NCBI GenBank assembly: GCA_023264445.1
Contig: JAHFMN010000002.1
Location: 66,365 to 130,364, forward strand
Origin: Candidatus Kaiserbacteria bacterium
Lineage (GTDB): Bacteria; Patescibacteriota; Minisyncoccia; Phycocordibacterales; Phycocordibacteraceae
DNA length: 64,000 bases
Direction of reading: 5' to 3'
Below the pieces are notes generated by a model. It was not told where the DNA came from, did not search any database, and worked only from the letters and a program-made list of their open reading frames with translations. Positions 1-64,000 of this stretch are shown piece after piece (positions within the stretch are counted from its first letter, which is position 1; each line of letters opens with the position of its first letter). The translations under genes were made by a program, and so were the position numbers.

Positions 1-122
1 AAGCCGCGGTCGCACGCATGATTCCGCGGCTCATCTCTCTGCCGAAGAAAAAGCGTCTGGATGATGAATTGGATGCAATAGGAATTGGTATTACCGGACT
101 TGCTCGGCTTCCATATCATTAA
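1..122 (+). CDS. 3' end of a gene entering the window (C-terminus ...DDELDAIGIGITGLARLPYH*), possibly a RuvC-like Holliday junction resolvase
   Basis: Open frame from the window edge to TAA at 120-122; C-terminal D-x-x-DAIGIGI pattern resembles the RuvC C-terminus; weak. Confidence 0.3.
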   Translation, partial: AAVARMIPRLISLPKKKRLDDELDAIGIGITGLARLPYH

Positions 123-319
123 TCCACACCAATCAATAAAAGTGCTTGCATAAGAAATAGTATTTGTTCAAATGTATCCGTCCCCTATGGGGTTAACGTT
201 TAATCTACGATTATGGATGAACTGCGTCCTGATGATATAGATTCCGAAGAAGAGGCGGATGAAATCGGCTTCGAAGACGAGAGTGAGGAAGAAACGTATT
301 AAATACGGTATCACCTAGC

Positions 320-2524
320 ATGCACGGCTCCACCGGTGGAGCCGTGCATGCTACCATACTCGCCATGGAGTTCTTCCGGAACGCACCGTGGCGGCACACC
401 TTTTTTGCATCCATTCTCACCATTTTTGGAATCGGTTTCTTCATAACAGGGGGTATTTTTATTGCGGTCGCGGTTTCCCCTGTACCCGACATAATCTCAT
501 TTGCTTCCCGACAAATAGACCAATCAACGAAGATCTACGATCGTACCGGCCAAATCCTTCTCTATGATTATAATCGCGACGCAAAGAGGGATGTCGTCTC
601 AATCGGAGATATATCTCCAAACATTATTAATGCGACGATTGCTATTGAGGATTCTAGTTTTTATGATCATGGTGGCATTCGCTTGACGTCTATTTTCCGT
701 GCCATGCTTGCTGACGCCTTCGGCGGTTCCCTTTCTCAAGGCGGTTCCACCATCACTCAACAGGTCGTAAAAAATACTCTTCTTACAAGCAAGAAGAGTG
801 TCATTCGAAAAATCCACGAATGGGTGCTCGCTATAAAGCTTGAACAGTCCTATTCGAAGGAACAAATTCTTGAAACGTATCTGAATACCATTCCATACGG
901 CGGTACCCTCTATGGCGTTGAAGCGGCTTCTGAATCATACTTCGGCATCCCTGCGAAGGACCTTTCACTCACAGAAGCAGCATATCTCGCTTCAATGATT
1001 CAAGCCCCGTCATATTATTCGCCATACGGTTCCCATCAGATTGAGCTCGATGCACGTAAGAATCTAGTTCTTGAGCGGATGCATACGCTTGGTTTTATAG
1101 ACGATACAGCATATGAACAAGGGTTAGACGAGAAAGTGTCTTTCGCTCCAACGGGACAAAACTCGATCATCGCTCCTCATTTCGTCTTCTATATCCTTGG
1201 TCAACTTGAAGAAATGTACGGTTCAAATGCACTTATCTCTGGATTAAAAGTGACGACCACTCTTGATGCTGAACTTGAAGTAAAAGCTGAATCAATCGTA
1301 AATCGCTATGCGCTCGAAAACACACAGAAATTTAAGGCCTCTAATGCCTCTCTTGTCGCCCTCGATCCTTCTACGGGACAAATCCTTGCAATGGTCGGTT
1401 CACGTGATTTCTTTGACACTGATATCGATGGTCAATATAACGCTACTCTCGCCCTGCGGCAGCCGGGCTCCGCGATGAAACCTTTCATCTACGCACTCTC
1501 ACTCATGCGCGGATATACGCGTAATACGGTCATATTTGATGTACCAACTCAATTTTCCACGAATTGCCGCCCATCAGATACCTCCAATAACGAACCTCCT
1601 TGTTATGCCCCTTCTGATTATGACAATACATTCAGAGGTCCTATGACATTTGAAACTGCACTTGCACAATCAATCAATATTCCCGCTATTAAGGTATTGT
1701 ATTTAGTCGGCATACAGAATGCTATAAATCTTGCAAAATCATTTGGTTTGACTACACTCGGCGACCCCAACCAATACGGACTCACTCTCGTGCTCGGTGG
1801 TGGTGAAGTACGCTTACTCGATCTTACGGGCGCCTATGCTGCTTTTGCAAATGATGGTGTATTACATCCTCCTTCCGGCATACTTGAAGTTACTGATACG
1901 AAAGGGAATATTCTTACCCAATACACTCCTAAACCTTCAAGAGTGCTCCCTGAAAACACTGCACATGACATTTCCGCCATGCTTTCGGACGCGCCAGCAC
2001 GTTTACCAGAATATCCACTTAATTCACCACTTTCATTTTCTGGATATGATGTTGCGGTAAAGACAGGAACTACTGACGACACACGCGACGCATGGGTTGT
2101 TGGATATACCCCTTCAGTCGCCATTGGGGTGTGGGCAGGAAATAATGATAATTCAAAAATGGTGAAATCTGTAGCCGGATTTATTTCAGCACCAATGTGG
2201 CATGAGGTGATGGCGTATGCACTCTCAAAATATCCCAAAATGTATTTTGGTGAACCAAGTCCTATTCCAAACACTGTTCCACAAATGCTTCAGGGAAATT
2301 GGCGTATTCCCGACGCAAATAAGAATATCGTTCCACATAGCTTATTGTATTGGACGGATAAAAATAATCCTCTTGGCCCTCCTCCTTCACATCCTGAACA
2401 AGACCCTCAATTTGAGTATTGGGAATACGGTATTACTGCATGGTATATTTCCCATCCGAATCTCTTTTCAGGAGGGGTTATGCTCCCTGTTCCTCTTTCA
2501 TTCTCCCCTACTACTACTCAATAA
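320..2524 (+). CDS. class A penicillin-binding protein (bifunctional glycosyltransferase/transpeptidase, PBP1A family)
   Basis: N-terminal TM anchor; GT51 motifs EDSSFYDHGGI and TITQQ; transpeptidase SAMKPF (SxxK) and KTGTT motifs. Confidence 0.9.
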   Translation: MHGSTGGAVHATILAMEFFRNAPWRHTFFASILTIFGIGFFITGGIFIAVAVSPVPDIISFASRQIDQSTKIYDRTGQILLYDYNRDAKRDVVSIGDISPNIINATIAIEDSSFYDHGGIRLTSIFRAMLADAFGGSLSQGGSTITQQVVKNTLLTSKKSVIRKIHEWVLAIKLEQSYSKEQILETYLNTIPYGGTLYGVEAASESYFGIPAKDLSLTEAAYLASMIQAPSYYSPYGSHQIELDARKNLVLERMHTLGFIDDTAYEQGLDEKVSFAPTGQNSIIAPHFVFYILGQLEEMYGSNALISGLKVTTTLDAELEVKAESIVNRYALENTQKFKASNASLVALDPSTGQILAMVGSRDFFDTDIDGQYNATLALRQPGSAMKPFIYALSLMRGYTRNTVIFDVPTQFSTNCRPSDTSNNEPPCYAPSDYDNTFRGPMTFETALAQSINIPAIKVLYLVGIQNAINLAKSFGLTTLGDPNQYGLTLVLGGGEVRLLDLTGAYAAFANDGVLHPPSGILEVTDTKGNILTQYTPKPSRVLPENTAHDISAMLSDAPARLPEYPLNSPLSFSGYDVAVKTGTTDDTRDAWVVGYTPSVAIGVWAGNNDNSKMVKSVAGFISAPMWHEVMAYALSKYPKMYFGEPSPIPNTVPQMLQGNWRIPDANKNIVPHSLLYWTDKNNPLGPPPSHPEQDPQFEYWEYGITAWYISHPNLFSGGVMLPVPLSFSPTTTQ

Positions 2525-2527
2525 ACA

Positions 2528-3628
2528 TTACTGATTCATCGGAGATACAAGATAGAGAAGTGATGGATCATTAACACCTTTAATAATGAGTGGGCGGCCG
2601 ATACCAGCTGCGGTTATTGAGAGACTTTCTGCTGTAGTAAGAGAAAATATTGTTGAGAGATAACGATGATTAAAGGAAAGTTCAATATCACTTCCTGATA
2701 TTTGTGCTGGAAATGTTTCGGATGATTCTCCCACTTCAGTATTTTTTGCAAAGAAAGAAAAGATATTCTTTTTTTGATTAAAGCCAATACGTATTTTTTG
2801 GAATGAATCAGAAAAGATGGTTGTTCGCTTTAATCCTGCTTCAAAATCTTTTCGAAGAATAATTGCTTCTACAACCGATTCCTTTGGTATGATTTGTCGA
2901 TAATCGGGATAAATTGCGTTCGTGAGTCGTGAAACTATCATCCCGGTATTCCCTACGAATGCACATTGATGGTCATCGAACGATAGAATAATATCCTCAT
3001 CAGGTAGTGCTTGAGCTATATCGAGCGCATTTTTTGCAGGAATAAGGAATTTTCCTTGTGTACCTTTATTTGAAAGAGGTATTTTTTTCTCCGTAAGCCG
3101 GAATGAATCAGTTGCAACTGCAGTGAGTAATCCTCCTTCTATAGAGAGATAGAGACTTGAAAGTTCTGGGCGAATAGTTGAAGTTGATGCACAGGAAGAA
3201 ATTGAATTAAATAGGTTCTTTAAAAGAACCCCTGAAAGTACGATTCTATTTTTTGGATTTTCTGGAAATGGTATAGAAGGAAAATCGTCGTAGGGTATGG
3301 TTTTTATTGAACTTTTCCCCATACCACTCTTAAGAGAAATAATATCCCCTATATGTTCAAGAGATATTTTTCCTTCTTGAGTCAGAGAAGTAGCTATTTG
3401 TTGTAATAGAATTGCAGGAATTGCTACGACGCCATGAGAAATAACTTCTCCTTCTAGTTTTAAATCAATACCAGTTTCGAGATTGGTAGCTCTCATTTTA
3501 ATACCTTCATCCCCCGCAACTATAAGGATAGAAGAAAGAACAGGGAGTGTAGTTGTCTTTCGTTCTGCAAAACGAGAGACGGTATGTACTGCTTCAGAGA
3601 ATGTCTTTTTTTCTATTGAAATATTCAT
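2528..3628 (-). CDS. dnaN: DNA polymerase III beta subunit (sliding clamp)
   Basis: MNISIEKKTFSEAV...LPVLSSILIVA clamp-like N-terminus; lies downstream of dnaA; internal ATG at 3628 chosen because DnaA boxes lie in the longer ORF's extension. Confidence 0.88.
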   Translation of the reverse strand: MNISIEKKTFSEAVHTVSRFAERKTTTLPVLSSILIVAGDEGIKMRATNLETGIDLKLEGEVISHGVVAIPAILLQQIATSLTQEGKISLEHIGDIISLKSGMGKSSIKTIPYDDFPSIPFPENPKNRIVLSGVLLKNLFNSISSCASTSTIRPELSSLYLSIEGGLLTAVATDSFRLTEKKIPLSNKGTQGKFLIPAKNALDIAQALPDEDIILSFDDHQCAFVGNTGMIVSRLTNAIYPDYRQIIPKESVVEAIILRKDFEAGLKRTTIFSDSFQKIRIGFNQKKNIFSFFAKNTEVGESSETFPAQISGSDIELSFNHRYLSTIFSLTTAESLSITAAGIGRPLIIKGVNDPSLLYLVSPMNQ

Positions 3629-3739
3629 ATCATTCCTATTAGGAGTGTGGATAAGTGGAGAAAGAAAAAATACGATGTATATATTGATTATTTTTTCCAC
3701 CTATACACGAATATAGTGTGGATAGATAGTAGGAAAAGA
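3629..3739. promoter_or_regulatory. putative oriC segment: DnaA boxes TGTGGATAA (3646-3654, perfect) and TGTGGATAG (3717-3725) flanking an AT-rich stretch (3661-3700)
   Basis: dnaA-dnaN intergenic position; consensus DnaA box; AT-rich candidate unwinding element. Confidence 0.5.
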
Positions 3740-5098
3740 TCATACAAGAAGTGTGCGGATATTTTGAATTTCTTTTGCGAGCTCATTATCAACAACTACT
3801 TCACGCTTTATTTTCTCACATGAGTGGATAACTGTTGTATGATCGCGCCCACCAAGTTTTGTTCCGATAGTTGGATACGAAATACTAAAATCCTCACGAA
3901 GAATATACATAATGACTTGCCGTGGGCGCACCACTTCCCTTCTTCGGGTCTTTTCATAAATACTTTCTTCATCAATTCCATAATATTCAGCAACCTTATC
4001 AACCACATTTTTCACAGATATATTTTTCTGGGGTCGGGTGAATGAACGTAATGATTGTCTCACTTCAGCAATATCAGGGGAAGATCCTTTTACTTGAGCA
4101 TGGCAAATAATACTATTCACCATTCCTTCTAATTCTCGAATAGATCCTGATATAGAAGTAGCGACATATTCAACCACCTCATCCGACAATAAAATACCGT
4201 GTAACGAAGCCTTTTTCCGAACAATAGTCATACGTGATTCAGGATCAGGTTCACCAATATCAATAGTCATTCCGCTTGCTAAACGACCCTTCAAGCGCTC
4301 GGCGATATCAGGGATAGCAGCAGGCGCTCGATCAGAAGAAAAGATAATCTGCTTATTTGTATCGTGGAGGGTATTGAATAAGTGAAATAGTTCCTCCTCC
4401 GTCTTCAATTTTTTAGAAAGAAACTGTACATCATCCATGATAAGAAGATCATATTGACGGTATTTATCTTTAAATCGATTTGCTGTTCCTGCTTGCACAG
4501 AATCGGTGTAATCAATAGTGAATTTTTCAGAGGTAAGATAAAACACTTTACGTCCTTGGTACTGTTTTTTAAATTGATTACCGATAGCTTGAATGAGGTG
4601 TGTTTTACCACGGCCAGTGTCGCCGTAGATGAAGAGAGGATTATAGGTAATACCTGGACGATTCAGTACCGCTTGTGCCGCTGCGTATGCAAGATTATTG
4701 AATGAACCAATAACAAACGTATCAAATGTATAACGAGGATTCAGATTATCGCTTTTATTAATATAAAATTCATCCAACGGAAGTTCCAAAATACCCCGTA
4801 AAGGGTTTTTGTTCTCTTTTTGGGACTTATTACGATGTTCATCCTTAACGATGAGATATTCAATGTTCCGAAATTCATATGAAATATCTCGGATAATTTT
4901 TAAGAGTAGAGAATGAAATTTCTTCAGGTACCAATCTTTAAAGAATTGGCTGGGTACACCGATATATACCACTCCATCCTCCCCTATCTTCACAATAAAA
5001 CTGTTGCGAAACCATGTATTGAAGTTTGCTGGCGATATAGAAAGTTCAATTTGAGTCAGAACGTATTCCCAGAGTTCCCGTGGATTCCCTTTGTCCAT
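3740..5098 (-). CDS. dnaA: chromosomal replication initiator DnaA
   Basis: AAA+ Walker A GDTGRGKTHL, Walker B LLIMDDVQF, C-terminal DnaA-box-binding domain (TLGGRDHTTVIHSCEKI); start at ATG 5098 (MDKGNPRELWEYV). Confidence 0.92.
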   Translation of the reverse strand: MDKGNPRELWEYVLTQIELSISPANFNTWFRNSFIVKIGEDGVVYIGVPSQFFKDWYLKKFHSLLLKIIRDISYEFRNIEYLIVKDEHRNKSQKENKNPLRGILELPLDEFYINKSDNLNPRYTFDTFVIGSFNNLAYAAAQAVLNRPGITYNPLFIYGDTGRGKTHLIQAIGNQFKKQYQGRKVFYLTSEKFTIDYTDSVQAGTANRFKDKYRQYDLLIMDDVQFLSKKLKTEEELFHLFNTLHDTNKQIIFSSDRAPAAIPDIAERLKGRLASGMTIDIGEPDPESRMTIVRKKASLHGILLSDEVVEYVATSISGSIRELEGMVNSIICHAQVKGSSPDIAEVRQSLRSFTRPQKNISVKNVVDKVAEYYGIDEESIYEKTRRREVVRPRQVIMYILREDFSISYPTIGTKLGGRDHTTVIHSCEKIKREVVVDNELAKEIQNIRTLLV

Positions 5099-5198
5099 GA
5101 TGAGATGGAGTATACGCCGTCCCGGAATGAATAGCACGTGTGGTGTTTCGGGGAGAACCTGTTAATATTATGTGTATAACCTAATCTTGCATTCCAGT

Positions 5199-5336
5199 AT
5201 GTCAAAACGGACCTATCAGCCGAAGAAGAAGAAGAGGGCCACAACCCATGGGTTCCTTTCACGCTCGAAAACAAGCGCCGGCCGTGCCATTGTGAGGCGC
5301 CGGCGCCATGCTGGTCGCACGCGGCTTACTCCATAG
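5199..5336 (+). CDS. rpmH: 50S ribosomal protein L34
   Basis: Not in the ORF track (45 aa): [45 protein letters not shown]; canonical rpmH-rnpA-yidC order. Confidence 0.9.
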
Positions 5337-5337
5337 C

Positions 5338-5649
5338 GTGTTTCCGCGCCGTAAGCGGTTTCCTCGTGCACTCTTCCCTACTGCCCTGAAGGGTGGACGT
5401 CGTCTTTCTTCTCCCCACTTCTCCATAATCCTTCCAAGGGAAGGCGCAGGATACGCGGTTGTAGTGTCAAAAAAGGTCGCCCGCCTCTCGGTTACCCGGC
5501 ATCGTATAAAGCGACGGATTCTTGAGGTACTCCGTACACTTCCTCTCCCACAAGCTCTCATTATCTTCCCAAAGTCTTCTGCCGCCGATATCCCCCGTCA
5601 AGAGATATACATAGAACTAGAAACCCTCCTTTCCAATACGCGGTCATAG
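5338..5649 (+). CDS. rnpA: ribonuclease P protein component
   Basis: LSSPHFSII...KKVARLSVTRHRIKRRILEVLR matches the RnpA basic motif; GTG at 5338 just after the rpmH stop is the likely start (the listed ORF overlaps rpmH). Confidence 0.8.
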   Translation: MFPRRKRFPRALFPTALKGGRRLSSPHFSIILPREGAGYAVVVSKKVARLSVTRHRIKRRILEVLRTLPLPQALIIFPKSSAADIPRQEIYIELETLLSNTRS

Positions 5650-5663
5650 CGTACAATACCCCT

Positions 5664-6395
5664 GTGATTTCATCTTTCTTTCACGCGGTGTTCTACGATC
5701 CGATTTATAACGCACTTGTCGCGCTCGTTTCTTTCATCCCTGGATCTGATGTTGGTATCGCCATCATCCTTATCACCATCCTCATCCGACTCGTCCTTCT
5801 CCCCTTCTCTCTTTCAGCGGCACGCACCCAGCGCGCGATGAAAATAATCGAACCGAAGATAAAGGAATTGAAGGAAAAGTATAAAGACGATAAAGAAAAG
5901 GAGGCGCTTGAGACCCTTGCTCTCTATCGTGAAGAGAAGGTAAATCCGTTTGCAAGTATCCTCATGGTTTTTATTCAGATTCCGGTCCTACTTGCTCTGT
6001 ATTTTGTCTTCTATCATGAACCATTTCCCGCCATCAATATTGCGCGGCTATATCCATTCACTCCAGTCCCTGGTATGGCATCGCTTGAATTCCTCGGTCT
6101 TATTTCGGTTGCAGGAAAAAGCCTGGTGCTTGCCTTTCTTGCAGGACTTACACAATTTTTCCAGGCACACGCAGCTCTTTCGGGGACTATGAAACCACCA
6201 GAAGGTACTGGCATGCAGGCCGATTTCCAGAGGATTATGGGACTGCAGCTGAAATACGTCTTCCCATTCCTTATCGGGACTATTTCCTATACGACGTCTG
6301 GCGCCATCGCGCTGTATTTCATCACGACGAACCTCGTCGGCGTACTGCAAGAAATGTATGTGCGCCGAGCACTCTCAAAAGAATCATCAAAATGA
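5664..6395 (+). CDS. yidC: membrane protein insertase YidC/Oxa1 (short form)
   Basis: Multi-TM; follows rnpA; LIRLVLLPFSL...QRAMKIIEPKIKELKEKYKDDKEK hallmark. Confidence 0.85.
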   Translation: MISSFFHAVFYDPIYNALVALVSFIPGSDVGIAIILITILIRLVLLPFSLSAARTQRAMKIIEPKIKELKEKYKDDKEKEALETLALYREEKVNPFASILMVFIQIPVLLALYFVFYHEPFPAINIARLYPFTPVPGMASLEFLGLISVAGKSLVLAFLAGLTQFFQAHAALSGTMKPPEGTGMQADFQRIMGLQLKYVFPFLIGTISYTTSGAIALYFITTNLVGVLQEMYVRRALSKESSK

Positions 6396-7577
6396 GTAAC
6401 TCCAGAGAGAACTATCATTCTTGTTAAGAAACACGAGCGTCGTACCCGAAGGATCGAGCGCGAGTGAGGAAGCATCAAGTACGTCTTTCGTTTCTGCTGT
6501 GAAATCAAGGACGAGCTGTGCATAACGACTTGTGACATCGATCCTCCATATACGGTCGGAGAAATGAACTATTCCCTGATACCAGTCATCGGGATAACGG
6601 GAAGAAGGAGGATTCACAGGTACACCGCAATACAGAGAAGAATCATCATTTGTCCATACACATTTTTCAGCAATAGTTGCGATAGGAAGAGGAATAGATT
6701 CTCCCGTCACTGTGTGTACGAGCCTCATCTGCATGGTGTTTCCGAGGGTGTAGCTTATAAGTGCCCACTTCCCCGACGGGCTCGTAAGGGCAGTAAGGCC
6801 ATAGAGTGGCCCGGCGATTCGGGAGAAATGTCCGGTGGTATCCACAAGAAATGCATCGCCCTGAAGAGATGATGAAGGCTTTGTATATGCAAGATATTGA
6901 TTCTTTCCGGCAAAGGAAATAATGAGAGAGGAAAGGGGCGTACGGAATATTTCGGCCGTATGCGAGCCGTCAGTACGTGAGAGAGAAGCGACTGAACCAT
7001 TTACTCCAGAAGAAAGTGTAAGCACATTTGTTGAGGAAAGAGAGATACCAGAGAGGTTCTGTGACAAAAAGAAGCCGTTTGTACCGGTCGATGGGAGCGC
7101 GTAAGTGTTAATGGTGGAAAAGTCAGCACCTGAAAGATACCGAACAAACGCAAACGACCCATTTGGAAGCCAGAGAGCAGACTGAATACCCGGAAGGGTT
7201 TTATTTGATATGCGAGTAGACCTCTTTGTCGCTGTGCTGTAGGAAAAGATATTGCCACTCTGTCGCTCAATGTACTGGGCGATGACTTCAGACGATGAAC
7301 TTGCACTCCCTCCCTTATTGATAACGATTTCTCCAGGCACAATCGGTCCCTCACTTACTTTCACTAATCGTGACGAAACAGAAGTCGCTGTGCCCGAAGA
7401 AGGAGGAATAATAGTCACTTCCTGCGAAGGAGGAGTCCCCTGCCCTGCCACAGGTAGACCAGTGTCCCCTCCCGGCGCAACGGTGACATTCGCGGAACGC
7501 ATAAAGAAGAAATACGCCGCCACGCCGGCAACTGCGAGGAGGAGTACGATTGCTGCGATGATAAGGGTTCGTCGCAT
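6387..7577 (-). CDS. hypothetical signal-anchored extracytoplasmic protein, possibly beta-propeller-like; last gene on the strand of the T4SS-like operon
   Basis: N-terminal TM MRRTLIIAAIVLLLAVAGVAAYFFF; Ser/Thr-rich repeats; no recognised catalytic motif. Confidence 0.55.
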   Translation of the reverse strand: MRRTLIIAAIVLLLAVAGVAAYFFFMRSANVTVAPGGDTGLPVAGQGTPPSQEVTIIPPSSGTATSVSSRLVKVSEGPIVPGEIVINKGGSASSSSEVIAQYIERQSGNIFSYSTATKRSTRISNKTLPGIQSALWLPNGSFAFVRYLSGADFSTINTYALPSTGTNGFFLSQNLSGISLSSTNVLTLSSGVNGSVASLSRTDGSHTAEIFRTPLSSLIISFAGKNQYLAYTKPSSSLQGDAFLVDTTGHFSRIAGPLYGLTALTSPSGKWALISYTLGNTMQMRLVHTVTGESIPLPIATIAEKCVWTNDDSSLYCGVPVNPPSSRYPDDWYQGIVHFSDRIWRIDVTSRYAQLVLDFTAETKDVLDASSLALDPSGTTLVFLNKNDSSLWSYSF

Positions 7578-7583
7578 ATTTAT

Positions 7584-8528
7584 TTATGGAGAACAAGTCA
7601 GTGACACGCCGTAGCAAATGACACCATATTGACTTGTAGTGGTGTACGTCACCCCCATCGACTCTGAACACCCATTCGTGAGTGATGTCCATGAATAAGT
7701 AGAGAGTGAATGGCTAGCTATAAATGCGGCTCCGGCAGCAGTTATGGTAGCTTTCATCGTACCCCCATCTGCAGTGCACCCTGCGCTAAAGGCATTTTGA
7801 ATTTGTGAATCCCTCGGTACAACCGTACTGTCCCACCCAGGGATAATTCCAAAAAGATGAGTCGCCTTTTGGTACTGAACGGTTATACTTTTTCCACAAT
7901 AGAGAGTGACACTCGCATCCACACAGTTACCGCTAGCATTTTCAGTTTGGCAAGACGCGATGGTCGGGGATAATCCATTGCTGCAGCTATAGCTTGATGC
8001 ATAATTTTGACTTGAACATACTGCTCTCTCGAGATAGGGGCCACTGCTTCCGGTCGTGCATCCAGCTGATGGAGCAGTCACCGAGGTCTGGGACCCATTG
8101 TTTGAGGTGGATCCGGTTGTTAACGTTTGTCCAGGTGCGGTGTCGAGTGGGCGGAGGTTGAGAGAGAGATTCAGGATACTCGGGTTGATGATCGAGAAGA
8201 CGAGAACGGGAGAGAGAACAAGTACAAGGCCGAAGATCGCCTGCACGATGCGTCCTTTTGCATCCGTTAGCTTGCTAACGTTTTCTTTATTAACCGCAAT
8301 CTCAAGCCCACCCCAGATGATTTCTATGACGGCAAGAGCTGCAGCGAGCCCAATGAGGTATTTGTAGAGATTATTGAAGAAGTTTGCGAGCGATTCTGAA
8401 TTGGCGATGGCCGAACTGGGATCAGTAAGTCCTGGAATTGGTGCGAGGGCAACGAATTCCTCCGCTAAGACATGAGGTGCTATCCCGAAGAGAAGGAAGC
8501 TACCTGCGATAAATAGTATTTTTTTCAT
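7584..8528 (-). CDS. pilin-like protein: signal peptide, two hydrophobic helices (VirB2/TrbC-like topology), Cys-rich C-terminal domain
   Basis: MKKILFIAGSFLLFGIAPHVLA signal; helices LYKYLIGLAAALAVIEIIWGGLEIAV and IVQAIFGLVLVLSPVLVFSII; at least 10 Cys in the C-terminal half; alternative starts at 8582 and 8612. Confidence 0.5.
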   Translation of the reverse strand: MKKILFIAGSFLLFGIAPHVLAEEFVALAPIPGLTDPSSAIANSESLANFFNNLYKYLIGLAAALAVIEIIWGGLEIAVNKENVSKLTDAKGRIVQAIFGLVLVLSPVLVFSIINPSILNLSLNLRPLDTAPGQTLTTGSTSNNGSQTSVTAPSAGCTTGSSGPYLERAVCSSQNYASSYSCSNGLSPTIASCQTENASGNCVDASVTLYCGKSITVQYQKATHLFGIIPGWDSTVVPRDSQIQNAFSAGCTADGGTMKATITAAGAAFIASHSLSTYSWTSLTNGCSESMGVTYTTTSQYGVICYGVSLTCSP

Positions 8529-8608
8529 CCCGTTAGAAATAGAACTTACAAGGTAATCTTTCAATGTTCGTTTATTATTCATGCTTTGCTCGTTATTTCT
8601 AACGGGAT
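8527..8608 (-). promoter_or_regulatory. 15-bp perfect inverted repeat (atcccgttagaaata / tatttctaacgggat) forming a large stem-loop in the leader of the pilin-like gene
   Basis: Arms at 8527-8541 and 8594-8608 read directly from the sequence. Confidence 0.45.
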
Positions 8609-9604
8609 TCATAGGCCGAAGAGATTAAATCCTTTTGTCGTGCCGAAGGAGAGTGAGAGATTTGTAGAAGCTCTCATATAGTCGCCAGAGGAAGCGACGA
8701 GTGAAAGAGAGGCACTTCCCTGCCCGTTCCCAGAGGGTCGCAGGGTTATTATGCCTCCCGTCTGCGCGTGTACACCGTTGAGGAACCACTCGAGAGTAGG
8801 TGAACCGCGCGACGTCCCGAAGGAAAACGGGGCGGCAAAAAGTGTTGCCTCGGCACTCTTGATGCTATAGGAGCCGAAAAGTGCATGGTCGAAGCGGACT
8901 CCAAGGAGTGGATCGTTCTCATAGATGCGCACTGAAGGATCGAGAGCGGAGAGTGAGAGAGTAGAACCACCTACCAAGCTTCCATCTTGGCTCATGACCG
9001 AGACCGAGACTTCGCGGGAACGGTATTGGAGTGGAGAGGCGACCATAATCGCCTCTTTACCAATACCAGAAGCGTTTGTGATCTGTGCCTTATCAACTAT
9101 CCATGTGTAGGAAAGTGTATGTGGATCAAGCGCCTTCCCGCTCGCATTTCTCATGTTCGCAATGGCGACAACTCGCACATTCCCCTCAAGCGGTACCGAA
9201 GGTTTTCCCGGATACAGTGGCGGAGCCGAGGAGATCGGCTCCGCCACAAGCGCGACATCTTGGGGTTGAATAGCAATTGATTGAGAGTACTGTGTCCCGC
9301 CAGACGTTATAGAGACCTCTACCTGTGTCACAGCCCCAGCTTTGCCGAGCGTAACGGTCATCGGCTGTATGTTGCCTTTATAGATATTCTTTCCGGCAAC
9401 CATGACAGACATCGACGCATTCGTTAGGTCAATAGTGGAAGAAAGGAATGAAAGTGTAGCTTGACCATATGGCATCGGATACTGCGGAGATATTGAAACA
9501 GAAAATGAGGAAGCACTACTGCCAAAGTCTCCGAGAGATTGTGCTGAGATTGAAAGAGGCAGTAAAAGCGCAATAGCAAGAGCGACAGGTGGTCCGAAGC
9601 GCAT
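8609..9604 (-). CDS. hypothetical secreted protein (signal peptide), T4SS-like operon member
   Basis: MRFGPPVALAIALLLPLSISAQS signal; 4-nt overlap with the downstream gene. Confidence 0.55.
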   Translation of the reverse strand: MRFGPPVALAIALLLPLSISAQSLGDFGSSASSFSVSISPQYPMPYGQATLSFLSSTIDLTNASMSVMVAGKNIYKGNIQPMTVTLGKAGAVTQVEVSITSGGTQYSQSIAIQPQDVALVAEPISSAPPLYPGKPSVPLEGNVRVVAIANMRNASGKALDPHTLSYTWIVDKAQITNASGIGKEAIMVASPLQYRSREVSVSVMSQDGSLVGGSTLSLSALDPSVRIYENDPLLGVRFDHALFGSYSIKSAEATLFAAPFSFGTSRGSPTLEWFLNGVHAQTGGIITLRPSGNGQGSASLSLVASSGDYMRASTNLSLSFGTTKGFNLFGL

Positions 9605-9633
9605 GCTTCTAGTATATAGCCTGCGCAGCGCCC

Positions 9634-10317
9634 TTATGCCGCTTTCCGTGCTCCCTCGGGGATTTCCTCGGCAGCGTATGCAGCATCATTTGATGCTTCT
9701 TGCTCTGTCTGTGCTATTTGACTAGCTTGATACTGCATTAGTTGTGCCTCCATCATGGCTTGCTGCCGCTGCTTTTGCTGTAGTGCGCCCTGCTCTTGTT
9801 GATATTTCTTCATCTTCGCCTTTTCTGATTTGATTTGGATGTGGTACATCCGCCACGTGGAAAGGGTGAATGAAGGGATGGCTCCAATAAGAGGGACTTC
9901 AGCGATGGCGAGACTGGCGACGAACCAGAGCGCGTGCCCAGCCTCTTCTTTAAATATGCGCGCGTTCATGAGCATGAGCATGAGACCAATGACGAGCCAG
10001 CCCAAAAACCCGGTAGCCATGGCCATGATGACACCGAATGTCTCAATTGCGCCTACACCGAAGAATCCCAATCCTCCAGCAATAGTGGTGCACCCTGCCG
10101 CCACAGCTTTCCCTGCTATGCCCGCCATGCTCGTCCCGGCCGCACTAGTAGCGGTAGCCGTACAAGCAACCGCAGCAACTACGGGTCCGAAGAACCAGAA
10201 GAATTCAAAAAAAATACGCAGGAGATCGAAAACGACGGCTACCGTAAGGACTGGTGATGCCTTCGGCCAGGTCATTACCGGCGGAGCCGGAGGAGGTTCA
10301 TTTCTTTTCAGTGGCAT
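9634..10317 (-). CDS. polytopic Gly/Ala-rich membrane protein with a Gln-rich C-terminal tail; possible T4SS inner-membrane component
   Basis: About 4 TM segments; start overlaps the VirB4-like stop by 20 nt. Confidence 0.55.
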   Translation of the reverse strand: MPLKRNEPPPAPPVMTWPKASPVLTVAVVFDLLRIFFEFFWFFGPVVAAVACTATATSAAGTSMAGIAGKAVAAGCTTIAGGLGFFGVGAIETFGVIMAMATGFLGWLVIGLMLMLMNARIFKEEAGHALWFVASLAIAEVPLIGAIPSFTLSTWRMYHIQIKSEKAKMKKYQQEQGALQQKQRQQAMMEAQLMQYQASQIAQTEQEASNDAAYAAEEIPEGARKAA

Positions 10318-12115
10318 AACGCTCCTTCTCTGCCTTTATCGCAAGGAGCTGGGAAGGATCGGACGTGATGATCTGGTCTTCCGTGTAGCTTGCGACGACC
10401 TTGATAGCAACGTGCTTCAGTCCCGCGAAGAAGAGTCCTTCTCCTACCCCCGCTTCGAGTAGTAGGTATTTTTCCTCATCAGTGAGGTTGAAGGTCTGCT
10501 GTAGCACATCGATCGTCGTTGGGGACTGCTTCAACAAGAGCTGTAATGAAGAGTTCGTGAGAATCGGCCGCCCATAGGGGCTCTTGAGGAAATCTTCCAC
10601 ATCCTGTGTGATGGTACAGACCCCGAGAAAATACTTGCGTCCACGCTTCGCGACAGAGTAGAGGAAGGATGCCGTATCTTCGCTCTTCATCATCCACCAT
10701 GCCTCATCGATAATGAGCAGACGCTTCTTCAGTTCATGGCGGATTTCGTTCCAGATATAGTGAGTGATGATGTACATTGCGACTGACTTCAATTCATCCT
10801 CCATATCGCGCACGGAGAAGACTATGAATTGCTGCTTGATGTCGATGTTGGTCGGTTGATTCATAAATCCCGCCCAGGTGCCGTGAGTGTATTTTGAAAG
10901 GCGTATGACGAGAGATTCGCTCCCTTCCATGCCAGAGAGCACCTGCTCGAAATCGGAGAGGAGCGGTGGTTCCGCACCGGTGAAGTCGACATCTCCAGTG
11001 ATGTCTTTGAGGGCATAGGTTTCGCTCACCGCGCGATCGATGATGGCGTCCTCCTCAGGCGTGAGGCCGCCGAGCATGATGCGGAAGAGCCCGACGAGCG
11101 AGATAATGTTGGAACGTAGGATATCTTTCGGGTCCTCATCGCTTTTTACCGGTGGCAGGTCAAACGGATTGATATGGTGTTCGGAGGAAAGTGAAATATG
11201 GAAAGAGCGCCCACCTGTCGCCTCTGCAAGCTGTTCGTATTCGCGCTCAGGGTCGATGACAATGATATCCGTACCAAACATGAGAGAACGAAGCACTTCA
11301 AGCTTTGTCGCATAGCTCTTTCCGGAGCCGGATTTGGCGAAGACGACGGAATTGTAGTTCTCGAGGGAGAATCGGTCGAAGAGGATGAGCGAGGAGTTAT
11401 GGCGATTGATGCCATAGAGGATGCCGCGGTCGCTCGTGAGATCAAAGGAGACGAATGGAAAGATTGATGAGAGCGGCGAAGAATTCAATTTTGAATTCAC
11501 GAGAAGCTCATCGGTGCCAAGCGGTAGGCAGGAGCGGAATCCCTGTTCCTGCTGAAACAGCGCCGGCTTCGTGTAGACGAGCTTTGCATCAAGGATGCCG
11601 CGTATCTCGCCTTCAGTCTTATCAATTTCCTCCCGGGAATCACCGTAGAGGGCAAGGTAGATGCCGACGTCAAAAAGCTTCTCTTGTGCCTGCTGCAGAC
11701 TATCGCGCAGGCTCTCGAGGTCCTGGTAGGCAGTGTCGAGGAGTGGATCGCGCACGAGTCCTTTTGCTTCACGCTCGCTGATCTGACTCTGTACTTCGGC
11801 CACCTTTTTCTGGAAGCTGCGGAGCGCTTGTTCGGTTTCAACTGGATGGATGAATATCGAAGCATCAAGTACGGTGTCCAGATTGATAATTGGAGAGAAC
11901 CAGCCATCGGAGAGGAATCGCGGGTAGGAAATAGTGTAGAAAGACCGGACGAACTTTTCTCCGAGCTCTAGCTCACGGGAACCGATCTTCAGCGCGGTCG
12001 GGGCGATAGTGTCCACAAGATCCAGCGCCCCTTGCTTGTAAATATCCTTCGGGAGCACGGGAACCACCATCGGGGATTGCTCGTTTTTGCGCTTGAGAAA
12101 ATCAAGTAAAGCCAT
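10298..12115 (-). CDS. VirB4/TrbE/CagE-family type IV secretion ATPase
   Basis: Walker A FAKSGSGKSY, Walker B LLIIDEAWWMM, C-terminal GVCTITQDVEDF motif typical of VirB4; start taken at MALLDFLKRK (12115). Confidence 0.85.
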   Translation of the reverse strand: MALLDFLKRKNEQSPMVVPVLPKDIYKQGALDLVDTIAPTALKIGSRELELGEKFVRSFYTISYPRFLSDGWFSPIINLDTVLDASIFIHPVETEQALRSFQKKVAEVQSQISEREAKGLVRDPLLDTAYQDLESLRDSLQQAQEKLFDVGIYLALYGDSREEIDKTEGEIRGILDAKLVYTKPALFQQEQGFRSCLPLGTDELLVNSKLNSSPLSSIFPFVSFDLTSDRGILYGINRHNSSLILFDRFSLENYNSVVFAKSGSGKSYATKLEVLRSLMFGTDIIVIDPEREYEQLAEATGGRSFHISLSSEHHINPFDLPPVKSDEDPKDILRSNIISLVGLFRIMLGGLTPEEDAIIDRAVSETYALKDITGDVDFTGAEPPLLSDFEQVLSGMEGSESLVIRLSKYTHGTWAGFMNQPTNIDIKQQFIVFSVRDMEDELKSVAMYIITHYIWNEIRHELKKRLLIIDEAWWMMKSEDTASFLYSVAKRGRKYFLGVCTITQDVEDFLKSPYGRPILTNSSLQLLLKQSPTTIDVLQQTFNLTDEEKYLLLEAGVGEGLFFAGLKHVAIKVVASYTEDQIITSDPSQLLAIKAEKERYATEKK

Positions 12116-12116
12116 A

Positions 12117-12752
12117 TCAGTTGTCGAGGCGGATAGGATTCTCCAATTCGCCCGGGTTAAACGAGCGATACATGAGCTCAATGACTTCTTCGGTTCCAAG
12201 CGGGACGGCGCGCACACCGGTGCCGGAAAGACTGCTTGCGATAAGCATTAGCCGCTGCTCGAGTTGCGCACGATCTTCTTCAAACGAACTTTCTGCAGCG
12301 GCGCTCTGCGCAGAAGCATTCCCCTTCCGCAAGAAGCCGACGGCGCGCGCGGCGGAGACACGGGGAGCATACGGCACGACGATGTAGAACGATTTCGTCA
12401 TAATGTTCGCGTGGTCGGTGAAGGAGCGGACGAATTCAATATATTCGCGCAACTGAATCCGCATAAGCTCTGTCTTTTGCCCTGGGGCTTTTTCCTCTAG
12501 AAGGGCGAGATACGGGCGCAAATCCATCTTGCGTGAGTTCACGACGATCTGGACGGAGAAATCGATTGTATTGAGGAAATTCTGGAAGCCAAGCGTGATG
12601 GCGCGCTGTTCGTCGGCCGATTTCAATCCGAAGTTGATTGAGGAACAGATGAGTACGCCGCGATAGCCCCCATCCTTCAACACGATGACGCCGTTCCGGA
12701 TCTCCTTTACCGGGACAAATTGCTGCGTTGCTCCTGAAGGTGCGGTTGCCAT
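12117..12752 (-). CDS. hypothetical soluble protein between the PrgI-like and VirB4-like genes
   Basis: Start at MATAPSG (12752); no recognisable motif; operon position only. Confidence 0.5.
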   Translation of the reverse strand: MATAPSGATQQFVPVKEIRNGVIVLKDGGYRGVLICSSINFGLKSADEQRAITLGFQNFLNTIDFSVQIVVNSRKMDLRPYLALLEEKAPGQKTELMRIQLREYIEFVRSFTDHANIMTKSFYIVVPYAPRVSAARAVGFLRKGNASAQSAAAESSFEEDRAQLEQRLMLIASSLSGTGVRAVPLGTEEVIELMYRSFNPGELENPIRLDN

Positions 12753-12753
12753 A

Positions 12754-13191
12754 TTAGGATGTGGGCTTTTCACCCCCTCCAGATACATCAAGCGACCATG
12801 CGAGCTCGGAAAGCTTGCCGCGGGTGAGTTTCGGCGTTCTACGCGCACTCTGCGCAGCAGCATCTGCTTGTGCGGCCGCCTGTACTGCAGCACTCTCCCC
12901 TGCCGCCTTCGACTCTTCGCGTTTCCAGAGGAAGAACTTTGCACCGATGTAGTAATTGAAGCCCGCCTCCAACACCTCTATGAAAGGTTTCCCGTTTATC
13001 TTGTAAAACGAAAGGGCCGCTGCGAGTGCTGCGACTGGCACCGAAAGCATGATGGCATACAGTATTGGCAGATAGACGAAGAGGATGACGCAGAGTCCAA
13101 TGCCGCCGGCGACATAAATAAATTGCTTCAGCGTCAAAGGGCCGATAATCTTGTCTTCAACCTCGATAAATTGTGGCACCTGGTACTCCAT
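12754..13191 (-). CDS. PrgI-family (VirB3-like) small membrane protein
   Basis: MEYQVPQFIEVEDKIIGPLTLKQFIYVAGG followed by two TM helices, immediately upstream of VirB4; arrangement typical of Gram-positive-type T4SS. Confidence 0.55.
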   Translation of the reverse strand: MEYQVPQFIEVEDKIIGPLTLKQFIYVAGGIGLCVILFVYLPILYAIMLSVPVAALAAALSFYKINGKPFIEVLEAGFNYYIGAKFFLWKREESKAAGESAAVQAAAQADAAAQSARRTPKLTRGKLSELAWSLDVSGGGEKPTS

Positions 13192-13483
13192 CTCCCACAG
13201 TATAACAGCAGCGAGCGCTCAAGGGCGTGGCCAGTGTTGTTATACTGTATTAGTGTTCCCTGTTCTTTTCGGGAGGTTCTCACATGTATATGTATATCGT
13301 TCATGAAGTGAAAAAAGAGGAGCATGTGAGATGTTCAAAATGCCGTGACACCATCGATCTTTCTACCGAAAGCTACCACAGAGAGGTTGATAGCTATGGT
13401 GTCTCGCTATTTTGGCATCACGAGTGCTGGCATGGACCGTTGCTGCTGCTCATCGATTGAAGAGGCCTCCAGCCTCTTCTCTT

Positions 13484-14122
13484 TTATAACGGAGAATTCC
13501 CTACGAGAAGGTCGAATACCCAGACGACCAGTCTGAAGAACGGCCCAGCAAACAAGTACGAGAAGGCAAACAAGAAAAGGATAAGTGAAAGCATTCCCGC
13601 CCCGCGGATGCTCTGCTCGATACGCGCAAGACCGCTCGCAAGGTGCCAGGGGAGTATCGCGCGAAGCGTGGTGAAGCCATCCAAAGGTGGAAATGGTATC
13701 AGGTTGAAAAGGCCGAGGAAAAGATTGATAAAGGCGATGGTCGTAGCAAATGAGATTGCGGTCGCATCGAGCCCCACCGCTCCACCGTAGCGAACGATTA
13801 TCCCGAAAATAACGGCGAGCAGGAGATTTGTCGCGCTTCCGGCGATGGCGACTAGTGCCTCACCCCAGCGCTGATTGCGCAGATTGTAGGGGTTATAGGG
13901 CACCGGCTTCGCCCACCCGAAAAGGATGGGAGAATGAGTGAAGATGAGGAGCGCTGGGAGAATGATGGACCCCATCAAATCGATGTGTGAAAGAGGGTTT
14001 AATGTGAGACGCCCGGCGAGCCGTGCAGTCGGGTCTCCGAGCGAGTTGGCGGCATAGCCATGCGCTACTTCATGCGCAATGACAGAAAGGATGAGGACAA
14101 TGAGCGAGAGGATGATTTCCAT
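13484..14122 (-). CDS. site-2 protease family (M50) zinc metalloprotease
   Basis: HEVAHGYAA zinc motif within a TM helix, LNPLSHIDLMGSI, multi-TM; internal ATG start at 14122. Confidence 0.75.
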   Translation of the reverse strand: MEIILSLIVLILSVIAHEVAHGYAANSLGDPTARLAGRLTLNPLSHIDLMGSIILPALLIFTHSPILFGWAKPVPYNPYNLRNQRWGEALVAIAGSATNLLLAVIFGIIVRYGGAVGLDATAISFATTIAFINLFLGLFNLIPFPPLDGFTTLRAILPWHLASGLARIEQSIRGAGMLSLILFLFAFSYLFAGPFFRLVVWVFDLLVGNSPL

Positions 14123-14161
14123 GGTTGCCGGTTTCGTATCGTATGCTACCATGCGGCAGTT

Positions 14162-14404
14162 ATGGCACGCGCCTGCGACATCACCGGCAAGAGCACGCAA
14201 ATTGGCGGGCGGTACTCCAACCGCACCCGCGCGACGCAATTCAACCCGACCGGCAAGGTACGCCGCAAGGCCAATCTCCAGAAGCGCCGCATCTACGTAG
14301 CAGAGCTTGGGAAAACAGTCATCGTGGACGTCTCGGTCAAGGGTCTCAAGACCATCAAGAAGCACGGCGCCTACGCCACCCTCAAGAAAGCGGGAGTTCT
14401 CTAG
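14162..14404 (+). CDS. rpmB: 50S ribosomal protein L28
   Basis: MARACDITGKSTQIGGRYSNRTRATQFNPTGKVRRKANLQKRRIYV. Confidence 0.85.
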   Translation: MARACDITGKSTQIGGRYSNRTRATQFNPTGKVRRKANLQKRRIYVAELGKTVIVDVSVKGLKTIKKHGAYATLKKAGVL

Positions 14405-14431
14405 CAGACAGTTCGACTTCTCCAGAAATAT

Positions 14432-14464
14432 GAGCTACATTCAAACGGTAGCTCTTTTTCTTTT
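14432..14464 (+). terminator. rho-independent terminator after rpmB (gagctac-N9-gtagctc followed by a T-run)
   Basis: Read directly. Confidence 0.5.
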
Positions 14465-14770
14465 GCATGTAGGGGTGAAGAATGGAAAATAATCATTTTA
14501 CTCAACTAGCTTCCTTGGTCGCCAAGGTCTACGCGGGGAAAGACTGGCATGCGTTGTCTCTACGAGAGAGAGAAATCGTGGGCATACTTGAGCTCACGGG
14601 GTATCTCGTGGTCAACGATCCTCCCAACGGTTTCGTCGGCCCAGCTGTTCCCCGACCGCATGATCGCCAACAGCAGTTGGACCTGGTCCACCACCAGTAA
14701 CGCGGGCGCCTCTCTAGAAGAGGCGCCCAACTCATTTCATAGCAACCAGGCGCTATGCTACATTTCATCT

Positions 14771-15376
14771 ATGACGTACACACCAAGAGTATTTAATTTA
14801 CCAGTGCTTGAGGGGATTTCAGAAAAGCAGATTAAAGTGCATCTCGCGCTCTACGAGGGCTATGTGAAGCATGTGAATCTCATCATGGGCATGTCCCAGA
14901 TGTACGGAAAGACCGATGATGAAGGCGGTAAGTATTCTCTCGCTGAATTCCGCCGCCGATTCGGTTTTGAGTTCGATGGGATGCGCATGCATGAATACTA
15001 TTTTGAGCAGTTTGAGGGCGAGAAAGGAGGAAGCCCCGATTCAGTGCTTGCGAAAGCGGCGGCCGAGAAATACGGAAGCGGCGAAGAATTTCTTGCACAC
15101 GTGAGGCAAGTGGCAGCGACTCGCGGCATCGGCTGGGTAGTGGTATATGCCGATCCCGTCGGAAAGACTATCCATACGGTATTCGTCGGCGACCACGAGT
15201 TTGGCCAGCTTTCCGGCCTCCCTGTCCTCCTCGCACTCGATCTCTGGGAGCATGCGTACATGGTGGACTATGTGCCAGCCGACAAGAAAAATTATATTGA
15301 TGCGTTCTTCGCCAATCTCAATTGGAGCGTCGTTGAGAAGCGTTTTGACGAGGCGATGAAAATAAGCGCCGCATAA
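14771..15376 (+). CDS. sodA: Fe/Mn superoxide dismutase
   Basis: C-terminal DLWEHAYMVDY and ANLNWSVVEKRF signatures; start at MTYTPRVF (14771) gives about 200 aa; the listed ORF extension is probably non-coding. Confidence 0.78.
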   Translation: MTYTPRVFNLPVLEGISEKQIKVHLALYEGYVKHVNLIMGMSQMYGKTDDEGGKYSLAEFRRRFGFEFDGMRMHEYYFEQFEGEKGGSPDSVLAKAAAEKYGSGEEFLAHVRQVAATRGIGWVVVYADPVGKTIHTVFVGDHEFGQLSGLPVLLALDLWEHAYMVDYVPADKKNYIDAFFANLNWSVVEKRFDEAMKISAA

Positions 15377-16788
15377 GCGGCGAGGACGAGCAGGAACGGA
15401 AAACGCTCGATAGTAAAGGCCGCAAACGGGAGCGCGGAGCTTTTCTCCGCGATAAAGATGAAGTATTTCATGAGTACGTACACGGGATAGCCCGCGATTT
15501 TTGCAATGAGCAGCACGAAAGGCCCGATGGTCATGCCGACGACGCCCGCGAGCGCGGCGAAAGCCATTGCAAATGGCACAAACGGATTCACAAGCAGATT
15601 CGCAGGCAGAGCGACGAGCGAGAAGAGACCGATGTCGTAAAGAAGAAGCGGTAATACCGAGATCTGCGCCGCGAGCGTCGTCGCGACAATGTTCCTCCAG
15701 AAGGAGTGCAAACGCATCAAGCGTGCTTCGATGAGAGGCGAAAGCCAGATAATTCCCGCAGTCGCGGCAACCGAGAGGCCGAATCCGGGGTCGAAGACGA
15801 GAAAGAGAGGATTCCAGATGAGCATCAAGAGGACCGCCACAAGAAGCGCGCGGCTCGCGGCGTACGAGCGACCTGTCGCGCGTGCATAGAGTGCGATGAT
15901 GGCCATGATGGCGGCGCGTATGGCCGTGGCAGAGATACCTGCAATGCCGACAAAGAGGAGGAGTGCCGCGCCGCCGGCGAAAAACTGCAGGCGGCGCGGG
16001 AGCTGTAGGAGTACGAAAAAAGCCATCACCCACTCGGCCACGACCATGATGTTGTATCCGGAGAGGACGATGATTTGCACGAGCCCCGAGCGCGTGAAGG
16101 CATCCTTCAGTGCAGTCCCTAGCCCCTCCTTCCCGCCGATGACGATGCCGCCCGCAAGCGCCGAAGCGGGCTCCGGCAAGGCAAGAGCAAGTCCATCGAG
16201 GAATGAATGCTTAATGCGCGCGAGCGCGGCAGGAATCGAGTACCAAGGCGCGGGCTCTACCGTATATATGGACCCGAATTGGATAAGGAAGCGGATATTC
16301 CGCGCCTCTAGGTATTTATCGTAGCGGAAGGTACGTCCGCCATCCGTTTCAAACGCCTGCGGCAGAGAAAGCGTCCCGTATACGCGCACGCGGTCGCCGA
16401 CGCGCACATCGGCAGAAAGCGGCATGACCGCAAGTGCGCCGACCTTCTCACTACCCTTCTCCACAACGAGCGCGATGCGCTGATTCTTCTCGCGCACATC
16501 TGGATCGCTCACGACCACTCCGTCATACTGCACACGATGCCGCAGGTCGCTCGCAAATGCTTGAGGCAACGGTGTGTCAGCAATCGTCGCACGCACCGTT
16601 CCGAACACGACGCAGATACAAAACACCGCACCAAGTGAGTACACAAGGCGCGGCTTCAAAAACGCCGCGCCGCCAAACAGCGCCGCGAGTAGCATTACAA
16701 ACAAAACTGCCTCCCATCCAAAATTAAAAACCGACTGCACCCCCACCCCACCCACAAACCCTGCAACAATGGCGATAAGAGCCTCCAT
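15292..16788 (-). CDS. comEC: ComEC/Rec2-family DNA internalisation channel (no metallo-beta-lactamase domain)
   Basis: N-terminal DUF4131-like region plus competence domain, GLVQIIVLSGYNIMVV, multiple TM. Confidence 0.78.
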   Translation of the reverse strand: MEALIAIVAGFVGGVGVQSVFNFGWEAVLFVMLLAALFGGAAFLKPRLVYSLGAVFCICVVFGTVRATIADTPLPQAFASDLRHRVQYDGVVVSDPDVREKNQRIALVVEKGSEKVGALAVMPLSADVRVGDRVRVYGTLSLPQAFETDGGRTFRYDKYLEARNIRFLIQFGSIYTVEPAPWYSIPAALARIKHSFLDGLALALPEPASALAGGIVIGGKEGLGTALKDAFTRSGLVQIIVLSGYNIMVVAEWVMAFFVLLQLPRRLQFFAGGAALLLFVGIAGISATAIRAAIMAIIALYARATGRSYAASRALLVAVLLMLIWNPLFLVFDPGFGLSVAATAGIIWLSPLIEARLMRLHSFWRNIVATTLAAQISVLPLLLYDIGLFSLVALPANLLVNPFVPFAMAFAALAGVVGMTIGPFVLLIAKIAGYPVYVLMKYFIFIAEKSSALPFAAFTIERFPFLLVLAAYAALIFIASSKRFSTTLQLRLAKNASI

Positions 16789-16919
16789 AGTTCTATGCTA
16801 CCGCGGAACAAGCACAACACTCTCATTAGGATCGCGCTTCCACAAGGCCCACCCACAAAGACTCTTGACGCGCTCGCCATGCTGGTATAACATATCCGTT
16901 ATGTTAGCAAAAGCACCTT

Positions 16920-17291
16920 ATGGAATATAACTTTTGGGTAAACCAACAAGGGCGGTCCCCCGTCCTTGAAGACCTAAAAGTGGTGTCCAGTGCCGATGCT
17001 AACTCAGGAAAGGCCTACTGGCTTCAGTTAAGTAAGGTCAGGAAGTATTCCTATCCACAAATGGCGGGGAAACTCATTAAAAAGCTTAAAGGCGAAAACC
17101 CATATAAGATTTTCGAGCTGAGATTTTCCCTGCCCCGGAAGATAGCGAGGACCTTCTGTGTTATTGGACGGGATTCAACATTGTGGCTGCTGCACCTAGT
17201 TATTAAGAAAAAAGATGGAACGAAGCATTCCGACATAAGGGTTGCCGAAGAAAGAGCAGGAATCCTTGAGCGCGCAATTCATTATTTATAA
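16920..17291 (+). CDS. RelE/HigB-type (phage Gp49-like) toxin
   Basis: KIFELRFSLPRKIARTFCVIGRDSTLWLLHLVIKKKDGTKHSDIRVAEERA matches the Gp49/HigB family; toxin-first order. Confidence 0.6.
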   Translation: MEYNFWVNQQGRSPVLEDLKVVSSADANSGKAYWLQLSKVRKYSYPQMAGKLIKKLKGENPYKIFELRFSLPRKIARTFCVIGRDSTLWLLHLVIKKKDGTKHSDIRVAEERAGILERAIHYL

Positions 17292-17302
17292 ACGAAGATT
17301 AT

Positions 17303-17755
17303 ATGAAGATCCAACACGCAAAAGAAATATTGCTTGGAGATGACAAAATCCGGAAATCATTTGAGAAAAATGATTTGGACAGCATCAAAATAAATGTTGG
17401 TCTGCAAATTCTTGAATTGAGGCTAATTAAAAATCTTACCCAGAAACAATTGGCTAAGAAGATTGGTACTAAACAGCCCAGCATCGCGCGCGTCGAAAGG
17501 GGAGCTACTGCTCCGAGCTTAACGTTCCTCTATAAGATTGCATCTGCAGTTGGTACGGACTTGATTCCACCAAAATTTGCAATCGTTGAAGAAAACGAAC
17601 TCCGAGATCAACTTAATTCGCTTGTGGTCGAGTCAGTCTTCCGTATTGCTGAGCACAAAACGGAGCCAACGGATAACTACAGAGTCTCCCAGGAAAGTAG
17701 AAATATTATTGGAAGCTCCACCAGTCCATTAGTCAATGCAAATAAATTCATATGA
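17303..17755 (+). CDS. XRE-family helix-turn-helix antitoxin (HigA-like) with a C-terminal extension
   Basis: HTH LTQKQLAKKIGTKQPSIARVERG. Confidence 0.65.
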   Translation: MKIQHAKEILLGDDKIRKSFEKNDLDSIKINVGLQILELRLIKNLTQKQLAKKIGTKQPSIARVERGATAPSLTFLYKIASAVGTDLIPPKFAIVEENELRDQLNSLVVESVFRIAEHKTEPTDNYRVSQESRNIIGSSTSPLVNANKFI

Positions 17756-18219
17756 AGAACAGAATTCGTTACATGGGAGGAATTATCTGCGGATCATCCT
17801 CCATTGATCAAGGAACACAAAACCTCTCGGCGTTTAATTTCATTGATCAGGTTACTGCAGATATAAAATCCACCGACCCGATAAAGACCACAAAGTCACT
17901 AGAAAAAATTACCATCCCCTTTTCTTTCCAGGTTATTTCTCTATGGAAGAGAAGTAACGTTTCTGATTTCGGAACGGAAATAAAAGGAACCGCCATTATC
18001 GAAGAGATCGATCCCCAGGGAAAAATTCTACAAACAATTCCCGTTGAATTTCTAATTCCTGTGACGGCAATAAGAGCACGACATATCTTAAAAGTACAAG
18101 GAATGATGGTCAGCACCACAGGGGAATATTGCTTTCAGTTTAGAGAGGTTGACGAAAAAGGCGAACGGTCCGAACCTATCGCAAAGCTTTGTTTTGATGT
18201 CGTTCTTAATAAATCTTAA
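17752..18219 (+). CDS. hypothetical protein translationally coupled (ATGA) to the antitoxin gene
   Basis: ORF only; AT-rich islet. Confidence 0.45.
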   Translation: MKNRIRYMGGIICGSSSIDQGTQNLSAFNFIDQVTADIKSTDPIKTTKSLEKITIPFSFQVISLWKRSNVSDFGTEIKGTAIIEEIDPQGKILQTIPVEFLIPVTAIRARHILKVQGMMVSTTGEYCFQFREVDEKGERSEPIAKLCFDVVLNKS

Positions 18220-18242
18220 AATCTAACAGCAAGGAGGTGGTG

Positions 18243-18662
18243 TCACGCACCGCGGTCCATGGCGGCGTTGGCGAGGGCGTCGGCGTCGGAGTTTTCGGCG
18301 CGCGGGACGTGCGCAAAGGAGACCGTGCCGAAGGCGGCGGCGTTGTGCGCGAGGCGCGCCTGCTGTTCCTTCATGACTGGATGCTTCACCTTATAAAGCC
18401 CGTTCATCTGCTTCACGACGAGCTCGCTATCCATCTTCACCACGACCTCCGTCTTACCGCGCTTCCCTTCCGGGACGAGCTTCAAGAGCTCTTCAAAGGC
18501 GAGGATGACCGCTTCGTATTCTGCGAAGTTGTTGGTGCGCGTTCCGAGGAATTTGGAGACGCTCGCGACTGAATTGCCGAGCTCGTCGCGTATCATCGCG
18601 CCCGCGCCCGCTGGCCCCGGGTTGCTCCGCGAGCCGCCATCGGCATGAATAGTGAATTTCAT
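18243..18662 (-). CDS. rnhA: ribonuclease HI
   Basis: MKFTIHADGGSRSNPGPAGAG...NFAEYEAVI...HVPRAENSDADALAN. Confidence 0.85.
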   Translation of the reverse strand: MKFTIHADGGSRSNPGPAGAGAMIRDELGNSVASVSKFLGTRTNNFAEYEAVILAFEELLKLVPEGKRGKTEVVVKMDSELVVKQMNGLYKVKHPVMKEQQARLAHNAAAFGTVSFAHVPRAENSDADALANAAMDRGA

Positions 18663-18706
18663 GCGCGTACTATACACCCAGTATCATTCGGCAGAATAAT
18701 ACGATA

Positions 18707-18736
18707 TTGACAATCATCTTTTAAAATTGTTAAGAT
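18707..18736 (+). promoter_or_regulatory. sigma70-like promoter TTGACA-N17-TAAGAT for the small secreted repeat protein
   Basis: Perfect -35 hexamer; SD aaaggagg 6 nt before the GTG start. Confidence 0.45.
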
Positions 18737-18774
18737 GAAGTCTGACCCACAATGCTCTTCGAAAGGAGGTTTAG

Positions 18775-19086
18775 GTGAAAAAGCACATACTCCTGGCTTC
18801 TACGCTCCTTTTCATCGGCACGGCATCTGCGCAGGGCTACCGTATGCCACAGCAATACCGCCCACCGGTAATGCAGCGCCCGATGATTCAGCCGTACGCC
18901 GGTGCTACCCCGATGTACTCGCAACCGTTTCAGTACTATGCGCCGCAGGTATACCGGTACCAGCCGCCGGTGATGGTGCCGCCGCCTCAGTACCAGATTC
19001 AGCCGTACGCCGGTGCCACCCAGATGTACCCGCAGTTCCTAGTTCGACCGCAACCGCCGCCGGTTATCTTTTACTACTACCGGTAA
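18775..19086 (+). CDS. small secreted Tyr/Pro/Gln-rich repeat protein
   Basis: Signal peptide MKKHILLASTLLFIGTASA; two copies of an IQPYAGAT-MY-Q repeat; about 30-bp DNA-level repeat. Confidence 0.6.
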   Translation: MKKHILLASTLLFIGTASAQGYRMPQQYRPPVMQRPMIQPYAGATPMYSQPFQYYAPQVYRYQPPVMVPPPQYQIQPYAGATQMYPQFLVRPQPPPVIFYYYR

Positions 19087-19094
19087 GCGCCCAG

Positions 19095-19145
19095 CCCTAG
19101 TGGAGAAGGACAGTCCTTCTCCACTAGGGCTGTCTTTCTTTTTCG
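19095..19145 (+). terminator. rho-independent terminator (ccctagtggagaagga-cagt-ccttctccactaggg followed by a T-run); may also serve convergent recJ
   Basis: Read directly. Confidence 0.6.
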
Positions 19146-20867
19146 TTAAACCATTCGGATATCGATGAGTCGCAGGCGGACAGGATTGCCGCGCGAGAAG
19201 GTGTCGCGCTCAAGATGCGCGAGCATATGCACCCTACTTCCCGATGAAAGCGTTTCTGCAGTGCGTGCGATGGCGCCTTTTGCAAAAAAGGTCACGGCGT
19301 CAATGTGCACATTTCCTTCATGTGCAGCTATTTTTAATTTCAAATGTTCCTCGCCTTTTCCAAAACGTGAAATCTCATGCGCGATGACCTCGCGTAAAAG
19401 AAACACCGGCTTCGGATTCTCCATACCGAACGGCGCGAGCCGCTCTATTTTTTTCAGGAACGATTCATTTATTTCTTCCGGTGCAATGGTGCCGTCGGCA
19501 TGCTTGGAAAGATCATCTTCGGCTTCTTGCGTCTCCAAACGTGCGTGCGCCTCGACGAGTCGGTCTTCCAGAAAAAATACTTCCGTATCTTGCACGGTGA
19601 AACCGCCCGCTTTTGCATGGCCGCCGAATTCTACAAACATGTTTTCCGTGCCGCGCATGAGCTCGAGGATATGCGTATCGCCGCCACTTCGCACTGAACC
19701 TTTGAGACTCATGTTCCCCTCCCTTCCCCAGAGGAATACTGGCCGCTCATATTCGTCTGCGATGGTATTGCACACGAGCCCGAGGAGTGCCGGGCGCCAT
19801 TCCGGATCGCCGAGCGCGATGACGCTACGCACCTCGCGCTCTTTGAGCCGCGTGTGCACCGCGCGCGTGATGGCGCCCGCTTCTGCCTTGCGCTGGCGGT
19901 TCGCCTTCTCGAGCTTTTTTGCGAGCGCGTCTGCTTCGCTCTCATCCTCCGTGGTGAAGAGGCGGAACGCATCGCGTGCATCGCCCATGCGGCTCGCCGC
20001 ATTCACACGCGGCGCTATCATGAAGCCGACATCGTCTTCGGTAATCGTGCGCTGGTTTACGCGCATGCCGCGACAGAGCTTCTGGAGGCCGATTCGCGGC
20101 GATTTGCGCATGACGAGGAGGCCATAGGTAGCGAGCAGCCGGTTCTCGTCTATAAGCGGGACCATGTCGGCGATGGTTGCGAGCCCCACCATGTCCAGGA
20201 GCCACTTCTCCCACCCCTCCGGCACCTTCTCGCGGAGCTTCGGTTCCACAGCGAGCGTCGCGCAGATGAGCTTCCACGCCACCGCCGAACCGCAGAGTCC
20301 GTGAAAGGGATATGCTTCATCCTCTCTCGCATTCGGGTTTACGACGGCGAATGCTTCGGGAAGCGTCTCGCCCGGGAGGTGATGGTCCGTGATGATGACA
20401 TCAATCCCAAGCTCCTTTGCGCGAGCAACCGGCTTGGTATCAGTGATGCCGGAATCAGCGGTGATGATGAGCGTGACGCCATCTTTTGCGAGCTTCTCAA
20501 TACCGCTTACATTCATGCCATACCCTTCTTCATGTCGATGCGGAATGTAATTTTGAAAGTTCGCTCCCGCTTTCTTGAGAAAATCGTGCAGAAGAGATCC
20601 GCCCGGAATGCCATCGCAGTCATAGTCGCTCCAGACAGCAATATGCTCTCGCGAGAGAATGGCGCTCGCGAAACGCTTCGCGGCCTTCTCCATATCAGTC
20701 ATGAGGAGCGGATCGTACAGGTGTAGATCGTATGAGGGATTCAGGAATTTTTCCGCCGCTTCTTTGGTCATGATGCCGCGGCGCGCAAGTAATGCAGCAG
20801 TTAGGTCATCGTACGAAGCAAGTTCGGTACGGAGCACCTCATCAAGCGGGTCATGGAGCGGAAACAT
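19146..20867 (-). CDS. recJ: single-stranded-DNA-specific exonuclease RecJ
   Basis: DHH motifs DYDCDG, DVIITDHH, DHHI-like; DHHA1 region. Confidence 0.9.
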   Translation of the reverse strand: MFPLHDPLDEVLRTELASYDDLTAALLARRGIMTKEAAEKFLNPSYDLHLYDPLLMTDMEKAAKRFASAILSREHIAVWSDYDCDGIPGGSLLHDFLKKAGANFQNYIPHRHEEGYGMNVSGIEKLAKDGVTLIITADSGITDTKPVARAKELGIDVIITDHHLPGETLPEAFAVVNPNAREDEAYPFHGLCGSAVAWKLICATLAVEPKLREKVPEGWEKWLLDMVGLATIADMVPLIDENRLLATYGLLVMRKSPRIGLQKLCRGMRVNQRTITEDDVGFMIAPRVNAASRMGDARDAFRLFTTEDESEADALAKKLEKANRQRKAEAGAITRAVHTRLKEREVRSVIALGDPEWRPALLGLVCNTIADEYERPVFLWGREGNMSLKGSVRSGGDTHILELMRGTENMFVEFGGHAKAGGFTVQDTEVFFLEDRLVEAHARLETQEAEDDLSKHADGTIAPEEINESFLKKIERLAPFGMENPKPVFLLREVIAHEISRFGKGEEHLKLKIAAHEGNVHIDAVTFFAKGAIARTAETLSSGSRVHMLAHLERDTFSRGNPVRLRLIDIRMV

Positions 20868-20908
20868 GTCTGCCTCATTGTATACTGTGTCGCATGGAGG
20901 ACGTTTTC

Positions 20909-21301
20909 ATGAAAATCATTCGGCGCGAGATCCCTGCCGATATCGTGTATGAAGATGCCGATACGGTCGCCTTCCTCGATATCCGGCCGAATACTCCCGG
21001 CCACACGCTCGTCGTGCCGAAGAAGCCCGTGCAGAATATTTTTGATGCGGATGATGAGACGCTCGCCGCTACGATGCGTACGGTGCGTAAGATCGCCCCT
21101 GCTGTGAGGGATGCAGTCGGTGCACATGGCGTGCACATCAATTCCAACCATGGCGCAGCGGCCGGACAGATCGTCTTCCATCTCCACTTTCATATAATCC
21201 CCCGCCACGACAAGAGTGAATTCGCTTTTTGGCCTCAAAATGAATATCCGCCCGGCGAGGCCGCTACGATAGCGGAGAAGATACGTCAGGCACTCGGCTG
21301 A
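20909..21301 (+). CDS. HIT-family (histidine triad) hydrolase
   Basis: HLHFHIIPR histidine triad; SD ggagga upstream of ATG 20909. Confidence 0.8.
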   Translation: MKIIRREIPADIVYEDADTVAFLDIRPNTPGHTLVVPKKPVQNIFDADDETLAATMRTVRKIAPAVRDAVGAHGVHINSNHGAAAGQIVFHLHFHIIPRHDKSEFAFWPQNEYPPGEAATIAEKIRQALG

Positions 21302-22455
21302 TTATTTAGCGCTTCGATGCCGGGCAAGGTGCCGTTCCCGATGAAGTCGAGCATCGCACCACCTCCGGTGGAAACGAAGGAGAAGCGCGAGAGAAGGCCG
21401 AGATTCTGAATGGAAGCGACCGTGTCGCCGCCGCCCACTACCGAGTACGCGCCCGAGGCGGCGATGGCGCGCGCAAGCGCATCGGTCGCCTCGATGAATC
21501 CATTCTCATAATTTCCCAGAGGGCCGTTCCAGAGGATGACCTTGGCTTTCTGAGCGAGCTCTTTCAGGAGTGCCACGGTGGCTGGGCCATGGTCGAGGAT
21601 GACTTCGTCGCTCCGTACGTCGTCCACTGAAGCGATGCGTGCCTCTGCTCGCGCATCCATGCTTCCCATTGCACCCGCGGGAATGACGAGAGCGTCAACG
21701 GGCAAAACGATTTTCGGCGAGGCGAGGATATTTTTAATAGTCTGTTCGTCAGCGCCTGAAACGAGGGACTTCCCCACTTCTTTCCCGGATGCTTTGAGAA
21801 AATCATGCGCGAGCGCGCCGCCAATAAATAGATGGTCGTAGCTCGAGAGAAGAGTGGTGAGCACCGCCTCTTTCGTATTGAATTTCGCTCCGCCAATAAC
21901 GGCGAATGCAGGATGCTCCGGCGCGCGTGCTTGAAGCAGCACCCGTGCCTCTTCCTCAAGAAGCAGTCCGGCATACGACGGGAGCAGTTTCGGAAGGCCG
22001 ACGATGGAGGCATGCACACGATGGCAGGTGTCGAAAGAGTCTTCCACAAAGATGTCGGCAAGCGTGGCGAGCTCGCGGGCAAATGCGGAATCATTCTCTT
22101 TTTCTCTGCGGTCGCGCCGCAGGTTTTCCAGTACGAGCACCTGCCCCGGATGGAGGGAGCGGATAGCCGCCCGTGCTCCGGCACCGATAGTTTCTGGAAA
22201 GAATGACACATCAGGAACGAGTTTTCCCAGCGCGCGTGCCACCGGCGCGAGCGTCTCGGTCCCCTGCTCGCCGATATGGCCGATGAGCACTACTTTCGCA
22301 CCGCGCTCTTTCAAATATTGGATAGTCGGGAGCGCGCGGCGCAAACGATAATCATTTACAACGCTCTCATTTTCAACCGGAACGTTCAGTGCGGCGCGCA
22401 CCAGTACCGGAATATCCGCGAGAAGCCGTATATCGCGGATGCTCCGCATATTCAA
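21286..22455 (-). CDS. pgk: phosphoglycerate kinase
   Basis: N-terminal VDFNVP-like motif, PTIQYLKERGAKVVLIGHIG, full length. Confidence 0.92.
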   Translation of the reverse strand: MNMRSIRDIRLLADIPVLVRAALNVPVENESVVNDYRLRRALPTIQYLKERGAKVVLIGHIGEQGTETLAPVARALGKLVPDVSFFPETIGAGARAAIRSLHPGQVLVLENLRRDRREKENDSAFARELATLADIFVEDSFDTCHRVHASIVGLPKLLPSYAGLLLEEEARVLLQARAPEHPAFAVIGGAKFNTKEAVLTTLLSSYDHLFIGGALAHDFLKASGKEVGKSLVSGADEQTIKNILASPKIVLPVDALVIPAGAMGSMDARAEARIASVDDVRSDEVILDHGPATVALLKELAQKAKVILWNGPLGNYENGFIEATDALARAIAASGAYSVVGGGDTVASIQNLGLLSRFSFVSTGGGAMLDFIGNGTLPGIEALNNQPSA

Positions 22456-23195
22456 GCGAGCTGTCGTACGAGCACCGAAAAGGCATCAGGGTCGACTGAC
22501 GCATGTCCGACAAGAAGCCCATCTACACCAGAGCTCGCAACGAGTGCGCGCGCATTTTCCGGCTCGACTGATCCGCCATAGAGAATGAGGGAACCGCGAG
22601 AGCTTTTTCCTGGAAGGAGTTCGGCGAGAACCTTGCGTATATAGAGAACCATCTCGGCGAGATCGTTTGGAGAAATCGCTGCTGCAGCAGTTTTGCCGAT
22701 AGCCCAGAGCGGTTCGTACGCGATGATGACCTCATTCCGTTCTTTCGGCGTAAGGGATTCTATGGCGGCAGTCATCTCTTCGCGCACGGTCGCGAGATAG
22801 CGCCCCTCGCCATCGCGCTCGCTCTCGCCGATGCAGAGAATTGGTCGGAGTCCGTGTGCGAGCGCATGTGCAAGCTTCTCGGCAATGATAGGGTCGGTGT
22901 CCCCCGCCGATCTTCGCTCGGAGTGACCGATGATTGCATAGGTCGCTCCGGCCGCTGCATATGCTTGTGCAGTCGCTTCCCCAGTGAACGCGCCGCCGGT
23001 GGTGCGGGATACGTCTTGTGCGGCAAAGGCGACTTTTGACTTGTTTCTTGCCGCGAGTGCACCGAGCAAGGGCGCAGGCGGCGCAAGGACAATGGAAATG
23101 TCGGTTGCAGACGCGAGACGCTTCGCAAGCTCAAAGAGTTTTTTTGCTTTCGATTGTTCTTCTACATAGGCCTTCCAGTTGGCGACAATGAGCAT
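22452..23195 (-). CDS. tpiA: triosephosphate isomerase
   Basis: ANWK, AYEPLWAIGKTAA, GGSV motifs. Confidence 0.92.
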   Translation of the reverse strand: MLIVANWKAYVEEQSKAKKLFELAKRLASATDISIVLAPPAPLLGALAARNKSKVAFAAQDVSRTTGGAFTGEATAQAYAAAGATYAIIGHSERRSAGDTDPIIAEKLAHALAHGLRPILCIGESERDGEGRYLATVREEMTAAIESLTPKERNEVIIAYEPLWAIGKTAAAAISPNDLAEMVLYIRKVLAELLPGKSSRGSLILYGGSVEPENARALVASSGVDGLLVGHASVDPDAFSVLVRQLA

Positions 23196-23231
23196 GTTTC
23201 TATGATACCAGGGCGAAGCTCTCTCGCGTAT

Positions 23232-24569
23232 TCACCGGATAATAGCGTAGGTACCGGGAATGAAGCTCCAGCTTCCACCCGGACCGGACTCAAACACGGA
23301 ACTGGGAAGTCCAGTGTCGTAGGTGACGTTTGCGGAGTTCTGAAGATGAATCTTATAGGCCGTGACCTCTTTTAGAGAGACAGTATTCGCAAGTGGGATT
23401 AGCCCGTGTGCTGCATAGGCGACGAGCGCAGAGGCACTGTTGCTCAAACTAAAGGCCGCTACCGAGCCCCCGGTTTCAGCGCTCCTATTCTGAGAGATTA
23501 GAAAGACAAATGAGCCTGGGGTTCCGGAGTTCTGAAATGTCGCCGTGTTTGCGACCGTGATGATGCTGCTCGTGAGCCGATTCGACGGTTTGTCGGCTAT
23601 GATGGCCACGTTATTTGCTCCGAGAGAACTTGCCATCTTCACTTTTGAAGAGTTTTGGACCGTGATGTCGCCGGTGACCCAGACATGCCCGCCGATGGTC
23701 ACTATAGCGCTGTTGCTGATAATGAGATTACACGGAATTTTTATTGGTCCGAGCGAAACGCTACCGGAGGAGATAGAGTAATTGCCGCCCACGCAGGACG
23801 AAGTCGCCGTCCCGCCTGCTGTCGCAATCCCCTCCCACTCTGCGATCTGCTCATCAGAAATCGGTAAAGAACTCGTAGCCTGGTCAGCACTGTTTGGGTG
23901 CGAAGTGCCGTGCACCGTTGTATTAGTCTTAGTGGAATAATAGTAGGCGTCTTTATCTATAATCGTGCTCTCTGAAGCATTTCCGATGGTATGGGCATAT
24001 ACGGAGCTCGTCGCGTGGATGCCATACACGAGCCCGTTTGATCCCGAGGAGACGACATCGCCGTAGATATAATTCTGGCTCGTGCCGATGACCGAACCGC
24101 TTGAGAACACATTACCGATCACCGTGGAAGAGTTCTCCATGAAGAAGCCGCCATTTCCGGACTGTATGCCATAGTGGAATGAGACGACCGAGCTATCGAT
24201 TCCGACATTTGCCTTGATAGTCTTCGTCGCCACAGGATTTGCGCTGTTCGGTACGGAGGCGGTTATGGTGATACGTTTCGTATCGGTATCGACGGTTGCA
24301 AGCGTAATGGTATATACGCCGCCACCCAATGCGGTGTTGGCCTCACCAGCGTAGCTCGGGTCCTGGTTCAGCTGGTAGACTGCTGCATCGAGAGCCCCCT
24401 CGGCGATAGAAAGAGCCTGTGCCGCGGCAACCGTCGTCCGCCCGGCCTTACTGTAGGAAGTTACGTGTCCCACGAGCGCAGCTGATACCGTGAAAAAGAT
24501 TCCGGCAAAGACAAGGGCGAGCAGTATGACCTGTCCTCGAGAGTAGTGTGATGGTATGACGCGGGTCAT
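23232..24569 (-). CDS. large type IV pilus-associated protein with a degenerate prepilin-like N-terminus (SRG-QVILLALVF, no Glu5)
   Basis: Last gene of the pilB-pilC-pilin operon; N-terminal RG plus hydrophobic helix resembling ComGG/PilX-type minor pilins. Confidence 0.5.
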   Translation of the reverse strand: MTRVIPSHYSRGQVILLALVFAGIFFTVSAALVGHVTSYSKAGRTTVAAAQALSIAEGALDAAVYQLNQDPSYAGEANTALGGGVYTITLATVDTDTKRITITASVPNSANPVATKTIKANVGIDSSVVSFHYGIQSGNGGFFMENSSTVIGNVFSSGSVIGTSQNYIYGDVVSSGSNGLVYGIHATSSVYAHTIGNASESTIIDKDAYYYSTKTNTTVHGTSHPNSADQATSSLPISDEQIAEWEGIATAGGTATSSCVGGNYSISSGSVSLGPIKIPCNLIISNSAIVTIGGHVWVTGDITVQNSSKVKMASSLGANNVAIIADKPSNRLTSSIITVANTATFQNSGTPGSFVFLISQNRSAETGGSVAAFSLSNSASALVAYAAHGLIPLANTVSLKEVTAYKIHLQNSANVTYDTGLPSSVFESGPGGSWSFIPGTYAIIR

Positions 24570-25126
24570 AGCGTTGGTTGCAGGTTGCGCAAGTGTAATT
24601 GTTCTCGCAGATGGCTCTGCACCACCTCCTGCTTGAATTGCGCCTGCATGCGTAGCTCGGCAGTTACATTCGCGACTTGAGCGAAGTCGGCATTGTCATA
24701 CGTGAAAGAGAGAGCATTAAGCGTGGTGGAGAGCAGGGTGAGGCCTGAAACGCGAGTACTTCCCGACCCTGCTTCAACCAGACGGTAGAATTTTGCTGAA
24801 TCGGTGTAGAAGGCGACGTAGTCTTTCACCCCGGAGATGATATTTCCGGAACTATCGATGGAAGGGAGCTCTAGGACGAGCACGGTTGTAGAAGAAGTGT
24901 ACGTCGTGCCGGAAAAGCTGCGGGAAGCAAGCACATGTTCTGCGGGAAAGACGGCCGCTTCAAGTGCATTTAGTGTTTTGCTCGCGGAGCCGGAGGTGGC
25001 CATGAAGACCTGCTGGTATCCATATATGGAATTGAAAATAAAGAAGAGATTGGAGAGTGCAATAAGCGCGAGCGCGCTTATGCCGATGACGATGACTGAT
25101 TCCAATAAGGTAAAGCCACGTTTCAT
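24566..25126 (-). CDS. type IV pilin/pseudopilin (prepilin N-terminal methylation motif)
   Basis: KRG-FTLLESVIVIGI class III signal peptide. Confidence 0.75.
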   Translation of the reverse strand: MKRGFTLLESVIVIGISALALIALSNLFFIFNSIYGYQQVFMATSGSASKTLNALEAAVFPAEHVLASRSFSGTTYTSSTTVLVLELPSIDSSGNIISGVKDYVAFYTDSAKFYRLVEAGSGSTRVSGLTLLSTTLNALSFTYDNADFAQVANVTAELRMQAQFKQEVVQSHLREQLHLRNLQPTL

Positions 25127-25545
25127 AAGCCGTTGTCTTCAGTGATAAGTGTTGTGAGAGAGACTGATCGCGTACTAGAGCCCGCACCTCTCCATGACAC
25201 GCTTACCTCCACTTGTTTCGTTTTTGCATTTACGCTCGTAATCATCAGGGAGGTAGTACCTGCTGCGAGTGAGCTAAGAAGCGTGTCGGCGAATGAACCA
25301 CTTACAGGGAGTGCAGCGTAGCCAGAAGCGCGCAGCGTCTCGATCTTATTGCGCGCTATGCGAAGAGCAAGGTCCTGATCGCGGACTTCCCTCCCCCCGA
25401 CGGGAATACGCGCAAGTAGCGCACCGGTTGCGGCGATGAGAATGCCGATGATGGCGACTGCGACCGTTACCTCAATTAGCGTGAATCCTCGAGTGGACTG
25501 CCGCATCATGTTAGATGGCGGAGGAAAGCTGGTAAATCGGCGCAA
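25123..25545 (-). CDS. type IV pilin/pseudopilin
   Basis: TRG-FTLIEVTVAVAIIGILIA; start may be an internal Met (about 25509). Confidence 0.75.
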   Translation of the reverse strand: MRRFTSFPPPSNMMRQSTRGFTLIEVTVAVAIIGILIAATGALLARIPVGGREVRDQDLALRIARNKIETLRASGYAALPVSGSFADTLLSSLAAGTTSLMITSVNAKTKQVEVSVSWRGAGSSTRSVSLTTLITEDNGL

Positions 25546-26728
25546 TCATGGACACGGCGAAGACGCCCACAATCGTACCGATGACGAGCATGAGGATCGG
25601 CTCGATGATGGTGGAGAGGTTTTTCGTCTTTTCGGCGACCGTCTCTTCATAAAATTCGGCGATTTGTTTCAGCATGTCGGCGACTTTACCCGTCTCCTCG
25701 CCCACCGCGAGCATCTCGCCCATCAAGATGGGATAGATCTTTTCATGTTCGATGAACGAAGTGGAGAGTGGCTCTCCTTTCTTAACGTGCGCCTCGGCTT
25801 CTTCTACGACCTCTGCAAACATACTTGCCTGCACGACGCTGCGCGTGATGGAGAGAGCGCTTAATACGGGCACGCCGGCTGCAAGGAGCGAGGAAAGCGT
25901 CCGGGCAGTGCGCGCGGTATACGTCTCGCGCACCAATTCGCCGATAATCGGCAGGTGGAGCGCAACGCGCAGCATTATTTTTCCTCCTACTTTTGACTGG
26001 AAGAAGAGGAAGCTGCCGAGTGCGAGTACCGCAAGCGTCAGAAGCACCGCCACCATATGGCTCACCATGAAACTCGATAAGAACACGATGACGCGGGTCG
26101 CAAGCGGCACTTGCACCCCGAGCGATGTGAAGGTACTGGTCAGGGTCGGTACTACATAGAGAAGCATCAGGATAGCGACGATGATGACTGCAGTGATAAC
26201 GATGGCTGGGTAGATCATCGCACCCTTTATTTTCCGTATCAGTTCCTCGGAGCGTTCCATCTGGAGGGCGACGATGGAGAGCGATTCGGTCAGGGCGCCT
26301 GATTCCTCCCCCGCTCGCACCATCGCGACAAAGAGTTCAGGGAATACGCGCGGGTAGTCTGCGAGGGCCTCGTGGAACGATGTTCCTTTCTTTATTGATT
26401 CAGAGAGACCAGTGATGACCCGCTTCAGATACGCATTACTCGATTGACGTTCGATGATGGAGAGCGCACGCGAAATGGAAATACCGGCAGAAAGCATCGA
26501 GGAGAGATTCTTTGCGGTACGAACAATTTCTATGCGCTTTATTCCCGTGCCGATTGATATATTGAGATTCACCAATTTCCCGGAGATAAATCCGTCTTGT
26601 TCCGTAATTGAGACGACGAGACCTCCTTCACGCCGTATTTGTTCATATATCTCAAAGCGCGAAGGCGCCTCAATCATCCGTATTTCGTCCGGTGCGTTTT
26701 CCTTTCGTATGGTGACACGGAATTTCAT
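25511..26728 (-). CDS. pilC: type IV pilus assembly platform protein PilC/GspF family
   Basis: Two T2SSF repeats, three TM, family-typical sequence. Confidence 0.85.
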   Translation of the reverse strand: MKFRVTIRKENAPDEIRMIEAPSRFEIYEQIRREGGLVVSITEQDGFISGKLVNLNISIGTGIKRIEIVRTAKNLSSMLSAGISISRALSIIERQSSNAYLKRVITGLSESIKKGTSFHEALADYPRVFPELFVAMVRAGEESGALTESLSIVALQMERSEELIRKIKGAMIYPAIVITAVIIVAILMLLYVVPTLTSTFTSLGVQVPLATRVIVFLSSFMVSHMVAVLLTLAVLALGSFLFFQSKVGGKIMLRVALHLPIIGELVRETYTARTARTLSSLLAAGVPVLSALSITRSVVQASMFAEVVEEAEAHVKKGEPLSTSFIEHEKIYPILMGEMLAVGEETGKVADMLKQIAEFYEETVAEKTKNLSTIIEPILMLVIGTIVGVFAVSMIAPIYQLSSAI

Positions 26729-26732
26729 ATGT

Positions 26733-28481
26733 CTATTCGCTTATGGCGCGCAAGACCTCTTCAATGCTCGTGATGCCGCGTGCGGCCTTGTAGAGCCCGT
26801 CTTCAAGCATCGTGAGCATACCCTCTTTCTTCGCCTGCGTCTCAATGGCATCGCTAGTGCTTGAGCGGAGAATAATCTCGCGGATTGTCGGGGTAACCGC
26901 AAGCACTTCATGGATGCCGATACGGCTCTTGTATCCGTCTTCGCATTCGGGAGTCGGCGTCGGTCGATAGAAGGAGAGGTCATCGAGCGTGGACCCTTTC
27001 TTGACGAGCTTTTCATCTTCAAGGGCTTTGAACGCCGCTTTGAATTCCGTATCAGCGGCGATTTTCGCCCGCATCGCGGTACTCATGGAGTAAGACTCTT
27101 TACTCTCACAAAGCTTGCGAACGAGCCGTTGCCCGATGATGACACGGACGGTAGAAGCGAGAAGGAAGGGTTCCACGCCCATATCAAGGAGGCGCGGGAT
27201 GGAGCCGGCAGCGCTGTTGGTGTGAATAGTCGAGAGCACGAGATGGCCAGTGAGTGCAGCGTTGATGGCAAGCGAAGCCGTCTCGCTGTCGCGGATTTCG
27301 CCGACCATGATGATGTCAGGGTCCTGGCGCACGAGCGAGCGGAGTCCATTTGCAAAGGTGAATCCGATGGTTGGATTTACCTGTGTCTGGTTGACCCGCT
27401 TCATCTGGTACTCGATAGGGTCTTCGATCGTGGAGATGTTTACGTCCGGCTGGTTGAGGATATCCATCATCGTATACAGCGTTGTCGTCTTGCCGCTTCC
27501 AGTTGGGCCCGAGATGAGGATGATGCCGCTCGTCTGCTTGAGCGCACGATGAATGCGCTCCGTATTTTCCCCGTGGAGACCGAGTACGTCGAGCGTGAAG
27601 CCCTCCCCCGTTTCGCGCAGAAGGCGCATCACCGTCTTCTCACCGAAGAAGGTTGGGAGGATTGAGACGCGGAAGGACACGCGATCTGCTTCGGTCTCCA
27701 TCTTGAAGCGGCCGTCCTGCGGGAGGCGCTTTTCATCGAGTTTTAGATTGGAGAGCACTTTGATGCGCGCGACGACGCTCGGAGCCGCAGCCTTCGGTAG
27801 CGTCATCGCGTCGTGGAGGATGCCGTCAATGCGATAGCGCACTAGCACCTCGCTTTCCATCGGTTCGATATGGATGTCGGAAGCGCCTTGCACGATGGCA
27901 TGCCGCAGAAGCGTATCCACGATGCGCACGATGGGCAGGTCCTCCGCCATCTTCTTGAGGTCATCGCTTGAGAGGTCCTTGTTTCCCTCTGCGATGACCC
28001 TGATTTTCCCCGCCTCGGTAGAAATGATGTCGCCAAACTCGTCCTTGAGCGATTTCTGGTACTGCAGGAGGGAGAATTTGATGCTCTCGGTATCGGTGAG
28101 CCGCGAAAGGATCTTCAAGCCGGTCTTCTTGCGCACTGAATCGATCGAGGAGAGGTCTTCCACGTCGAGCATCGCCACTTCAAGCGATTCTCCTTCTTTC
28201 TTGTACGCGATGATATTGTGCGTGCGCGCAATCGGCTCGGGGATGAGCGCGAGCACCTCAACCGGAATCCGGTGGTCTTTTAGGTTTACGAACGGAATAC
28301 CGAGCACATACGCCTGGATGCGCCGGAGTGCGTCATCGGTCAAGGAGCCGCACGAGACGAGGATATCGCCGAGCGATTGGCCGCGTTTCTTCGCCTCTTC
28401 ATCGGCAGCATCAATTTCTTTCTTGGCGACGAGGCCAGAATCAATAATGAACTCTTTCAGTTCGCCTTCTGAAACGTGCAT
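26733..28481 (-). CDS. pilB: type IV pilus assembly ATPase PilB/GspE family
   Basis: Walker A GPTGSGKTT, Asp box, GEIRDSETASLAINAALTGHLVLSTIHTN His box; start taken at MHVSEGELKEF (28481). Confidence 0.88.
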   Translation of the reverse strand: MHVSEGELKEFIIDSGLVAKKEIDAADEEAKKRGQSLGDILVSCGSLTDDALRRIQAYVLGIPFVNLKDHRIPVEVLALIPEPIARTHNIIAYKKEGESLEVAMLDVEDLSSIDSVRKKTGLKILSRLTDTESIKFSLLQYQKSLKDEFGDIISTEAGKIRVIAEGNKDLSSDDLKKMAEDLPIVRIVDTLLRHAIVQGASDIHIEPMESEVLVRYRIDGILHDAMTLPKAAAPSVVARIKVLSNLKLDEKRLPQDGRFKMETEADRVSFRVSILPTFFGEKTVMRLLRETGEGFTLDVLGLHGENTERIHRALKQTSGIILISGPTGSGKTTTLYTMMDILNQPDVNISTIEDPIEYQMKRVNQTQVNPTIGFTFANGLRSLVRQDPDIIMVGEIRDSETASLAINAALTGHLVLSTIHTNSAAGSIPRLLDMGVEPFLLASTVRVIIGQRLVRKLCESKESYSMSTAMRAKIAADTEFKAAFKALEDEKLVKKGSTLDDLSFYRPTPTPECEDGYKSRIGIHEVLAVTPTIREIILRSSTSDAIETQAKKEGMLTMLEDGLYKAARGITSIEEVLRAISE

Positions 28482-28673
28482 ATACCTTTGAAGTATAACG
28501 CGCCCATACTCAACTCTAGCGTGCTGTGCATATATACTGTTGCTATTGACGCAGTTTCGCTCTTTAACAATTCGGAAGATGTAAGACATCCTAGGTAACG
28601 TTCGACGTTACAGCAGGATTAGGATGTCGCGTACGGGGGCGAATCGTAAACGATTCGCCCCCAACTCTTTCTA

Positions 28674-28701
28674 TTGACGCGCGCAGTGCTTCTGGTATAC
28701 T
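28674..28701 (+). promoter_or_regulatory. sigma70-like promoter TTGACG-N16-TATACT upstream of nusA
   Basis: Read directly. Confidence 0.45.
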
Positions 28702-28765
28702 TCCTCATACCTGAATGCCCCGCAGAGGGCTTTCTTTATAAAACGTGCGACATACATAATCCATA

Positions 28766-30136
28766 GTGAATATGATTGATTTGAAAACCATCAATGCAGT
28801 GCTCGGGGAGTTTGAGGACAGAGGCATCAGTCGTGCGACGATGCTCGAAGCCATCGAGAGCGCCATGGCGACCGCCTACAAGCGCGAATACGGCAAGCGC
28901 GGGCAAGTCATAAACGCCAAACTCGACCTCAACACCGGCACTATCTCCTTTGAACAGGTAAAAACGATCGTGGATGACACGACCGTGCGTTTCCCTGCGC
29001 CCGGCGAGGAAATTCCTGAAGAACATGCGCATGGACATGGATTTCATGCCGATGAGGAACATCTCGCGGAGGGCGAATTGCCGCGCTTTGACTCTGAAAA
29101 GCATATTCTGCTTACCGATGCGAAATTGATAAAGCGCGGTGCGGCGCTCAGCGAGGAAATAATCTTCCCGCTTGAACCACAGGATGATTTCGGTCGTATT
29201 GCCGCGCAGACTGCCAAGCAGGTCGTCATCCAGAAGGTGCGCGAAGCGGAAAAGCTCTCGATGATGGAGGAATTCAGCGAGAAAAAGGGGCAGATCGTGA
29301 GCGGCATCGTACAGCGCATGGAGCGCGGCGCGATTTTTGTCGACCTCGGACGTACGACCGGCATCATTCCCTACGAGGAACAGATTCCGGGCGAGCGGTA
29401 CCGCATGGGTGAGCGCATTCGCGCCTATCTTTATGCGGTGGACGAGGGCTTCCGCGGCGTCTACTTGCGGCTTTCGCGCGCGCATCCGAAATTTGTCGTG
29501 AAGCTTTTCGAACTTGAGGCGCCAGAGCTCGCCGCTGGTTCTATTGAAGTGAAGGCGCTTGCGCGCGAGCCAGGCAGCCGGACTAAAATCGCACTTGCAT
29601 CGATTGATGCACACGTCGATCCGGTCGGCTCTCTCGTCGGTCAGCGTGGCGTGCGCGTCTCGACTGTGATGAGCGAGCTCGGCGGCGAGCGCATCGATAT
29701 TATTGAATGGAACGATGACGCCAAGGAATTCGTGAAAGAGGCGCTCTCCCCTGCTACGCCGCTTGAGGTCGTGCTTGATGAGGCCGAGCACCGCGCGACC
29801 GTGACGGTCGCCGAAGACGAACAGTCTCTCGCCATCGGTCGCGGCGGCCAAAATGTACGCCTTGCCGCAAAGCTTACGGGCTGGAATATCGATATCGTTT
29901 CTGCTGGCGGTGCCGAAGTTGCCGAGTCCGATGGCGAGACCGTTGCGGTCGCTCCGGAGGAAGAGAGTCCTGCAGAAGCTGCAGGCGTCATGCCGACTGA
30001 AAGCGCGGAAATAATTACTGACGCGACTCCGGAAATAACGGCACTACCGGCTGAAGAAGAGACAACGATACTTCCGGCGAGCGATGAAACCGCTGCTGAT
30101 AAAGAGGAAGATCGCGACAAAGCAACTGACGAATAA
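28766..30136 (+). CDS. nusA: transcription termination/antitermination factor NusA
   Basis: N-terminal domain, S1, two KH (GSRTKIALASID...GQRGVRV...), acidic C-terminal tail. Confidence 0.92.
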   Translation: MNMIDLKTINAVLGEFEDRGISRATMLEAIESAMATAYKREYGKRGQVINAKLDLNTGTISFEQVKTIVDDTTVRFPAPGEEIPEEHAHGHGFHADEEHLAEGELPRFDSEKHILLTDAKLIKRGAALSEEIIFPLEPQDDFGRIAAQTAKQVVIQKVREAEKLSMMEEFSEKKGQIVSGIVQRMERGAIFVDLGRTTGIIPYEEQIPGERYRMGERIRAYLYAVDEGFRGVYLRLSRAHPKFVVKLFELEAPELAAGSIEVKALAREPGSRTKIALASIDAHVDPVGSLVGQRGVRVSTVMSELGGERIDIIEWNDDAKEFVKEALSPATPLEVVLDEAEHRATVTVAEDEQSLAIGRGGQNVRLAAKLTGWNIDIVSAGGAEVAESDGETVAVAPEEESPAEAAGVMPTESAEIITDATPEITALPAEEETTILPASDETAADKEEDRDKATDE

Positions 30137-30163
30137 CGTATCGGTACGGTATAATCACCCTCT

Positions 30164-30682
30164 ATGAACTTACTGCACGATATTGATCCGGGTACGAAAG
30201 AGGAAATGAACGTCATCGTCGAGGTCCCGATGGGCTCTCATAATAAGTATGAGATCGACAAGAAGACCGGCCTTATCGCTCTTGATCGCGTCGCGCATAC
30301 TGCGCAAGGATTCCCTTTCGATTACGGCTTCGTGCCGCAGACGCTCTGGGACGATGATGATGCACTCGATGTGATATTGCTCACGACCTACCCTTTTCTA
30401 CCCGGCATCCTGGTTCGCGCTCGCCCGGTCGGCCTAATGAAAATGATCGATAGCGGAGACTCCGACGACAAAGTCATCGCTGTGCCGGTGGATGATCCGC
30501 GCTGGAAGGATGTGAAGGACCTCCCTGACGTCAACGTGCACACGCTCAAGGAAATGGAGCACTTCTACACGACCTATAAGAAGCTGCAGAACAAAGAGGT
30601 CATCGTTGGCGGTTTCGAGGGAAAGGCGGCTGCAGAAGCGGCATTCGAGCGCGCTCGAAAGATGTATGACGATGCAAAATAA
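30164..30682 (+). CDS. ppa: inorganic pyrophosphatase (family I)
   Basis: VIVEVPMGSHNKYEIDK...FPFDYGFVPQTLWDDDDALDVILL. Confidence 0.9.
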   Translation: MNLLHDIDPGTKEEMNVIVEVPMGSHNKYEIDKKTGLIALDRVAHTAQGFPFDYGFVPQTLWDDDDALDVILLTTYPFLPGILVRARPVGLMKMIDSGDSDDKVIAVPVDDPRWKDVKDLPDVNVHTLKEMEHFYTTYKKLQNKEVIVGGFEGKAAAEAAFERARKMYDDAK

Positions 30683-30938
30683 TACGGAACCGGAGAAACT
30701 CCTTTCTGTCGGCGAACCGGGCATTGAGGTAAGTGCATTGCCGATAACGCGTACCCCTGCAGAACCTATAGAGCCAGTTGTCGCCCTCCCTGGTGTGCCG
30801 TCGCAAAAACAGCAGCAGTGGGGCGTCGTGATTTCGATTATTGTTATCGTCGGCATGATTGTCATCGGCGCATTCTATTCTTGGGGAAAGCGGATCGCTG
30901 AACAGAATCCCTCCGCAGCGGCCTCAATCGCGCAATAG
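30666..30938 (+). CDS. small hypothetical protein with a C-terminal TM helix
   Basis: ORF overlapping the ppa stop; [20 protein letters not shown]; weak. Confidence 0.35.
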
Positions 30939-30991
30939 TCTTACGTAGCTTGCTTGGCAATAGAATTCAGAATAAAATCACCTCCTACCCT

Positions 30992-31591
30992 ATGAACAAA
31001 ATGACACCCCGCGCATCCATGCTTGTGCCGATGGTTATTGAAAAGAGCCAGTTCGGCGAGCGTGCCTACGATATCTACTCGCGCCTTTTGAAGGAGCGTA
31101 TCGTCTTTCTTGGTGGACCTATCGACGACGACGTTGCGAACCTCGTTATCGCGCAGCTCCTCTTTCTTGAAGCGGAAGACCCGAAGAAGGATATTTCGCT
31201 CTACATCAATTCTCCGGGCGGCTCGGTAACCGCCACGCTCGCGATGGTCGACACCATGAATCATGTGAAGCCCCCCGTCTCGACTGTCTGTGTCGGCATG
31301 GCGGCCTCGGGCGCGGCAATACTTCTCTCTGCCGGAGAGAAGGGTAAGCGCTACGCGCTTCCGAATGCTGAAGTGATGATCCATCAGCCGCACGGCGGTG
31401 CCGAAGGTCAGGCGACCGATATTGAAATCACTGCAAAGCAGATACTGAAGCTCCGTGCTGTCCTCAACAAGATACTCGCGAAGAATACTGGCCAGGCACT
31501 CTCAAAAATAGAAAAGGATGTGGAGCGCGACTTCTTCATGACCGCAGATGAAGCCAAGAAATACGGCCTTGTCGATAAAGTATATTCGTAG
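30992..31591 (+). CDS. clpP: ATP-dependent Clp protease proteolytic subunit
   Basis: [31 protein letters not shown], catalytic [10 protein letters not shown] region; start at MNKMTPRA chosen. Confidence 0.9.
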
Positions 31592-31610
31592 ATCATAGGT
31601 TATCGGAGAG

Positions 31611-31644
31611 ACACGCGCCACTTCGTGGCGCGTGTTGTTTGTGG
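31611..31644 (+). terminator. rho-independent terminator after clpP (acacgcgccac-ttcg-gtggcgcgtgt followed by a T-rich tail)
   Basis: Read directly. Confidence 0.55.
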
Positions 31645-31759
31645 TAGAGTCCCCGCATACCGCTTCGCTGATTGATTGATTCGAACGTTCTGCCGATCCT
31701 CTTCTTTTAGAACTTCATCCTGTTGTGCTTTGTGCGACAGGGCTAACAAAACGGGCTGT

Positions 31760-33289
31760 ATGTCACTCAAAATCATACTAATCATGCTTGCGCTTTCGGG
31801 CGTGGGCGGCGTTGCACTCGGCTACGTGCTGCGCGTACTCATCGGCCTCGCGCAGCGCGGCTCGATCGAGCTCGACATAAAGCAGAAACTCTTGCAGGCG
31901 AAGGAGCAGGCGGCGAAAATCATCGCCGAAGCCGAATTTCGTGGCGAGGTTGTGGAGACGGAACGCCTGGCACCCGTCGAAGGGCGTGAGGAGAAGGTCG
32001 CCGCGCGTGAAGAACGCGTCGCTTCGCGTGAGGAATTTCTTGATTCACGCCAGAGAGACTTGGATGAAAAGGAGGACGATGTACGTGCACGCGAGCAGGA
32101 AGCGGCTCGCGCGAAAAGCGAAGCAGAAAAACTCGCAGTGGAGCGCACCAAAGAGCTTGCGAAAGTTGCTCACCTCTCCGAAGATAAGGCACGCGAAGAA
32201 CTTTTTTCAGAAATCGAACGCACCAATGAGGAAGCGATTCTCCTCCGGCTTCAGAAACTGGCTGCGCACGGAGAAGAACGCCTTGAAGAGAAGGCGCGTA
32301 CGCTCCTGACAACGATCATTCACCGCATGGGAAATGCAGTGAATGCAGACGTCATGTCGCTCTCGGTCGCGATTCCTTCAGAGGAGATGAAGGGGAAGAT
32401 TATCGGCAAAGAAGGCCGCAATATCAAGGCATTTGAGCGCGCGACCGGCGTCGACGTCCTTATCGACGACGTGCCAGGCCGGATAACGCTCGCCTCTTTT
32501 GACCCGCTCCGCCGCTCTATCGCGAAAATCGCTTTGGAGAAGCTCATCGTTGATGGCCGCATCCAGCCCGCCAAGATAGAGGAGATAGTGGAAAAGACAA
32601 AGGTGGAGGTTGGAGAAATCGTGAAGCAGAAAGGCGAAGCAGCGGCGTATGAAGCTGGCGTCATAGGCCTAGACCCGAAGCTCACTGCACTCCTTGGGCG
32701 GCTTAATTTCCGCACGAGTTATGGGCAGAACGTGCTCCAGCATTCTATCGAGATGGCGCACATCGCCGGTATGCTTGCCACGGAACTTGGAATCGACCAA
32801 ACCATAGCCCGTACTGCTGCCCTTCTTCATGACATTGGGAAGGCGGTTGATCACGAGGTACAAGGCACGCACGTCGAGATCGGACGCCGTGTGCTGGAGA
32901 AATTCGGTATTGATAAGCGTGTGATTCTCGCAATGCAGTCGCATCATGAGGAGTATCCCTATGAAACACCAGAGTCGGTCATCGTGCAGGTGGCGGATGC
33001 CATCTCCGGAGGCCGCCCGGGCGCTCGTCGCGACACGGTTGACCGCTATCTGGAGCGCCTTGGAGACTTGGAACGCCTTGCGGGCACTTTTGAAGGCGTT
33101 GAGAAGGTGTATGCGATAGCGGCAGGGCGTGAAATCCGTGTCTTCGTGAACCCCGGCAAGGTAACTGACCTCGCCATGCACAAGCTTGCGCGCGATATTG
33201 CAAAGCGCATCCAAGAGGAGCTCAAATATCCGGGCGAAATCAAAGTAAATATCATCCGCGAAAATCGGGTCGTTGAATTTGCACGCTGA
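31760..33289 (+). CDS. rny: ribonuclease Y
   Basis: N-terminal TM MSLKIILIMLALSGVGGVALGYVL, coiled coil, KH domain, HD domain LLHDIGKAVDHE. Confidence 0.88.
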   Translation: MSLKIILIMLALSGVGGVALGYVLRVLIGLAQRGSIELDIKQKLLQAKEQAAKIIAEAEFRGEVVETERLAPVEGREEKVAAREERVASREEFLDSRQRDLDEKEDDVRAREQEAARAKSEAEKLAVERTKELAKVAHLSEDKAREELFSEIERTNEEAILLRLQKLAAHGEERLEEKARTLLTTIIHRMGNAVNADVMSLSVAIPSEEMKGKIIGKEGRNIKAFERATGVDVLIDDVPGRITLASFDPLRRSIAKIALEKLIVDGRIQPAKIEEIVEKTKVEVGEIVKQKGEAAAYEAGVIGLDPKLTALLGRLNFRTSYGQNVLQHSIEMAHIAGMLATELGIDQTIARTAALLHDIGKAVDHEVQGTHVEIGRRVLEKFGIDKRVILAMQSHHEEYPYETPESVIVQVADAISGGRPGARRDTVDRYLERLGDLERLAGTFEGVEKVYAIAAGREIRVFVNPGKVTDLAMHKLARDIAKRIQEELKYPGEIKVNIIRENRVVEFAR

Positions 33290-33322
33290 TTCCACGCTAT
33301 CCACGCATCTTGTAAAGGCCCA

Positions 33323-33350
33323 TTGCGCAAAATGGCGTGTTTCCTATACT
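33323..33350 (+). promoter_or_regulatory. promoter-like TTGCGC-N16-TATACT upstream of the HU gene
   Basis: Read directly. Confidence 0.4.
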
Positions 33351-33404
33351 TTCCCCCATACCCGCCCCGTAGAGGCCGCGGGGATTACCAGCTAGCAGAT
33401 ACTC

Positions 33405-33677
33405 ATGAATAAAGCAGATATCGTAGACAAGGTGCACGGCGTCCTCGGCACGACGAAGGCCGACGCCGAGCGCGCCGTCGAGACGATGATCGATTCGATT
33501 GTTTCCGGCCTGAAAGGCGGTGACGAAGTATCGGTCGCAGGCCTCGGCATCTTTGCGACCAAGGCGCGCCCTGCACGCCAGGGCCGCAATCCCCGCACGG
33601 GCGAGACGATTCACATCAATGCGACCCGCACGGCGAAGTTCCGCCCCGCAAAGGCGCTCAAGGACGCAGTCAAATAG
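33405..33677 (+). CDS. hup: DNA-binding protein HU
   Basis: MNKADIVDKV...GFGTF-like core GLGIFATKARPARQGRNPRTGETI. Confidence 0.9.
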   Translation: MNKADIVDKVHGVLGTTKADAERAVETMIDSIVSGLKGGDEVSVAGLGIFATKARPARQGRNPRTGETIHINATRTAKFRPAKALKDAVK

Positions 33678-33818
33678 TACGCGTCGCGACCCGACGGACA
33701 TTTAACGTTTCTACATTTCAAGAAAAGCCGCGGCACCCGAGAGGGTACCGGGGTTTCTCTTGCATAATCCTTATAGAGAGGAGTAGGATGACTGCCAGTT
33801 CACTTCGAGGGGAATGAA

Positions 33819-33995
33819 ATGACAAGATCGTGCAATGTCGGGATTGATCTGGATGTGTTCGATGCATTCCGCAATCCGCGAAAGAAAGCATCGAAGCCGG
33901 AACCGAAAAAACCAGCGGTAAATGTCTATCGGGCAGCACGCCAGCTCGAGAGGCTCATTCCGAACAGTTCGGTTTGGAGACGGACCGTGTATTGA
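33819..33995 (+). CDS. unlisted small ORF (58 aa: MTRSCNVGIDLDVFDAFRNPRKKASKPEPKKPAVNVYRAARQLERLIPNSSVWRRTVY)
   Basis: SD gagggg 7 nt upstream of the ATG; followed 20 nt later by a strong terminator; below the ORF-track length cutoff. Confidence 0.4.
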   Translation: MTRSCNVGIDLDVFDAFRNPRKKASKPEPKKPAVNVYRAARQLERLIPNSSVWRRTVY

Positions 33996-34017
33996 CTCTT
34001 GCAGTACTCACCGCCCC

Positions 34018-34048
34018 AGAGGGCCCTCACAAGGGCCCTCTTTATTTC
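34018..34048 (+). terminator. rho-independent terminator (agagggccc-tcacaa-gggccctct-TTATTT)
   Basis: Read directly; overlaps the 3' end of convergent rarA. Confidence 0.55.
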
Positions 34049-35169
34049 AAATACTTCTTTTTCTTTATTTTGTCCGGCAGGTATGATTCACCGTCGTATT
34101 TCTCATATCCTTTTCCATAATCCTGTTCTTTCATGAGCTTCGTGACAGCGTTACGTATCTTTTTCGGCACGGGCAGGTTGCCAAATGCATGCACGTCTGC
34201 TTGCGCCGCACGGAGCGCATCATACGCAGAGCGGTCCTTCTTCGCTTGGGCGAGATAGGCGACGCCGTGGGCGAGATTGATGGCGCACTCCGGGTAGCCG
34301 ATGGTCTCGCAGGCGCGGAATACGGCATTTGCGACGACGAGTGCGGTGGGCTGGGCGAGCCCAACGTCTTCGCTTGCGAATATCACCATCCTCCGCGCGA
34401 TAAAGAGCGGGTCCTCCCCTGCTTCCACCATCCGCGCAAGGTAGTAGAGTGCGGCATCAGCTTGCGAGGCCCGCATGCTTTTTATAAAAGCGCTGACAGT
34501 GTCGTAATGCTCCTCTCCTTTCTTGTCGTAGCGCAGATGCGGCGATTCAAGCGCCTTGTTTAAAGTCTCCGTCGTCACTTCTCCATACAGACTCTGTGCG
34601 CCCTCCATCATGCCGAGCGCCTTGCGTGCGTCGCCGTTTGCATAGCCCATGAGCCAATCGAATGCGTCCTTCCCCACTTTCAGCTTTGTACGTTTGATGA
34701 TTGCGCGCAATGCCTCTTCGGAAAGCGGTTCAAGCACGAAGACGCGGCAACGCGAGAGAAGCGGAGCGATAACCTCAAACGATGGGTTCTCGGTTGTCGC
34801 GCCGATGAGCGTGAGTTCCCCGCTCTCCACGTATGGCAGGAGAAAATCCTGCTGGCTTTTATTAAAGCGATGGATTTCATCAAGGAAGAGCACTTTGTCC
34901 TTCCCTTTTGCATCCGCTGAAACGATTTTCCGAATATCATCCTTCCCCGCTGATACGGCGGATAATTCAAAAAGTTCTGTGTCGAGTGCGCGCGCATAAA
35001 TGCGTGCAATGGTGGTCTTTCCCGTCCCCGGTGGTCCCCAGAGCACAAACGAGAACCGATGCTTCTTCTCCACCGCCACCCGTAAGGGCTTTCCTGCTCC
35101 GACAAGGTGCTCCTGCCCGACGACTTCATCGAGCGTCTTCGGTCGTATTCGTGCGGCAAGCGGCTCCAT
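34042..35169 (-). CDS. rarA: replication-associated recombination protein A (MgsA/RarA AAA ATPase)
   Basis: Walker [26 protein letters not shown]-terminal MgsA helical domain. Confidence 0.9.
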   Translation of the reverse strand: MEPLAARIRPKTLDEVVGQEHLVGAGKPLRVAVEKKHRFSFVLWGPPGTGKTTIARIYARALDTELFELSAVSAGKDDIRKIVSADAKGKDKVLFLDEIHRFNKSQQDFLLPYVESGELTLIGATTENPSFEVIAPLLSRCRVFVLEPLSEEALRAIIKRTKLKVGKDAFDWLMGYANGDARKALGMMEGAQSLYGEVTTETLNKALESPHLRYDKKGEEHYDTVSAFIKSMRASQADAALYYLARMVEAGEDPLFIARRMVIFASEDVGLAQPTALVVANAVFRACETIGYPECAINLAHGVAYLAQAKKDRSAYDALRAAQADVHAFGNLPVPKKIRNAVTKLMKEQDYGKGYEKYDGESYLPDKIKKKKYLK

Positions 35170-35218
35170 GCTCCTATGGTACTCTCGTTGAGGATTTTTG
35201 CCCTACAGGGCCACTTTG

Positions 35219-35292
35219 TGGTGCGGGATAGGAGAATCGAACTCCTGCTCTCAGTTTGGAAAACTGACGTTCTACCATTAAACTAATCCCGC
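35219..35292 (-). tRNA. tRNA-Gly (anticodon TCC), CCA encoded
   Basis: Hand-folded cloverleaf: acceptor GCGGGAT/ATCCCGC, anticodon loop TTTCCAA, T-loop TTCGATT. Confidence 0.8.
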
Positions 35293-35350
35293 CCTTCTTC
35301 GCTAAAGCTACAAAGGGCACAGTGCGAGAATACCATTTTTAGGTTAGCGT

Positions 35351-36469
35351 ATGAATATGCCTCGCCTCCTCCCTTATCTCGGTGCCGTTGTGGCGGCATT
35401 CTTTTTCATTCTTTTTGTGAATACGTTTGCGCATGTGCCGGCCATTTTTGTTAAAGCTCCTATCGTGCCGGATACAAATCTGGCTGCACAAACGAGCACG
35501 GAACTTTCTTCGGAGCCAGATGCAACCACTTCCCCCGCTACTGCGGCGGCTCCCGCGACTCCGCAAACACAGAAAGCACCGGCATTAAACGCATCGGCCA
35601 TCCAACCGGTGCAGTTCCCCTCGCTACCTCCTGTTCCGACAAGCGCGGAGCTCGATGCAGCCGCTTCCGTACTACGCAATGCGCTCGTTAATATTCTCTG
35701 CTATGCACCTTTTGGCAGCGGCTTGCACTCGATTTCTGGCAGCGGCGTCTTCATCAGTTCAAAAGGCATTATTCTCACCAACGCGCACATCGGGCAGTAT
35801 TTCCTCTTTTCTGATCTCGGCGTTTCCTGCACTATCCGCACGGGAAGCCCGGCCACAGATCGTTATGAAGCCGACCTTATGTTTATTTCGCCCGCGTGGG
35901 TCAACACAAATCCGGATGTGCTTACCAAGGCCTCGCCAATCGGGACTGGCGAGCATGACTTCGCACTCCTCGCTGTGACAAAGAGCGCAACGAGGGCGGC
36001 GCTTCCCGCATCCTTCCCCTTCATATCACTTGCAGCGAGCCCCCCTTTCCCTGGTACCCCCATTATCATAGCTTCGTACGGTGCACAGTTTCTTGTATCA
36101 AGTCAGGTAGAATCTTCCCTCTTCCCCACCATCGTGTTCGGCTCGGTGAAAGATGTGTTTACCTTTGCTCTCAATACCATTGACGTGCTTGCGCTTGGCG
36201 GTTCCGCCGCCGCGCAAGAAGGATCTTCAGGAGGAGGTGTCGCAGATGCCTCTGGGGAACTGGTAGGGACCATTACGACGAGTACTGTTGAGGGTTCAAC
36301 CGACACTCGCTCACTCGATGCTATTACGGCTTCCTATATCCGTTCCGACTATGCAAGCGAGACCGGGCGTCCACTCGATCTCCTCCTCGCCGGGTCGACC
36401 ACCACTGCCATAGCCGATTTTGCTCCGCAGATACCGGTACTTGAAGCGATCTTAACCGCTCATCTGTAA
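35351..36469 (+). CDS. secreted trypsin-like (S1/HtrA-type) serine protease without a PDZ domain
   Basis: ILTNAHIG (His), DFALLAV (Asp), GSSGGGV (Ser) catalytic-triad contexts; N-terminal signal anchor. Confidence 0.7.
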   Translation: MNMPRLLPYLGAVVAAFFFILFVNTFAHVPAIFVKAPIVPDTNLAAQTSTELSSEPDATTSPATAAAPATPQTQKAPALNASAIQPVQFPSLPPVPTSAELDAAASVLRNALVNILCYAPFGSGLHSISGSGVFISSKGIILTNAHIGQYFLFSDLGVSCTIRTGSPATDRYEADLMFISPAWVNTNPDVLTKASPIGTGEHDFALLAVTKSATRAALPASFPFISLAASPPFPGTPIIIASYGAQFLVSSQVESSLFPTIVFGSVKDVFTFALNTIDVLALGGSAAAQEGSSGGGVADASGELVGTITTSTVEGSTDTRSLDAITASYIRSDYASETGRPLDLLLAGSTTTAIADFAPQIPVLEAILTAHL

Positions 36470-36487
36470 CTTTAGTCGGGTTTTTTG

Positions 36488-36558
36488 TCGGGGCGCCGGG
36501 AATCGAACCCGGTCTATCTGCTCCCAAAGCAGGCGTACTACCGGTATACTACGCCCCG
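36488..36558 (-). tRNA. tRNA-Pro (anticodon TGG), CCA not encoded
   Basis: Hand fold: C1-G72 pair and A73 typical of tRNA-Pro, U8, A14, G18G19, anticodon loop TTTGGGA, T-arm CCGGG-TTCGATT-CCCGG. Confidence 0.75.
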
Positions 36559-36659
36559 ATATGGAGGAAGGGTGGCGCAAGTCCTCTTGCGAGCACTCTC
36601 TCCGTAATATCGAGGCGAAAGCTTTGCTTACGCCCCGATGTTCAAGCACTCTAGCAGTT

Positions 36660-37055
36660 TTATACGATTTGCGGCAGGTAGCGGACACGTGCCATGCCGT
36701 CTCCGCGGCGCAACCATACGAGACAACCGTCTACCTGCCACTCTCCTTCCCAGTTCTTCTCAAGGACATACCACTCCCCGGTCCGTGCGACCTTCCGTAT
36801 TTTCATTTCATGCAGATTGAGTGACGGATCATAGTTATCGCGGGCATCTTTTTCAACAGGAAATTCGTCAACAAGAATCGTCTTCACTTCAATAACGTGC
36901 AGCGTATCTTCGCTTCTTGCGACGATGTCCAACTCGCCGGTTTTACGCATCACATTCCGGTCGATAACCGAAAACCTATGCCTTTTGAGGTACTCGGCAG
37001 CCACGTTTTCCCCTAGAGCACCAATTTCCTTCCTGGTCTTAGAGGAAAGGTCCAC
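36660..37055 (-). CDS. yraN: YraN-family (UPF0102) endonuclease
   Basis: GALGENVAAEYLKRHRFSVIDRN...GELDIVA...VIEVKT. Confidence 0.75.
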   Translation of the reverse strand: MDLSSKTRKEIGALGENVAAEYLKRHRFSVIDRNVMRKTGELDIVARSEDTLHVIEVKTILVDEFPVEKDARDNYDPSLNLHEMKIRKVARTGEWYVLEKNWEGEWQVDGCLVWLRRGDGMARVRYLPQIV

Positions 37056-37225
37056 GGCTTTTAGAAATATGGCTCATTTGCTCACTATTTCACAGACTTG
37101 TTGAAAAGTCCTATGTCCTTTATCCCCAATATCCCCTATGTTATCCACTTTTACCACATTACCAAAAGACAGGCAAAAACAGCCTAGTCCTCAATGAGGA
37201 CTCTCACGTCCCCACTCGTTCGCTG

Positions 37226-37296
37226 TGCGGGTAGGGAGAATCGAACTCCCATCATCTGATTGGCAACCAGATGTTCTACCATTGAACCATACCCGC
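37226..37296 (-). tRNA. tRNA-Gly (anticodon GCC), CCA not encoded
   Basis: Hand fold: acceptor GCGGGTA/TACCCGC, anticodon loop TTGCCAA. Confidence 0.8.
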
Positions 37297-37345
37297 GCTA
37301 GGCGGCATGATACCACATCGCCCGATTCAATTTCTAGTAGCTTTG

Positions 37346-37417
37346 TGCCCCGACCAGGACTCGAACCTGGAACGACAGTTCCGAAGACTGTTGTGATATC
37401 CATTTCACCATCGGGGC
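37346..37417 (-). tRNA. tRNA-Arg (anticodon TCG), CCA not encoded
   Basis: Hand fold: acceptor GCCCCGA/TCGGGGC, anticodon loop CTTCGGA, T-arm CCAGG-TTCGAGT-CCTGG. Confidence 0.75.
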
Positions 37418-37454
37418 GTATCTGCATAGTAAGGTACTATGCTACGATTTGGAA

Positions 37455-38918
37455 ATGTCGTACCGCATTCCGAATGAAGTCTCTAAAGTTTCTGAAACAC
37501 TCCGGAATGCCGGGTTCGAGACATATCTCGTCGGAGGATGCGTTCGGGACCTGATTATCGGCCTAGAACCTAAGGATTGGGACATTACTACCAACGCAAC
37601 TCCAGAGCAGATTCAGCAAGTATTTCCTGATTCTTTTTACGAAAATGACTACGGCACGGTAGGAGTGAAGACTGGCTCCGAAGATGCCCGTCTTGCTATC
37701 GTAGAAATAACCCCGTATCGCACCGAGTCAGAATATTCCGACAAGCGCCGACCAGACAAGGTAGAGTTTGGCACTTCCCTCTCTCAAGATCTCGCCCGCC
37801 GTGACTTCACCGTGAATGCCATCGCCCTCGATGACTCTAAAGGACAAATTATTGACCCGTTTGATGGTCAAAAGGACATAAAGGACAAGCTCGTGCGAGC
37901 GGTCGGTAATCCTTCTGAACGTTTCAATGAAGATGCGTTGCGGATGTTACGTGCAGTACGTCTTGTTGCCGAACTTGGATTTGGTATAGATGGCGAAACA
38001 GCAAAGGCAATAAGCGAAAATAGCAAGCATTTAAGCCATGTTTCACGTGAAAGAGTCCGGGACGAATTAACTCGTATACTGAACTCAAGTCAACCAATGA
38101 ATGCGCTAGTTCTCGCACAGCGACTAGGCATTCTCGAGCATATTTCTGCGGATCTCATCCGTGGTATCGGCGTTGAGCAGAATCAAGCCCATAGCTATGA
38201 TGTATTTGAGCATCTCATGCGCACCATGCAACACGCGGCTGACAAGGACTGGAACTTCGACATTCGCCTTGCCGGGTTATTCCATGATGTGTCAAAGCCG
38301 GAGACGAGGCGTTGGTCCGATGAGAAGAAGGATTGGACCTTCCATGGTCATGACGTAGTTGGTTCACGTGTAACAAAGAAAGCCCTAGAAGATCTTCATT
38401 TTTCACGTGAAATCATAGATAAGGTCGTAAAGTTGGTCAGATGGCATATGTTCTTCTCTGACCCTGATCAAATCACCCTTTCTGCCGTACGACGCATGAT
38501 TAAGAACGTTGGAGAAGAAAACATATGGGATTTACTTAACCTACGCATCTGCGACCGCATAGGCACTGGAAGGCCAAAGGAGCAGCCATTTCGCTTCCGT
38601 AAGTACAAGGCAATGGTTGAGCAGGCGCTTCGCGACCCTATTTCTGTAACTATGCTAAAGACCGGTGGCACCCACCTCATGGAGAAGTTCCACATGAAAC
38701 CAGGACCAAAAATCGGATGGACACTTAACGCACTTCTTGAGGAAATTCTTGATGATTCAGCTAAAAATACCGAGGAATACCTTGATAAAAGAGCAAGAGA
38801 GCTAATAGAGATGTCTGAAGAAGATCTAAAAAAGCTTGGTGAAGCAGGGAAGGAGCGTCGTGAGGCAGCAGAAGACGAGGAAATAAAGCAAATAATGGAT
38901 AAATATCACGTTTGTTAG
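37455..38918 (+). CDS. cca: CCA-adding tRNA nucleotidyltransferase with HD domain
   Basis: GGCVRDLIIG...DWDITT polymerase-beta head; HD region LFHDVSKPET; ATG at 37455 preferred over the listed TTG start. Confidence 0.85.
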   Translation: MSYRIPNEVSKVSETLRNAGFETYLVGGCVRDLIIGLEPKDWDITTNATPEQIQQVFPDSFYENDYGTVGVKTGSEDARLAIVEITPYRTESEYSDKRRPDKVEFGTSLSQDLARRDFTVNAIALDDSKGQIIDPFDGQKDIKDKLVRAVGNPSERFNEDALRMLRAVRLVAELGFGIDGETAKAISENSKHLSHVSRERVRDELTRILNSSQPMNALVLAQRLGILEHISADLIRGIGVEQNQAHSYDVFEHLMRTMQHAADKDWNFDIRLAGLFHDVSKPETRRWSDEKKDWTFHGHDVVGSRVTKKALEDLHFSREIIDKVVKLVRWHMFFSDPDQITLSAVRRMIKNVGEENIWDLLNLRICDRIGTGRPKEQPFRFRKYKAMVEQALRDPISVTMLKTGGTHLMEKFHMKPGPKIGWTLNALLEEILDDSAKNTEEYLDKRARELIEMSEEDLKKLGEAGKERREAAEDEEIKQIMDKYHVC

Positions 38919-39231
38919 ACGTGAAATGTGTTCCACGTGGAACAAAAAAGCTGCCCAGTGGCGATTGGAGATGAAAAGGAGCAGGGGCGTAAATGATGGT
39001 TCTCCAACCAGAGAAATTGGGGCAGCTTTTGTTTTTGCGTCTGGCGCTTCTCTACTCAAGGAAGCCATGCCGGAGGGCTTGTATCGCGGATCGCCGCGGA
39101 GCGGAGGCAGGAACCTCGCAGATAGCACTCTGACGCCGATGATTTTTAAAGAACGAAAAGGAACACCCGTCCTTTTCCTATAGTAGCGGAATAAAGGACA
39201 GTGTAAAGGACACTATGTGGATAAGTGTCCT

Positions 39232-39999
39232 TTATTGAATTGTTATAGAGACAGGGCAGTGGTCGGAACCAAAGATATCGGGGTGGATATCGCCTTTCTT
39301 CACGCGCCTCATGAACTCGCTTACTACGAAGAAGTAATCAATGCGCCAACCGACGTTTCTATCGCGCGCGTGGGTGAACATATCCCAGTAGCTGTAAGCG
39401 TCTTTCGTCTGGGGGTGGAAATGACGAAATGTGTCAATGTAGCCGGCGGCTACGACCTCATCTATCCAGGCGCGTTCTTCAGGGAGAAAGCCCGTCGTAT
39501 CTTCGTTTGCCTTTGGCCGGGCTAAGTCTATTTCCTCATGGGCAGTGTTGATGTCGCCGGTGAATATGACTGGCTTTTTCTTCCGTAATTTCTCTGCAAA
39601 TGACAGAAAGGCATCATAAAAACGCATTTTGTAGTCAAGCCGGTGAGGGCCCTGGCCGCCGTTAGGGAAGTAGGCGTTTAAGAGCCAGAAATCTTCATAT
39701 TCGGCCCCGATGAGGCGCCCCTCCTCATCAAATTCCTTTATTCCCATTCCGTATATGACATTCAAAGGTTCGACCTTGGAATAGAGGGCGACGCCGCTGT
39801 AGCCCTTCTTGACCTGGGAGGAGGAAAAGAAAGCTGAATAGCCAGCGGGGGAGAGGAATTCTTCTGAAAGCTGTTCCGGGCTCGCTTTCGTCTCTTGGAG
39901 GCAGAAAATATCTGGTTTTGTTCCCTTCAAAAATGACTCCCAATAGCCGTTTTTCCCAAGCGAGCGCAAACCGTTCACGTTCCACGATACGATTCTCAT
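39232..39999 (-). CDS. xth: exodeoxyribonuclease III (AP endonuclease)
   Basis: MRIVSWNVNGLRS, QETK, FTGDINTAHEEIDL, SDHCPV motifs. Confidence 0.9.
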   Translation of the reverse strand: MRIVSWNVNGLRSLGKNGYWESFLKGTKPDIFCLQETKASPEQLSEEFLSPAGYSAFFSSSQVKKGYSGVALYSKVEPLNVIYGMGIKEFDEEGRLIGAEYEDFWLLNAYFPNGGQGPHRLDYKMRFYDAFLSFAEKLRKKKPVIFTGDINTAHEEIDLARPKANEDTTGFLPEERAWIDEVVAAGYIDTFRHFHPQTKDAYSYWDMFTHARDRNVGWRIDYFFVVSEFMRRVKKGDIHPDIFGSDHCPVSITIQ

Positions 40000-40105
40000 C
40001 CCGTCATTCTATACCCCATATGAGATTTTTCATTATATGCGTCGGTTAACAAAGGACGGATTTTGTACTACGATATGAACAGGTTGGCTCTGGAGGAGTA
40101 GTGCG

Positions 40106-40408
40106 ATGGACGACGAAGAGACAAGTGCCGAGGAGATTCTTAACCAGCTATCAAATTTTCACGCTGATCTGATGTTGTGCCCACGGCCTGCCCGTTCCGC
40201 CAAAGCGAGAGCGAAAAGAGCGAATATAGAGAGGAAGATACGGGAGATTGTGGGAAAACATCGAGAAACGCTCCTAACCGAGCTCTTGTCGGAGGTGATG
40301 TTCCTTCATCAACACGATGATGATTTCGGAAAGGCGCTTCGGGAGCTGGTAATCCATCATCCGATGAGGATGCTGATCGCTAACACCCTCATCAAATCGT
40401 TGTCGTAA
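40106..40408 (+). CDS. hypothetical protein
   Basis: ORF only. Confidence 0.35.
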   Translation: MDDEETSAEEILNQLSNFHADLMLCPRPARSAKARAKRANIERKIREIVGKHRETLLTELLSEVMFLHQHDDDFGKALRELVIHHPMRMLIANTLIKSLS

Positions 40409-40473
40409 GCGAGCGGCTCTTTTAGCGTCAACGGCACCCTCGAGGTGCCGTTTCGCTTTGTGCTCAATACAAA

Positions 40474-41394
40474 CTAGCTACGAGTTTTGCCGTGGAATTT
40501 TTTGTGGATTTCGCGCAGATGCGAATCGGTGATATGCGTGTAGATTTGCGTGGTATTGATAGAAGCATGGCCGAGAAGCTGTTGAACCGAACGGATGTCG
40601 GCACCATTAGAGAGTAGATCGGTGGCAAATGCGTGGCGAAGCGTGTGCGGTGTCACGACGTTCGTGATGCCGGCGTGCGCCACGTATACCTTTAGGTGCC
40701 GTTGCACATCTCTTGGCGTGATGCGATGCAATGCATTCGGTCGGCCGTCGACAAAAAGCGCCTCCTCCATATCCTTTCTTGCTTTTAGATACTCGCGCAC
40801 GGCTACTTTTGCAGCAGAGGAAAGAAAGACGACTCTCACTTTCTCACCTTTGCCGCGTACCGATAATTCATCACGCGAGAGATCAATGTCGGCATTGAGC
40901 GCGCACAGCTCGGATACGCGCAATCCGGTAGAAAATAAGAGTTCAAGAATGGCGCTATCGCGCAGATAGGGAAGTGCTTTCTCGGGATCCGTCTCCTTTT
41001 CAAATGCTACTCGCGGTGCACGCATCAGCCGCTCAAGCTCAGCAGGGGTAATGAGGTCAATCTGGCGCTCCGGAAGCTTCGCGAGCTCTATTTTCTCTGG
41101 AGAAATTGCCTTGATATCGCGCTTGCGGAGGAACTTCAGAAATGCGCGGAGTGCGATCATATAGTAGTTCTGGGTGCGGCGCTTCATGGAGTCACTTTTG
41201 GTTCCGGGCTGGCGATTTAGCCAGAGGCGGAAATCGCGAACGTTTTGTTCAGTGATGTCGCCGACCTCCTGTATCTCCATCTGGGTGAAATAGCGCGTGA
41301 GGTATCGGTCGTAATTTTCAATAGTCTTTACGGCGCGTCCGCGCTCTATCTCGATGTGTTCGAGAAACTGTCGTTTTGCCGTTTCAGCGTCCAT
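40474..41394 (-). CDS. tyrosine recombinase XerC/XerD family
   Basis: R...HxxR...Y catalytic context HTLRHAFATDLL...LGHASINTTQIYTHI; SAM-like N-terminal domain; start at MDAETAKRQF. Confidence 0.85.
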   Translation of the reverse strand: MDAETAKRQFLEHIEIERGRAVKTIENYDRYLTRYFTQMEIQEVGDITEQNVRDFRLWLNRQPGTKSDSMKRRTQNYYMIALRAFLKFLRKRDIKAISPEKIELAKLPERQIDLITPAELERLMRAPRVAFEKETDPEKALPYLRDSAILELLFSTGLRVSELCALNADIDLSRDELSVRGKGEKVRVVFLSSAAKVAVREYLKARKDMEEALFVDGRPNALHRITPRDVQRHLKVYVAHAGITNVVTPHTLRHAFATDLLSNGADIRSVQQLLGHASINTTQIYTHITDSHLREIHKKFHGKTRS

Positions 41395-41495
41395 TAGAAA
41401 CCAGTATAAGGCAATATTGTGCGTACGGTATAAATAGAATGCTGTGCGAGGCTCAGATTCCGCGATACTTGTGCAAATAAGCAAGATATGGTAGG

Positions 41496-41774
41496 GTGAG
41501 CAGACTCATGCTTACCACTAAGAAAAAGGCGGCCATTATAAAAGGTACCGCCCGACACGACTCTGACACCGGCTCGCCGGATGTACAGGTCGCGCTTCTC
41601 TCAAAGCAGATTGATGATCTTGCGAAGCATCTGAAGAAGAATCCGAAGGATGTGCATTCCCGCCGGGGGCTCTTGCAGATGGTCGCTGACCGTCGCTCGC
41701 ACCTGCGCTATCTCGAGACGAATGATAAGCGTCGCTACAACGCGATTATCAAGAAACTTGGTCTCAAGAAGTAA
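41496..41774 (+). CDS. rpsO: 30S ribosomal protein S15
   Basis: GSPDVQVALLSKQIDDLAKHLKKNPKDVHSRRGLLQMVADRRSHLRYL. Confidence 0.9.
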   Translation: MSRLMLTTKKKAAIIKGTARHDSDTGSPDVQVALLSKQIDDLAKHLKKNPKDVHSRRGLLQMVADRRSHLRYLETNDKRRYNAIIKKLGLKK

Positions 41775-41939
41775 GCTGGATTACCAGCTTGCTCCCTACG
41801 CTCGATTCGGACGAATCAAGTAAGAACTTATTCGTCGCTCGTCTCGCTTGGTAGTAAGCCCCTTTCTGGGTGGTATCATGAGGGAAGGTAGTCTCCGACT
41901 ACTATTTAATAGTTTTGTTTTCATAAGTATTTATTTTCT

Positions 41940-42455
41940 ATGGCAGTTATCAAACATCCGGCTCAGCGTGTGGGCGTATTCATTGACACGCAAAATCTCT
42001 ATCACAGTGCCAAGCATCTCTACAAAGCGCGCGTGAACTTCGCAAAAGTGCTTGAAGAGGCCGTGGGCGGGCGCATTCTCGTCCGCGCCATTGCCTACGT
42101 CATCTCGACCGAAGCGGGCGATGAGAAGAACTTCTTTGAAGCACTCACGAAGATAGGCATCGAGACCAAGGTGAAGGATTTACAGGTCTTCGCCGATGGC
42201 GCGAAGAAGGCTGATTGGGACGTCGGCCTCGCCGTCGATGCGGTTAAACTTGCTCCCAAGCTCGACACGGTCATTCTCGCGACCGGCGACGGCGACTTTA
42301 TCCCGCTCATCCAGTATCTAGATATGAATGAGGGGTGCCAGGTGGAGGTCATCTCCTTCGGCAAGTCTTCATCGGCAAAACTCAAAGAGGTTGCGCATGC
42401 ATTTACCGACATGTGCGACGATCCGCGCAAATTTACTATCGCTTCACGCTCCTAA
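41940..42455 (+). CDS. NYN-domain (LabA/PIN-like) protein
   Basis: VGVFIDTQNLYHSAK...ILATGDGDFIPLIQ. Confidence 0.65.
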   Translation: MAVIKHPAQRVGVFIDTQNLYHSAKHLYKARVNFAKVLEEAVGGRILVRAIAYVISTEAGDEKNFFEALTKIGIETKVKDLQVFADGAKKADWDVGLAVDAVKLAPKLDTVILATGDGDFIPLIQYLDMNEGCQVEVISFGKSSSAKLKEVAHAFTDMCDDPRKFTIASRS

Positions 42456-42513
42456 GGAGTCCTATTTCTACTCATAAACCGCTTCCTGCGGGTTTAATGG
42501 GTTATCATAGTAT

Positions 42514-43599
42514 GTGATGGATGAAAACGCGGTCGTAACGGATGCTGTCCCACACGCTGGAGAGCAGAAAAAATATATCCGTACGTTTGGGCGCGACATG
42601 GAAATCCTGCAAAAAGGCGGCACGCCTGATCTCGCGCCGTTTCATAAGGCCCAGGAAGCGGCGCCACAGCCCAAACCGCAGCCCCCGAAAGAAGAGATAA
42701 GGTCATTCCCGGTGCCGCCGCCGCTTGAAGCGCCGCCGCGCCCGACAGAAATAGGGAGGTCGCCACTACCACTGAAGACATACGGAGGTGATTTCTCGAC
42801 CCGGATGAAAGAAACACGCGCTTCGACCGCCACCGTGCTAGCAGCAGAGCAGGACTCCACGTTTCGTCCGAGCGCTGCTTCGCCGGAGCAATTTTCACGC
42901 AGTGGCCTGATCTTCAGCATCGCCGGCGTGCTGCTCCTTATCCTCGGTGCCGCCGGCGCTTATATCGCATACACACGCTATCTTTCCGTGTCGGCACCAG
43001 TTGTGCTTACTCTTTCGGTGAAAGCGCCGATATTTGTTGATGAACGTGAACAGATTGCCGGTACTGGTCTCGCTCTGTCGCGTGCGATTGCGGAGTCGGT
43101 GGCGCATCCGATAACACAAGGAGCCGTCCGGCTTCTGTACACCGAGGGCGCGACCACGACGAGCATTTTTTCAGCTCTCCAAGAGCCCGCGCCAGGCTCG
43201 CTGCTCCGGAATATTTCAGCCGCTTCAAGCATGGCGGGCGTCATACGTATCAAAGGAAGCCAGAGCCCGTTCTTCATACTCTCCATCACCTCCTTCAGTA
43301 ACACGTTCGCCGGCATGCTTGAATGGGAGCGTGTCATGCCGCGCGATCTCGCTCAATTCTTCCCCCCATACGCTTCCGGACAGACTGCATCTTCCACCAC
43401 TGCGACCTCTACCCCAGTGGCAATAGCCGAGTGGCGTGACGAGGTCATTGCAAACCATGATGCACGTGTGTATCGCGATACATCGGGTCGGAGCGTTCTT
43501 CTCTACGGATATTGGGACCAAGCGACCCTCGTTATCGCCCGCGATCCTGCTGCTTTTACCGAAATACTAGCCCGTCTGGCAACGTCCCATACGCGTTAA
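42514..43599 (+). CDS. hypothetical single-TM protein with a Pro-rich N-terminal region
   Basis: ORF; TM LIFSIAGVLLLILGAAGAYIAY. Confidence 0.45.
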   Translation: MMDENAVVTDAVPHAGEQKKYIRTFGRDMEILQKGGTPDLAPFHKAQEAAPQPKPQPPKEEIRSFPVPPPLEAPPRPTEIGRSPLPLKTYGGDFSTRMKETRASTATVLAAEQDSTFRPSAASPEQFSRSGLIFSIAGVLLLILGAAGAYIAYTRYLSVSAPVVLTLSVKAPIFVDEREQIAGTGLALSRAIAESVAHPITQGAVRLLYTEGATTTSIFSALQEPAPGSLLRNISAASSMAGVIRIKGSQSPFFILSITSFSNTFAGMLEWERVMPRDLAQFFPPYASGQTASSTTATSTPVAIAEWRDEVIANHDARVYRDTSGRSVLLYGYWDQATLVIARDPAAFTEILARLATSHTR

Positions 43600-43620
43600 A
43601 TCGTCTGGTATCATTGAAGA

Positions 43621-43968
43621 ATGCGAACGGTACATTTTCGGAAGAAACTTGAGGCCGAGAAAGAAAAACTAGAATCGGAAATGGGAAGCGTCGGCCGTAA
43701 AAATCCCGTCGTTCCGGGCGATTGGGAAGCTATTCCCTCTGAAATTGGTAACGAAGCGGACCTTGCCGACCAAGCCGATGTGGTCATGAGCCGCGCAAAC
43801 AACGCTGCCATTCTTGCTGACCTTGAGGCGCGTTATGACACCGTGCTCGATGCGCTCGCGAGGATAGAGAAGAAAATGTACGGGAAGTGCGAGGTCTGCC
43901 ACAAGGAAATAGAAGACGCACGGCTCGAAGCAGACTCAGCGGCGACGACCTGCACGAAGCATTTGTAA
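43621..43968 (+). CDS. DksA/TraR-family C4 zinc-finger protein
   Basis: C-terminal CEVCHKEIEDARLEADSAATTCTKH. Confidence 0.65.
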   Translation: MRTVHFRKKLEAEKEKLESEMGSVGRKNPVVPGDWEAIPSEIGNEADLADQADVVMSRANNAAILADLEARYDTVLDALARIEKKMYGKCEVCHKEIEDARLEADSAATTCTKHL

Positions 43969-43974
43969 TACCTC

Positions 43975-45555
43975 ATGCGCCCTTCTTCGCCACAGGCATC
44001 GAAGGGCGCCGTACGTCGCGCTCCTGCAAAAAAAGTATCGCAAACAGGGTATGCGAAGACCTTTGCCGCACAGCCCGTCGGCTCAAGTGCAGAAGTGGTT
44101 TCAGTTGAAGCCGACCTCACACGCGGACTGCATGCGTTTTCCATCGTAGGTCTTGCGGACAAGGCGGTGGAGGAGGCGCGCGATCGTTTAAGCGCCGCAA
44201 TACGTCATTCCGGCTATAAGTCGCCCAAGCAGCAGAACAAGCGCATTGTCCTCTCGCTCTCGCCTGCAGATTTAAAAAAGGAAGGTTCGCATTATGACCT
44301 GGCGCTCGCGCTCGCGTACCTCATCGCCGCAGAGGACCTCGCACCGCTTGAAGAGGAAATGTTGTTTGCCGGCGAGCTTGCACTTGATGGGACGCTGCGC
44401 AGCGTGCGAGGCATTCTTCCGCAGGTGCTTGCCGCCAAGCGCCGCGGCGTGAAGACGATATTCGTCCCGCCAGGAAATGCACGCGAAGCGCTGCTTGCAG
44501 AGGGTGTGAGCGTATATGCGCCAGCAACGCTTGCGGAACTCTTGCAGCATTTGAAAAAAGAAAAGCCATTGCCGCGCCTTCTACGCGACAGGCGTTCGCC
44601 GGTTGTGCCGCTTTCGCTTGACCTGAAGGATGTGAAAGGGCAGGAGAGTGCAAAGCGCGCACTCGAAATAGCCGCTGCCGGGCGCCATAATATCGTTTTC
44701 TATGGCCCGCCGGGCACTGGTAAGACGATGCTCGCTCGCGCGCTCTCCGGAATCCTCCCGTCTCTCTCCGATGACGATATGCTCGAGGTAACCGCCATTC
44801 ACTCGACTGCGGGTCTTCTCGCAGAAGGCGAAGCAGTCCATTGGCCGCCGTTTCGTGCACCGCACCACTCCATATCGCACGTCGCCATCGTGGGCGGAGG
44901 CGCGTTCCCGAAAGCAGGTGAAGTGACCCTTGCGCACAAAGGTGTCTTGTTTCTGGACGAATTTCCAGAGTTTGATTCCCGTACACTTGAAGCGCTGCGA
45001 CAGCCGCTTGAGGATCGCGTCGTTACCGTCTCGCGTGCTCGGGCGAGTGTTACGTTCCCGGCCGACTGCATGATTGTCGCAGCGATGAACCCGGCGGATT
45101 CTCTTTCGGAAGACTCACGCGTGGCGATACGCGCTGCGGCGAAGCAGGCGCGGCGCATTTCGCGCCCCATCGTTGACCGTCTTGACCTCTGGATAGAAGT
45201 GCCGCTCGTTCCGCATGATACGCTCGCGAAATTAAGTACCGGCGAGCCGTCCGAAGAAGTACGCACACGCGTTATTGCCGCCCGGGCCCGCGCCGAAAAA
45301 CGCACCGGCAAACGTGGCGCGACAAATGCGGCTCTTACGGGTCGTGAACTTGATGAAAAAAGCGGCTTCAGTGCGGAGGCAAAAGAGACACTCATGCAAT
45401 CTGCCGCGCGTCTCCGTCTCTCGCCGCGCAGTTATCACCGCACGATGCGCGTAGCACGTACTATTGCTGACCTCGCTGGTGCTGATGTCGTCACGCCCGC
45501 CTTCGTGCACGAAGCGCTTCAATACCGCCCCCGGGGCCTCTTTGGATTTGAATAA
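43975..45555 (+). CDS. comM: YifB/ComM-family Mg-chelatase-like AAA ATPase (competence protein ComM)
   Basis: Lon-like N-terminal domain, Walker [22 protein letters not shown]-terminal helical domain. Confidence 0.88.
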
Positions 45556-45566
45556 TATTTGCGAGC

Positions 45567-46331
45567 TTATTGCGGAAAGCACACGCTACCCACGCGACAG
45601 TAACGGAAGGGATTTGCAGCACCACGGACTTCGAAGTGGAGGTGCGGACCAGTCGCTCGACCGCTTGCGCCGAGATAGCCGATGACCTGTCCAGAAAGGA
45701 CGGATTGGCCCGGAGAGACGGCAACACTTCTCATGTGCGAGTAGAGAGTCTGGGAGCCATTCTCGTGAGTGATAACGACATAGTTGCCGTAGCCGCCGTT
45801 CCATCCGCCGCCTCCTCGCGCGATGATGACGACGCCATCTGCAGCAGCATGAATCGGCGTGCCGCGTGCACCCCCGATGTCAACGCCGTTCCAACCATGG
45901 ATTCCTTGCGTAAGGATGCTGCCCGGAACGGGATTGCTGTAATAACCCGTCTGTGCGGCACCACCACCGCCAAGATACGGTTCTGATTTTGGCACAGGAG
46001 CGCGCGATGGGGCTGCTGCCGGTGCTTGCGTAATGAGCTCGCCGCCCGGAATGATGATAGTGGAGCCAACCGCAAGCGGCGCGGAAGGGTCAAGACCGTT
46101 GAAAGTCGCGATTTCGTCTGCATCCGCCCCGTATTTCTTTGCGAGCGATTTCAATGTGTCGCCTTTTACTACCACGCGCTCGATGCCTGAGACGGGTAGG
46201 ATGATGAGCGTATCGCCCGGATGCACGTCTTTCGCGCTCTTGAGGTTGTTTGCCCACATGATGGTGTTGATCGAGACATCAAACATCTTCGCGATATCCG
46301 AGAGCGTATCGCCTGCGCGTACGACATACAC
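45567..46331 (-). CDS. LysM-domain M23 metallopeptidase (reading frame stays open upstream to 46652 and encodes a hydrophobic anchor)
   Basis: Two LysM repeats (YVVRAGDTLSDIA..., VVKGDTLKSLA...), M23 HGWNGVDIGG...HLHFEV; GTG start at 46331 as listed. Confidence 0.8.
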   Translation of the reverse strand: MYVVRAGDTLSDIAKMFDVSINTIMWANNLKSAKDVHPGDTLIILPVSGIERVVVKGDTLKSLAKKYGADADEIATFNGLDPSAPLAVGSTIIIPGGELITQAPAAAPSRAPVPKSEPYLGGGGAAQTGYYSNPVPGSILTQGIHGWNGVDIGGARGTPIHAAADGVVIIARGGGGWNGGYGNYVVITHENGSQTLYSHMRSVAVSPGQSVLSGQVIGYLGASGRATGPHLHFEVRGAANPFRYCRVGSVCFPQ

Positions 46332-46803
46332 CGAAATGCGATCGGACTGCGTTTCTCCGGTAACATCCGCAACCGTGCCGGAGGGCCCGCTGTAGGAGAC
46401 GAGCGCCCCGCCTGAGGTAGCGAGTGCTATGGGCGCGCCCGCATTCGGATCTCTATTTATGGAGGCGACAAGCGCTGGCGTTGTGGCACTGGGGATGAAT
46501 GTGTTTACGGCAGCATCTGCTTGGGTAGAAAACGGCCAGAACGCGCTTGCGTAGTGTGGCAGAAGGAGGACTGCGCCGAAGATGGCTGCAAATCCCGGTA
46601 TGAGAAATTGTTTGTTGGAAGTGATAAGTGTGAAGGCGGTCGGTGGGTCTTTCTAAATACAAGAATGGCTTACATACGCCGTATATAAGCCATCCCTTGA
46701 ATACTGTCGTATCAGTCGATAGGGAAAGTATAGCCCCCTAGGAGAGGTAGTCAATGAGCCGGGAAATTGCCTGTGGAGAGCTACTTTGCGCTATAGTCCA
46801 TAA

Positions 46804-48711
46804 GTGAAATACCTCGAAGGTCTCAACGAAGCTCAAAAACGCGCGGTACTCGCAAAAGAAGGACCGGTCTCAGTCCTCGCGGGTGCCGGAAGCGGGAAAA
46901 CACGCGTCCTCACGACGCGCATCTACCACCTTATCCGCGAGAGTGTCCCCGCCGAGCAGATTCTCGCCGTCACGTTTACCAACAAAGCCGCTCGTGAGAT
47001 GCGCGAGCGGGTGAGGAGCCAACTTGGCGGGGACGGCCCGCTCCCATTCATCGCCACCTTCCACGGTCTCGGTCGGGAACTCCTCGAAAGTTACGGCAAG
47101 GCAATCGGCATCCCGCGTTTTTTCAGCGTGTATGACCGTGAAGACTCAGAGAAAGCCATCGGTGCCGCACTTAAGGCCCTCGATGTCGGGGCAAAGGAGC
47201 TCTCGCCGCGCACAGTGCTTGGACGCATCTCGCGCGCAAAGGGCGAGGGAATGCGGGCACAGGAGTTTTACGACAAGCACGGTCGCGGAAGCTTCGGTGC
47301 GCGCATCGTCGCGGAAGCGTGGCTTCGATATGAAAAGACGTTGCGAGAAGAAAAGGCGCTTGATTTCGACGACCTCATCGCGCTGCCGGTGCGCCTCTTA
47401 GAAGAGCACGACGACGTCCGCTCGCTCGCGCAAGAGCGCTGGCGGTATATCCACATAGATGAATATCAGGACACCAATGCGCTCCAAGGGCGCCTCGCGG
47501 GCCTGCTTGCCGAGATGCATCGGAATCTGTTCGTCGTCGGCGATATTGATCAGACCATCTACACGTGGCGGGGAGCGACGATTGAGAACCTGCTTGAGTT
47601 CGACAAGCTGTACAAGGAAGCACAGACAATCATTCTCGGGCAGAATTATCGTTCGACGAAAAATCTCGTTGAAGCAGCAAACGCCATCATTGAAAAGAAT
47701 AAGAATCGTAAGGAGAAATATTCTACGACCGAGCGGAATGCCGGTGAGCCCATCGTGCTTCATATCGCTCTCTCTGCTGAGGATGAGGCGCGCTGGATAG
47801 CTACAAAAATTAGAAAACTCATGCGAGAAAGCGTTCGCCCGGAAGACATAGCAGTACTGTTCCGAACGAATTTTCAATCCCGCGCGCTTGAAGAAGGTCT
47901 CTTGCGCGCTGGCATACCGTACAAGCTCCTCGGTACGCGCTTCTTCGCGCGTAAAGAAGTGAAGGATGCGCTCGCATGGATTCGGCTCGCGCTCGATCCT
48001 TCGCGCGAGGTCGATAAAGTGCGTGCAGCAGCCGCGCCCGCGCGCGGGCTGGGTCGCATCACGCTCGGGAAGCTTGCAGCAGGGCAGCGGAGCGAGCTGC
48101 GCGCGGGCGAGCTCGCAAAAGTCGAGGCCTTTGAAAACATCATTGCCGAGCTTTCACACGCTGCGGAAACACTCGCGCCCTCGGAATTCGTGAAGCTCGT
48201 GATAGAGAAGAGTGGTATGCGCCGCGCCCTCTTTGAAGAGGGGAATGCCGACGACCGTGAACGCTTCGAAAACGTAGAAGAACTCGCTTCGGTCGCAGCA
48301 CGGCATGACCTCTCACCGGGCAAGGAGGGTATTGCTGCGTTCCTTGCTGAAGCCGCACTCGCGAGCGATCAAGATGAGATGGACCAAGGCGAGAAGCGGG
48401 GAGTGACGCTCATGACCGTCCATGCGGCGAAGGGGCTTGAGTTCGATACGGTCTTCGTGAGCGGCATGGAGGAAGGACTCTTTCCACATGAGGGCATGGG
48501 AGGGGATGAAAAGCGCGATGAAGAAGAGGAGCGCCGGCTCTTCTATGTCGCGATGACGCGCGCGAAAGAGCGCCTCATCTTGACGCTTGCGCGCGTGCGC
48601 AAGATTTACGGCAGCGATTTTATCTCAGAACCTTCTTCGTTTCTCGCCGATATCGACGGCACACTCCTCGTGCTGGAGGAGGGCGATGATGGGGAAGTTA
48701 TCGAGGCCTAA
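46804..48711 (+). CDS. UvrD/PcrA/Rep-family ATP-dependent DNA helicase
   Basis: Walker A AGAGSGKTRVL, DEYQDTN, helicase motifs IV-VI (VHAAKGLEFD, YVAMTRAKE). Confidence 0.9.
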   Translation: MKYLEGLNEAQKRAVLAKEGPVSVLAGAGSGKTRVLTTRIYHLIRESVPAEQILAVTFTNKAAREMRERVRSQLGGDGPLPFIATFHGLGRELLESYGKAIGIPRFFSVYDREDSEKAIGAALKALDVGAKELSPRTVLGRISRAKGEGMRAQEFYDKHGRGSFGARIVAEAWLRYEKTLREEKALDFDDLIALPVRLLEEHDDVRSLAQERWRYIHIDEYQDTNALQGRLAGLLAEMHRNLFVVGDIDQTIYTWRGATIENLLEFDKLYKEAQTIILGQNYRSTKNLVEAANAIIEKNKNRKEKYSTTERNAGEPIVLHIALSAEDEARWIATKIRKLMRESVRPEDIAVLFRTNFQSRALEEGLLRAGIPYKLLGTRFFARKEVKDALAWIRLALDPSREVDKVRAAAAPARGLGRITLGKLAAGQRSELRAGELAKVEAFENIIAELSHAAETLAPSEFVKLVIEKSGMRRALFEEGNADDRERFENVEELASVAARHDLSPGKEGIAAFLAEAALASDQDEMDQGEKRGVTLMTVHAAKGLEFDTVFVSGMEEGLFPHEGMGGDEKRDEEEERRLFYVAMTRAKERLILTLARVRKIYGSDFISEPSSFLADIDGTLLVLEEGDDGEVIEA

Positions 48712-49007
48712 GAGGCTTCTTCTGTGATGCCGAAATGTTCTTTCAGCGCCGATTCTATATGCCGTTTCTGATGTTCTGGCATGTCCTTCCATCCTGGATG
48801 TTTTTTGTTGAGAAATTCCATAGCCGCATCAAGATGCTGTGCACCCATGCCATGATGAGTGTCCATCTTTTTTTCAATATGCCCTACCGCATCGCTCAAG
48901 ATGCTTTTTGCCCGGTCAAGGTCCCTCTTTTCAAAGCCATGCTGGAAACGCAACGTTCCTCGGAGCTCGCGGTCGAAGTTATCTGGGGTAAGTCGTTGTT
49001 CAGTCAT
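48708..49007 (-). CDS. hypothetical small protein
   Basis: ORF with 4-nt overlap of the uvrD stop; His-rich. Confidence 0.35.
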   Translation of the reverse strand: MTEQRLTPDNFDRELRGTLRFQHGFEKRDLDRAKSILSDAVGHIEKKMDTHHGMGAQHLDAAMEFLNKKHPGWKDMPEHQKRHIESALKEHFGITEEAS

Positions 49008-49027
49008 ACGCTAGAATCATAGCATCC

Positions 49028-49777
49028 ATGCGCCCTAAGAAATCACTGGGACAGAACTTCCTCATGCATGCCCGCATCGCGGAGCGTATTGCGCTTACCG
49101 CGGAGCTTGCTCCAGACGCGGTTGTATTTGAGATTGGCCCGGGGACCGGCATGCTCACGCGAGAATTACTAAAGCATGCAAAAAAGGTCATCGCACTTGA
49201 AGCGGATCAGGCGCTCGTCGAGAAATTGCAGGATGATTTTTCAAACGAGATTGCTCTGAAACGGCTCGAGCTCATACACGGCGACATTCGAACCTTTGAT
49301 ATCGCTGTACTGCCAAAAAAATATTCGCTCGTCGCGAACATCCCGTACTACCTGACCGGTGATATTTTTAGAATGTTCCTTGAAACGGAGAATCAGCCGA
49401 GCGCGCTTACGCTCCTCGTGCAGAAAGAGGTTGCCGAGCGCATCGCACGGTCAAAAAAGGAGAGCATTTTATCGCTTTCAGTGAAGGCATACGGTACGCC
49501 GAAGTATGAATTCACCGTTCCGCGCGGTGCATTTTTCCCTGCACCGAAGGTAGATTCTGCTGTGCTTACGGTCCGTGGTATTTCTCGGAAGCATTTTGCC
49601 GCGAGAGCTGAAGAAAAGTATTTTTTTGCGCTTCTGCATGCTGGATTCGCGCACAAGCGCAAATTTGTCCGAAGCAATTTGGCCGATGCCGGATTGTCTT
49701 CCGGAACTATTCCGGAAAAAGCGCGCGCAGAGGATCTCTTGCTCACTGACTGGCTTGCTCTGGTGAAAAACAAGTAG
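49028..49777 (+). CDS. rsmA: 16S rRNA (adenine1518/1519-N6)-dimethyltransferase
   Basis: KSLGQNFL, VFEIGPGTGMLT SAM motif, NIPY. Confidence 0.9.
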   Translation: MRPKKSLGQNFLMHARIAERIALTAELAPDAVVFEIGPGTGMLTRELLKHAKKVIALEADQALVEKLQDDFSNEIALKRLELIHGDIRTFDIAVLPKKYSLVANIPYYLTGDIFRMFLETENQPSALTLLVQKEVAERIARSKKESILSLSVKAYGTPKYEFTVPRGAFFPAPKVDSAVLTVRGISRKHFAARAEEKYFFALLHAGFAHKRKFVRSNLADAGLSSGTIPEKARAEDLLLTDWLALVKNK

Positions 49778-49784
49778 ATATCGG

Positions 49785-50552
49785 TTATTCCCACTCGGTT
49801 TTCGCGGCCGCTAGCAGCTTTTTGAATCGAGGATTCTCCATCATGATGGAGAAGAGTTGTTGTGCAAGCAGGACACCGGCACGTGTATCACTGGGGTAGT
49901 GGAGGCCAGCAATCTCGCGGTTCCTCGCTACCTGATCGGCGCGTGCGATGAATTCGTCCTTGCGCGCCGGTGCGAGCTCGCCGAGCACATACGCAAGAAA
50001 ATGCATCTGGGTGGAGTGGCCGCTCGGGTATGCAGGGTGCCCGGGTACCACGATTGCTGTAGTCAGGTCGGGGTCAAGCGCACTCGGTCGGACTCGGTCA
50101 AACTTCTTTTTTTGCTGGAGCGTAAGCACCGTCACATCATGGAAACTGTCTTCAAGCAGGAGCGCGGTGGCAGGGAATTTCTTCTTATCCGCGTAGTCAG
50201 TGACCATATGTCCCCCAAACTCGAGAGTCGATAATTCACGTTCGGCGAGAATATCTTTTATTTCCTGCGGCGTGCGCAGGTCGCGGTATGACATAAGCGT
50301 CGAGAGTTCCGCTCTGACCTCGCTTGAGGAGTTTTTTGGCGGCGGCGGGAGTGAAATATTCGCAAAGAGCTCCGCCGGATAGCACGTCGGCTCCTCCGAG
50401 AGCTCAAGCAATTGCGGTTCCCACGCCCCGGTGTTGGAGAAGGCGAGGACATCCTTCCGCGCTGCTTCCGCGGGGGCGAAAATGAAGAAATATCCGCCAA
50501 AAAGGAGTACAAGGCCGATAATGCCGAAGGTAGGAAGATACTTTTCAATCAT
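49785..50552 (-). CDS. PAP2-family phosphatase, membrane-anchored
   Basis: KX6RP (KKKFDRVRP), PSGH, SRX5HX3D (NREIAGLHYPSD) motifs; N-terminal TM. Confidence 0.7.
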   Translation of the reverse strand: MIEKYLPTFGIIGLVLLFGGYFFIFAPAEAARKDVLAFSNTGAWEPQLLELSEEPTCYPAELFANISLPPPPKNSSSEVRAELSTLMSYRDLRTPQEIKDILAERELSTLEFGGHMVTDYADKKKFPATALLLEDSFHDVTVLTLQQKKKFDRVRPSALDPDLTTAIVVPGHPAYPSGHSTQMHFLAYVLGELAPARKDEFIARADQVARNREIAGLHYPSDTRAGVLLAQQLFSIMMENPRFKKLLAAAKTEWE

Positions 50553-50635
50553 GCGTCAGGGAAGAGTATCATGGCGTAGCATTTCCGAAGCAATCTAATG
50601 CACAAGCGGTCGCCTTTGTCGGGCATAGACGGCAC

Positions 50636-51703
50636 ATGCGACTGCTATACTTCTGTATGAATACCATGGGGCAGATTCTACGACATTGGCGGGTGCTCAC
50701 GGCAGCAGCGTTCTCCGTTGTCATCATTGTCGGCGCCTATGTGCTTGTGCGTGGTGTAGGGTCTCCGCCACTTGCAGAAGCTTCAGCCGAGACGGCGCTC
50801 CTGCAGGCCATTGCGACAAAAGATTCGGATGGGGATGGACTTCCCGACTGGGAGGAAGCACTCTACGGCGCCGATCCTCGCATTACCGATACATTCCATC
50901 TGGGAATGACCGACGGCGAGGCAGTTTCTCGCGGTCTCGTTGTTCCGAAAGCAATCGCTGACATTAACATTGGGGATGCTTCACCCAGCGCATCTGCGAG
51001 TGTGGACGGCTCATTGCCACCGCCTCCTGCAGAGGGAAGCCTGACGGCTGCCTTTGCAGAACATTTCTTTGCGCTCTACCTCACGGCGAAAGAAAAGAAT
51101 GGCGGTGCGGACCTCTCTCAGGCCGATATGCAGACCATTGCGGATGAAACGGTGCGTGCACTTTCGGACACTCTTGCCGCCGCTCCTGATTTCAAGTCTG
51201 CAAAAGATCTCACAGTGTCGGGTTCAGGCACTGACGCGCTCCAGACATTTGCCATACAGGCGGAAGCAGTGCTTCTGAAGAATACGAGCACTGCGTCGGC
51301 GAGTGAGATTGCATATCTCACAGACGTAGTGCAGAACAATCATGAAGAATCCCTCACACCAATCATTTCAATAGCAAAGGCATATCGCGATTCTGCTGTC
51401 GGGCTCTCCGTGCTTCCCGCACCGCGTGAACTCGCTTCCGCTCACCTAGCACTTGTGAATGCACTCATGCGGGTGAGCGAGATATGCTCCGATTTTGCCC
51501 GAGTGAATACCGACCCCCTCGCGACCATGCTCGCGCTTGAGCAGTATCCGCAAGCAGTCCTTGCACTCGGTACGGCATTCATAGACATCGGCAAGGTATA
51601 TAAAACGGCGAATATCTCGCTTCCTGCCGACGCATCGGGAGCTGCCTTCGTGAACCTCATGACTGATATCGCAAACGAGCAGGCTGCCGCCAAGAAACCA
51701 TGA
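50636..51703 (+). CDS. hypothetical signal-anchored protein with a DSDGDGLPDWEE (DxDxDG calcium-binding-like) motif
   Basis: ORF; first gene of a 4-gene co-directional block. Confidence 0.5.
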   Translation: MRLLYFCMNTMGQILRHWRVLTAAAFSVVIIVGAYVLVRGVGSPPLAEASAETALLQAIATKDSDGDGLPDWEEALYGADPRITDTFHLGMTDGEAVSRGLVVPKAIADINIGDASPSASASVDGSLPPPPAEGSLTAAFAEHFFALYLTAKEKNGGADLSQADMQTIADETVRALSDTLAAAPDFKSAKDLTVSGSGTDALQTFAIQAEAVLLKNTSTASASEIAYLTDVVQNNHEESLTPIISIAKAYRDSAVGLSVLPAPRELASAHLALVNALMRVSEICSDFARVNTDPLATMLALEQYPQAVLALGTAFIDIGKVYKTANISLPADASGAAFVNLMTDIANEQAAAKKP

Positions 51704-53484
51704 GCACGCGCCCTTTCTCCTCCGTTATCGCGCTCTGTTTGATTGCTGTGCTCCTTGTTCCGTCCGCGTTTCTCGCCGTACCGCGGCAAGCTCACGCTAT
51801 TTTCGGAGGTGGCGGCCCTGGTCTTCCCTCTGTTTTCCCAACAGTGGAAATCCCGGGAGCCAATTATTTTGCAAACATAAAGACATCGGTTGAAAGTACT
51901 ATCAGCGCCATCAAGAACACTATTACGAGCGTAGCAAGTGTCACGAGTGCGGCCGCGAATGTTGCGATGCAGATAAACGCCTATGTGCTTCAGCCGCTCG
52001 CCTTTATCCTCTCGGGAAATCTGATGAAGGTGCTCACCGCCGGCGTCATCGCCTTCGTTATTGGTAAAGCAAATGGCACTGGCATCCCGCAGTTCGTGGT
52101 GGACGTGCAGAAATCACTCCAGACGGTCAGCGATGGGAAGGCGCTCGCTTTCTTCAGTCAATTCGGGCGCAATTCAAACTCACCCTTTGCCGGTTCCATC
52201 ACCTCGGCATTGCGCAATGATTATCTTTCTAAAACATCACTTGCCGGCTTCTGGGCCGCCAATATGAACACGCTTGCTGCCTCCTCGCCGACCTATAGGA
52301 GTGATTTTCTCACCGGGAACTGGTCGCACGGCGGTGTGGCAGCATGGTTCGCACTTACGACGCAGTCACAAAACAATCCATATACGTTCTATCCGGCGGC
52401 AAAAACCCAGCTCGCAAGTCTTATCGGCCCCGGTGCTGGCGGTGCAACTGGCGCACGCGTTGCGGAGCTGAGTTGGGGGCAAGGCTTTATGTCGTGGTGC
52501 GGCGCAAGCGATGCTGCCTCTGGAGCAACCGCAACCGATATTGCTCAGCTCGGAGGGGCGACCGGCGTCAATCCCGGAGATGCGTGCACCAATGAAGACG
52601 GCACGGTGGGTGCTATCAAAACACCGGGCTCGGTCATCTCTGCCACGCTCAATAAGGTGCTCGGTGGTCAGCAGGACATCATCACGCGCATGGGCAACGT
52701 CGGCCCCGAGATAAACGGCATCTTGCAAAATATCGGCACGGTTATGCAGACGGTAAATTTTGCGACGGAACTTCTCGGCGGCCCTGGCTCCGGCGGTCTC
52801 TTCGGCGTCGACCAACCTTCAGGAACCAATTCAACCTCTCGACTTCTGCAGTATCAGAGTTCTCCGGGCTATCTCGGCGTTACGAACTCAACGGTTCTCC
52901 AAAATAGTTCATCACTACCGGCATCGGGCGCTGAAATGACGGCTCGTATTACGCAATACCAATCGGCATGGAACGCTATCAACGTTTCAGCGACAGCGGC
53001 GTCAACGACGGTAGCGAGCCTCATCACCTTCTGTGCGAATGCCGCTCAAGTCGCCCAAGACTCGACATTTACGAATACGACCAACACGCAGATAACCGCT
53101 GCACGAGCCGCTCTTACAAACGAGATACAGCCAGTTCTTGTGCAGGTCGCCGCTGCACAAACTACCATTGCGACGGCACAGGCGATGGTGCAGAAAATCC
53201 AGAGCGAACTGAATGCATCTTCCGACGCAGAAGTGGCGACCTATGCAGCGGACATACAGGCACTACAGACCATGTCGCCGACTGCCTCTGACGTCGCGAA
53301 TGTGCAGCAGGAGGCGCAAGCGCTTGGTGGCGTCACAGCCGTTCCAGAGGGCTCGCTTACAGTCACTGGTGGCTCGCTCGTGGATCAAATGGCGCTTATA
53401 AGTACGAATGCGAATGCGCTGAAAGCGTCAGCCTGTACCTTTGTCCCGCCCACCGTCTTTTCAGGTGGTAATGACGGCTTTTAA
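51700..53484 (+). CDS. hypothetical large secreted Thr/Ala/Ser-rich protein with a signal peptide plus a second hydrophobic helix
   Basis: ORF; 4-nt overlap with the upstream gene. Confidence 0.5.
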   Translation: MSTRPFSSVIALCLIAVLLVPSAFLAVPRQAHAIFGGGGPGLPSVFPTVEIPGANYFANIKTSVESTISAIKNTITSVASVTSAAANVAMQINAYVLQPLAFILSGNLMKVLTAGVIAFVIGKANGTGIPQFVVDVQKSLQTVSDGKALAFFSQFGRNSNSPFAGSITSALRNDYLSKTSLAGFWAANMNTLAASSPTYRSDFLTGNWSHGGVAAWFALTTQSQNNPYTFYPAAKTQLASLIGPGAGGATGARVAELSWGQGFMSWCGASDAASGATATDIAQLGGATGVNPGDACTNEDGTVGAIKTPGSVISATLNKVLGGQQDIITRMGNVGPEINGILQNIGTVMQTVNFATELLGGPGSGGLFGVDQPSGTNSTSRLLQYQSSPGYLGVTNSTVLQNSSSLPASGAEMTARITQYQSAWNAINVSATAASTTVASLITFCANAAQVAQDSTFTNTTNTQITAARAALTNEIQPVLVQVAAAQTTIATAQAMVQKIQSELNASSDAEVATYAADIQALQTMSPTASDVANVQQEAQALGGVTAVPEGSLTVTGGSLVDQMALISTNANALKASACTFVPPTVFSGGNDGF

Positions 53485-53486
53485 GT

Positions 53487-55547
53487 ATGAACCGTTCATT
53501 TTTTAAAATCCCGCTCATCGTCATCGTGTTTCTCGCATGCACGATGGGTGCCACACCCAGCGTGCATGCCCAGAACACCACAACCTTCACCTCGCAAACT
53601 GCTCTTGATGCATATAACGCCTGTATAGAAAATCAGGGGACGGAAGAACAATGTAATGCAGCATACGAGATATATCTTGGGTCAGTGGGCACGACAATTC
53701 AAAATGATCCTGCAGCTGAAAAAACTCCACTCGATCTAAAATTGGGAGGAGATACGGGCGAAAAATTCGGCGAAATCGCTTCCTGGATTATGTCGCTCTT
53801 TGCATGGCTCGTTGGAGTCGCGATGCTCACTCTTGACTATGCGGCGTACTATACGGTCGTTACGATGGGGACGTATGTGAATGATCTCTCCGCAATCGGC
53901 GTCACGTGGCAAATTCTGCGAGATCTCGGCAACATCATTCTTATATTTGGGTTCCTTGCTATCGGTATTACCACCATTCTAAACGTGGACTGGTACGGCG
54001 GTGGAACCAAATTGCTCCCGAAGTTGCTCATTGCCGCTGTATTTCTAAATTTTTCCCTCTTTATAACCGAGGCGATCATTGATACCGGCAATTTATTTGC
54101 CACCCAGTTCTATAAGCAGATTAATGGCGGCAATCTCCCGACCCCGACCGGGACCGGAATAACCGGTTTAGCTGTGAATGGTGTCAACCTAACTACGGGG
54201 AATGAGGGTATTTCAACCAAGATCATGTCTCAACTAGGACTTCAGACTCTCTACGCAAACGGACAAGTCAATCAAAAACTTTTCAAGGGCGGAAATCTAT
54301 TTCTTATCGGCTTCTTGGGCATCATCCTTTTCATCGTTGCGGCGTTTGTGATGTTCTCGCTCGCTTTCATACTCATCGCGCGTTTCGTCATACTCCTCTT
54401 TCTTATCATCCTCGCCCCCATCGGCTTCGCTGGACTTGCGATACCTCAGCTCGCAGGCAGAGCAAAACAATGGTGGGACACACTCTTTGAGCAGACGCTC
54501 ACCGCGCCAATCCTGTTCCTCACTCTCTACATTGCGCTCGCCATCATCACCGACGCCTCGTTTCTAACTGGCTTCGGTATAAACGCTACCGCGACTGGCG
54601 CTACAGGGACCACGGGATTCTGGACTGGAGCCATAGAGAACGGCAATCTGGTCGGCTTCGCAGGGATACTCATCACGTTTCTTGTTGCGATGGGACTCTT
54701 GCTTGCCGTCACCATTTTCGCCAAAAAACTTTCCGCCTTCGGCGCAGGCTGGGCGATGAAAACCGCTGGTGCTCTTTCCTTTGGCGCAACCGCGTGGGCT
54801 GGGCGCAATACTGGTGGATGGCTGGCTAATAAAACTGCTCGCGGTCTTCGCAAAACCTGGGTAGCTCGCGTTCCTTTAGCTGGAACAGGTCTCGTGAAAG
54901 GATTGGACCGTGTTGCTGGTGCAAGCTTTGATGTACGTGGTGCCACGATGGGAGGTGGTTTGAAAGCGACTGGTATTGACGCTGGCACTGCTCAGAAGGG
55001 CGGCTACAAAGCCGAACTCAAGGGCCGTATTGAATCGAGAACGAAATACGCGGCTGAACTTAAGGGTCGCGAACTCACGGACGAGGAAAAGATTGATCAG
55101 AAAGTTGAACAAAATAAGATCAAGGCAACAGAAAAAAGGTTGGCGGATCTGCAAGTTCATCAGAGAGCGTTGGCCGCGGCCGGAAAAGATACGAAAGTTG
55201 CAGATGAAGAAATTGCCACTGAGAAAGAGCTACTTACAAGGTTCAAAGAGAAACTTGACGAGATAGAAAGTGTCACAGACAAGGGAGCTCAGCGTAAATA
55301 TGCAAATGCTCTCAATCTCTGGACTGACCCTAAGAATAGATTCAATAGAATATTCAACTTCGCTGCTAATACCGAAGCAGCGGAAAAGATACGAGGTGAA
55401 GCAAAAAAATCCTCCGATGATAAGACATTGGATAGTCTTAAAAAAGCGCTCAAGAAAGCTTCTGGTGAAGAGGAAACGCCAGCTACGACCCCGCCTCCAA
55501 CGGCCGCCCCTTCTGCCGGCGGTGCATCAGGTGCTGCAAAATCTTAA
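53487..55547 (+). CDS. polytopic membrane protein (signal peptide, about 8 TM, coiled-coil charged C-terminus, Pro-rich tail); VirB6/TrbL-like topology
   Basis: TM count and architecture only; no family motif confirmed. Confidence 0.45.
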   Translation: MNRSFFKIPLIVIVFLACTMGATPSVHAQNTTTFTSQTALDAYNACIENQGTEEQCNAAYEIYLGSVGTTIQNDPAAEKTPLDLKLGGDTGEKFGEIASWIMSLFAWLVGVAMLTLDYAAYYTVVTMGTYVNDLSAIGVTWQILRDLGNIILIFGFLAIGITTILNVDWYGGGTKLLPKLLIAAVFLNFSLFITEAIIDTGNLFATQFYKQINGGNLPTPTGTGITGLAVNGVNLTTGNEGISTKIMSQLGLQTLYANGQVNQKLFKGGNLFLIGFLGIILFIVAAFVMFSLAFILIARFVILLFLIILAPIGFAGLAIPQLAGRAKQWWDTLFEQTLTAPILFLTLYIALAIITDASFLTGFGINATATGATGTTGFWTGAIENGNLVGFAGILITFLVAMGLLLAVTIFAKKLSAFGAGWAMKTAGALSFGATAWAGRNTGGWLANKTARGLRKTWVARVPLAGTGLVKGLDRVAGASFDVRGATMGGGLKATGIDAGTAQKGGYKAELKGRIESRTKYAAELKGRELTDEEKIDQKVEQNKIKATEKRLADLQVHQRALAAAGKDTKVADEEIATEKELLTRFKEKLDEIESVTDKGAQRKYANALNLWTDPKNRFNRIFNFAANTEAAEKIRGEAKKSSDDKTLDSLKKALKKASGEEETPATTPPPTAAPSAGGASGAAKS

Positions 55548-55560
55548 TGTCTAGCTAGGT

Positions 55561-56490
55561 ATGGAACCATCAAACCAAAATATAAGTCTGGAAGAAAGTA
55601 TGAAGCAGGTTATGCAAACAGTACCGCCCGTTATACGTAATTATCTTGTTCAAGAGAAATATACACCGATTACAAAAGCTCTGATGACCAAGTATGCACT
55701 CCGGATTGATCAAGGTGGCATTCTGGAAAGAGAAATCATGCTGCTTTTGTTAGGAATCGAGAGTCCGGACGAATTTTCTCAAGCACTTGTCGGAGAGGCG
55801 AAGTTGAGTCAACAGGTGACGAGCGGGATTTTACAGGATGTAAACACACAGATTTTTGTGCCCCTGCGCGCACGGATGCAAAGTGGGGAAGGGAAGGTGG
55901 AACAACCAGTAAAGCCCGCAGCGCCGTGGACGCCACCACCGCGCCCGCCCGTCGTTCCGCGCGCGGCGTGGACCCGCCCGGCCCCAAGGCCGGTTGCGGC
56001 AGCGGCGCTCAGCACTCCCGTACCTCCTCTTCTGCAGCAGCCGCAGCGGCCAGCTCCTCTGCATCCGGTTGTAAAGGCAGAGCTGCCAAGCACGCCTCCT
56101 CCGCCAGTCCCGCCGCGTCCTCGCGGCCCGAGCCTTGCCCCGCTGCCGCCGAAGACTGTACTGCCGCGCGGTGGAATGACCCCTTCGGCTCAAACGGATA
56201 GCAGCCGACTGCTCGAAGACCATGAGGAGCCGCACATCGATATTAAAACAGCCATGCCGAAACCGCCTCCGCCACGTATTGCCCCTCCATCTCGTCCGAA
56301 CGGACCGCCGCCGAATTTGCCCGGTGCCATGCCGCCGCGCGGTATCGTTTCTCAAGTTATGCCGCCAGCCCCTCCGGCTGGAAGGATTGACCACCCTCCG
56401 CTTCCTGTACCACCTCCGCCTCGCCCGCCGGCTCCGCGTCCTCCTGTCCAACCCTATTCCTCTGACCCTTATCGTGAGCCGATAGAGTAG
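55561..56490 (+). CDS. hypothetical Pro-rich protein (PPxPP repeats)
   Basis: ORF. Confidence 0.45.
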   Translation: MEPSNQNISLEESMKQVMQTVPPVIRNYLVQEKYTPITKALMTKYALRIDQGGILEREIMLLLLGIESPDEFSQALVGEAKLSQQVTSGILQDVNTQIFVPLRARMQSGEGKVEQPVKPAAPWTPPPRPPVVPRAAWTRPAPRPVAAAALSTPVPPLLQQPQRPAPLHPVVKAELPSTPPPPVPPRPRGPSLAPLPPKTVLPRGGMTPSAQTDSSRLLEDHEEPHIDIKTAMPKPPPPRIAPPSRPNGPPPNLPGAMPPRGIVSQVMPPAPPAGRIDHPPLPVPPPPRPPAPRPPVQPYSSDPYREPIE

Positions 56491-56498
56491 CTGCCTAG

Positions 56499-56527
56499 TT
56501 GCGCTCCCTGCGGTATTCCTTTATATT
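56499..56527 (+). promoter_or_regulatory. promoter-like TTGCGC-N17-TATATT upstream of rpsL
   Basis: Read directly. Confidence 0.4.
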
Positions 56528-56560
56528 GTCTCTGACCCTCCTCGGGTCTTCTTTTTCTAA

Positions 56561-56974
56561 ATGGCTACCATCAATCAGCTCTCCAAGAGGGGACGCAAGA
56601 ACAAATCGTCTAAGACGAGCGTGCCTGCTTTGGCGCGCGGTTTCAATACGCTCAAGAATCGCCCGACCTTCTACCCGTCTCCTTTCAAGCGAGGCGTCTG
56701 CACGAAGGTGACCACCAAGACTCCGAGAAAGCCGAACTCCGCTATCCGAAAGATTGCGCGCGTCCGCCTCACGAACGGCATGGAAGTCACTGCCTACATT
56801 CCGGGCGAGGGGCACAATCTTCAGGAACACTCGGTCGTGATGCTTCGCGGCGGTCGCGTGAAGGATATCGGCGTGCAGTACACCATCGTGCGCGGCAAGC
56901 TCGATACCGCCGGCCTTGAGAAGCGCCGCACTGCCCGCTCACGCTATGGCGCGAAGCGCCCGTCTAGCAAATAA
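56561..56974 (+). CDS. rpsL: 30S ribosomal protein S12
   Basis: KRGVCTKV...[38 protein letters not shown]. Confidence 0.93.
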
Positions 56975-56976
56975 GT

Positions 56977-57441
56977 ATGCGCCGACCCCTTAAGAAAAAG
57001 CGCACCTGGCGCCCCGACCTCAAATACGGTTCGGAGACGCTCACTCGTTTCATCAACGCGCTCATGTGGAGCGGAAAGAAGGATACGGCGCGTGCCGTCG
57101 TGTATGACGCGCTCGCCGCTGTCGAAAAAGGAGGTGCGAATCCGCTCGAGACATTCGAAGCGGCGCTCCGCAACGTCTCGCCGCTCATGGAAGTCCGCTC
57201 TCGCCGCGTCGGTGGCGCCAACTACCAGGTGCCGCGCGAAGTACCGCAGAATCGCCGGCTCGCCCTCTCATTCCGCTGGCTCATCAATGCCGCTCGTGCG
57301 AAGAAAGGAAAGCCGATGGCAGAAAAACTCGCCGCGGAACTCCTCCTCGCCGCAAAGAATGAAGGCGACGCAATCAAGAAAAAGGACGAAATGCACCGCA
57401 TGGCCGAGGCCAACAAGGCCTTTGCTCACTTCGCGTGGTAA
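56977..57441 (+). CDS. rpsG: 30S ribosomal protein S7
   Basis: Family-typical sequence throughout. Confidence 0.93.
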   Translation: MRRPLKKKRTWRPDLKYGSETLTRFINALMWSGKKDTARAVVYDALAAVEKGGANPLETFEAALRNVSPLMEVRSRRVGGANYQVPREVPQNRRLALSFRWLINAARAKKGKPMAEKLAAELLLAAKNEGDAIKKKDEMHRMAEANKAFAHFAW

Positions 57442-57571
57442 GACCGCAAAGCCGGTCTTTCTCCCTGCATTTGCCTCGGACAAATATGTGCAGACACACA
57501 TTTGTCTCTCGGCTCGTTTGGTAGTAATCTTAATAGCAACGCCACGGCGCTTTTATTTTTTTATCTAATCT

Positions 57572-59719
57572 ATGAACCGCGACTATCCGCTTGAGAAAGT
57601 TCGTAACTTCGGCATCATTGCGCACATCGACGCAGGGAAGACGACGACTTCCGAGCGCGTGCTTTTCTATACGGGCGCCCAGCACAAGATAGGCGAAGTG
57701 CACGAGGGCGAGACCACGACCGACTGGATGGAGCAGGAGCGCGAGCGCGGCATCACCATCACCGCTGCCGCCATCACCTGCTTCTGGACCAAGACTGGCG
57801 AGCCGGACAAGAAAGACCTCGCGAAGAAATTCCGTTTCAACGTCATCGACACCCCAGGCCACATCGACTTCACGGCTGAAGTGAAGCGTTCGATGCGTGT
57901 GCTTGATGGTGCCATCGTCGTCTTCGACGGCGTCGCGGGCGTCGAGCCGCAGTCCGAGACCAACTGGCGCTACGCGGATGAGGCCGCAGTGCCACGCGTC
58001 TGCTTCATCAATAAGCTCGATCGCACCGGTGCATCGTTTGAACACTCCTACGCGAGCATCTTGGACCGGCTCTCGCCGAAAGCCATCCGCATGCAGATTC
58101 CTATCGGGGAGGAGGGTGCGCACGAAGGCGTCGTCGACCTGCTCACCATGAAGAGCTACACCTTCTCGGGGAATATGGGTGAGGAAGTGATAGAGGGCGA
58201 AGTACCGGCAAACCTGCTTGAGGATGCAAAGAAATATCGCAGTCAGCTTATTGAGCGCATCGTCGAGCAGGATGATGCTGCAATGAGTGCTTACCTCGAA
58301 GGAAAGGAACCATCACTCGATGAACTCAAGGCAATTTTGCGTAAAGCGGTCATCAATAATGAAATTTTCCCCGTCTACACCGGCTCTGCGCTCAAGAATA
58401 AGGGCGTGCAGCTCGTTCTCGATGCCGTCGTTGACTATCTTCCATCCCCACTCGATCTTAAGCCCGCTACCGGTACGAATCCGAAGACCGGTGAACCGAT
58501 AGAACGCCATGCTTCAGATGATGAGCCGTTCTGTGCGCTTGCCTTCAAGCTCCAGACCGATCCATTCGTCGGCGCGCTGACTTTCTTCCGTGTCTATTCC
58601 GGTACGTTGACTGCCGGTTCATACGTCTATAACTCCACCACCGGCTCCAAAGAACGCATCAGCCGCATCGTCCGGCTCCAAGCTGACAAGCGCGAAGAGG
58701 TGGAGAAGGTGTTCACGGGTGAGATTGCTGCCGCAGTAGGTCTCAAGGATACGAAGACCTCGCACACGCTCTGCGATGAGGCGAACCCGATTATGCTTGA
58801 AGAGATTAAATTTCCCGAGCCGGTGGTTAGCTTGCGCATTGAACCGAAGACCAAGGCCGACCAGGAGAAGATGGGCATCGCGCTCCGTAAACTTTCAGAT
58901 GAGGATCCGACGTTCCGCATCAAGACCGATGAAGAGACGAATGAAACGATCATTTCTGGCATGGGTGAACTTCACCTTGAGATTCTCGTTGACCGTATGA
59001 AGCGCGAATTCAGTGTCGTGGCGGATGTAGGAAAGCCGCAGGTGGCGTACCGCGAGACTATTCTCGGCTCTGCTGAAGCAGAAGGGAAGTACATCAAGCA
59101 GACCGGTGGTAAGGGTCAGTACGGTCACGTGAAGATTCGCATGAAGAAGATGGAGCCGGTAGACCCGGAGGCGAAGGTGGCGAAGAACATTACCCGCGAA
59201 GATCACTTCGAGTTCATCAACAACATCAAGGGAGGTGCGATTCCGCAAGAATTCATCTCGCCGGTCGAGAAGGGTCTCCGCGAGGCGATGACACGCGGCT
59301 TCCTCGCTGGCTTCCCGATGGTGGATATCTCGGTCGATCTCTACGACGGCTCGTATCACGACGTGGACTCTTCCGAAATCGCCTACAAGATTGCTGCGTC
59401 TATGGCCTTCCAAGAAGCGGCCGGTAAGGCGAAAGCCGTCATCCTTGAGCCGATTATGCGTGTCGAAGTTATCGTGCCAGAACAGTTCATGGGCGATATT
59501 ACTGGCAATATCTCCGGCAAACGCGGCCAGATAGAAGGCATGGAGGAGCGCGGCCTCCTTAAGGTCGTGAAGGCCCAGGTACCACTCTCTGAAATGTTTG
59601 GCTACACTACGACACTCCGCTCCATGACCGAGGGCCGCGGCAGCATGACGATGGAATTCGATCACTACGACACCGTCCCCAACAACATCGCCGCCGACAT
59701 CATCGCGAGCCGCAAATAA
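57572..59719 (+). CDS. fusA: elongation factor G
   Basis: G-domain AHIDAGKTT, DTPGH, NKLD; full length. Confidence 0.95.
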   Translation: MNRDYPLEKVRNFGIIAHIDAGKTTTSERVLFYTGAQHKIGEVHEGETTTDWMEQERERGITITAAAITCFWTKTGEPDKKDLAKKFRFNVIDTPGHIDFTAEVKRSMRVLDGAIVVFDGVAGVEPQSETNWRYADEAAVPRVCFINKLDRTGASFEHSYASILDRLSPKAIRMQIPIGEEGAHEGVVDLLTMKSYTFSGNMGEEVIEGEVPANLLEDAKKYRSQLIERIVEQDDAAMSAYLEGKEPSLDELKAILRKAVINNEIFPVYTGSALKNKGVQLVLDAVVDYLPSPLDLKPATGTNPKTGEPIERHASDDEPFCALAFKLQTDPFVGALTFFRVYSGTLTAGSYVYNSTTGSKERISRIVRLQADKREEVEKVFTGEIAAAVGLKDTKTSHTLCDEANPIMLEEIKFPEPVVSLRIEPKTKADQEKMGIALRKLSDEDPTFRIKTDEETNETIISGMGELHLEILVDRMKREFSVVADVGKPQVAYRETILGSAEAEGKYIKQTGGKGQYGHVKIRMKKMEPVDPEAKVAKNITREDHFEFINNIKGGAIPQEFISPVEKGLREAMTRGFLAGFPMVDISVDLYDGSYHDVDSSEIAYKIAASMAFQEAAGKAKAVILEPIMRVEVIVPEQFMGDITGNISGKRGQIEGMEERGLLKVVKAQVPLSEMFGYTTTLRSMTEGRGSMTMEFDHYDTVPNNIAADIIASRK

Positions 59720-59890
59720 TTTCTGTCCCCATAGATATTGCATTTTGGTGCGTGCTTGCGTATAGTGCTTCTAACGCATCTTGGCGTCGCTCTTTGGCTT
59801 GTCTGCTTTTGTGAGTCGGCAAGCTTTGGGGTTTGTTCCGACTCACGTCGGATTTATTCGTGATTTTTACTAAAACTAAATTATCCGATT

Positions 59891-61090
<1,200 letters not shown>

Positions 61091-61097
61091 ATTGACA

Positions 61098-61502
61098 ATG
61101 GCGACCGCAGCCAAAACGAAAACGAAGAGGGTCACGGCGCCAAAGGCGCCGCGGGCGAAAGTCGCACCGAAAAAGTCGGCAACGCCTACGCTCACCGAGC
61201 ACAAGCTCCGTATCCGCGTCCGCGCATACGAGCATAAGATTCTTGATCTTTCGGTGAAGCAGATCATGGACACCGCAGCGCGCTTCGATGCCGTCGTGGT
61301 CGGCCCGGTCCCGCTTCCTACCGAAATCAAGCGCTGGACGGTCAATCGCTCCACGTTCGTCCACAAAGACGCACGCGAGCAGTTCGAGATGCGCGTCCAT
61401 AAGCGCCTCATCGACATCATGAACCCCTCGCCCAAGGTGATCGAGGCCCTCACGAACCTCAATCTTCCTTCAGGGGTCACGATAGATGTAAAAATGGTTT
61501 AA
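61098..61502 (+). CDS. rpsJ: 30S ribosomal protein S10 with a Lys/Ala-rich N-terminal extension
   Basis: IRVRAYEHKILDLSVKQI...; ATG at 61098. Confidence 0.9.
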   Translation: MATAAKTKTKRVTAPKAPRAKVAPKKSATPTLTEHKLRIRVRAYEHKILDLSVKQIMDTAARFDAVVVGPVPLPTEIKRWTVNRSTFVHKDAREQFEMRVHKRLIDIMNPSPKVIEALTNLNLPSGVTIDVKMV

Positions 61503-61515
61503 CAAAGACCGCCAA

Positions 61516-61570
61516 GAAAATGAAAAACCGCTCTCACGAGCGGTTTTTCATTTTCTTGCATCTTTTTGAG
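61516..61570 (+). terminator. 18-bp perfect-stem hairpin (gaaaatgaaaaaccgctc-tcac-gagcggtttttcattttc) followed by a T-rich tract, between rpsJ and rplC
   Basis: Read directly; A-tract before and U-tract after make it bidirectional-capable. Confidence 0.55.
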
Positions 61571-61661
61571 TGCTCGTGTAGAGTGCCTGCATCGCTATGA
61601 CCCTTTCGGGTCCTCCAGCAAATCGCGCCCAGCGATTGCTGTGGCGCGATTTGCATTAAAA

Positions 61662-62276
61662 ATGAAATTCATTCTTGCCAAGAAAGAAGGAATGACCCGA
61701 GTCTTCGGGGAGGATGGCCGCGCTCGCGCGGGGACTATTCTCGCTGCCGACTCGGTGACGGTGACCGCTGTAAAGACAAAGGATGGTAAGGATGCGTACG
61801 CGGCCGTCCAGCTTGGTATGGGCACTCGCAAGACGAAAAACGTTGGCAAGGCCGTCCTTGGACACACAAAGGGGAAGGGATACGAAGCGATTCGCGAATT
61901 TCGTACTGAAGACGCAGCAGAAGTCGGTAGCGTCATCGACGCTTCAGTCTTTGCCGTTGGTGATACAGTCCAGGTCTCTGGGATCACGAAGGGTAAGGGC
62001 TTCGCTGGGGTTGTGAAGCGCCATGGCTTCCACGGCGGATCAAGAACTCACGGCCAGAAACACTCCGAACGTGAGGCAGGATCAATCGGCGGCTCGGGCG
62101 GCCGCGCCGGCGGTCGCGTCGCTAAGGGCATCCGCATGGCCGGCCGCATGGGCGCCGATCGCGTGACGGTCAAGAATCTAAAAGTGCTTGCTGTCGATGC
62201 GAAGGAGGGCAAGCTCGTCATCTCCGGCGCAGTACCAGGCCGCCGCGGCACGCTGCTCGAAGTAGTCTCCGCATAA
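61662..62276 (+). CDS. rplC: 50S ribosomal protein L3
   Basis: ATG 61662 (MKFILAKKEGMTRVF...), GKGFAGVVKRHGF. Confidence 0.92.
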   Translation: MKFILAKKEGMTRVFGEDGRARAGTILAADSVTVTAVKTKDGKDAYAAVQLGMGTRKTKNVGKAVLGHTKGKGYEAIREFRTEDAAEVGSVIDASVFAVGDTVQVSGITKGKGFAGVVKRHGFHGGSRTHGQKHSEREAGSIGGSGGRAGGRVAKGIRMAGRMGADRVTVKNLKVLAVDAKEGKLVISGAVPGRRGTLLEVVSA

Positions 62277-62286
62277 TTTTCATACC

Positions 62287-63036
62287 ATGGCTACTGCAAA
62301 GAAAATCGTAAAGAAGAAAGTCGTACGCGCGCCGAAGGCGCGTGTGGAGAAAGCTGCCACTCCTGCACAAGAAATGAAAATGTACTCGATGCAGGGGAAG
62401 GAAGTCGGTACCATCACTCTCCCGGAGAGAATTTTCAACACGCCATGGCGGAGCGACCTCGTGCATCAGGTGACGACTGCGATGCAGGCAAACCTGCGCC
62501 AGAATCGCGCACACACAAAGGACCGCGCTGAAGTGTCGGGTGGCGGTAAGAAGCCATGGAAGCAGAAGGGTACCGGTCAGGCACGTCATGGCTCAAGCCG
62601 CTCGCCTATCTGGCGCCACGGTGGCGTGACCTTCGGTCCTCGTTCGGAGCGCGATTACAGCGAGAAGATCAACAAGAAGATGCGCGTCGGCGCCCTGCTT
62701 TCGGTTCTTGCGAGAAAGGCAAAGGACGGCGAGATCGTTCTTGTCGATTCGTTCACCTTCGGCGCGCCGAAAACGAAAGAGGCGTTGCAGGCGCTCACTG
62801 CGATTTCAAAGGCGGCGAAGGTGCGCCTGCTTTCAGGCACGGGTTCGCAGTCTGCATTGGTCGCGCTCGCTTCGTACGACCGAAATGCCATGAAGAGTTT
62901 CAGCAACCTGCAAGGCGTCGCAACGGAAGAGGTCCGGAGCCTGAACCCGGTCGATGTGCTTTCGCACAAGTATCTCGTCATTGAGAAGCCGGAAGCGGCA
63001 TTCAAGGCGCTTCTTGCGCGAGCGATGTCCGCATAA
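62287..63036 (+). CDS. rplD: 50S ribosomal protein L4 with a basic N-terminal extension
   Basis: GGGKKPWKQKGTGQARHGS. Confidence 0.92.
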   Translation: MATAKKIVKKKVVRAPKARVEKAATPAQEMKMYSMQGKEVGTITLPERIFNTPWRSDLVHQVTTAMQANLRQNRAHTKDRAEVSGGGKKPWKQKGTGQARHGSSRSPIWRHGGVTFGPRSERDYSEKINKKMRVGALLSVLARKAKDGEIVLVDSFTFGAPKTKEALQALTAISKAAKVRLLSGTGSQSALVALASYDRNAMKSFSNLQGVATEEVRSLNPVDVLSHKYLVIEKPEAAFKALLARAMSA

Positions 63037-63046
63037 CTCCATTCCT

Positions 63047-63412
63047 ATGGCACTCTTCGGCAACAAAAAGAAAGAAAAGAAGGAAGCAAGCGTGAAGCAT
63101 CGCCACGCGCGCACGACCGCATCTGCGCATGGCATCGCGCATGAGGTCATTCGCGCGCCATGGTTCTCCGAGAAGGCGCTCATCGCTACTGAAAAGGGTA
63201 TCTATACCTTTGCAGTACCGTCGCGTGCGACGAAAGCCCAGGTCGCTGGCGCTATCAAGGAAATCTATGCGGTTACGCCAAGAAGCGTACGCATCGTAAA
63301 CCTGCCCGGCAAGGTGAAGACCATGCGCACCAAGCGCGGAGTAGGCCAGCGCGCCGCACGCCGCAAGGCATATGTGTACCTTAATCCCGGGGACACCATT
63401 CAATTTGCATAA
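63047..63412 (+). CDS. rplW: 50S ribosomal protein L23
   Basis: ATG 63047; IRAPWFSEKA...YTFAVPSRATKAQV. Confidence 0.9.
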   Translation: MALFGNKKKEKKEASVKHRHARTTASAHGIAHEVIRAPWFSEKALIATEKGIYTFAVPSRATKAQVAGAIKEIYAVTPRSVRIVNLPGKVKTMRTKRGVGQRAARRKAYVYLNPGDTIQFA

Positions 63413-63418
63413 ACCCGT

Positions 63419-64000
63419 ATGAAAACCTACAAACCCACATCAAAGAGCCGTCGTCACATGACTACCTTGCCGTACAAGGAGCTTCTTTCAGGCGATGCTC
63501 CGCACAAGCCCTTGCTTGCAAAGAAGAATAGCCAGGGCGGCAGAAACGCCTTCGGACGCATCACGACTCGGCACCAGGGCGGCGGGCATAAGCGTCGTCT
63601 GCGCGTCGTGGACTTCTCCTACAACAAGAAAAATATTCCGGCGAAAATCGAAACTATTGAATACGATCCGTTCCGCAGCGCCTTCATCGCTCTCGCGCTC
63701 TATCGCGATGGCGAACGACGCTACGTCATCGTCCCGAAGGAAATGAAAGTAGGGTCAACCTTCGTCGTTGGCGAAGATGCACCCCTCTCCATCGGCAATC
63801 GTATGCCACTCGGGAAAATTCCTGTCGGCACCTTTATCTACAATATTGAACTTTCTCCTGGTGCCGGTGCTAGTCTCGTCCGTTCTGCAGGCAACTTCGC
63901 TGAAGTGGTGGCGCACGATGCCGGCTATGCACAGGTGAAGCTCCCTTCAACCGAGATCCGCAAGATTTCCGACCTCTGCTCCGCAAATATCGGCGCGGTT
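63419..64000 (+). CDS. rplB: 50S ribosomal protein L2 (5' portion; continues beyond the window)
   Basis: Not in the ORF track (no stop in window); MKTYKPTSKSRRHMT...GRNAFGRITTRHQGGGHKRRLRVVDF. Confidence 0.9.
   Translation, partial: MKTYKPTSKSRRHMTTLPYKELLSGDAPHKPLLAKKNSQGGRNAFGRITTRHQGGGHKRRLRVVDFSYNKKNIPAKIETIEYDPFRSAFIALALYRDGERRYVIVPKEMKVGSTFVVGEDAPLSIGNRMPLGKIPVGTFIYNIELSPGAGASLVRSAGNFAEVVAHDAGYAQVKLPSTEIRKISDLCSANIGAV

Follow-up and report, generated by a model that had tools for sequence, protein, structure and literature searches.

Four genes beside the str operon of a Kaiserbacteria genome are very probably the VirB6-encoding half of a split type IV secretion cluster

Introduction

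Type IV secretion systems (T4SS) with VirB6 homologues have been published for Patescibacteria (Wang et al. 2023, PMC10633639; Quinonero-Coronel et al. 2025, PMC12102498). For the Paceibacteria genome RAAC4_OD1_1, Table S3 of PMC12102498 gives VirB6 as gene 531, PrgI as 533, TrsD as 534, VirB4 as 535 and VirB2 as 537; gene 532, which holds the position of the gene called D below, is absent from that table. The same study reports KsgA and DnaA to be abundant near virB4, and its catalogue is confined to proteins homologous to known MPF components. In the only Patescibacterium tested genetically, the T4SS is indispensable for epibiotic growth, and its function has been termed completely unknown (PMC10633639, PMC11665869).

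Outside this group, the closest described VirB6 proteins belong to systems of two kinds. In the R388 T4SS (MPF-T type; record NC_028464), the trwI/virB6 gene likewise neighbours VirB5, with VirB3 and VirB4 not far away. The PrgH/TraL-type VirB6-like proteins of the Gram-positive conjugative plasmids pCF10 and pIP501 share a monoderm T4SS context with the protein studied here. The VirB6-like gene of pCF10 stands just upstream of PrgI (VirB3) and PrgJ (VirB4). Gram-positive conjugative systems possess a relaxase and a coupling protein and are not known to have VirB2 pilins.

Here we analysed a 64,000-nucleotide stretch of a Candidatus Kaiserbacteria genome (hereafter the window), in which four genes precede the str operon. 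These genes are, with high probability, the promoter-proximal half of a chromosomal MPF-FATA-related T4SS cluster of Paceibacteria-type Patescibacteria.

Results

Four intact genes upstream of the str operon

The ORF listing placed four intact, tightly packed + strand genes directly upstream of rpsL. Gene A (50636-51703, 355 aa), the first gene of the T4SS cluster, is overlapped by gene B (51700-53484, 594 aa) through a 4-nt ATGA; gene C (53487-55547, 686 aa) starts 2 nt after B, and gene D (55561-56490, 309 aa) starts 13 nt after C. Downstream of D, rpsL begins at 56561 and is followed by rpsG, fusA and tuf. A promoter/terminator scan found a terminator-like hairpin with a T-run on the + strand between D and rpsL (56534..56558), which may be the end of the A-D transcription unit, although it is weak evidence because the count of such sites in the region was not above chance.

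Hydropathy, composition and family alignments agreed with the preliminary description of this locus, which had reported four tightly packed co-directional genes and characterised their products. Protein A, described there as signal-anchored with a calcium-binding-like DSDGDGLPDWEE motif, is bitopic, with a single N-terminal hydrophobic membrane anchor (residues ~18-44), a TSP3 repeat and a ~270-aa extracytoplasmic domain of no recognised fold. Protein B, described as secreted and Thr/Ala-rich with a second hydrophobic helix, begins with a signal-like segment (1-31, with AHA as its last residues). After a second hydrophobic segment (100-122), it has a conserved middle region that contains Cys, and a bundle of long helices (~410-580) makes up its C-terminal part; its composition is 14.8% A, 10.1% T, 9.9% S and 9.8% G. 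For protein C, a signal peptide, about eight TM helices, a charged C-terminus and a Pro/Thr tail had been claimed; hydropathy gave a signal-like N-terminus, a small extracytoplasmic N-domain and about seven further TM segments within 96-418, followed by a charged helical C-terminal domain, predicted to be cytoplasmic, and the Pro/Thr tail. Protein D, noted as Pro-rich, contains 23.6% Pro and no TM segment and is predicted to be cytoplasmic; a conserved helical N-domain (~1-105) precedes its Pro-rich linker, and the family alignment showed LLEDHEEPHI, NLPG and, at the C-terminus, the peptide PYSxDPYREPI to be conserved. The absence of a recognisable enzymatic motif was likewise upheld, as no enzymatic family in Pfam or NCBIfam matched any of the four, the sole match being a sub-threshold TSP3 repeat, and their family profiles found nothing meaningful among all PDB sequences. 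Only the word "orphan", in the sense of lacking relatives, had to be given up: the homologues of each protein number in the hundreds, and every one is an unannotated protein from Patescibacteria.

The block is continuous with the VirB4 genes in relatives

The order A-B-C-D was kept in 162 of 162 related loci, as far as each contig extends; gene A was always immediately upstream of B, and their 4-nt overlap was maintained in most of these loci. All 82 loci from tblastn with the window's proteins had the order ksgA-A-B-C-D. In 25 related loci, the block runs on the same strand straight into PrgI-TrsD-VirB4 and onward to the pilin. Thus, in loci L055, L069 and L081, D is followed on one strand by a PrgI homologue, a 275-aa gene, VirB4, a 331-aa gene, the pilin, a 396-aa gene, yidC and dnaA. 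Homologues of D have locus tags adjacent to those of C, and in contiguous loci D keeps company with C, not with rpsL, sitting between VirB6 (C) and PrgI with a D-prgI junction that is often an overlap or a gap of a few bases.

In the window's clade, 68 loci had the split arrangement, with A-D beside the str operon; OY969413.1 is also of the split type. The window's own block lies ~37 kb from the VirB4 locus and on the other strand, and the two halves are both intact and form separate transcription units. A more distant clade, comprising 80 metagenome loci found through distant relatives of A, had PrgI-TrsD-VirB4 after D in 22 of 23 informative loci and rpsL after D in none, and the position beside the str operon is for this reason a derived split. 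Its polarity was taken from the distant clade and not from a neighbour-joining tree of C, which did not resolve the deep branches, placed contiguous loci in two places and does not give the polarity alone. The general state is one co-directional run of ~11 genes between uvrD-ksgA and yidC-dnaA, with the order A-B-C-D-PrgI(VirB3)-TrsD-VirB4-(4-TM protein)-(secreted protein)-VirB2-type pilin-(anchored protein). A rearrangement in the window's clade cut this cluster exactly between D and prgI, so that A-D now adjoin the str operon and the ATPase/pilin half adjoins dnaA; judging from gene orientations only, a single ~43 kb inversion with endpoints D|prgI and M50-peptidase|rpsL would explain it. 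The M50 peptidase gene lies at 13484-14365 of the window. The location of A-D next to the str operon is a lineage-specific rearrangement without functional meaning.

The preliminary description had offered two possibilities: the missing VirB6-like and surface parts of the system at 6387..13191 may come from this block, or the block may be an independent surface structure. On the second view, an envelope or surface structure unrelated to the T4SS would share the origin-proximal region with it by chance. The distance, the opposite strand and the hairpin after the block would suit an independent structure, as would A, B and D being without similarity to T4SS proteins. Against this, the block joins PrgI-TrsD-VirB4 without a break and on one strand in the 25 loci, and C is homologous to VirB6; the contiguity largely refutes an independent structure, which we consider very unlikely, and the first possibility is the one that the relatives' single co-directional cluster bears out.

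The ATPase/pilin half has the parts of a T4SS, and a mobile element is improbable

The detached half lies on the - strand and begins with a PrgI/VirB3-like small membrane protein (12754..13191; Pfam PrgI PF12666, 41.3 bits against a cut-off of 27), whose gene directly follows D in relatives. The next gene (12117..12752) is called TrsD-like by its position between PrgI and VirB4 only, as in Table S3 of PMC12102498. It was listed as a 275-aa ORF with a GTG start at 12944, but since that start overlaps prgI, the true start is likely the ATG at 12752. It is followed by a VirB4-type ATPase (10298..12217; P-loop_TraG PF19044, E 7.1e-26, plus AAA_10) and by a 227-aa membrane protein (9634..10317) with about four TM helices by hydropathy and a Gln-rich coiled-coil tail, which had no Pfam match and whose position after VirB4 is conserved in L055. 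A 331-aa secreted protein with a signal-like N-terminus (8609..9604) is kept after VirB4 in 12 related loci. The 342-aa protein after it (7584..8612) combines an N-terminal VirB2-type pilin domain (T4SS_pilin PF18895, E 4.6e-8; TrbC PF04956 at 27.6 bits, just under the 27.9-bit cut-off) with a Cys-rich C-terminal extension. The last cluster gene (6387..7577) encodes a 396-aa membrane-anchored extracytoplasmic protein, as judged from hydropathy, and adjoins yidC and dnaA; its last place is conserved in L055, L081, L127 and L132. VirB4, PrgI/VirB3 and a VirB2-type pilin, each above its Pfam cut-off, are found in one chromosomal locus, adjoined by dnaA, dnaN and yidC, as in the MPF-FATA-like T4SS cluster of Patescibacteria.

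VirB6, VirB3, VirB4 and the pilin are conjugation-type parts, and the VirB4 clade is derived from MPF-FATA conjugation systems (PMC12102498), so that the block might be part of a mobile conjugative element, such as an ICE or plasmid remnant, instead of a chromosomal housekeeping system. However, its chromosomal site does not vary, with uvrD-ksgA on one side and rpsL or dnaA on the other in 162 of 162 loci, and the GC content of the A-D block is that of its flanks. Pfam matches to a relaxase, coupling protein or integrase were absent among the cluster genes and 10 other large ORFs of the window, and the core of C had no tblastn match in 72,556 plasmids. A mobile origin of the block is accordingly highly improbable, and a chromosomal T4SS cluster remains the preferred reading.

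Protein C is related to VirB6/TrbL

C is a polytopic protein with at least five TM helices and a VirB6 fold, the features of the VirB6 family. When its predicted structure (moderate confidence, mean pLDDT 68.5) was compared with known structures by Foldseek, the top seven matches were all TrwI chains, with probabilities of 0.60-1.00 and weak E values (0.025-1.2). The window's own C had no TrbL match in Pfam, and relatives came just under the cut-offs (TrbL, 25.7 bits against 25.9; TrbL_4, 26.1 against 27); sub-threshold TrbL recurred in 12 of 44 and 7 of 28 members of the C family, and no competing family recurred. Searching all PDB sequences with the C family profile did not recover VirB6 by sequence.

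We compared three profiles by hhalign, built from C of the window's clade, from a wider family of C orthologues next to PrgI-VirB4, and from seven real VirB6 proteins (TrwI, Agrobacterium VirB6 and five others). The window-clade profile matched the wider one at 100% (E 8.7e-79), and the wider one matched real VirB6 at 93.7% (E 1.9e-7, 208 columns), while reversed and shuffled controls gave at most 0.5%. Directly against the 7-member VirB6 profile, the window-clade profile reached 2.4% (E 0.019), which is not significant, nor was its comparison with the single TrwI sequence; among the C profiles, only the more diverse one matched VirB6 significantly. The earlier suggestion that C is VirB6/TrbL-like is thus supported as a homology through a transitive link, via the wider family, and by a moderate-confidence model. 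The gene context agrees, as C-D-PrgI-TrsD-VirB4 are adjacent in the 25 related loci and C is there encoded with VirB3 and VirB4.

C shares a polytopic helical core with TrwI of R388 and Agrobacterium VirB6, which gave the best structural match and the significant profile-profile match, but identity is only ~12-17%. C is twice as long, and unlike these proteins it has an extracytoplasmic domain at its N-terminus and, at its C-terminus, a charged domain of ~260 aa; it conforms to the "extended VirB6" architecture described in PMC12857230. Its host also differs from MPF-T hosts in being a monoderm without VirB7, VirB9 and VirB10.

With ~7 TM helices, and in a group that relies on nutrient import, C could instead be imagined to belong to a known family of solute transporters or permeases and to work within a nutrient-uptake module. 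Yet no transporter family in Pfam or NCBIfam was found for C or 72 relatives, the best structural matches were to VirB6, and ABC and MFS chains appeared among the Foldseek matches only at probabilities of at most 0.11, which makes a transporter extremely unlikely. The preliminary description had named beforehand two findings that would speak against a VirB6-like C in a T4SS block, a known transporter family for C and a block that never co-occurs with VirB4 in relatives; C belongs to no such family, and the block does co-occur with VirB4 in relatives' loci.

Proteins A, B and D form conserved families

The DSDGDGLPDWEE motif of A is a genuine bacterial TSP3 calcium-binding repeat (residues 63-81). 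In the window's own A, the Pfam scan scored it below threshold (17.8 bits against a cut-off of 25), and a diverse sample of the family had TSP3_bac in 46 of its 47 members (best E 9.8e-11), another sample in 31 of 45, with Asp, Trp and Glu positions of the repeat invariant across the family. Apart from TSP3, the A family had no Pfam match and no PDB profile match, and D had neither a Pfam nor a PDB match. A, B and D showed no detectable similarity to any T4SS component, and the TSP3 repeat of A was their only match to a known domain.

Two assignments to known components were considered. The bitopic topology of A fits VirB8/PrgL, but hhalign against TrwG and Ti VirB8 gave 0.1%, and the PDB profile search was without any match. 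B showed neither sequence nor fold similarity to the helical bundle of VirB5 that would place it as VirB5/TrbJ.

Discussion

The window's cluster is another example of the published Patescibacteria T4SS, with which it shares an MPF-FATA-related VirB4 with TrsD, PrgI/VirB3, VirB6 and a VirB2-type pilin, a location next to dnaA and ksgA, and no relaxase found in the cluster. The VirB6-x-PrgI-TrsD-VirB4 order of the relatives' loci equals that of the Paceibacteria genome in Table S3 (PMC12102498). The window differs in that its cluster is in two pieces and the VirB6 half adjoins the str operon. It adds three conserved accessory families, that of D, whose gene sits between VirB6 and PrgI, and those of A and B, encoded upstream of VirB6, of which the accessible text and tables of PMC12102498 hold no description. 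The overall published picture of these systems is unchanged by these findings.

By analogy with the R388 T4SS structure and Gram-positive systems, C would oligomerise into a membrane platform or channel around which the VirB3/VirB4 complex is centred, and its long charged C-terminal domain would lie on the cytoplasmic side, close to the ATPase. Conserved gene order is the only ground on which A, B and D are assigned to the machine. By analogy, A (anchored, and calcium-binding through TSP3) and B (presumably Sec-exported, probably disulfide-bonded and with a helical bundle) would be lineage-specific extracytoplasmic components that extend the machine across the wall or support a VirB2-like pilus, and D would be a cytoplasmic adaptor acting through its Pro-rich linker and conserved C-terminal peptide. 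By comparison with the essential T4SS of Saccharibacteria, the system probably serves host-cell interaction and not conjugation.

A further proposal, possible but in our judgement rather unlikely, is that A, B and D are lineage-specific core parts that replace missing T4SS modules. B would then be exported and disulfide-bonded and would serve as a stalk or tip seated on the VirB6 platform, a functional VirB5 analogue without detectable homology; A would act as an anchor at the wall or surface that depends on calcium; and the C-terminal peptide of the adaptor D would dock substrates or the ATPase, standing in for the absent coupling protein.

Surveys restricted to 20 genes around virB4 will score split genomes as being without a nearby VirB6, and three conserved genes of the cluster, not homologous to any known T4SS part, will likewise escape them. 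With A-B-C-D as machine parts, the Paceibacteria T4SS gains a fuller parts list of ~11 genes and concrete candidates for its extracellular and cytoplasmic interfaces. If A, B and D do replace missing modules, together they would determine how epibiotic bacteria make contact with the host cell through an essential T4SS that is not conjugative.

Four genes upstream of the str operon and a second T4SS-type locus near the origin

The preliminary description had placed four tightly packed co-directional genes upstream of the str operon, and these were recovered as intact ORFs on the + strand: A (50636-51703, 355 aa), B (51700-53484, 594 aa, joined to A by an ATGA overlap), C (53487-55547, 686 aa) and D (55561-56490, 309 aa), with rpsL starting 70 nt past D and followed by rpsG, fusA and tuf. 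Hydropathy and composition analysis agreed with the topology described for their products. A carries one N-terminal anchor, while B is rich in Ala/Thr/Ser/Gly, with a signal-like N-terminus and a further hydrophobic helix at residues 100-122. In C, a signal-like N-terminus precedes about seven TM segments that fall within residues 96-418, and beyond these come a charged helical stretch and a Pro/Thr tail. D consists of 23.6% Pro and has no TM segments. No family was assigned to any of the four in Pfam or NCBIfam, save a sub-threshold TSP3 repeat in A. Homologues of each gene number in the hundreds, are unannotated and are confined to Patescibacteria; relatives of the contig bear the labels Paceibacteria, Kaiserbacteria or Minisyncoccota. 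Directly upstream of the presumed promoter region of the cluster, between ksgA and A, a gene for a membrane-anchored PAP2-superfamily phosphatase (49785-50552, -) lies on the opposite strand and is kept in close relatives (324-333 aa in the related loci L001 and L002).

The window opens close to the replication origin (dnaN, dnaA, yidC), where a T4SS-type locus adjoins yidC on the - strand. After a PrgI/VirB3-like gene (12754-13191; PF12666, 41.3 bits, cut-off 27) and a gene in the TrsD position, this locus encodes a VirB4-type ATPase (PF19044, E 7e-26), a four-TM and then a secreted protein, a VirB2-type pilin-domain protein (7584-8612; PF18895, E 4.6e-8) and an anchored 396-aa protein. A large polytopic protein is absent from it. 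The mechanical ORFs of the TrsD-position gene and VirB4 have upstream GTG starts and overlap the preceding genes (start regions at 12752-12944 and 12085-12217, -); the true starts are likely the ATG at 12752, which lies 1 nt past the stop of prgI, and, for VirB4, Met45 in its mechanical ORF. The pilin domain covers residues 72-134 and is fused to a Cys/Ser/Thr-rich C-terminal extension of ~200 aa, which is unusual against the customary pilin size of 70-100 aa.

The ~37-kb gap between the two loci holds comEC (15295-16788, -), recJ (19149-20867, -), a type IV pilus (T4P) PilB-type ATPase gene (26736-28589, -; T2SSE, E 1e-126) and a comM-like gene of the Mg-chelatase type (43975-45552, +), so that competence, T4P and T4SS genes are all clustered near the origin. 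Four clustered tRNA genes (Gly-TCC, Pro-TGG, Gly-GCC and Arg-TCG) were located at 35219-37417 (-). The GC content falls to 0.378 at 2001-4000 (end of the PBP1 gene, dnaN) compared with ~0.50-0.59 across most of the window, and this stretch could be an AT-rich origin region or foreign DNA.

C is related to VirB6 through its family

C had been proposed as a VirB6/TrbL-like protein, and both structure and profile comparisons upheld this. An AlphaFold model built from 44 homologues was of moderate confidence (mean pLDDT 68.5, ~70-80 in the TM core), and the best seven Foldseek matches were all TrwI chains, with probabilities of 0.60-1.00 (top five ≥0.92) and weak E values (0.025-1.2). Pfam TrbL models matched relatives of C slightly below the cut-off in two sets (12/44 and 7/28 members), with no other recurring family. 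The alternative that C is a transporter of a known family found no support from either sequence (Pfam, NCBIfam, relatives of C) or structure.

The profile of C orthologues located beside PrgI-VirB4 in a distant clade unambiguously belongs to one family with the C proteins of the window's clade (hhalign 100%, E 8.7e-79). It also matched a profile built from seven genuine VirB6 proteins (TrwI, Agrobacterium VirB6 and relatives from IncN, IncU and Xanthomonas), scoring 93.7% with E 1.9e-7 across 208 columns; with reversed and column-shuffled controls giving ≤0.5%, the match is not accounted for by hydrophobic composition. The shallower window-clade profile gave no significant match to VirB6 directly, nor did a PDB sequence-profile search with C recover VirB6. 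Homology of C to VirB6 is therefore shown through the family and not for the single protein. With its ~260-aa hydrophilic C-terminal domain, C fits the "extended VirB6" architecture as presented in PMC12857230.

The block and the PrgI-VirB4-pilin locus form one cluster in relatives

C served to fetch 82 loci, and in these ksgA-A-B-C-D kept its order as far as the contigs extend; the spacing was also kept in related loci (4-nt A/B overlap, C-D gap of 6-12 nt). In 68 of them rpsL follows D, as in the window. In three others (L055, L069 and L081) D is followed immediately and on the same strand by a PrgI homologue, the TrsD-position gene and VirB4, then by the secreted protein, pilin, anchored protein, yidC and dnaA, which is the gene content of the window's other locus. 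Metagenomes were also searched with an alignment of A relatives only ~25% identical to A of the window, and the 80 distant-clade loci obtained, annotated by HMM and phmmer, again displayed uvrD-ksgA-A-B-C-D. PrgI-TrsD-VirB4 came after D in 22 of the 23 loci whose sequence reaches far enough past D, often with the secreted protein and pilin as well, and rpsL in none of these 23. Hence a contiguous cluster of ~11 genes is the general state and the str-operon position a derived split. The gene orientations in the window would fit one inversion whose endpoints fall at D|prgI and M50-peptidase|rpsL. The sole informative exception (L147:14556-19648) has, after D, a 404-aa protein and then several small ones whose N-termini are pseudopilin-like (GFTLMELL...); in effect, a separate rearrangement has here brought the VirB6 half together with genes like those of type IV pili.

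The suggestion that A-D supply the VirB6-like and surface parts of the 6387-13191 system is supported by the adjacency of the block to the VirB4 locus in 25 related loci (3 + 22); this contiguity contradicts an independent surface structure. Membership of a mobile conjugative element is contradicted as well: the chromosomal position is fixed in 162 loci, the block has a GC content resembling that of the flanks, no mobility genes turned up among the genes scanned, and no plasmid match was obtained. A published Patescibacteria T4SS survey (PMC12102498) agrees with the contiguous order: KsgA and DnaA are common virB4 neighbours, and for a Paceibacteria genome its Table S3 gives VirB6 (gene 531), PrgI (533), TrsD (534), VirB4 (535) and VirB2 (537), with gene 532, between VirB6 and PrgI, absent from that listing.

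Features of A and D

The calcium-binding-like motif DSDGDGLPDWEE noted in A corresponds to a family-wide TSP3 calcium-binding repeat, sub-threshold in the window protein and found in 46 of 47 diverse family members with invariant Asp, Trp and Glu positions. The remaining ~270 aa of A had no database match, and profile comparison gave no signal for A as VirB8. Some distant relatives carry a tandem A pair ahead of B (L091, L095, L106, L108, L109 and L150), which suggests duplication and diversification of a surface-exposed component.

Alignment divided D, which had no database match, into three parts: an N-domain of ~105 conserved residues, a linker rich in Pro, and a peptide at the C-terminus, PYSxDPYREPI, which is also conserved. 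At its 5' end (55561-55614), public gene calls begin D only at Met18 (292 aa, P0241); because the residues upstream of Met18 (TLEESI motif) are conserved across orthologues, the 309-aa form is probably correct. Its location between VirB6 and PrgI in contiguous clusters makes D part of the T4SS cluster rather than of the str operon. A, B and D are assigned to the T4SS machine by their strictly conserved place in the operon and not by homology.

Proposed organization of the T4SS

PrgI, VirB4 and the VirB2-type pilin are present in the window. If the R388 structure and Gram-positive T4SSs are taken as analogues, C, together with VirB3 and VirB4, would form a membrane platform at the centre of the machine, its C-terminal domain being cytoplasmic; A and B may be extracytoplasmic parts, either spanning the wall or supporting the pilus, and D could act as a cytoplasmic adaptor. 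The Patescibacteria T4SS, its origin-proximal location and VirB6 homologues have already been published (PMC10633639, PMC12102498 and PMC12857230). Relative to the available parts of these papers, the split arrangement in the window's clade, the contiguous form as the general one and the three conserved, undescribed cluster genes appear to be new. The genes scanned included neither a relaxase nor a coupling protein, which accords with published views that this T4SS is non-conjugative and essential for the epibiotic growth of Saccharibacteria.
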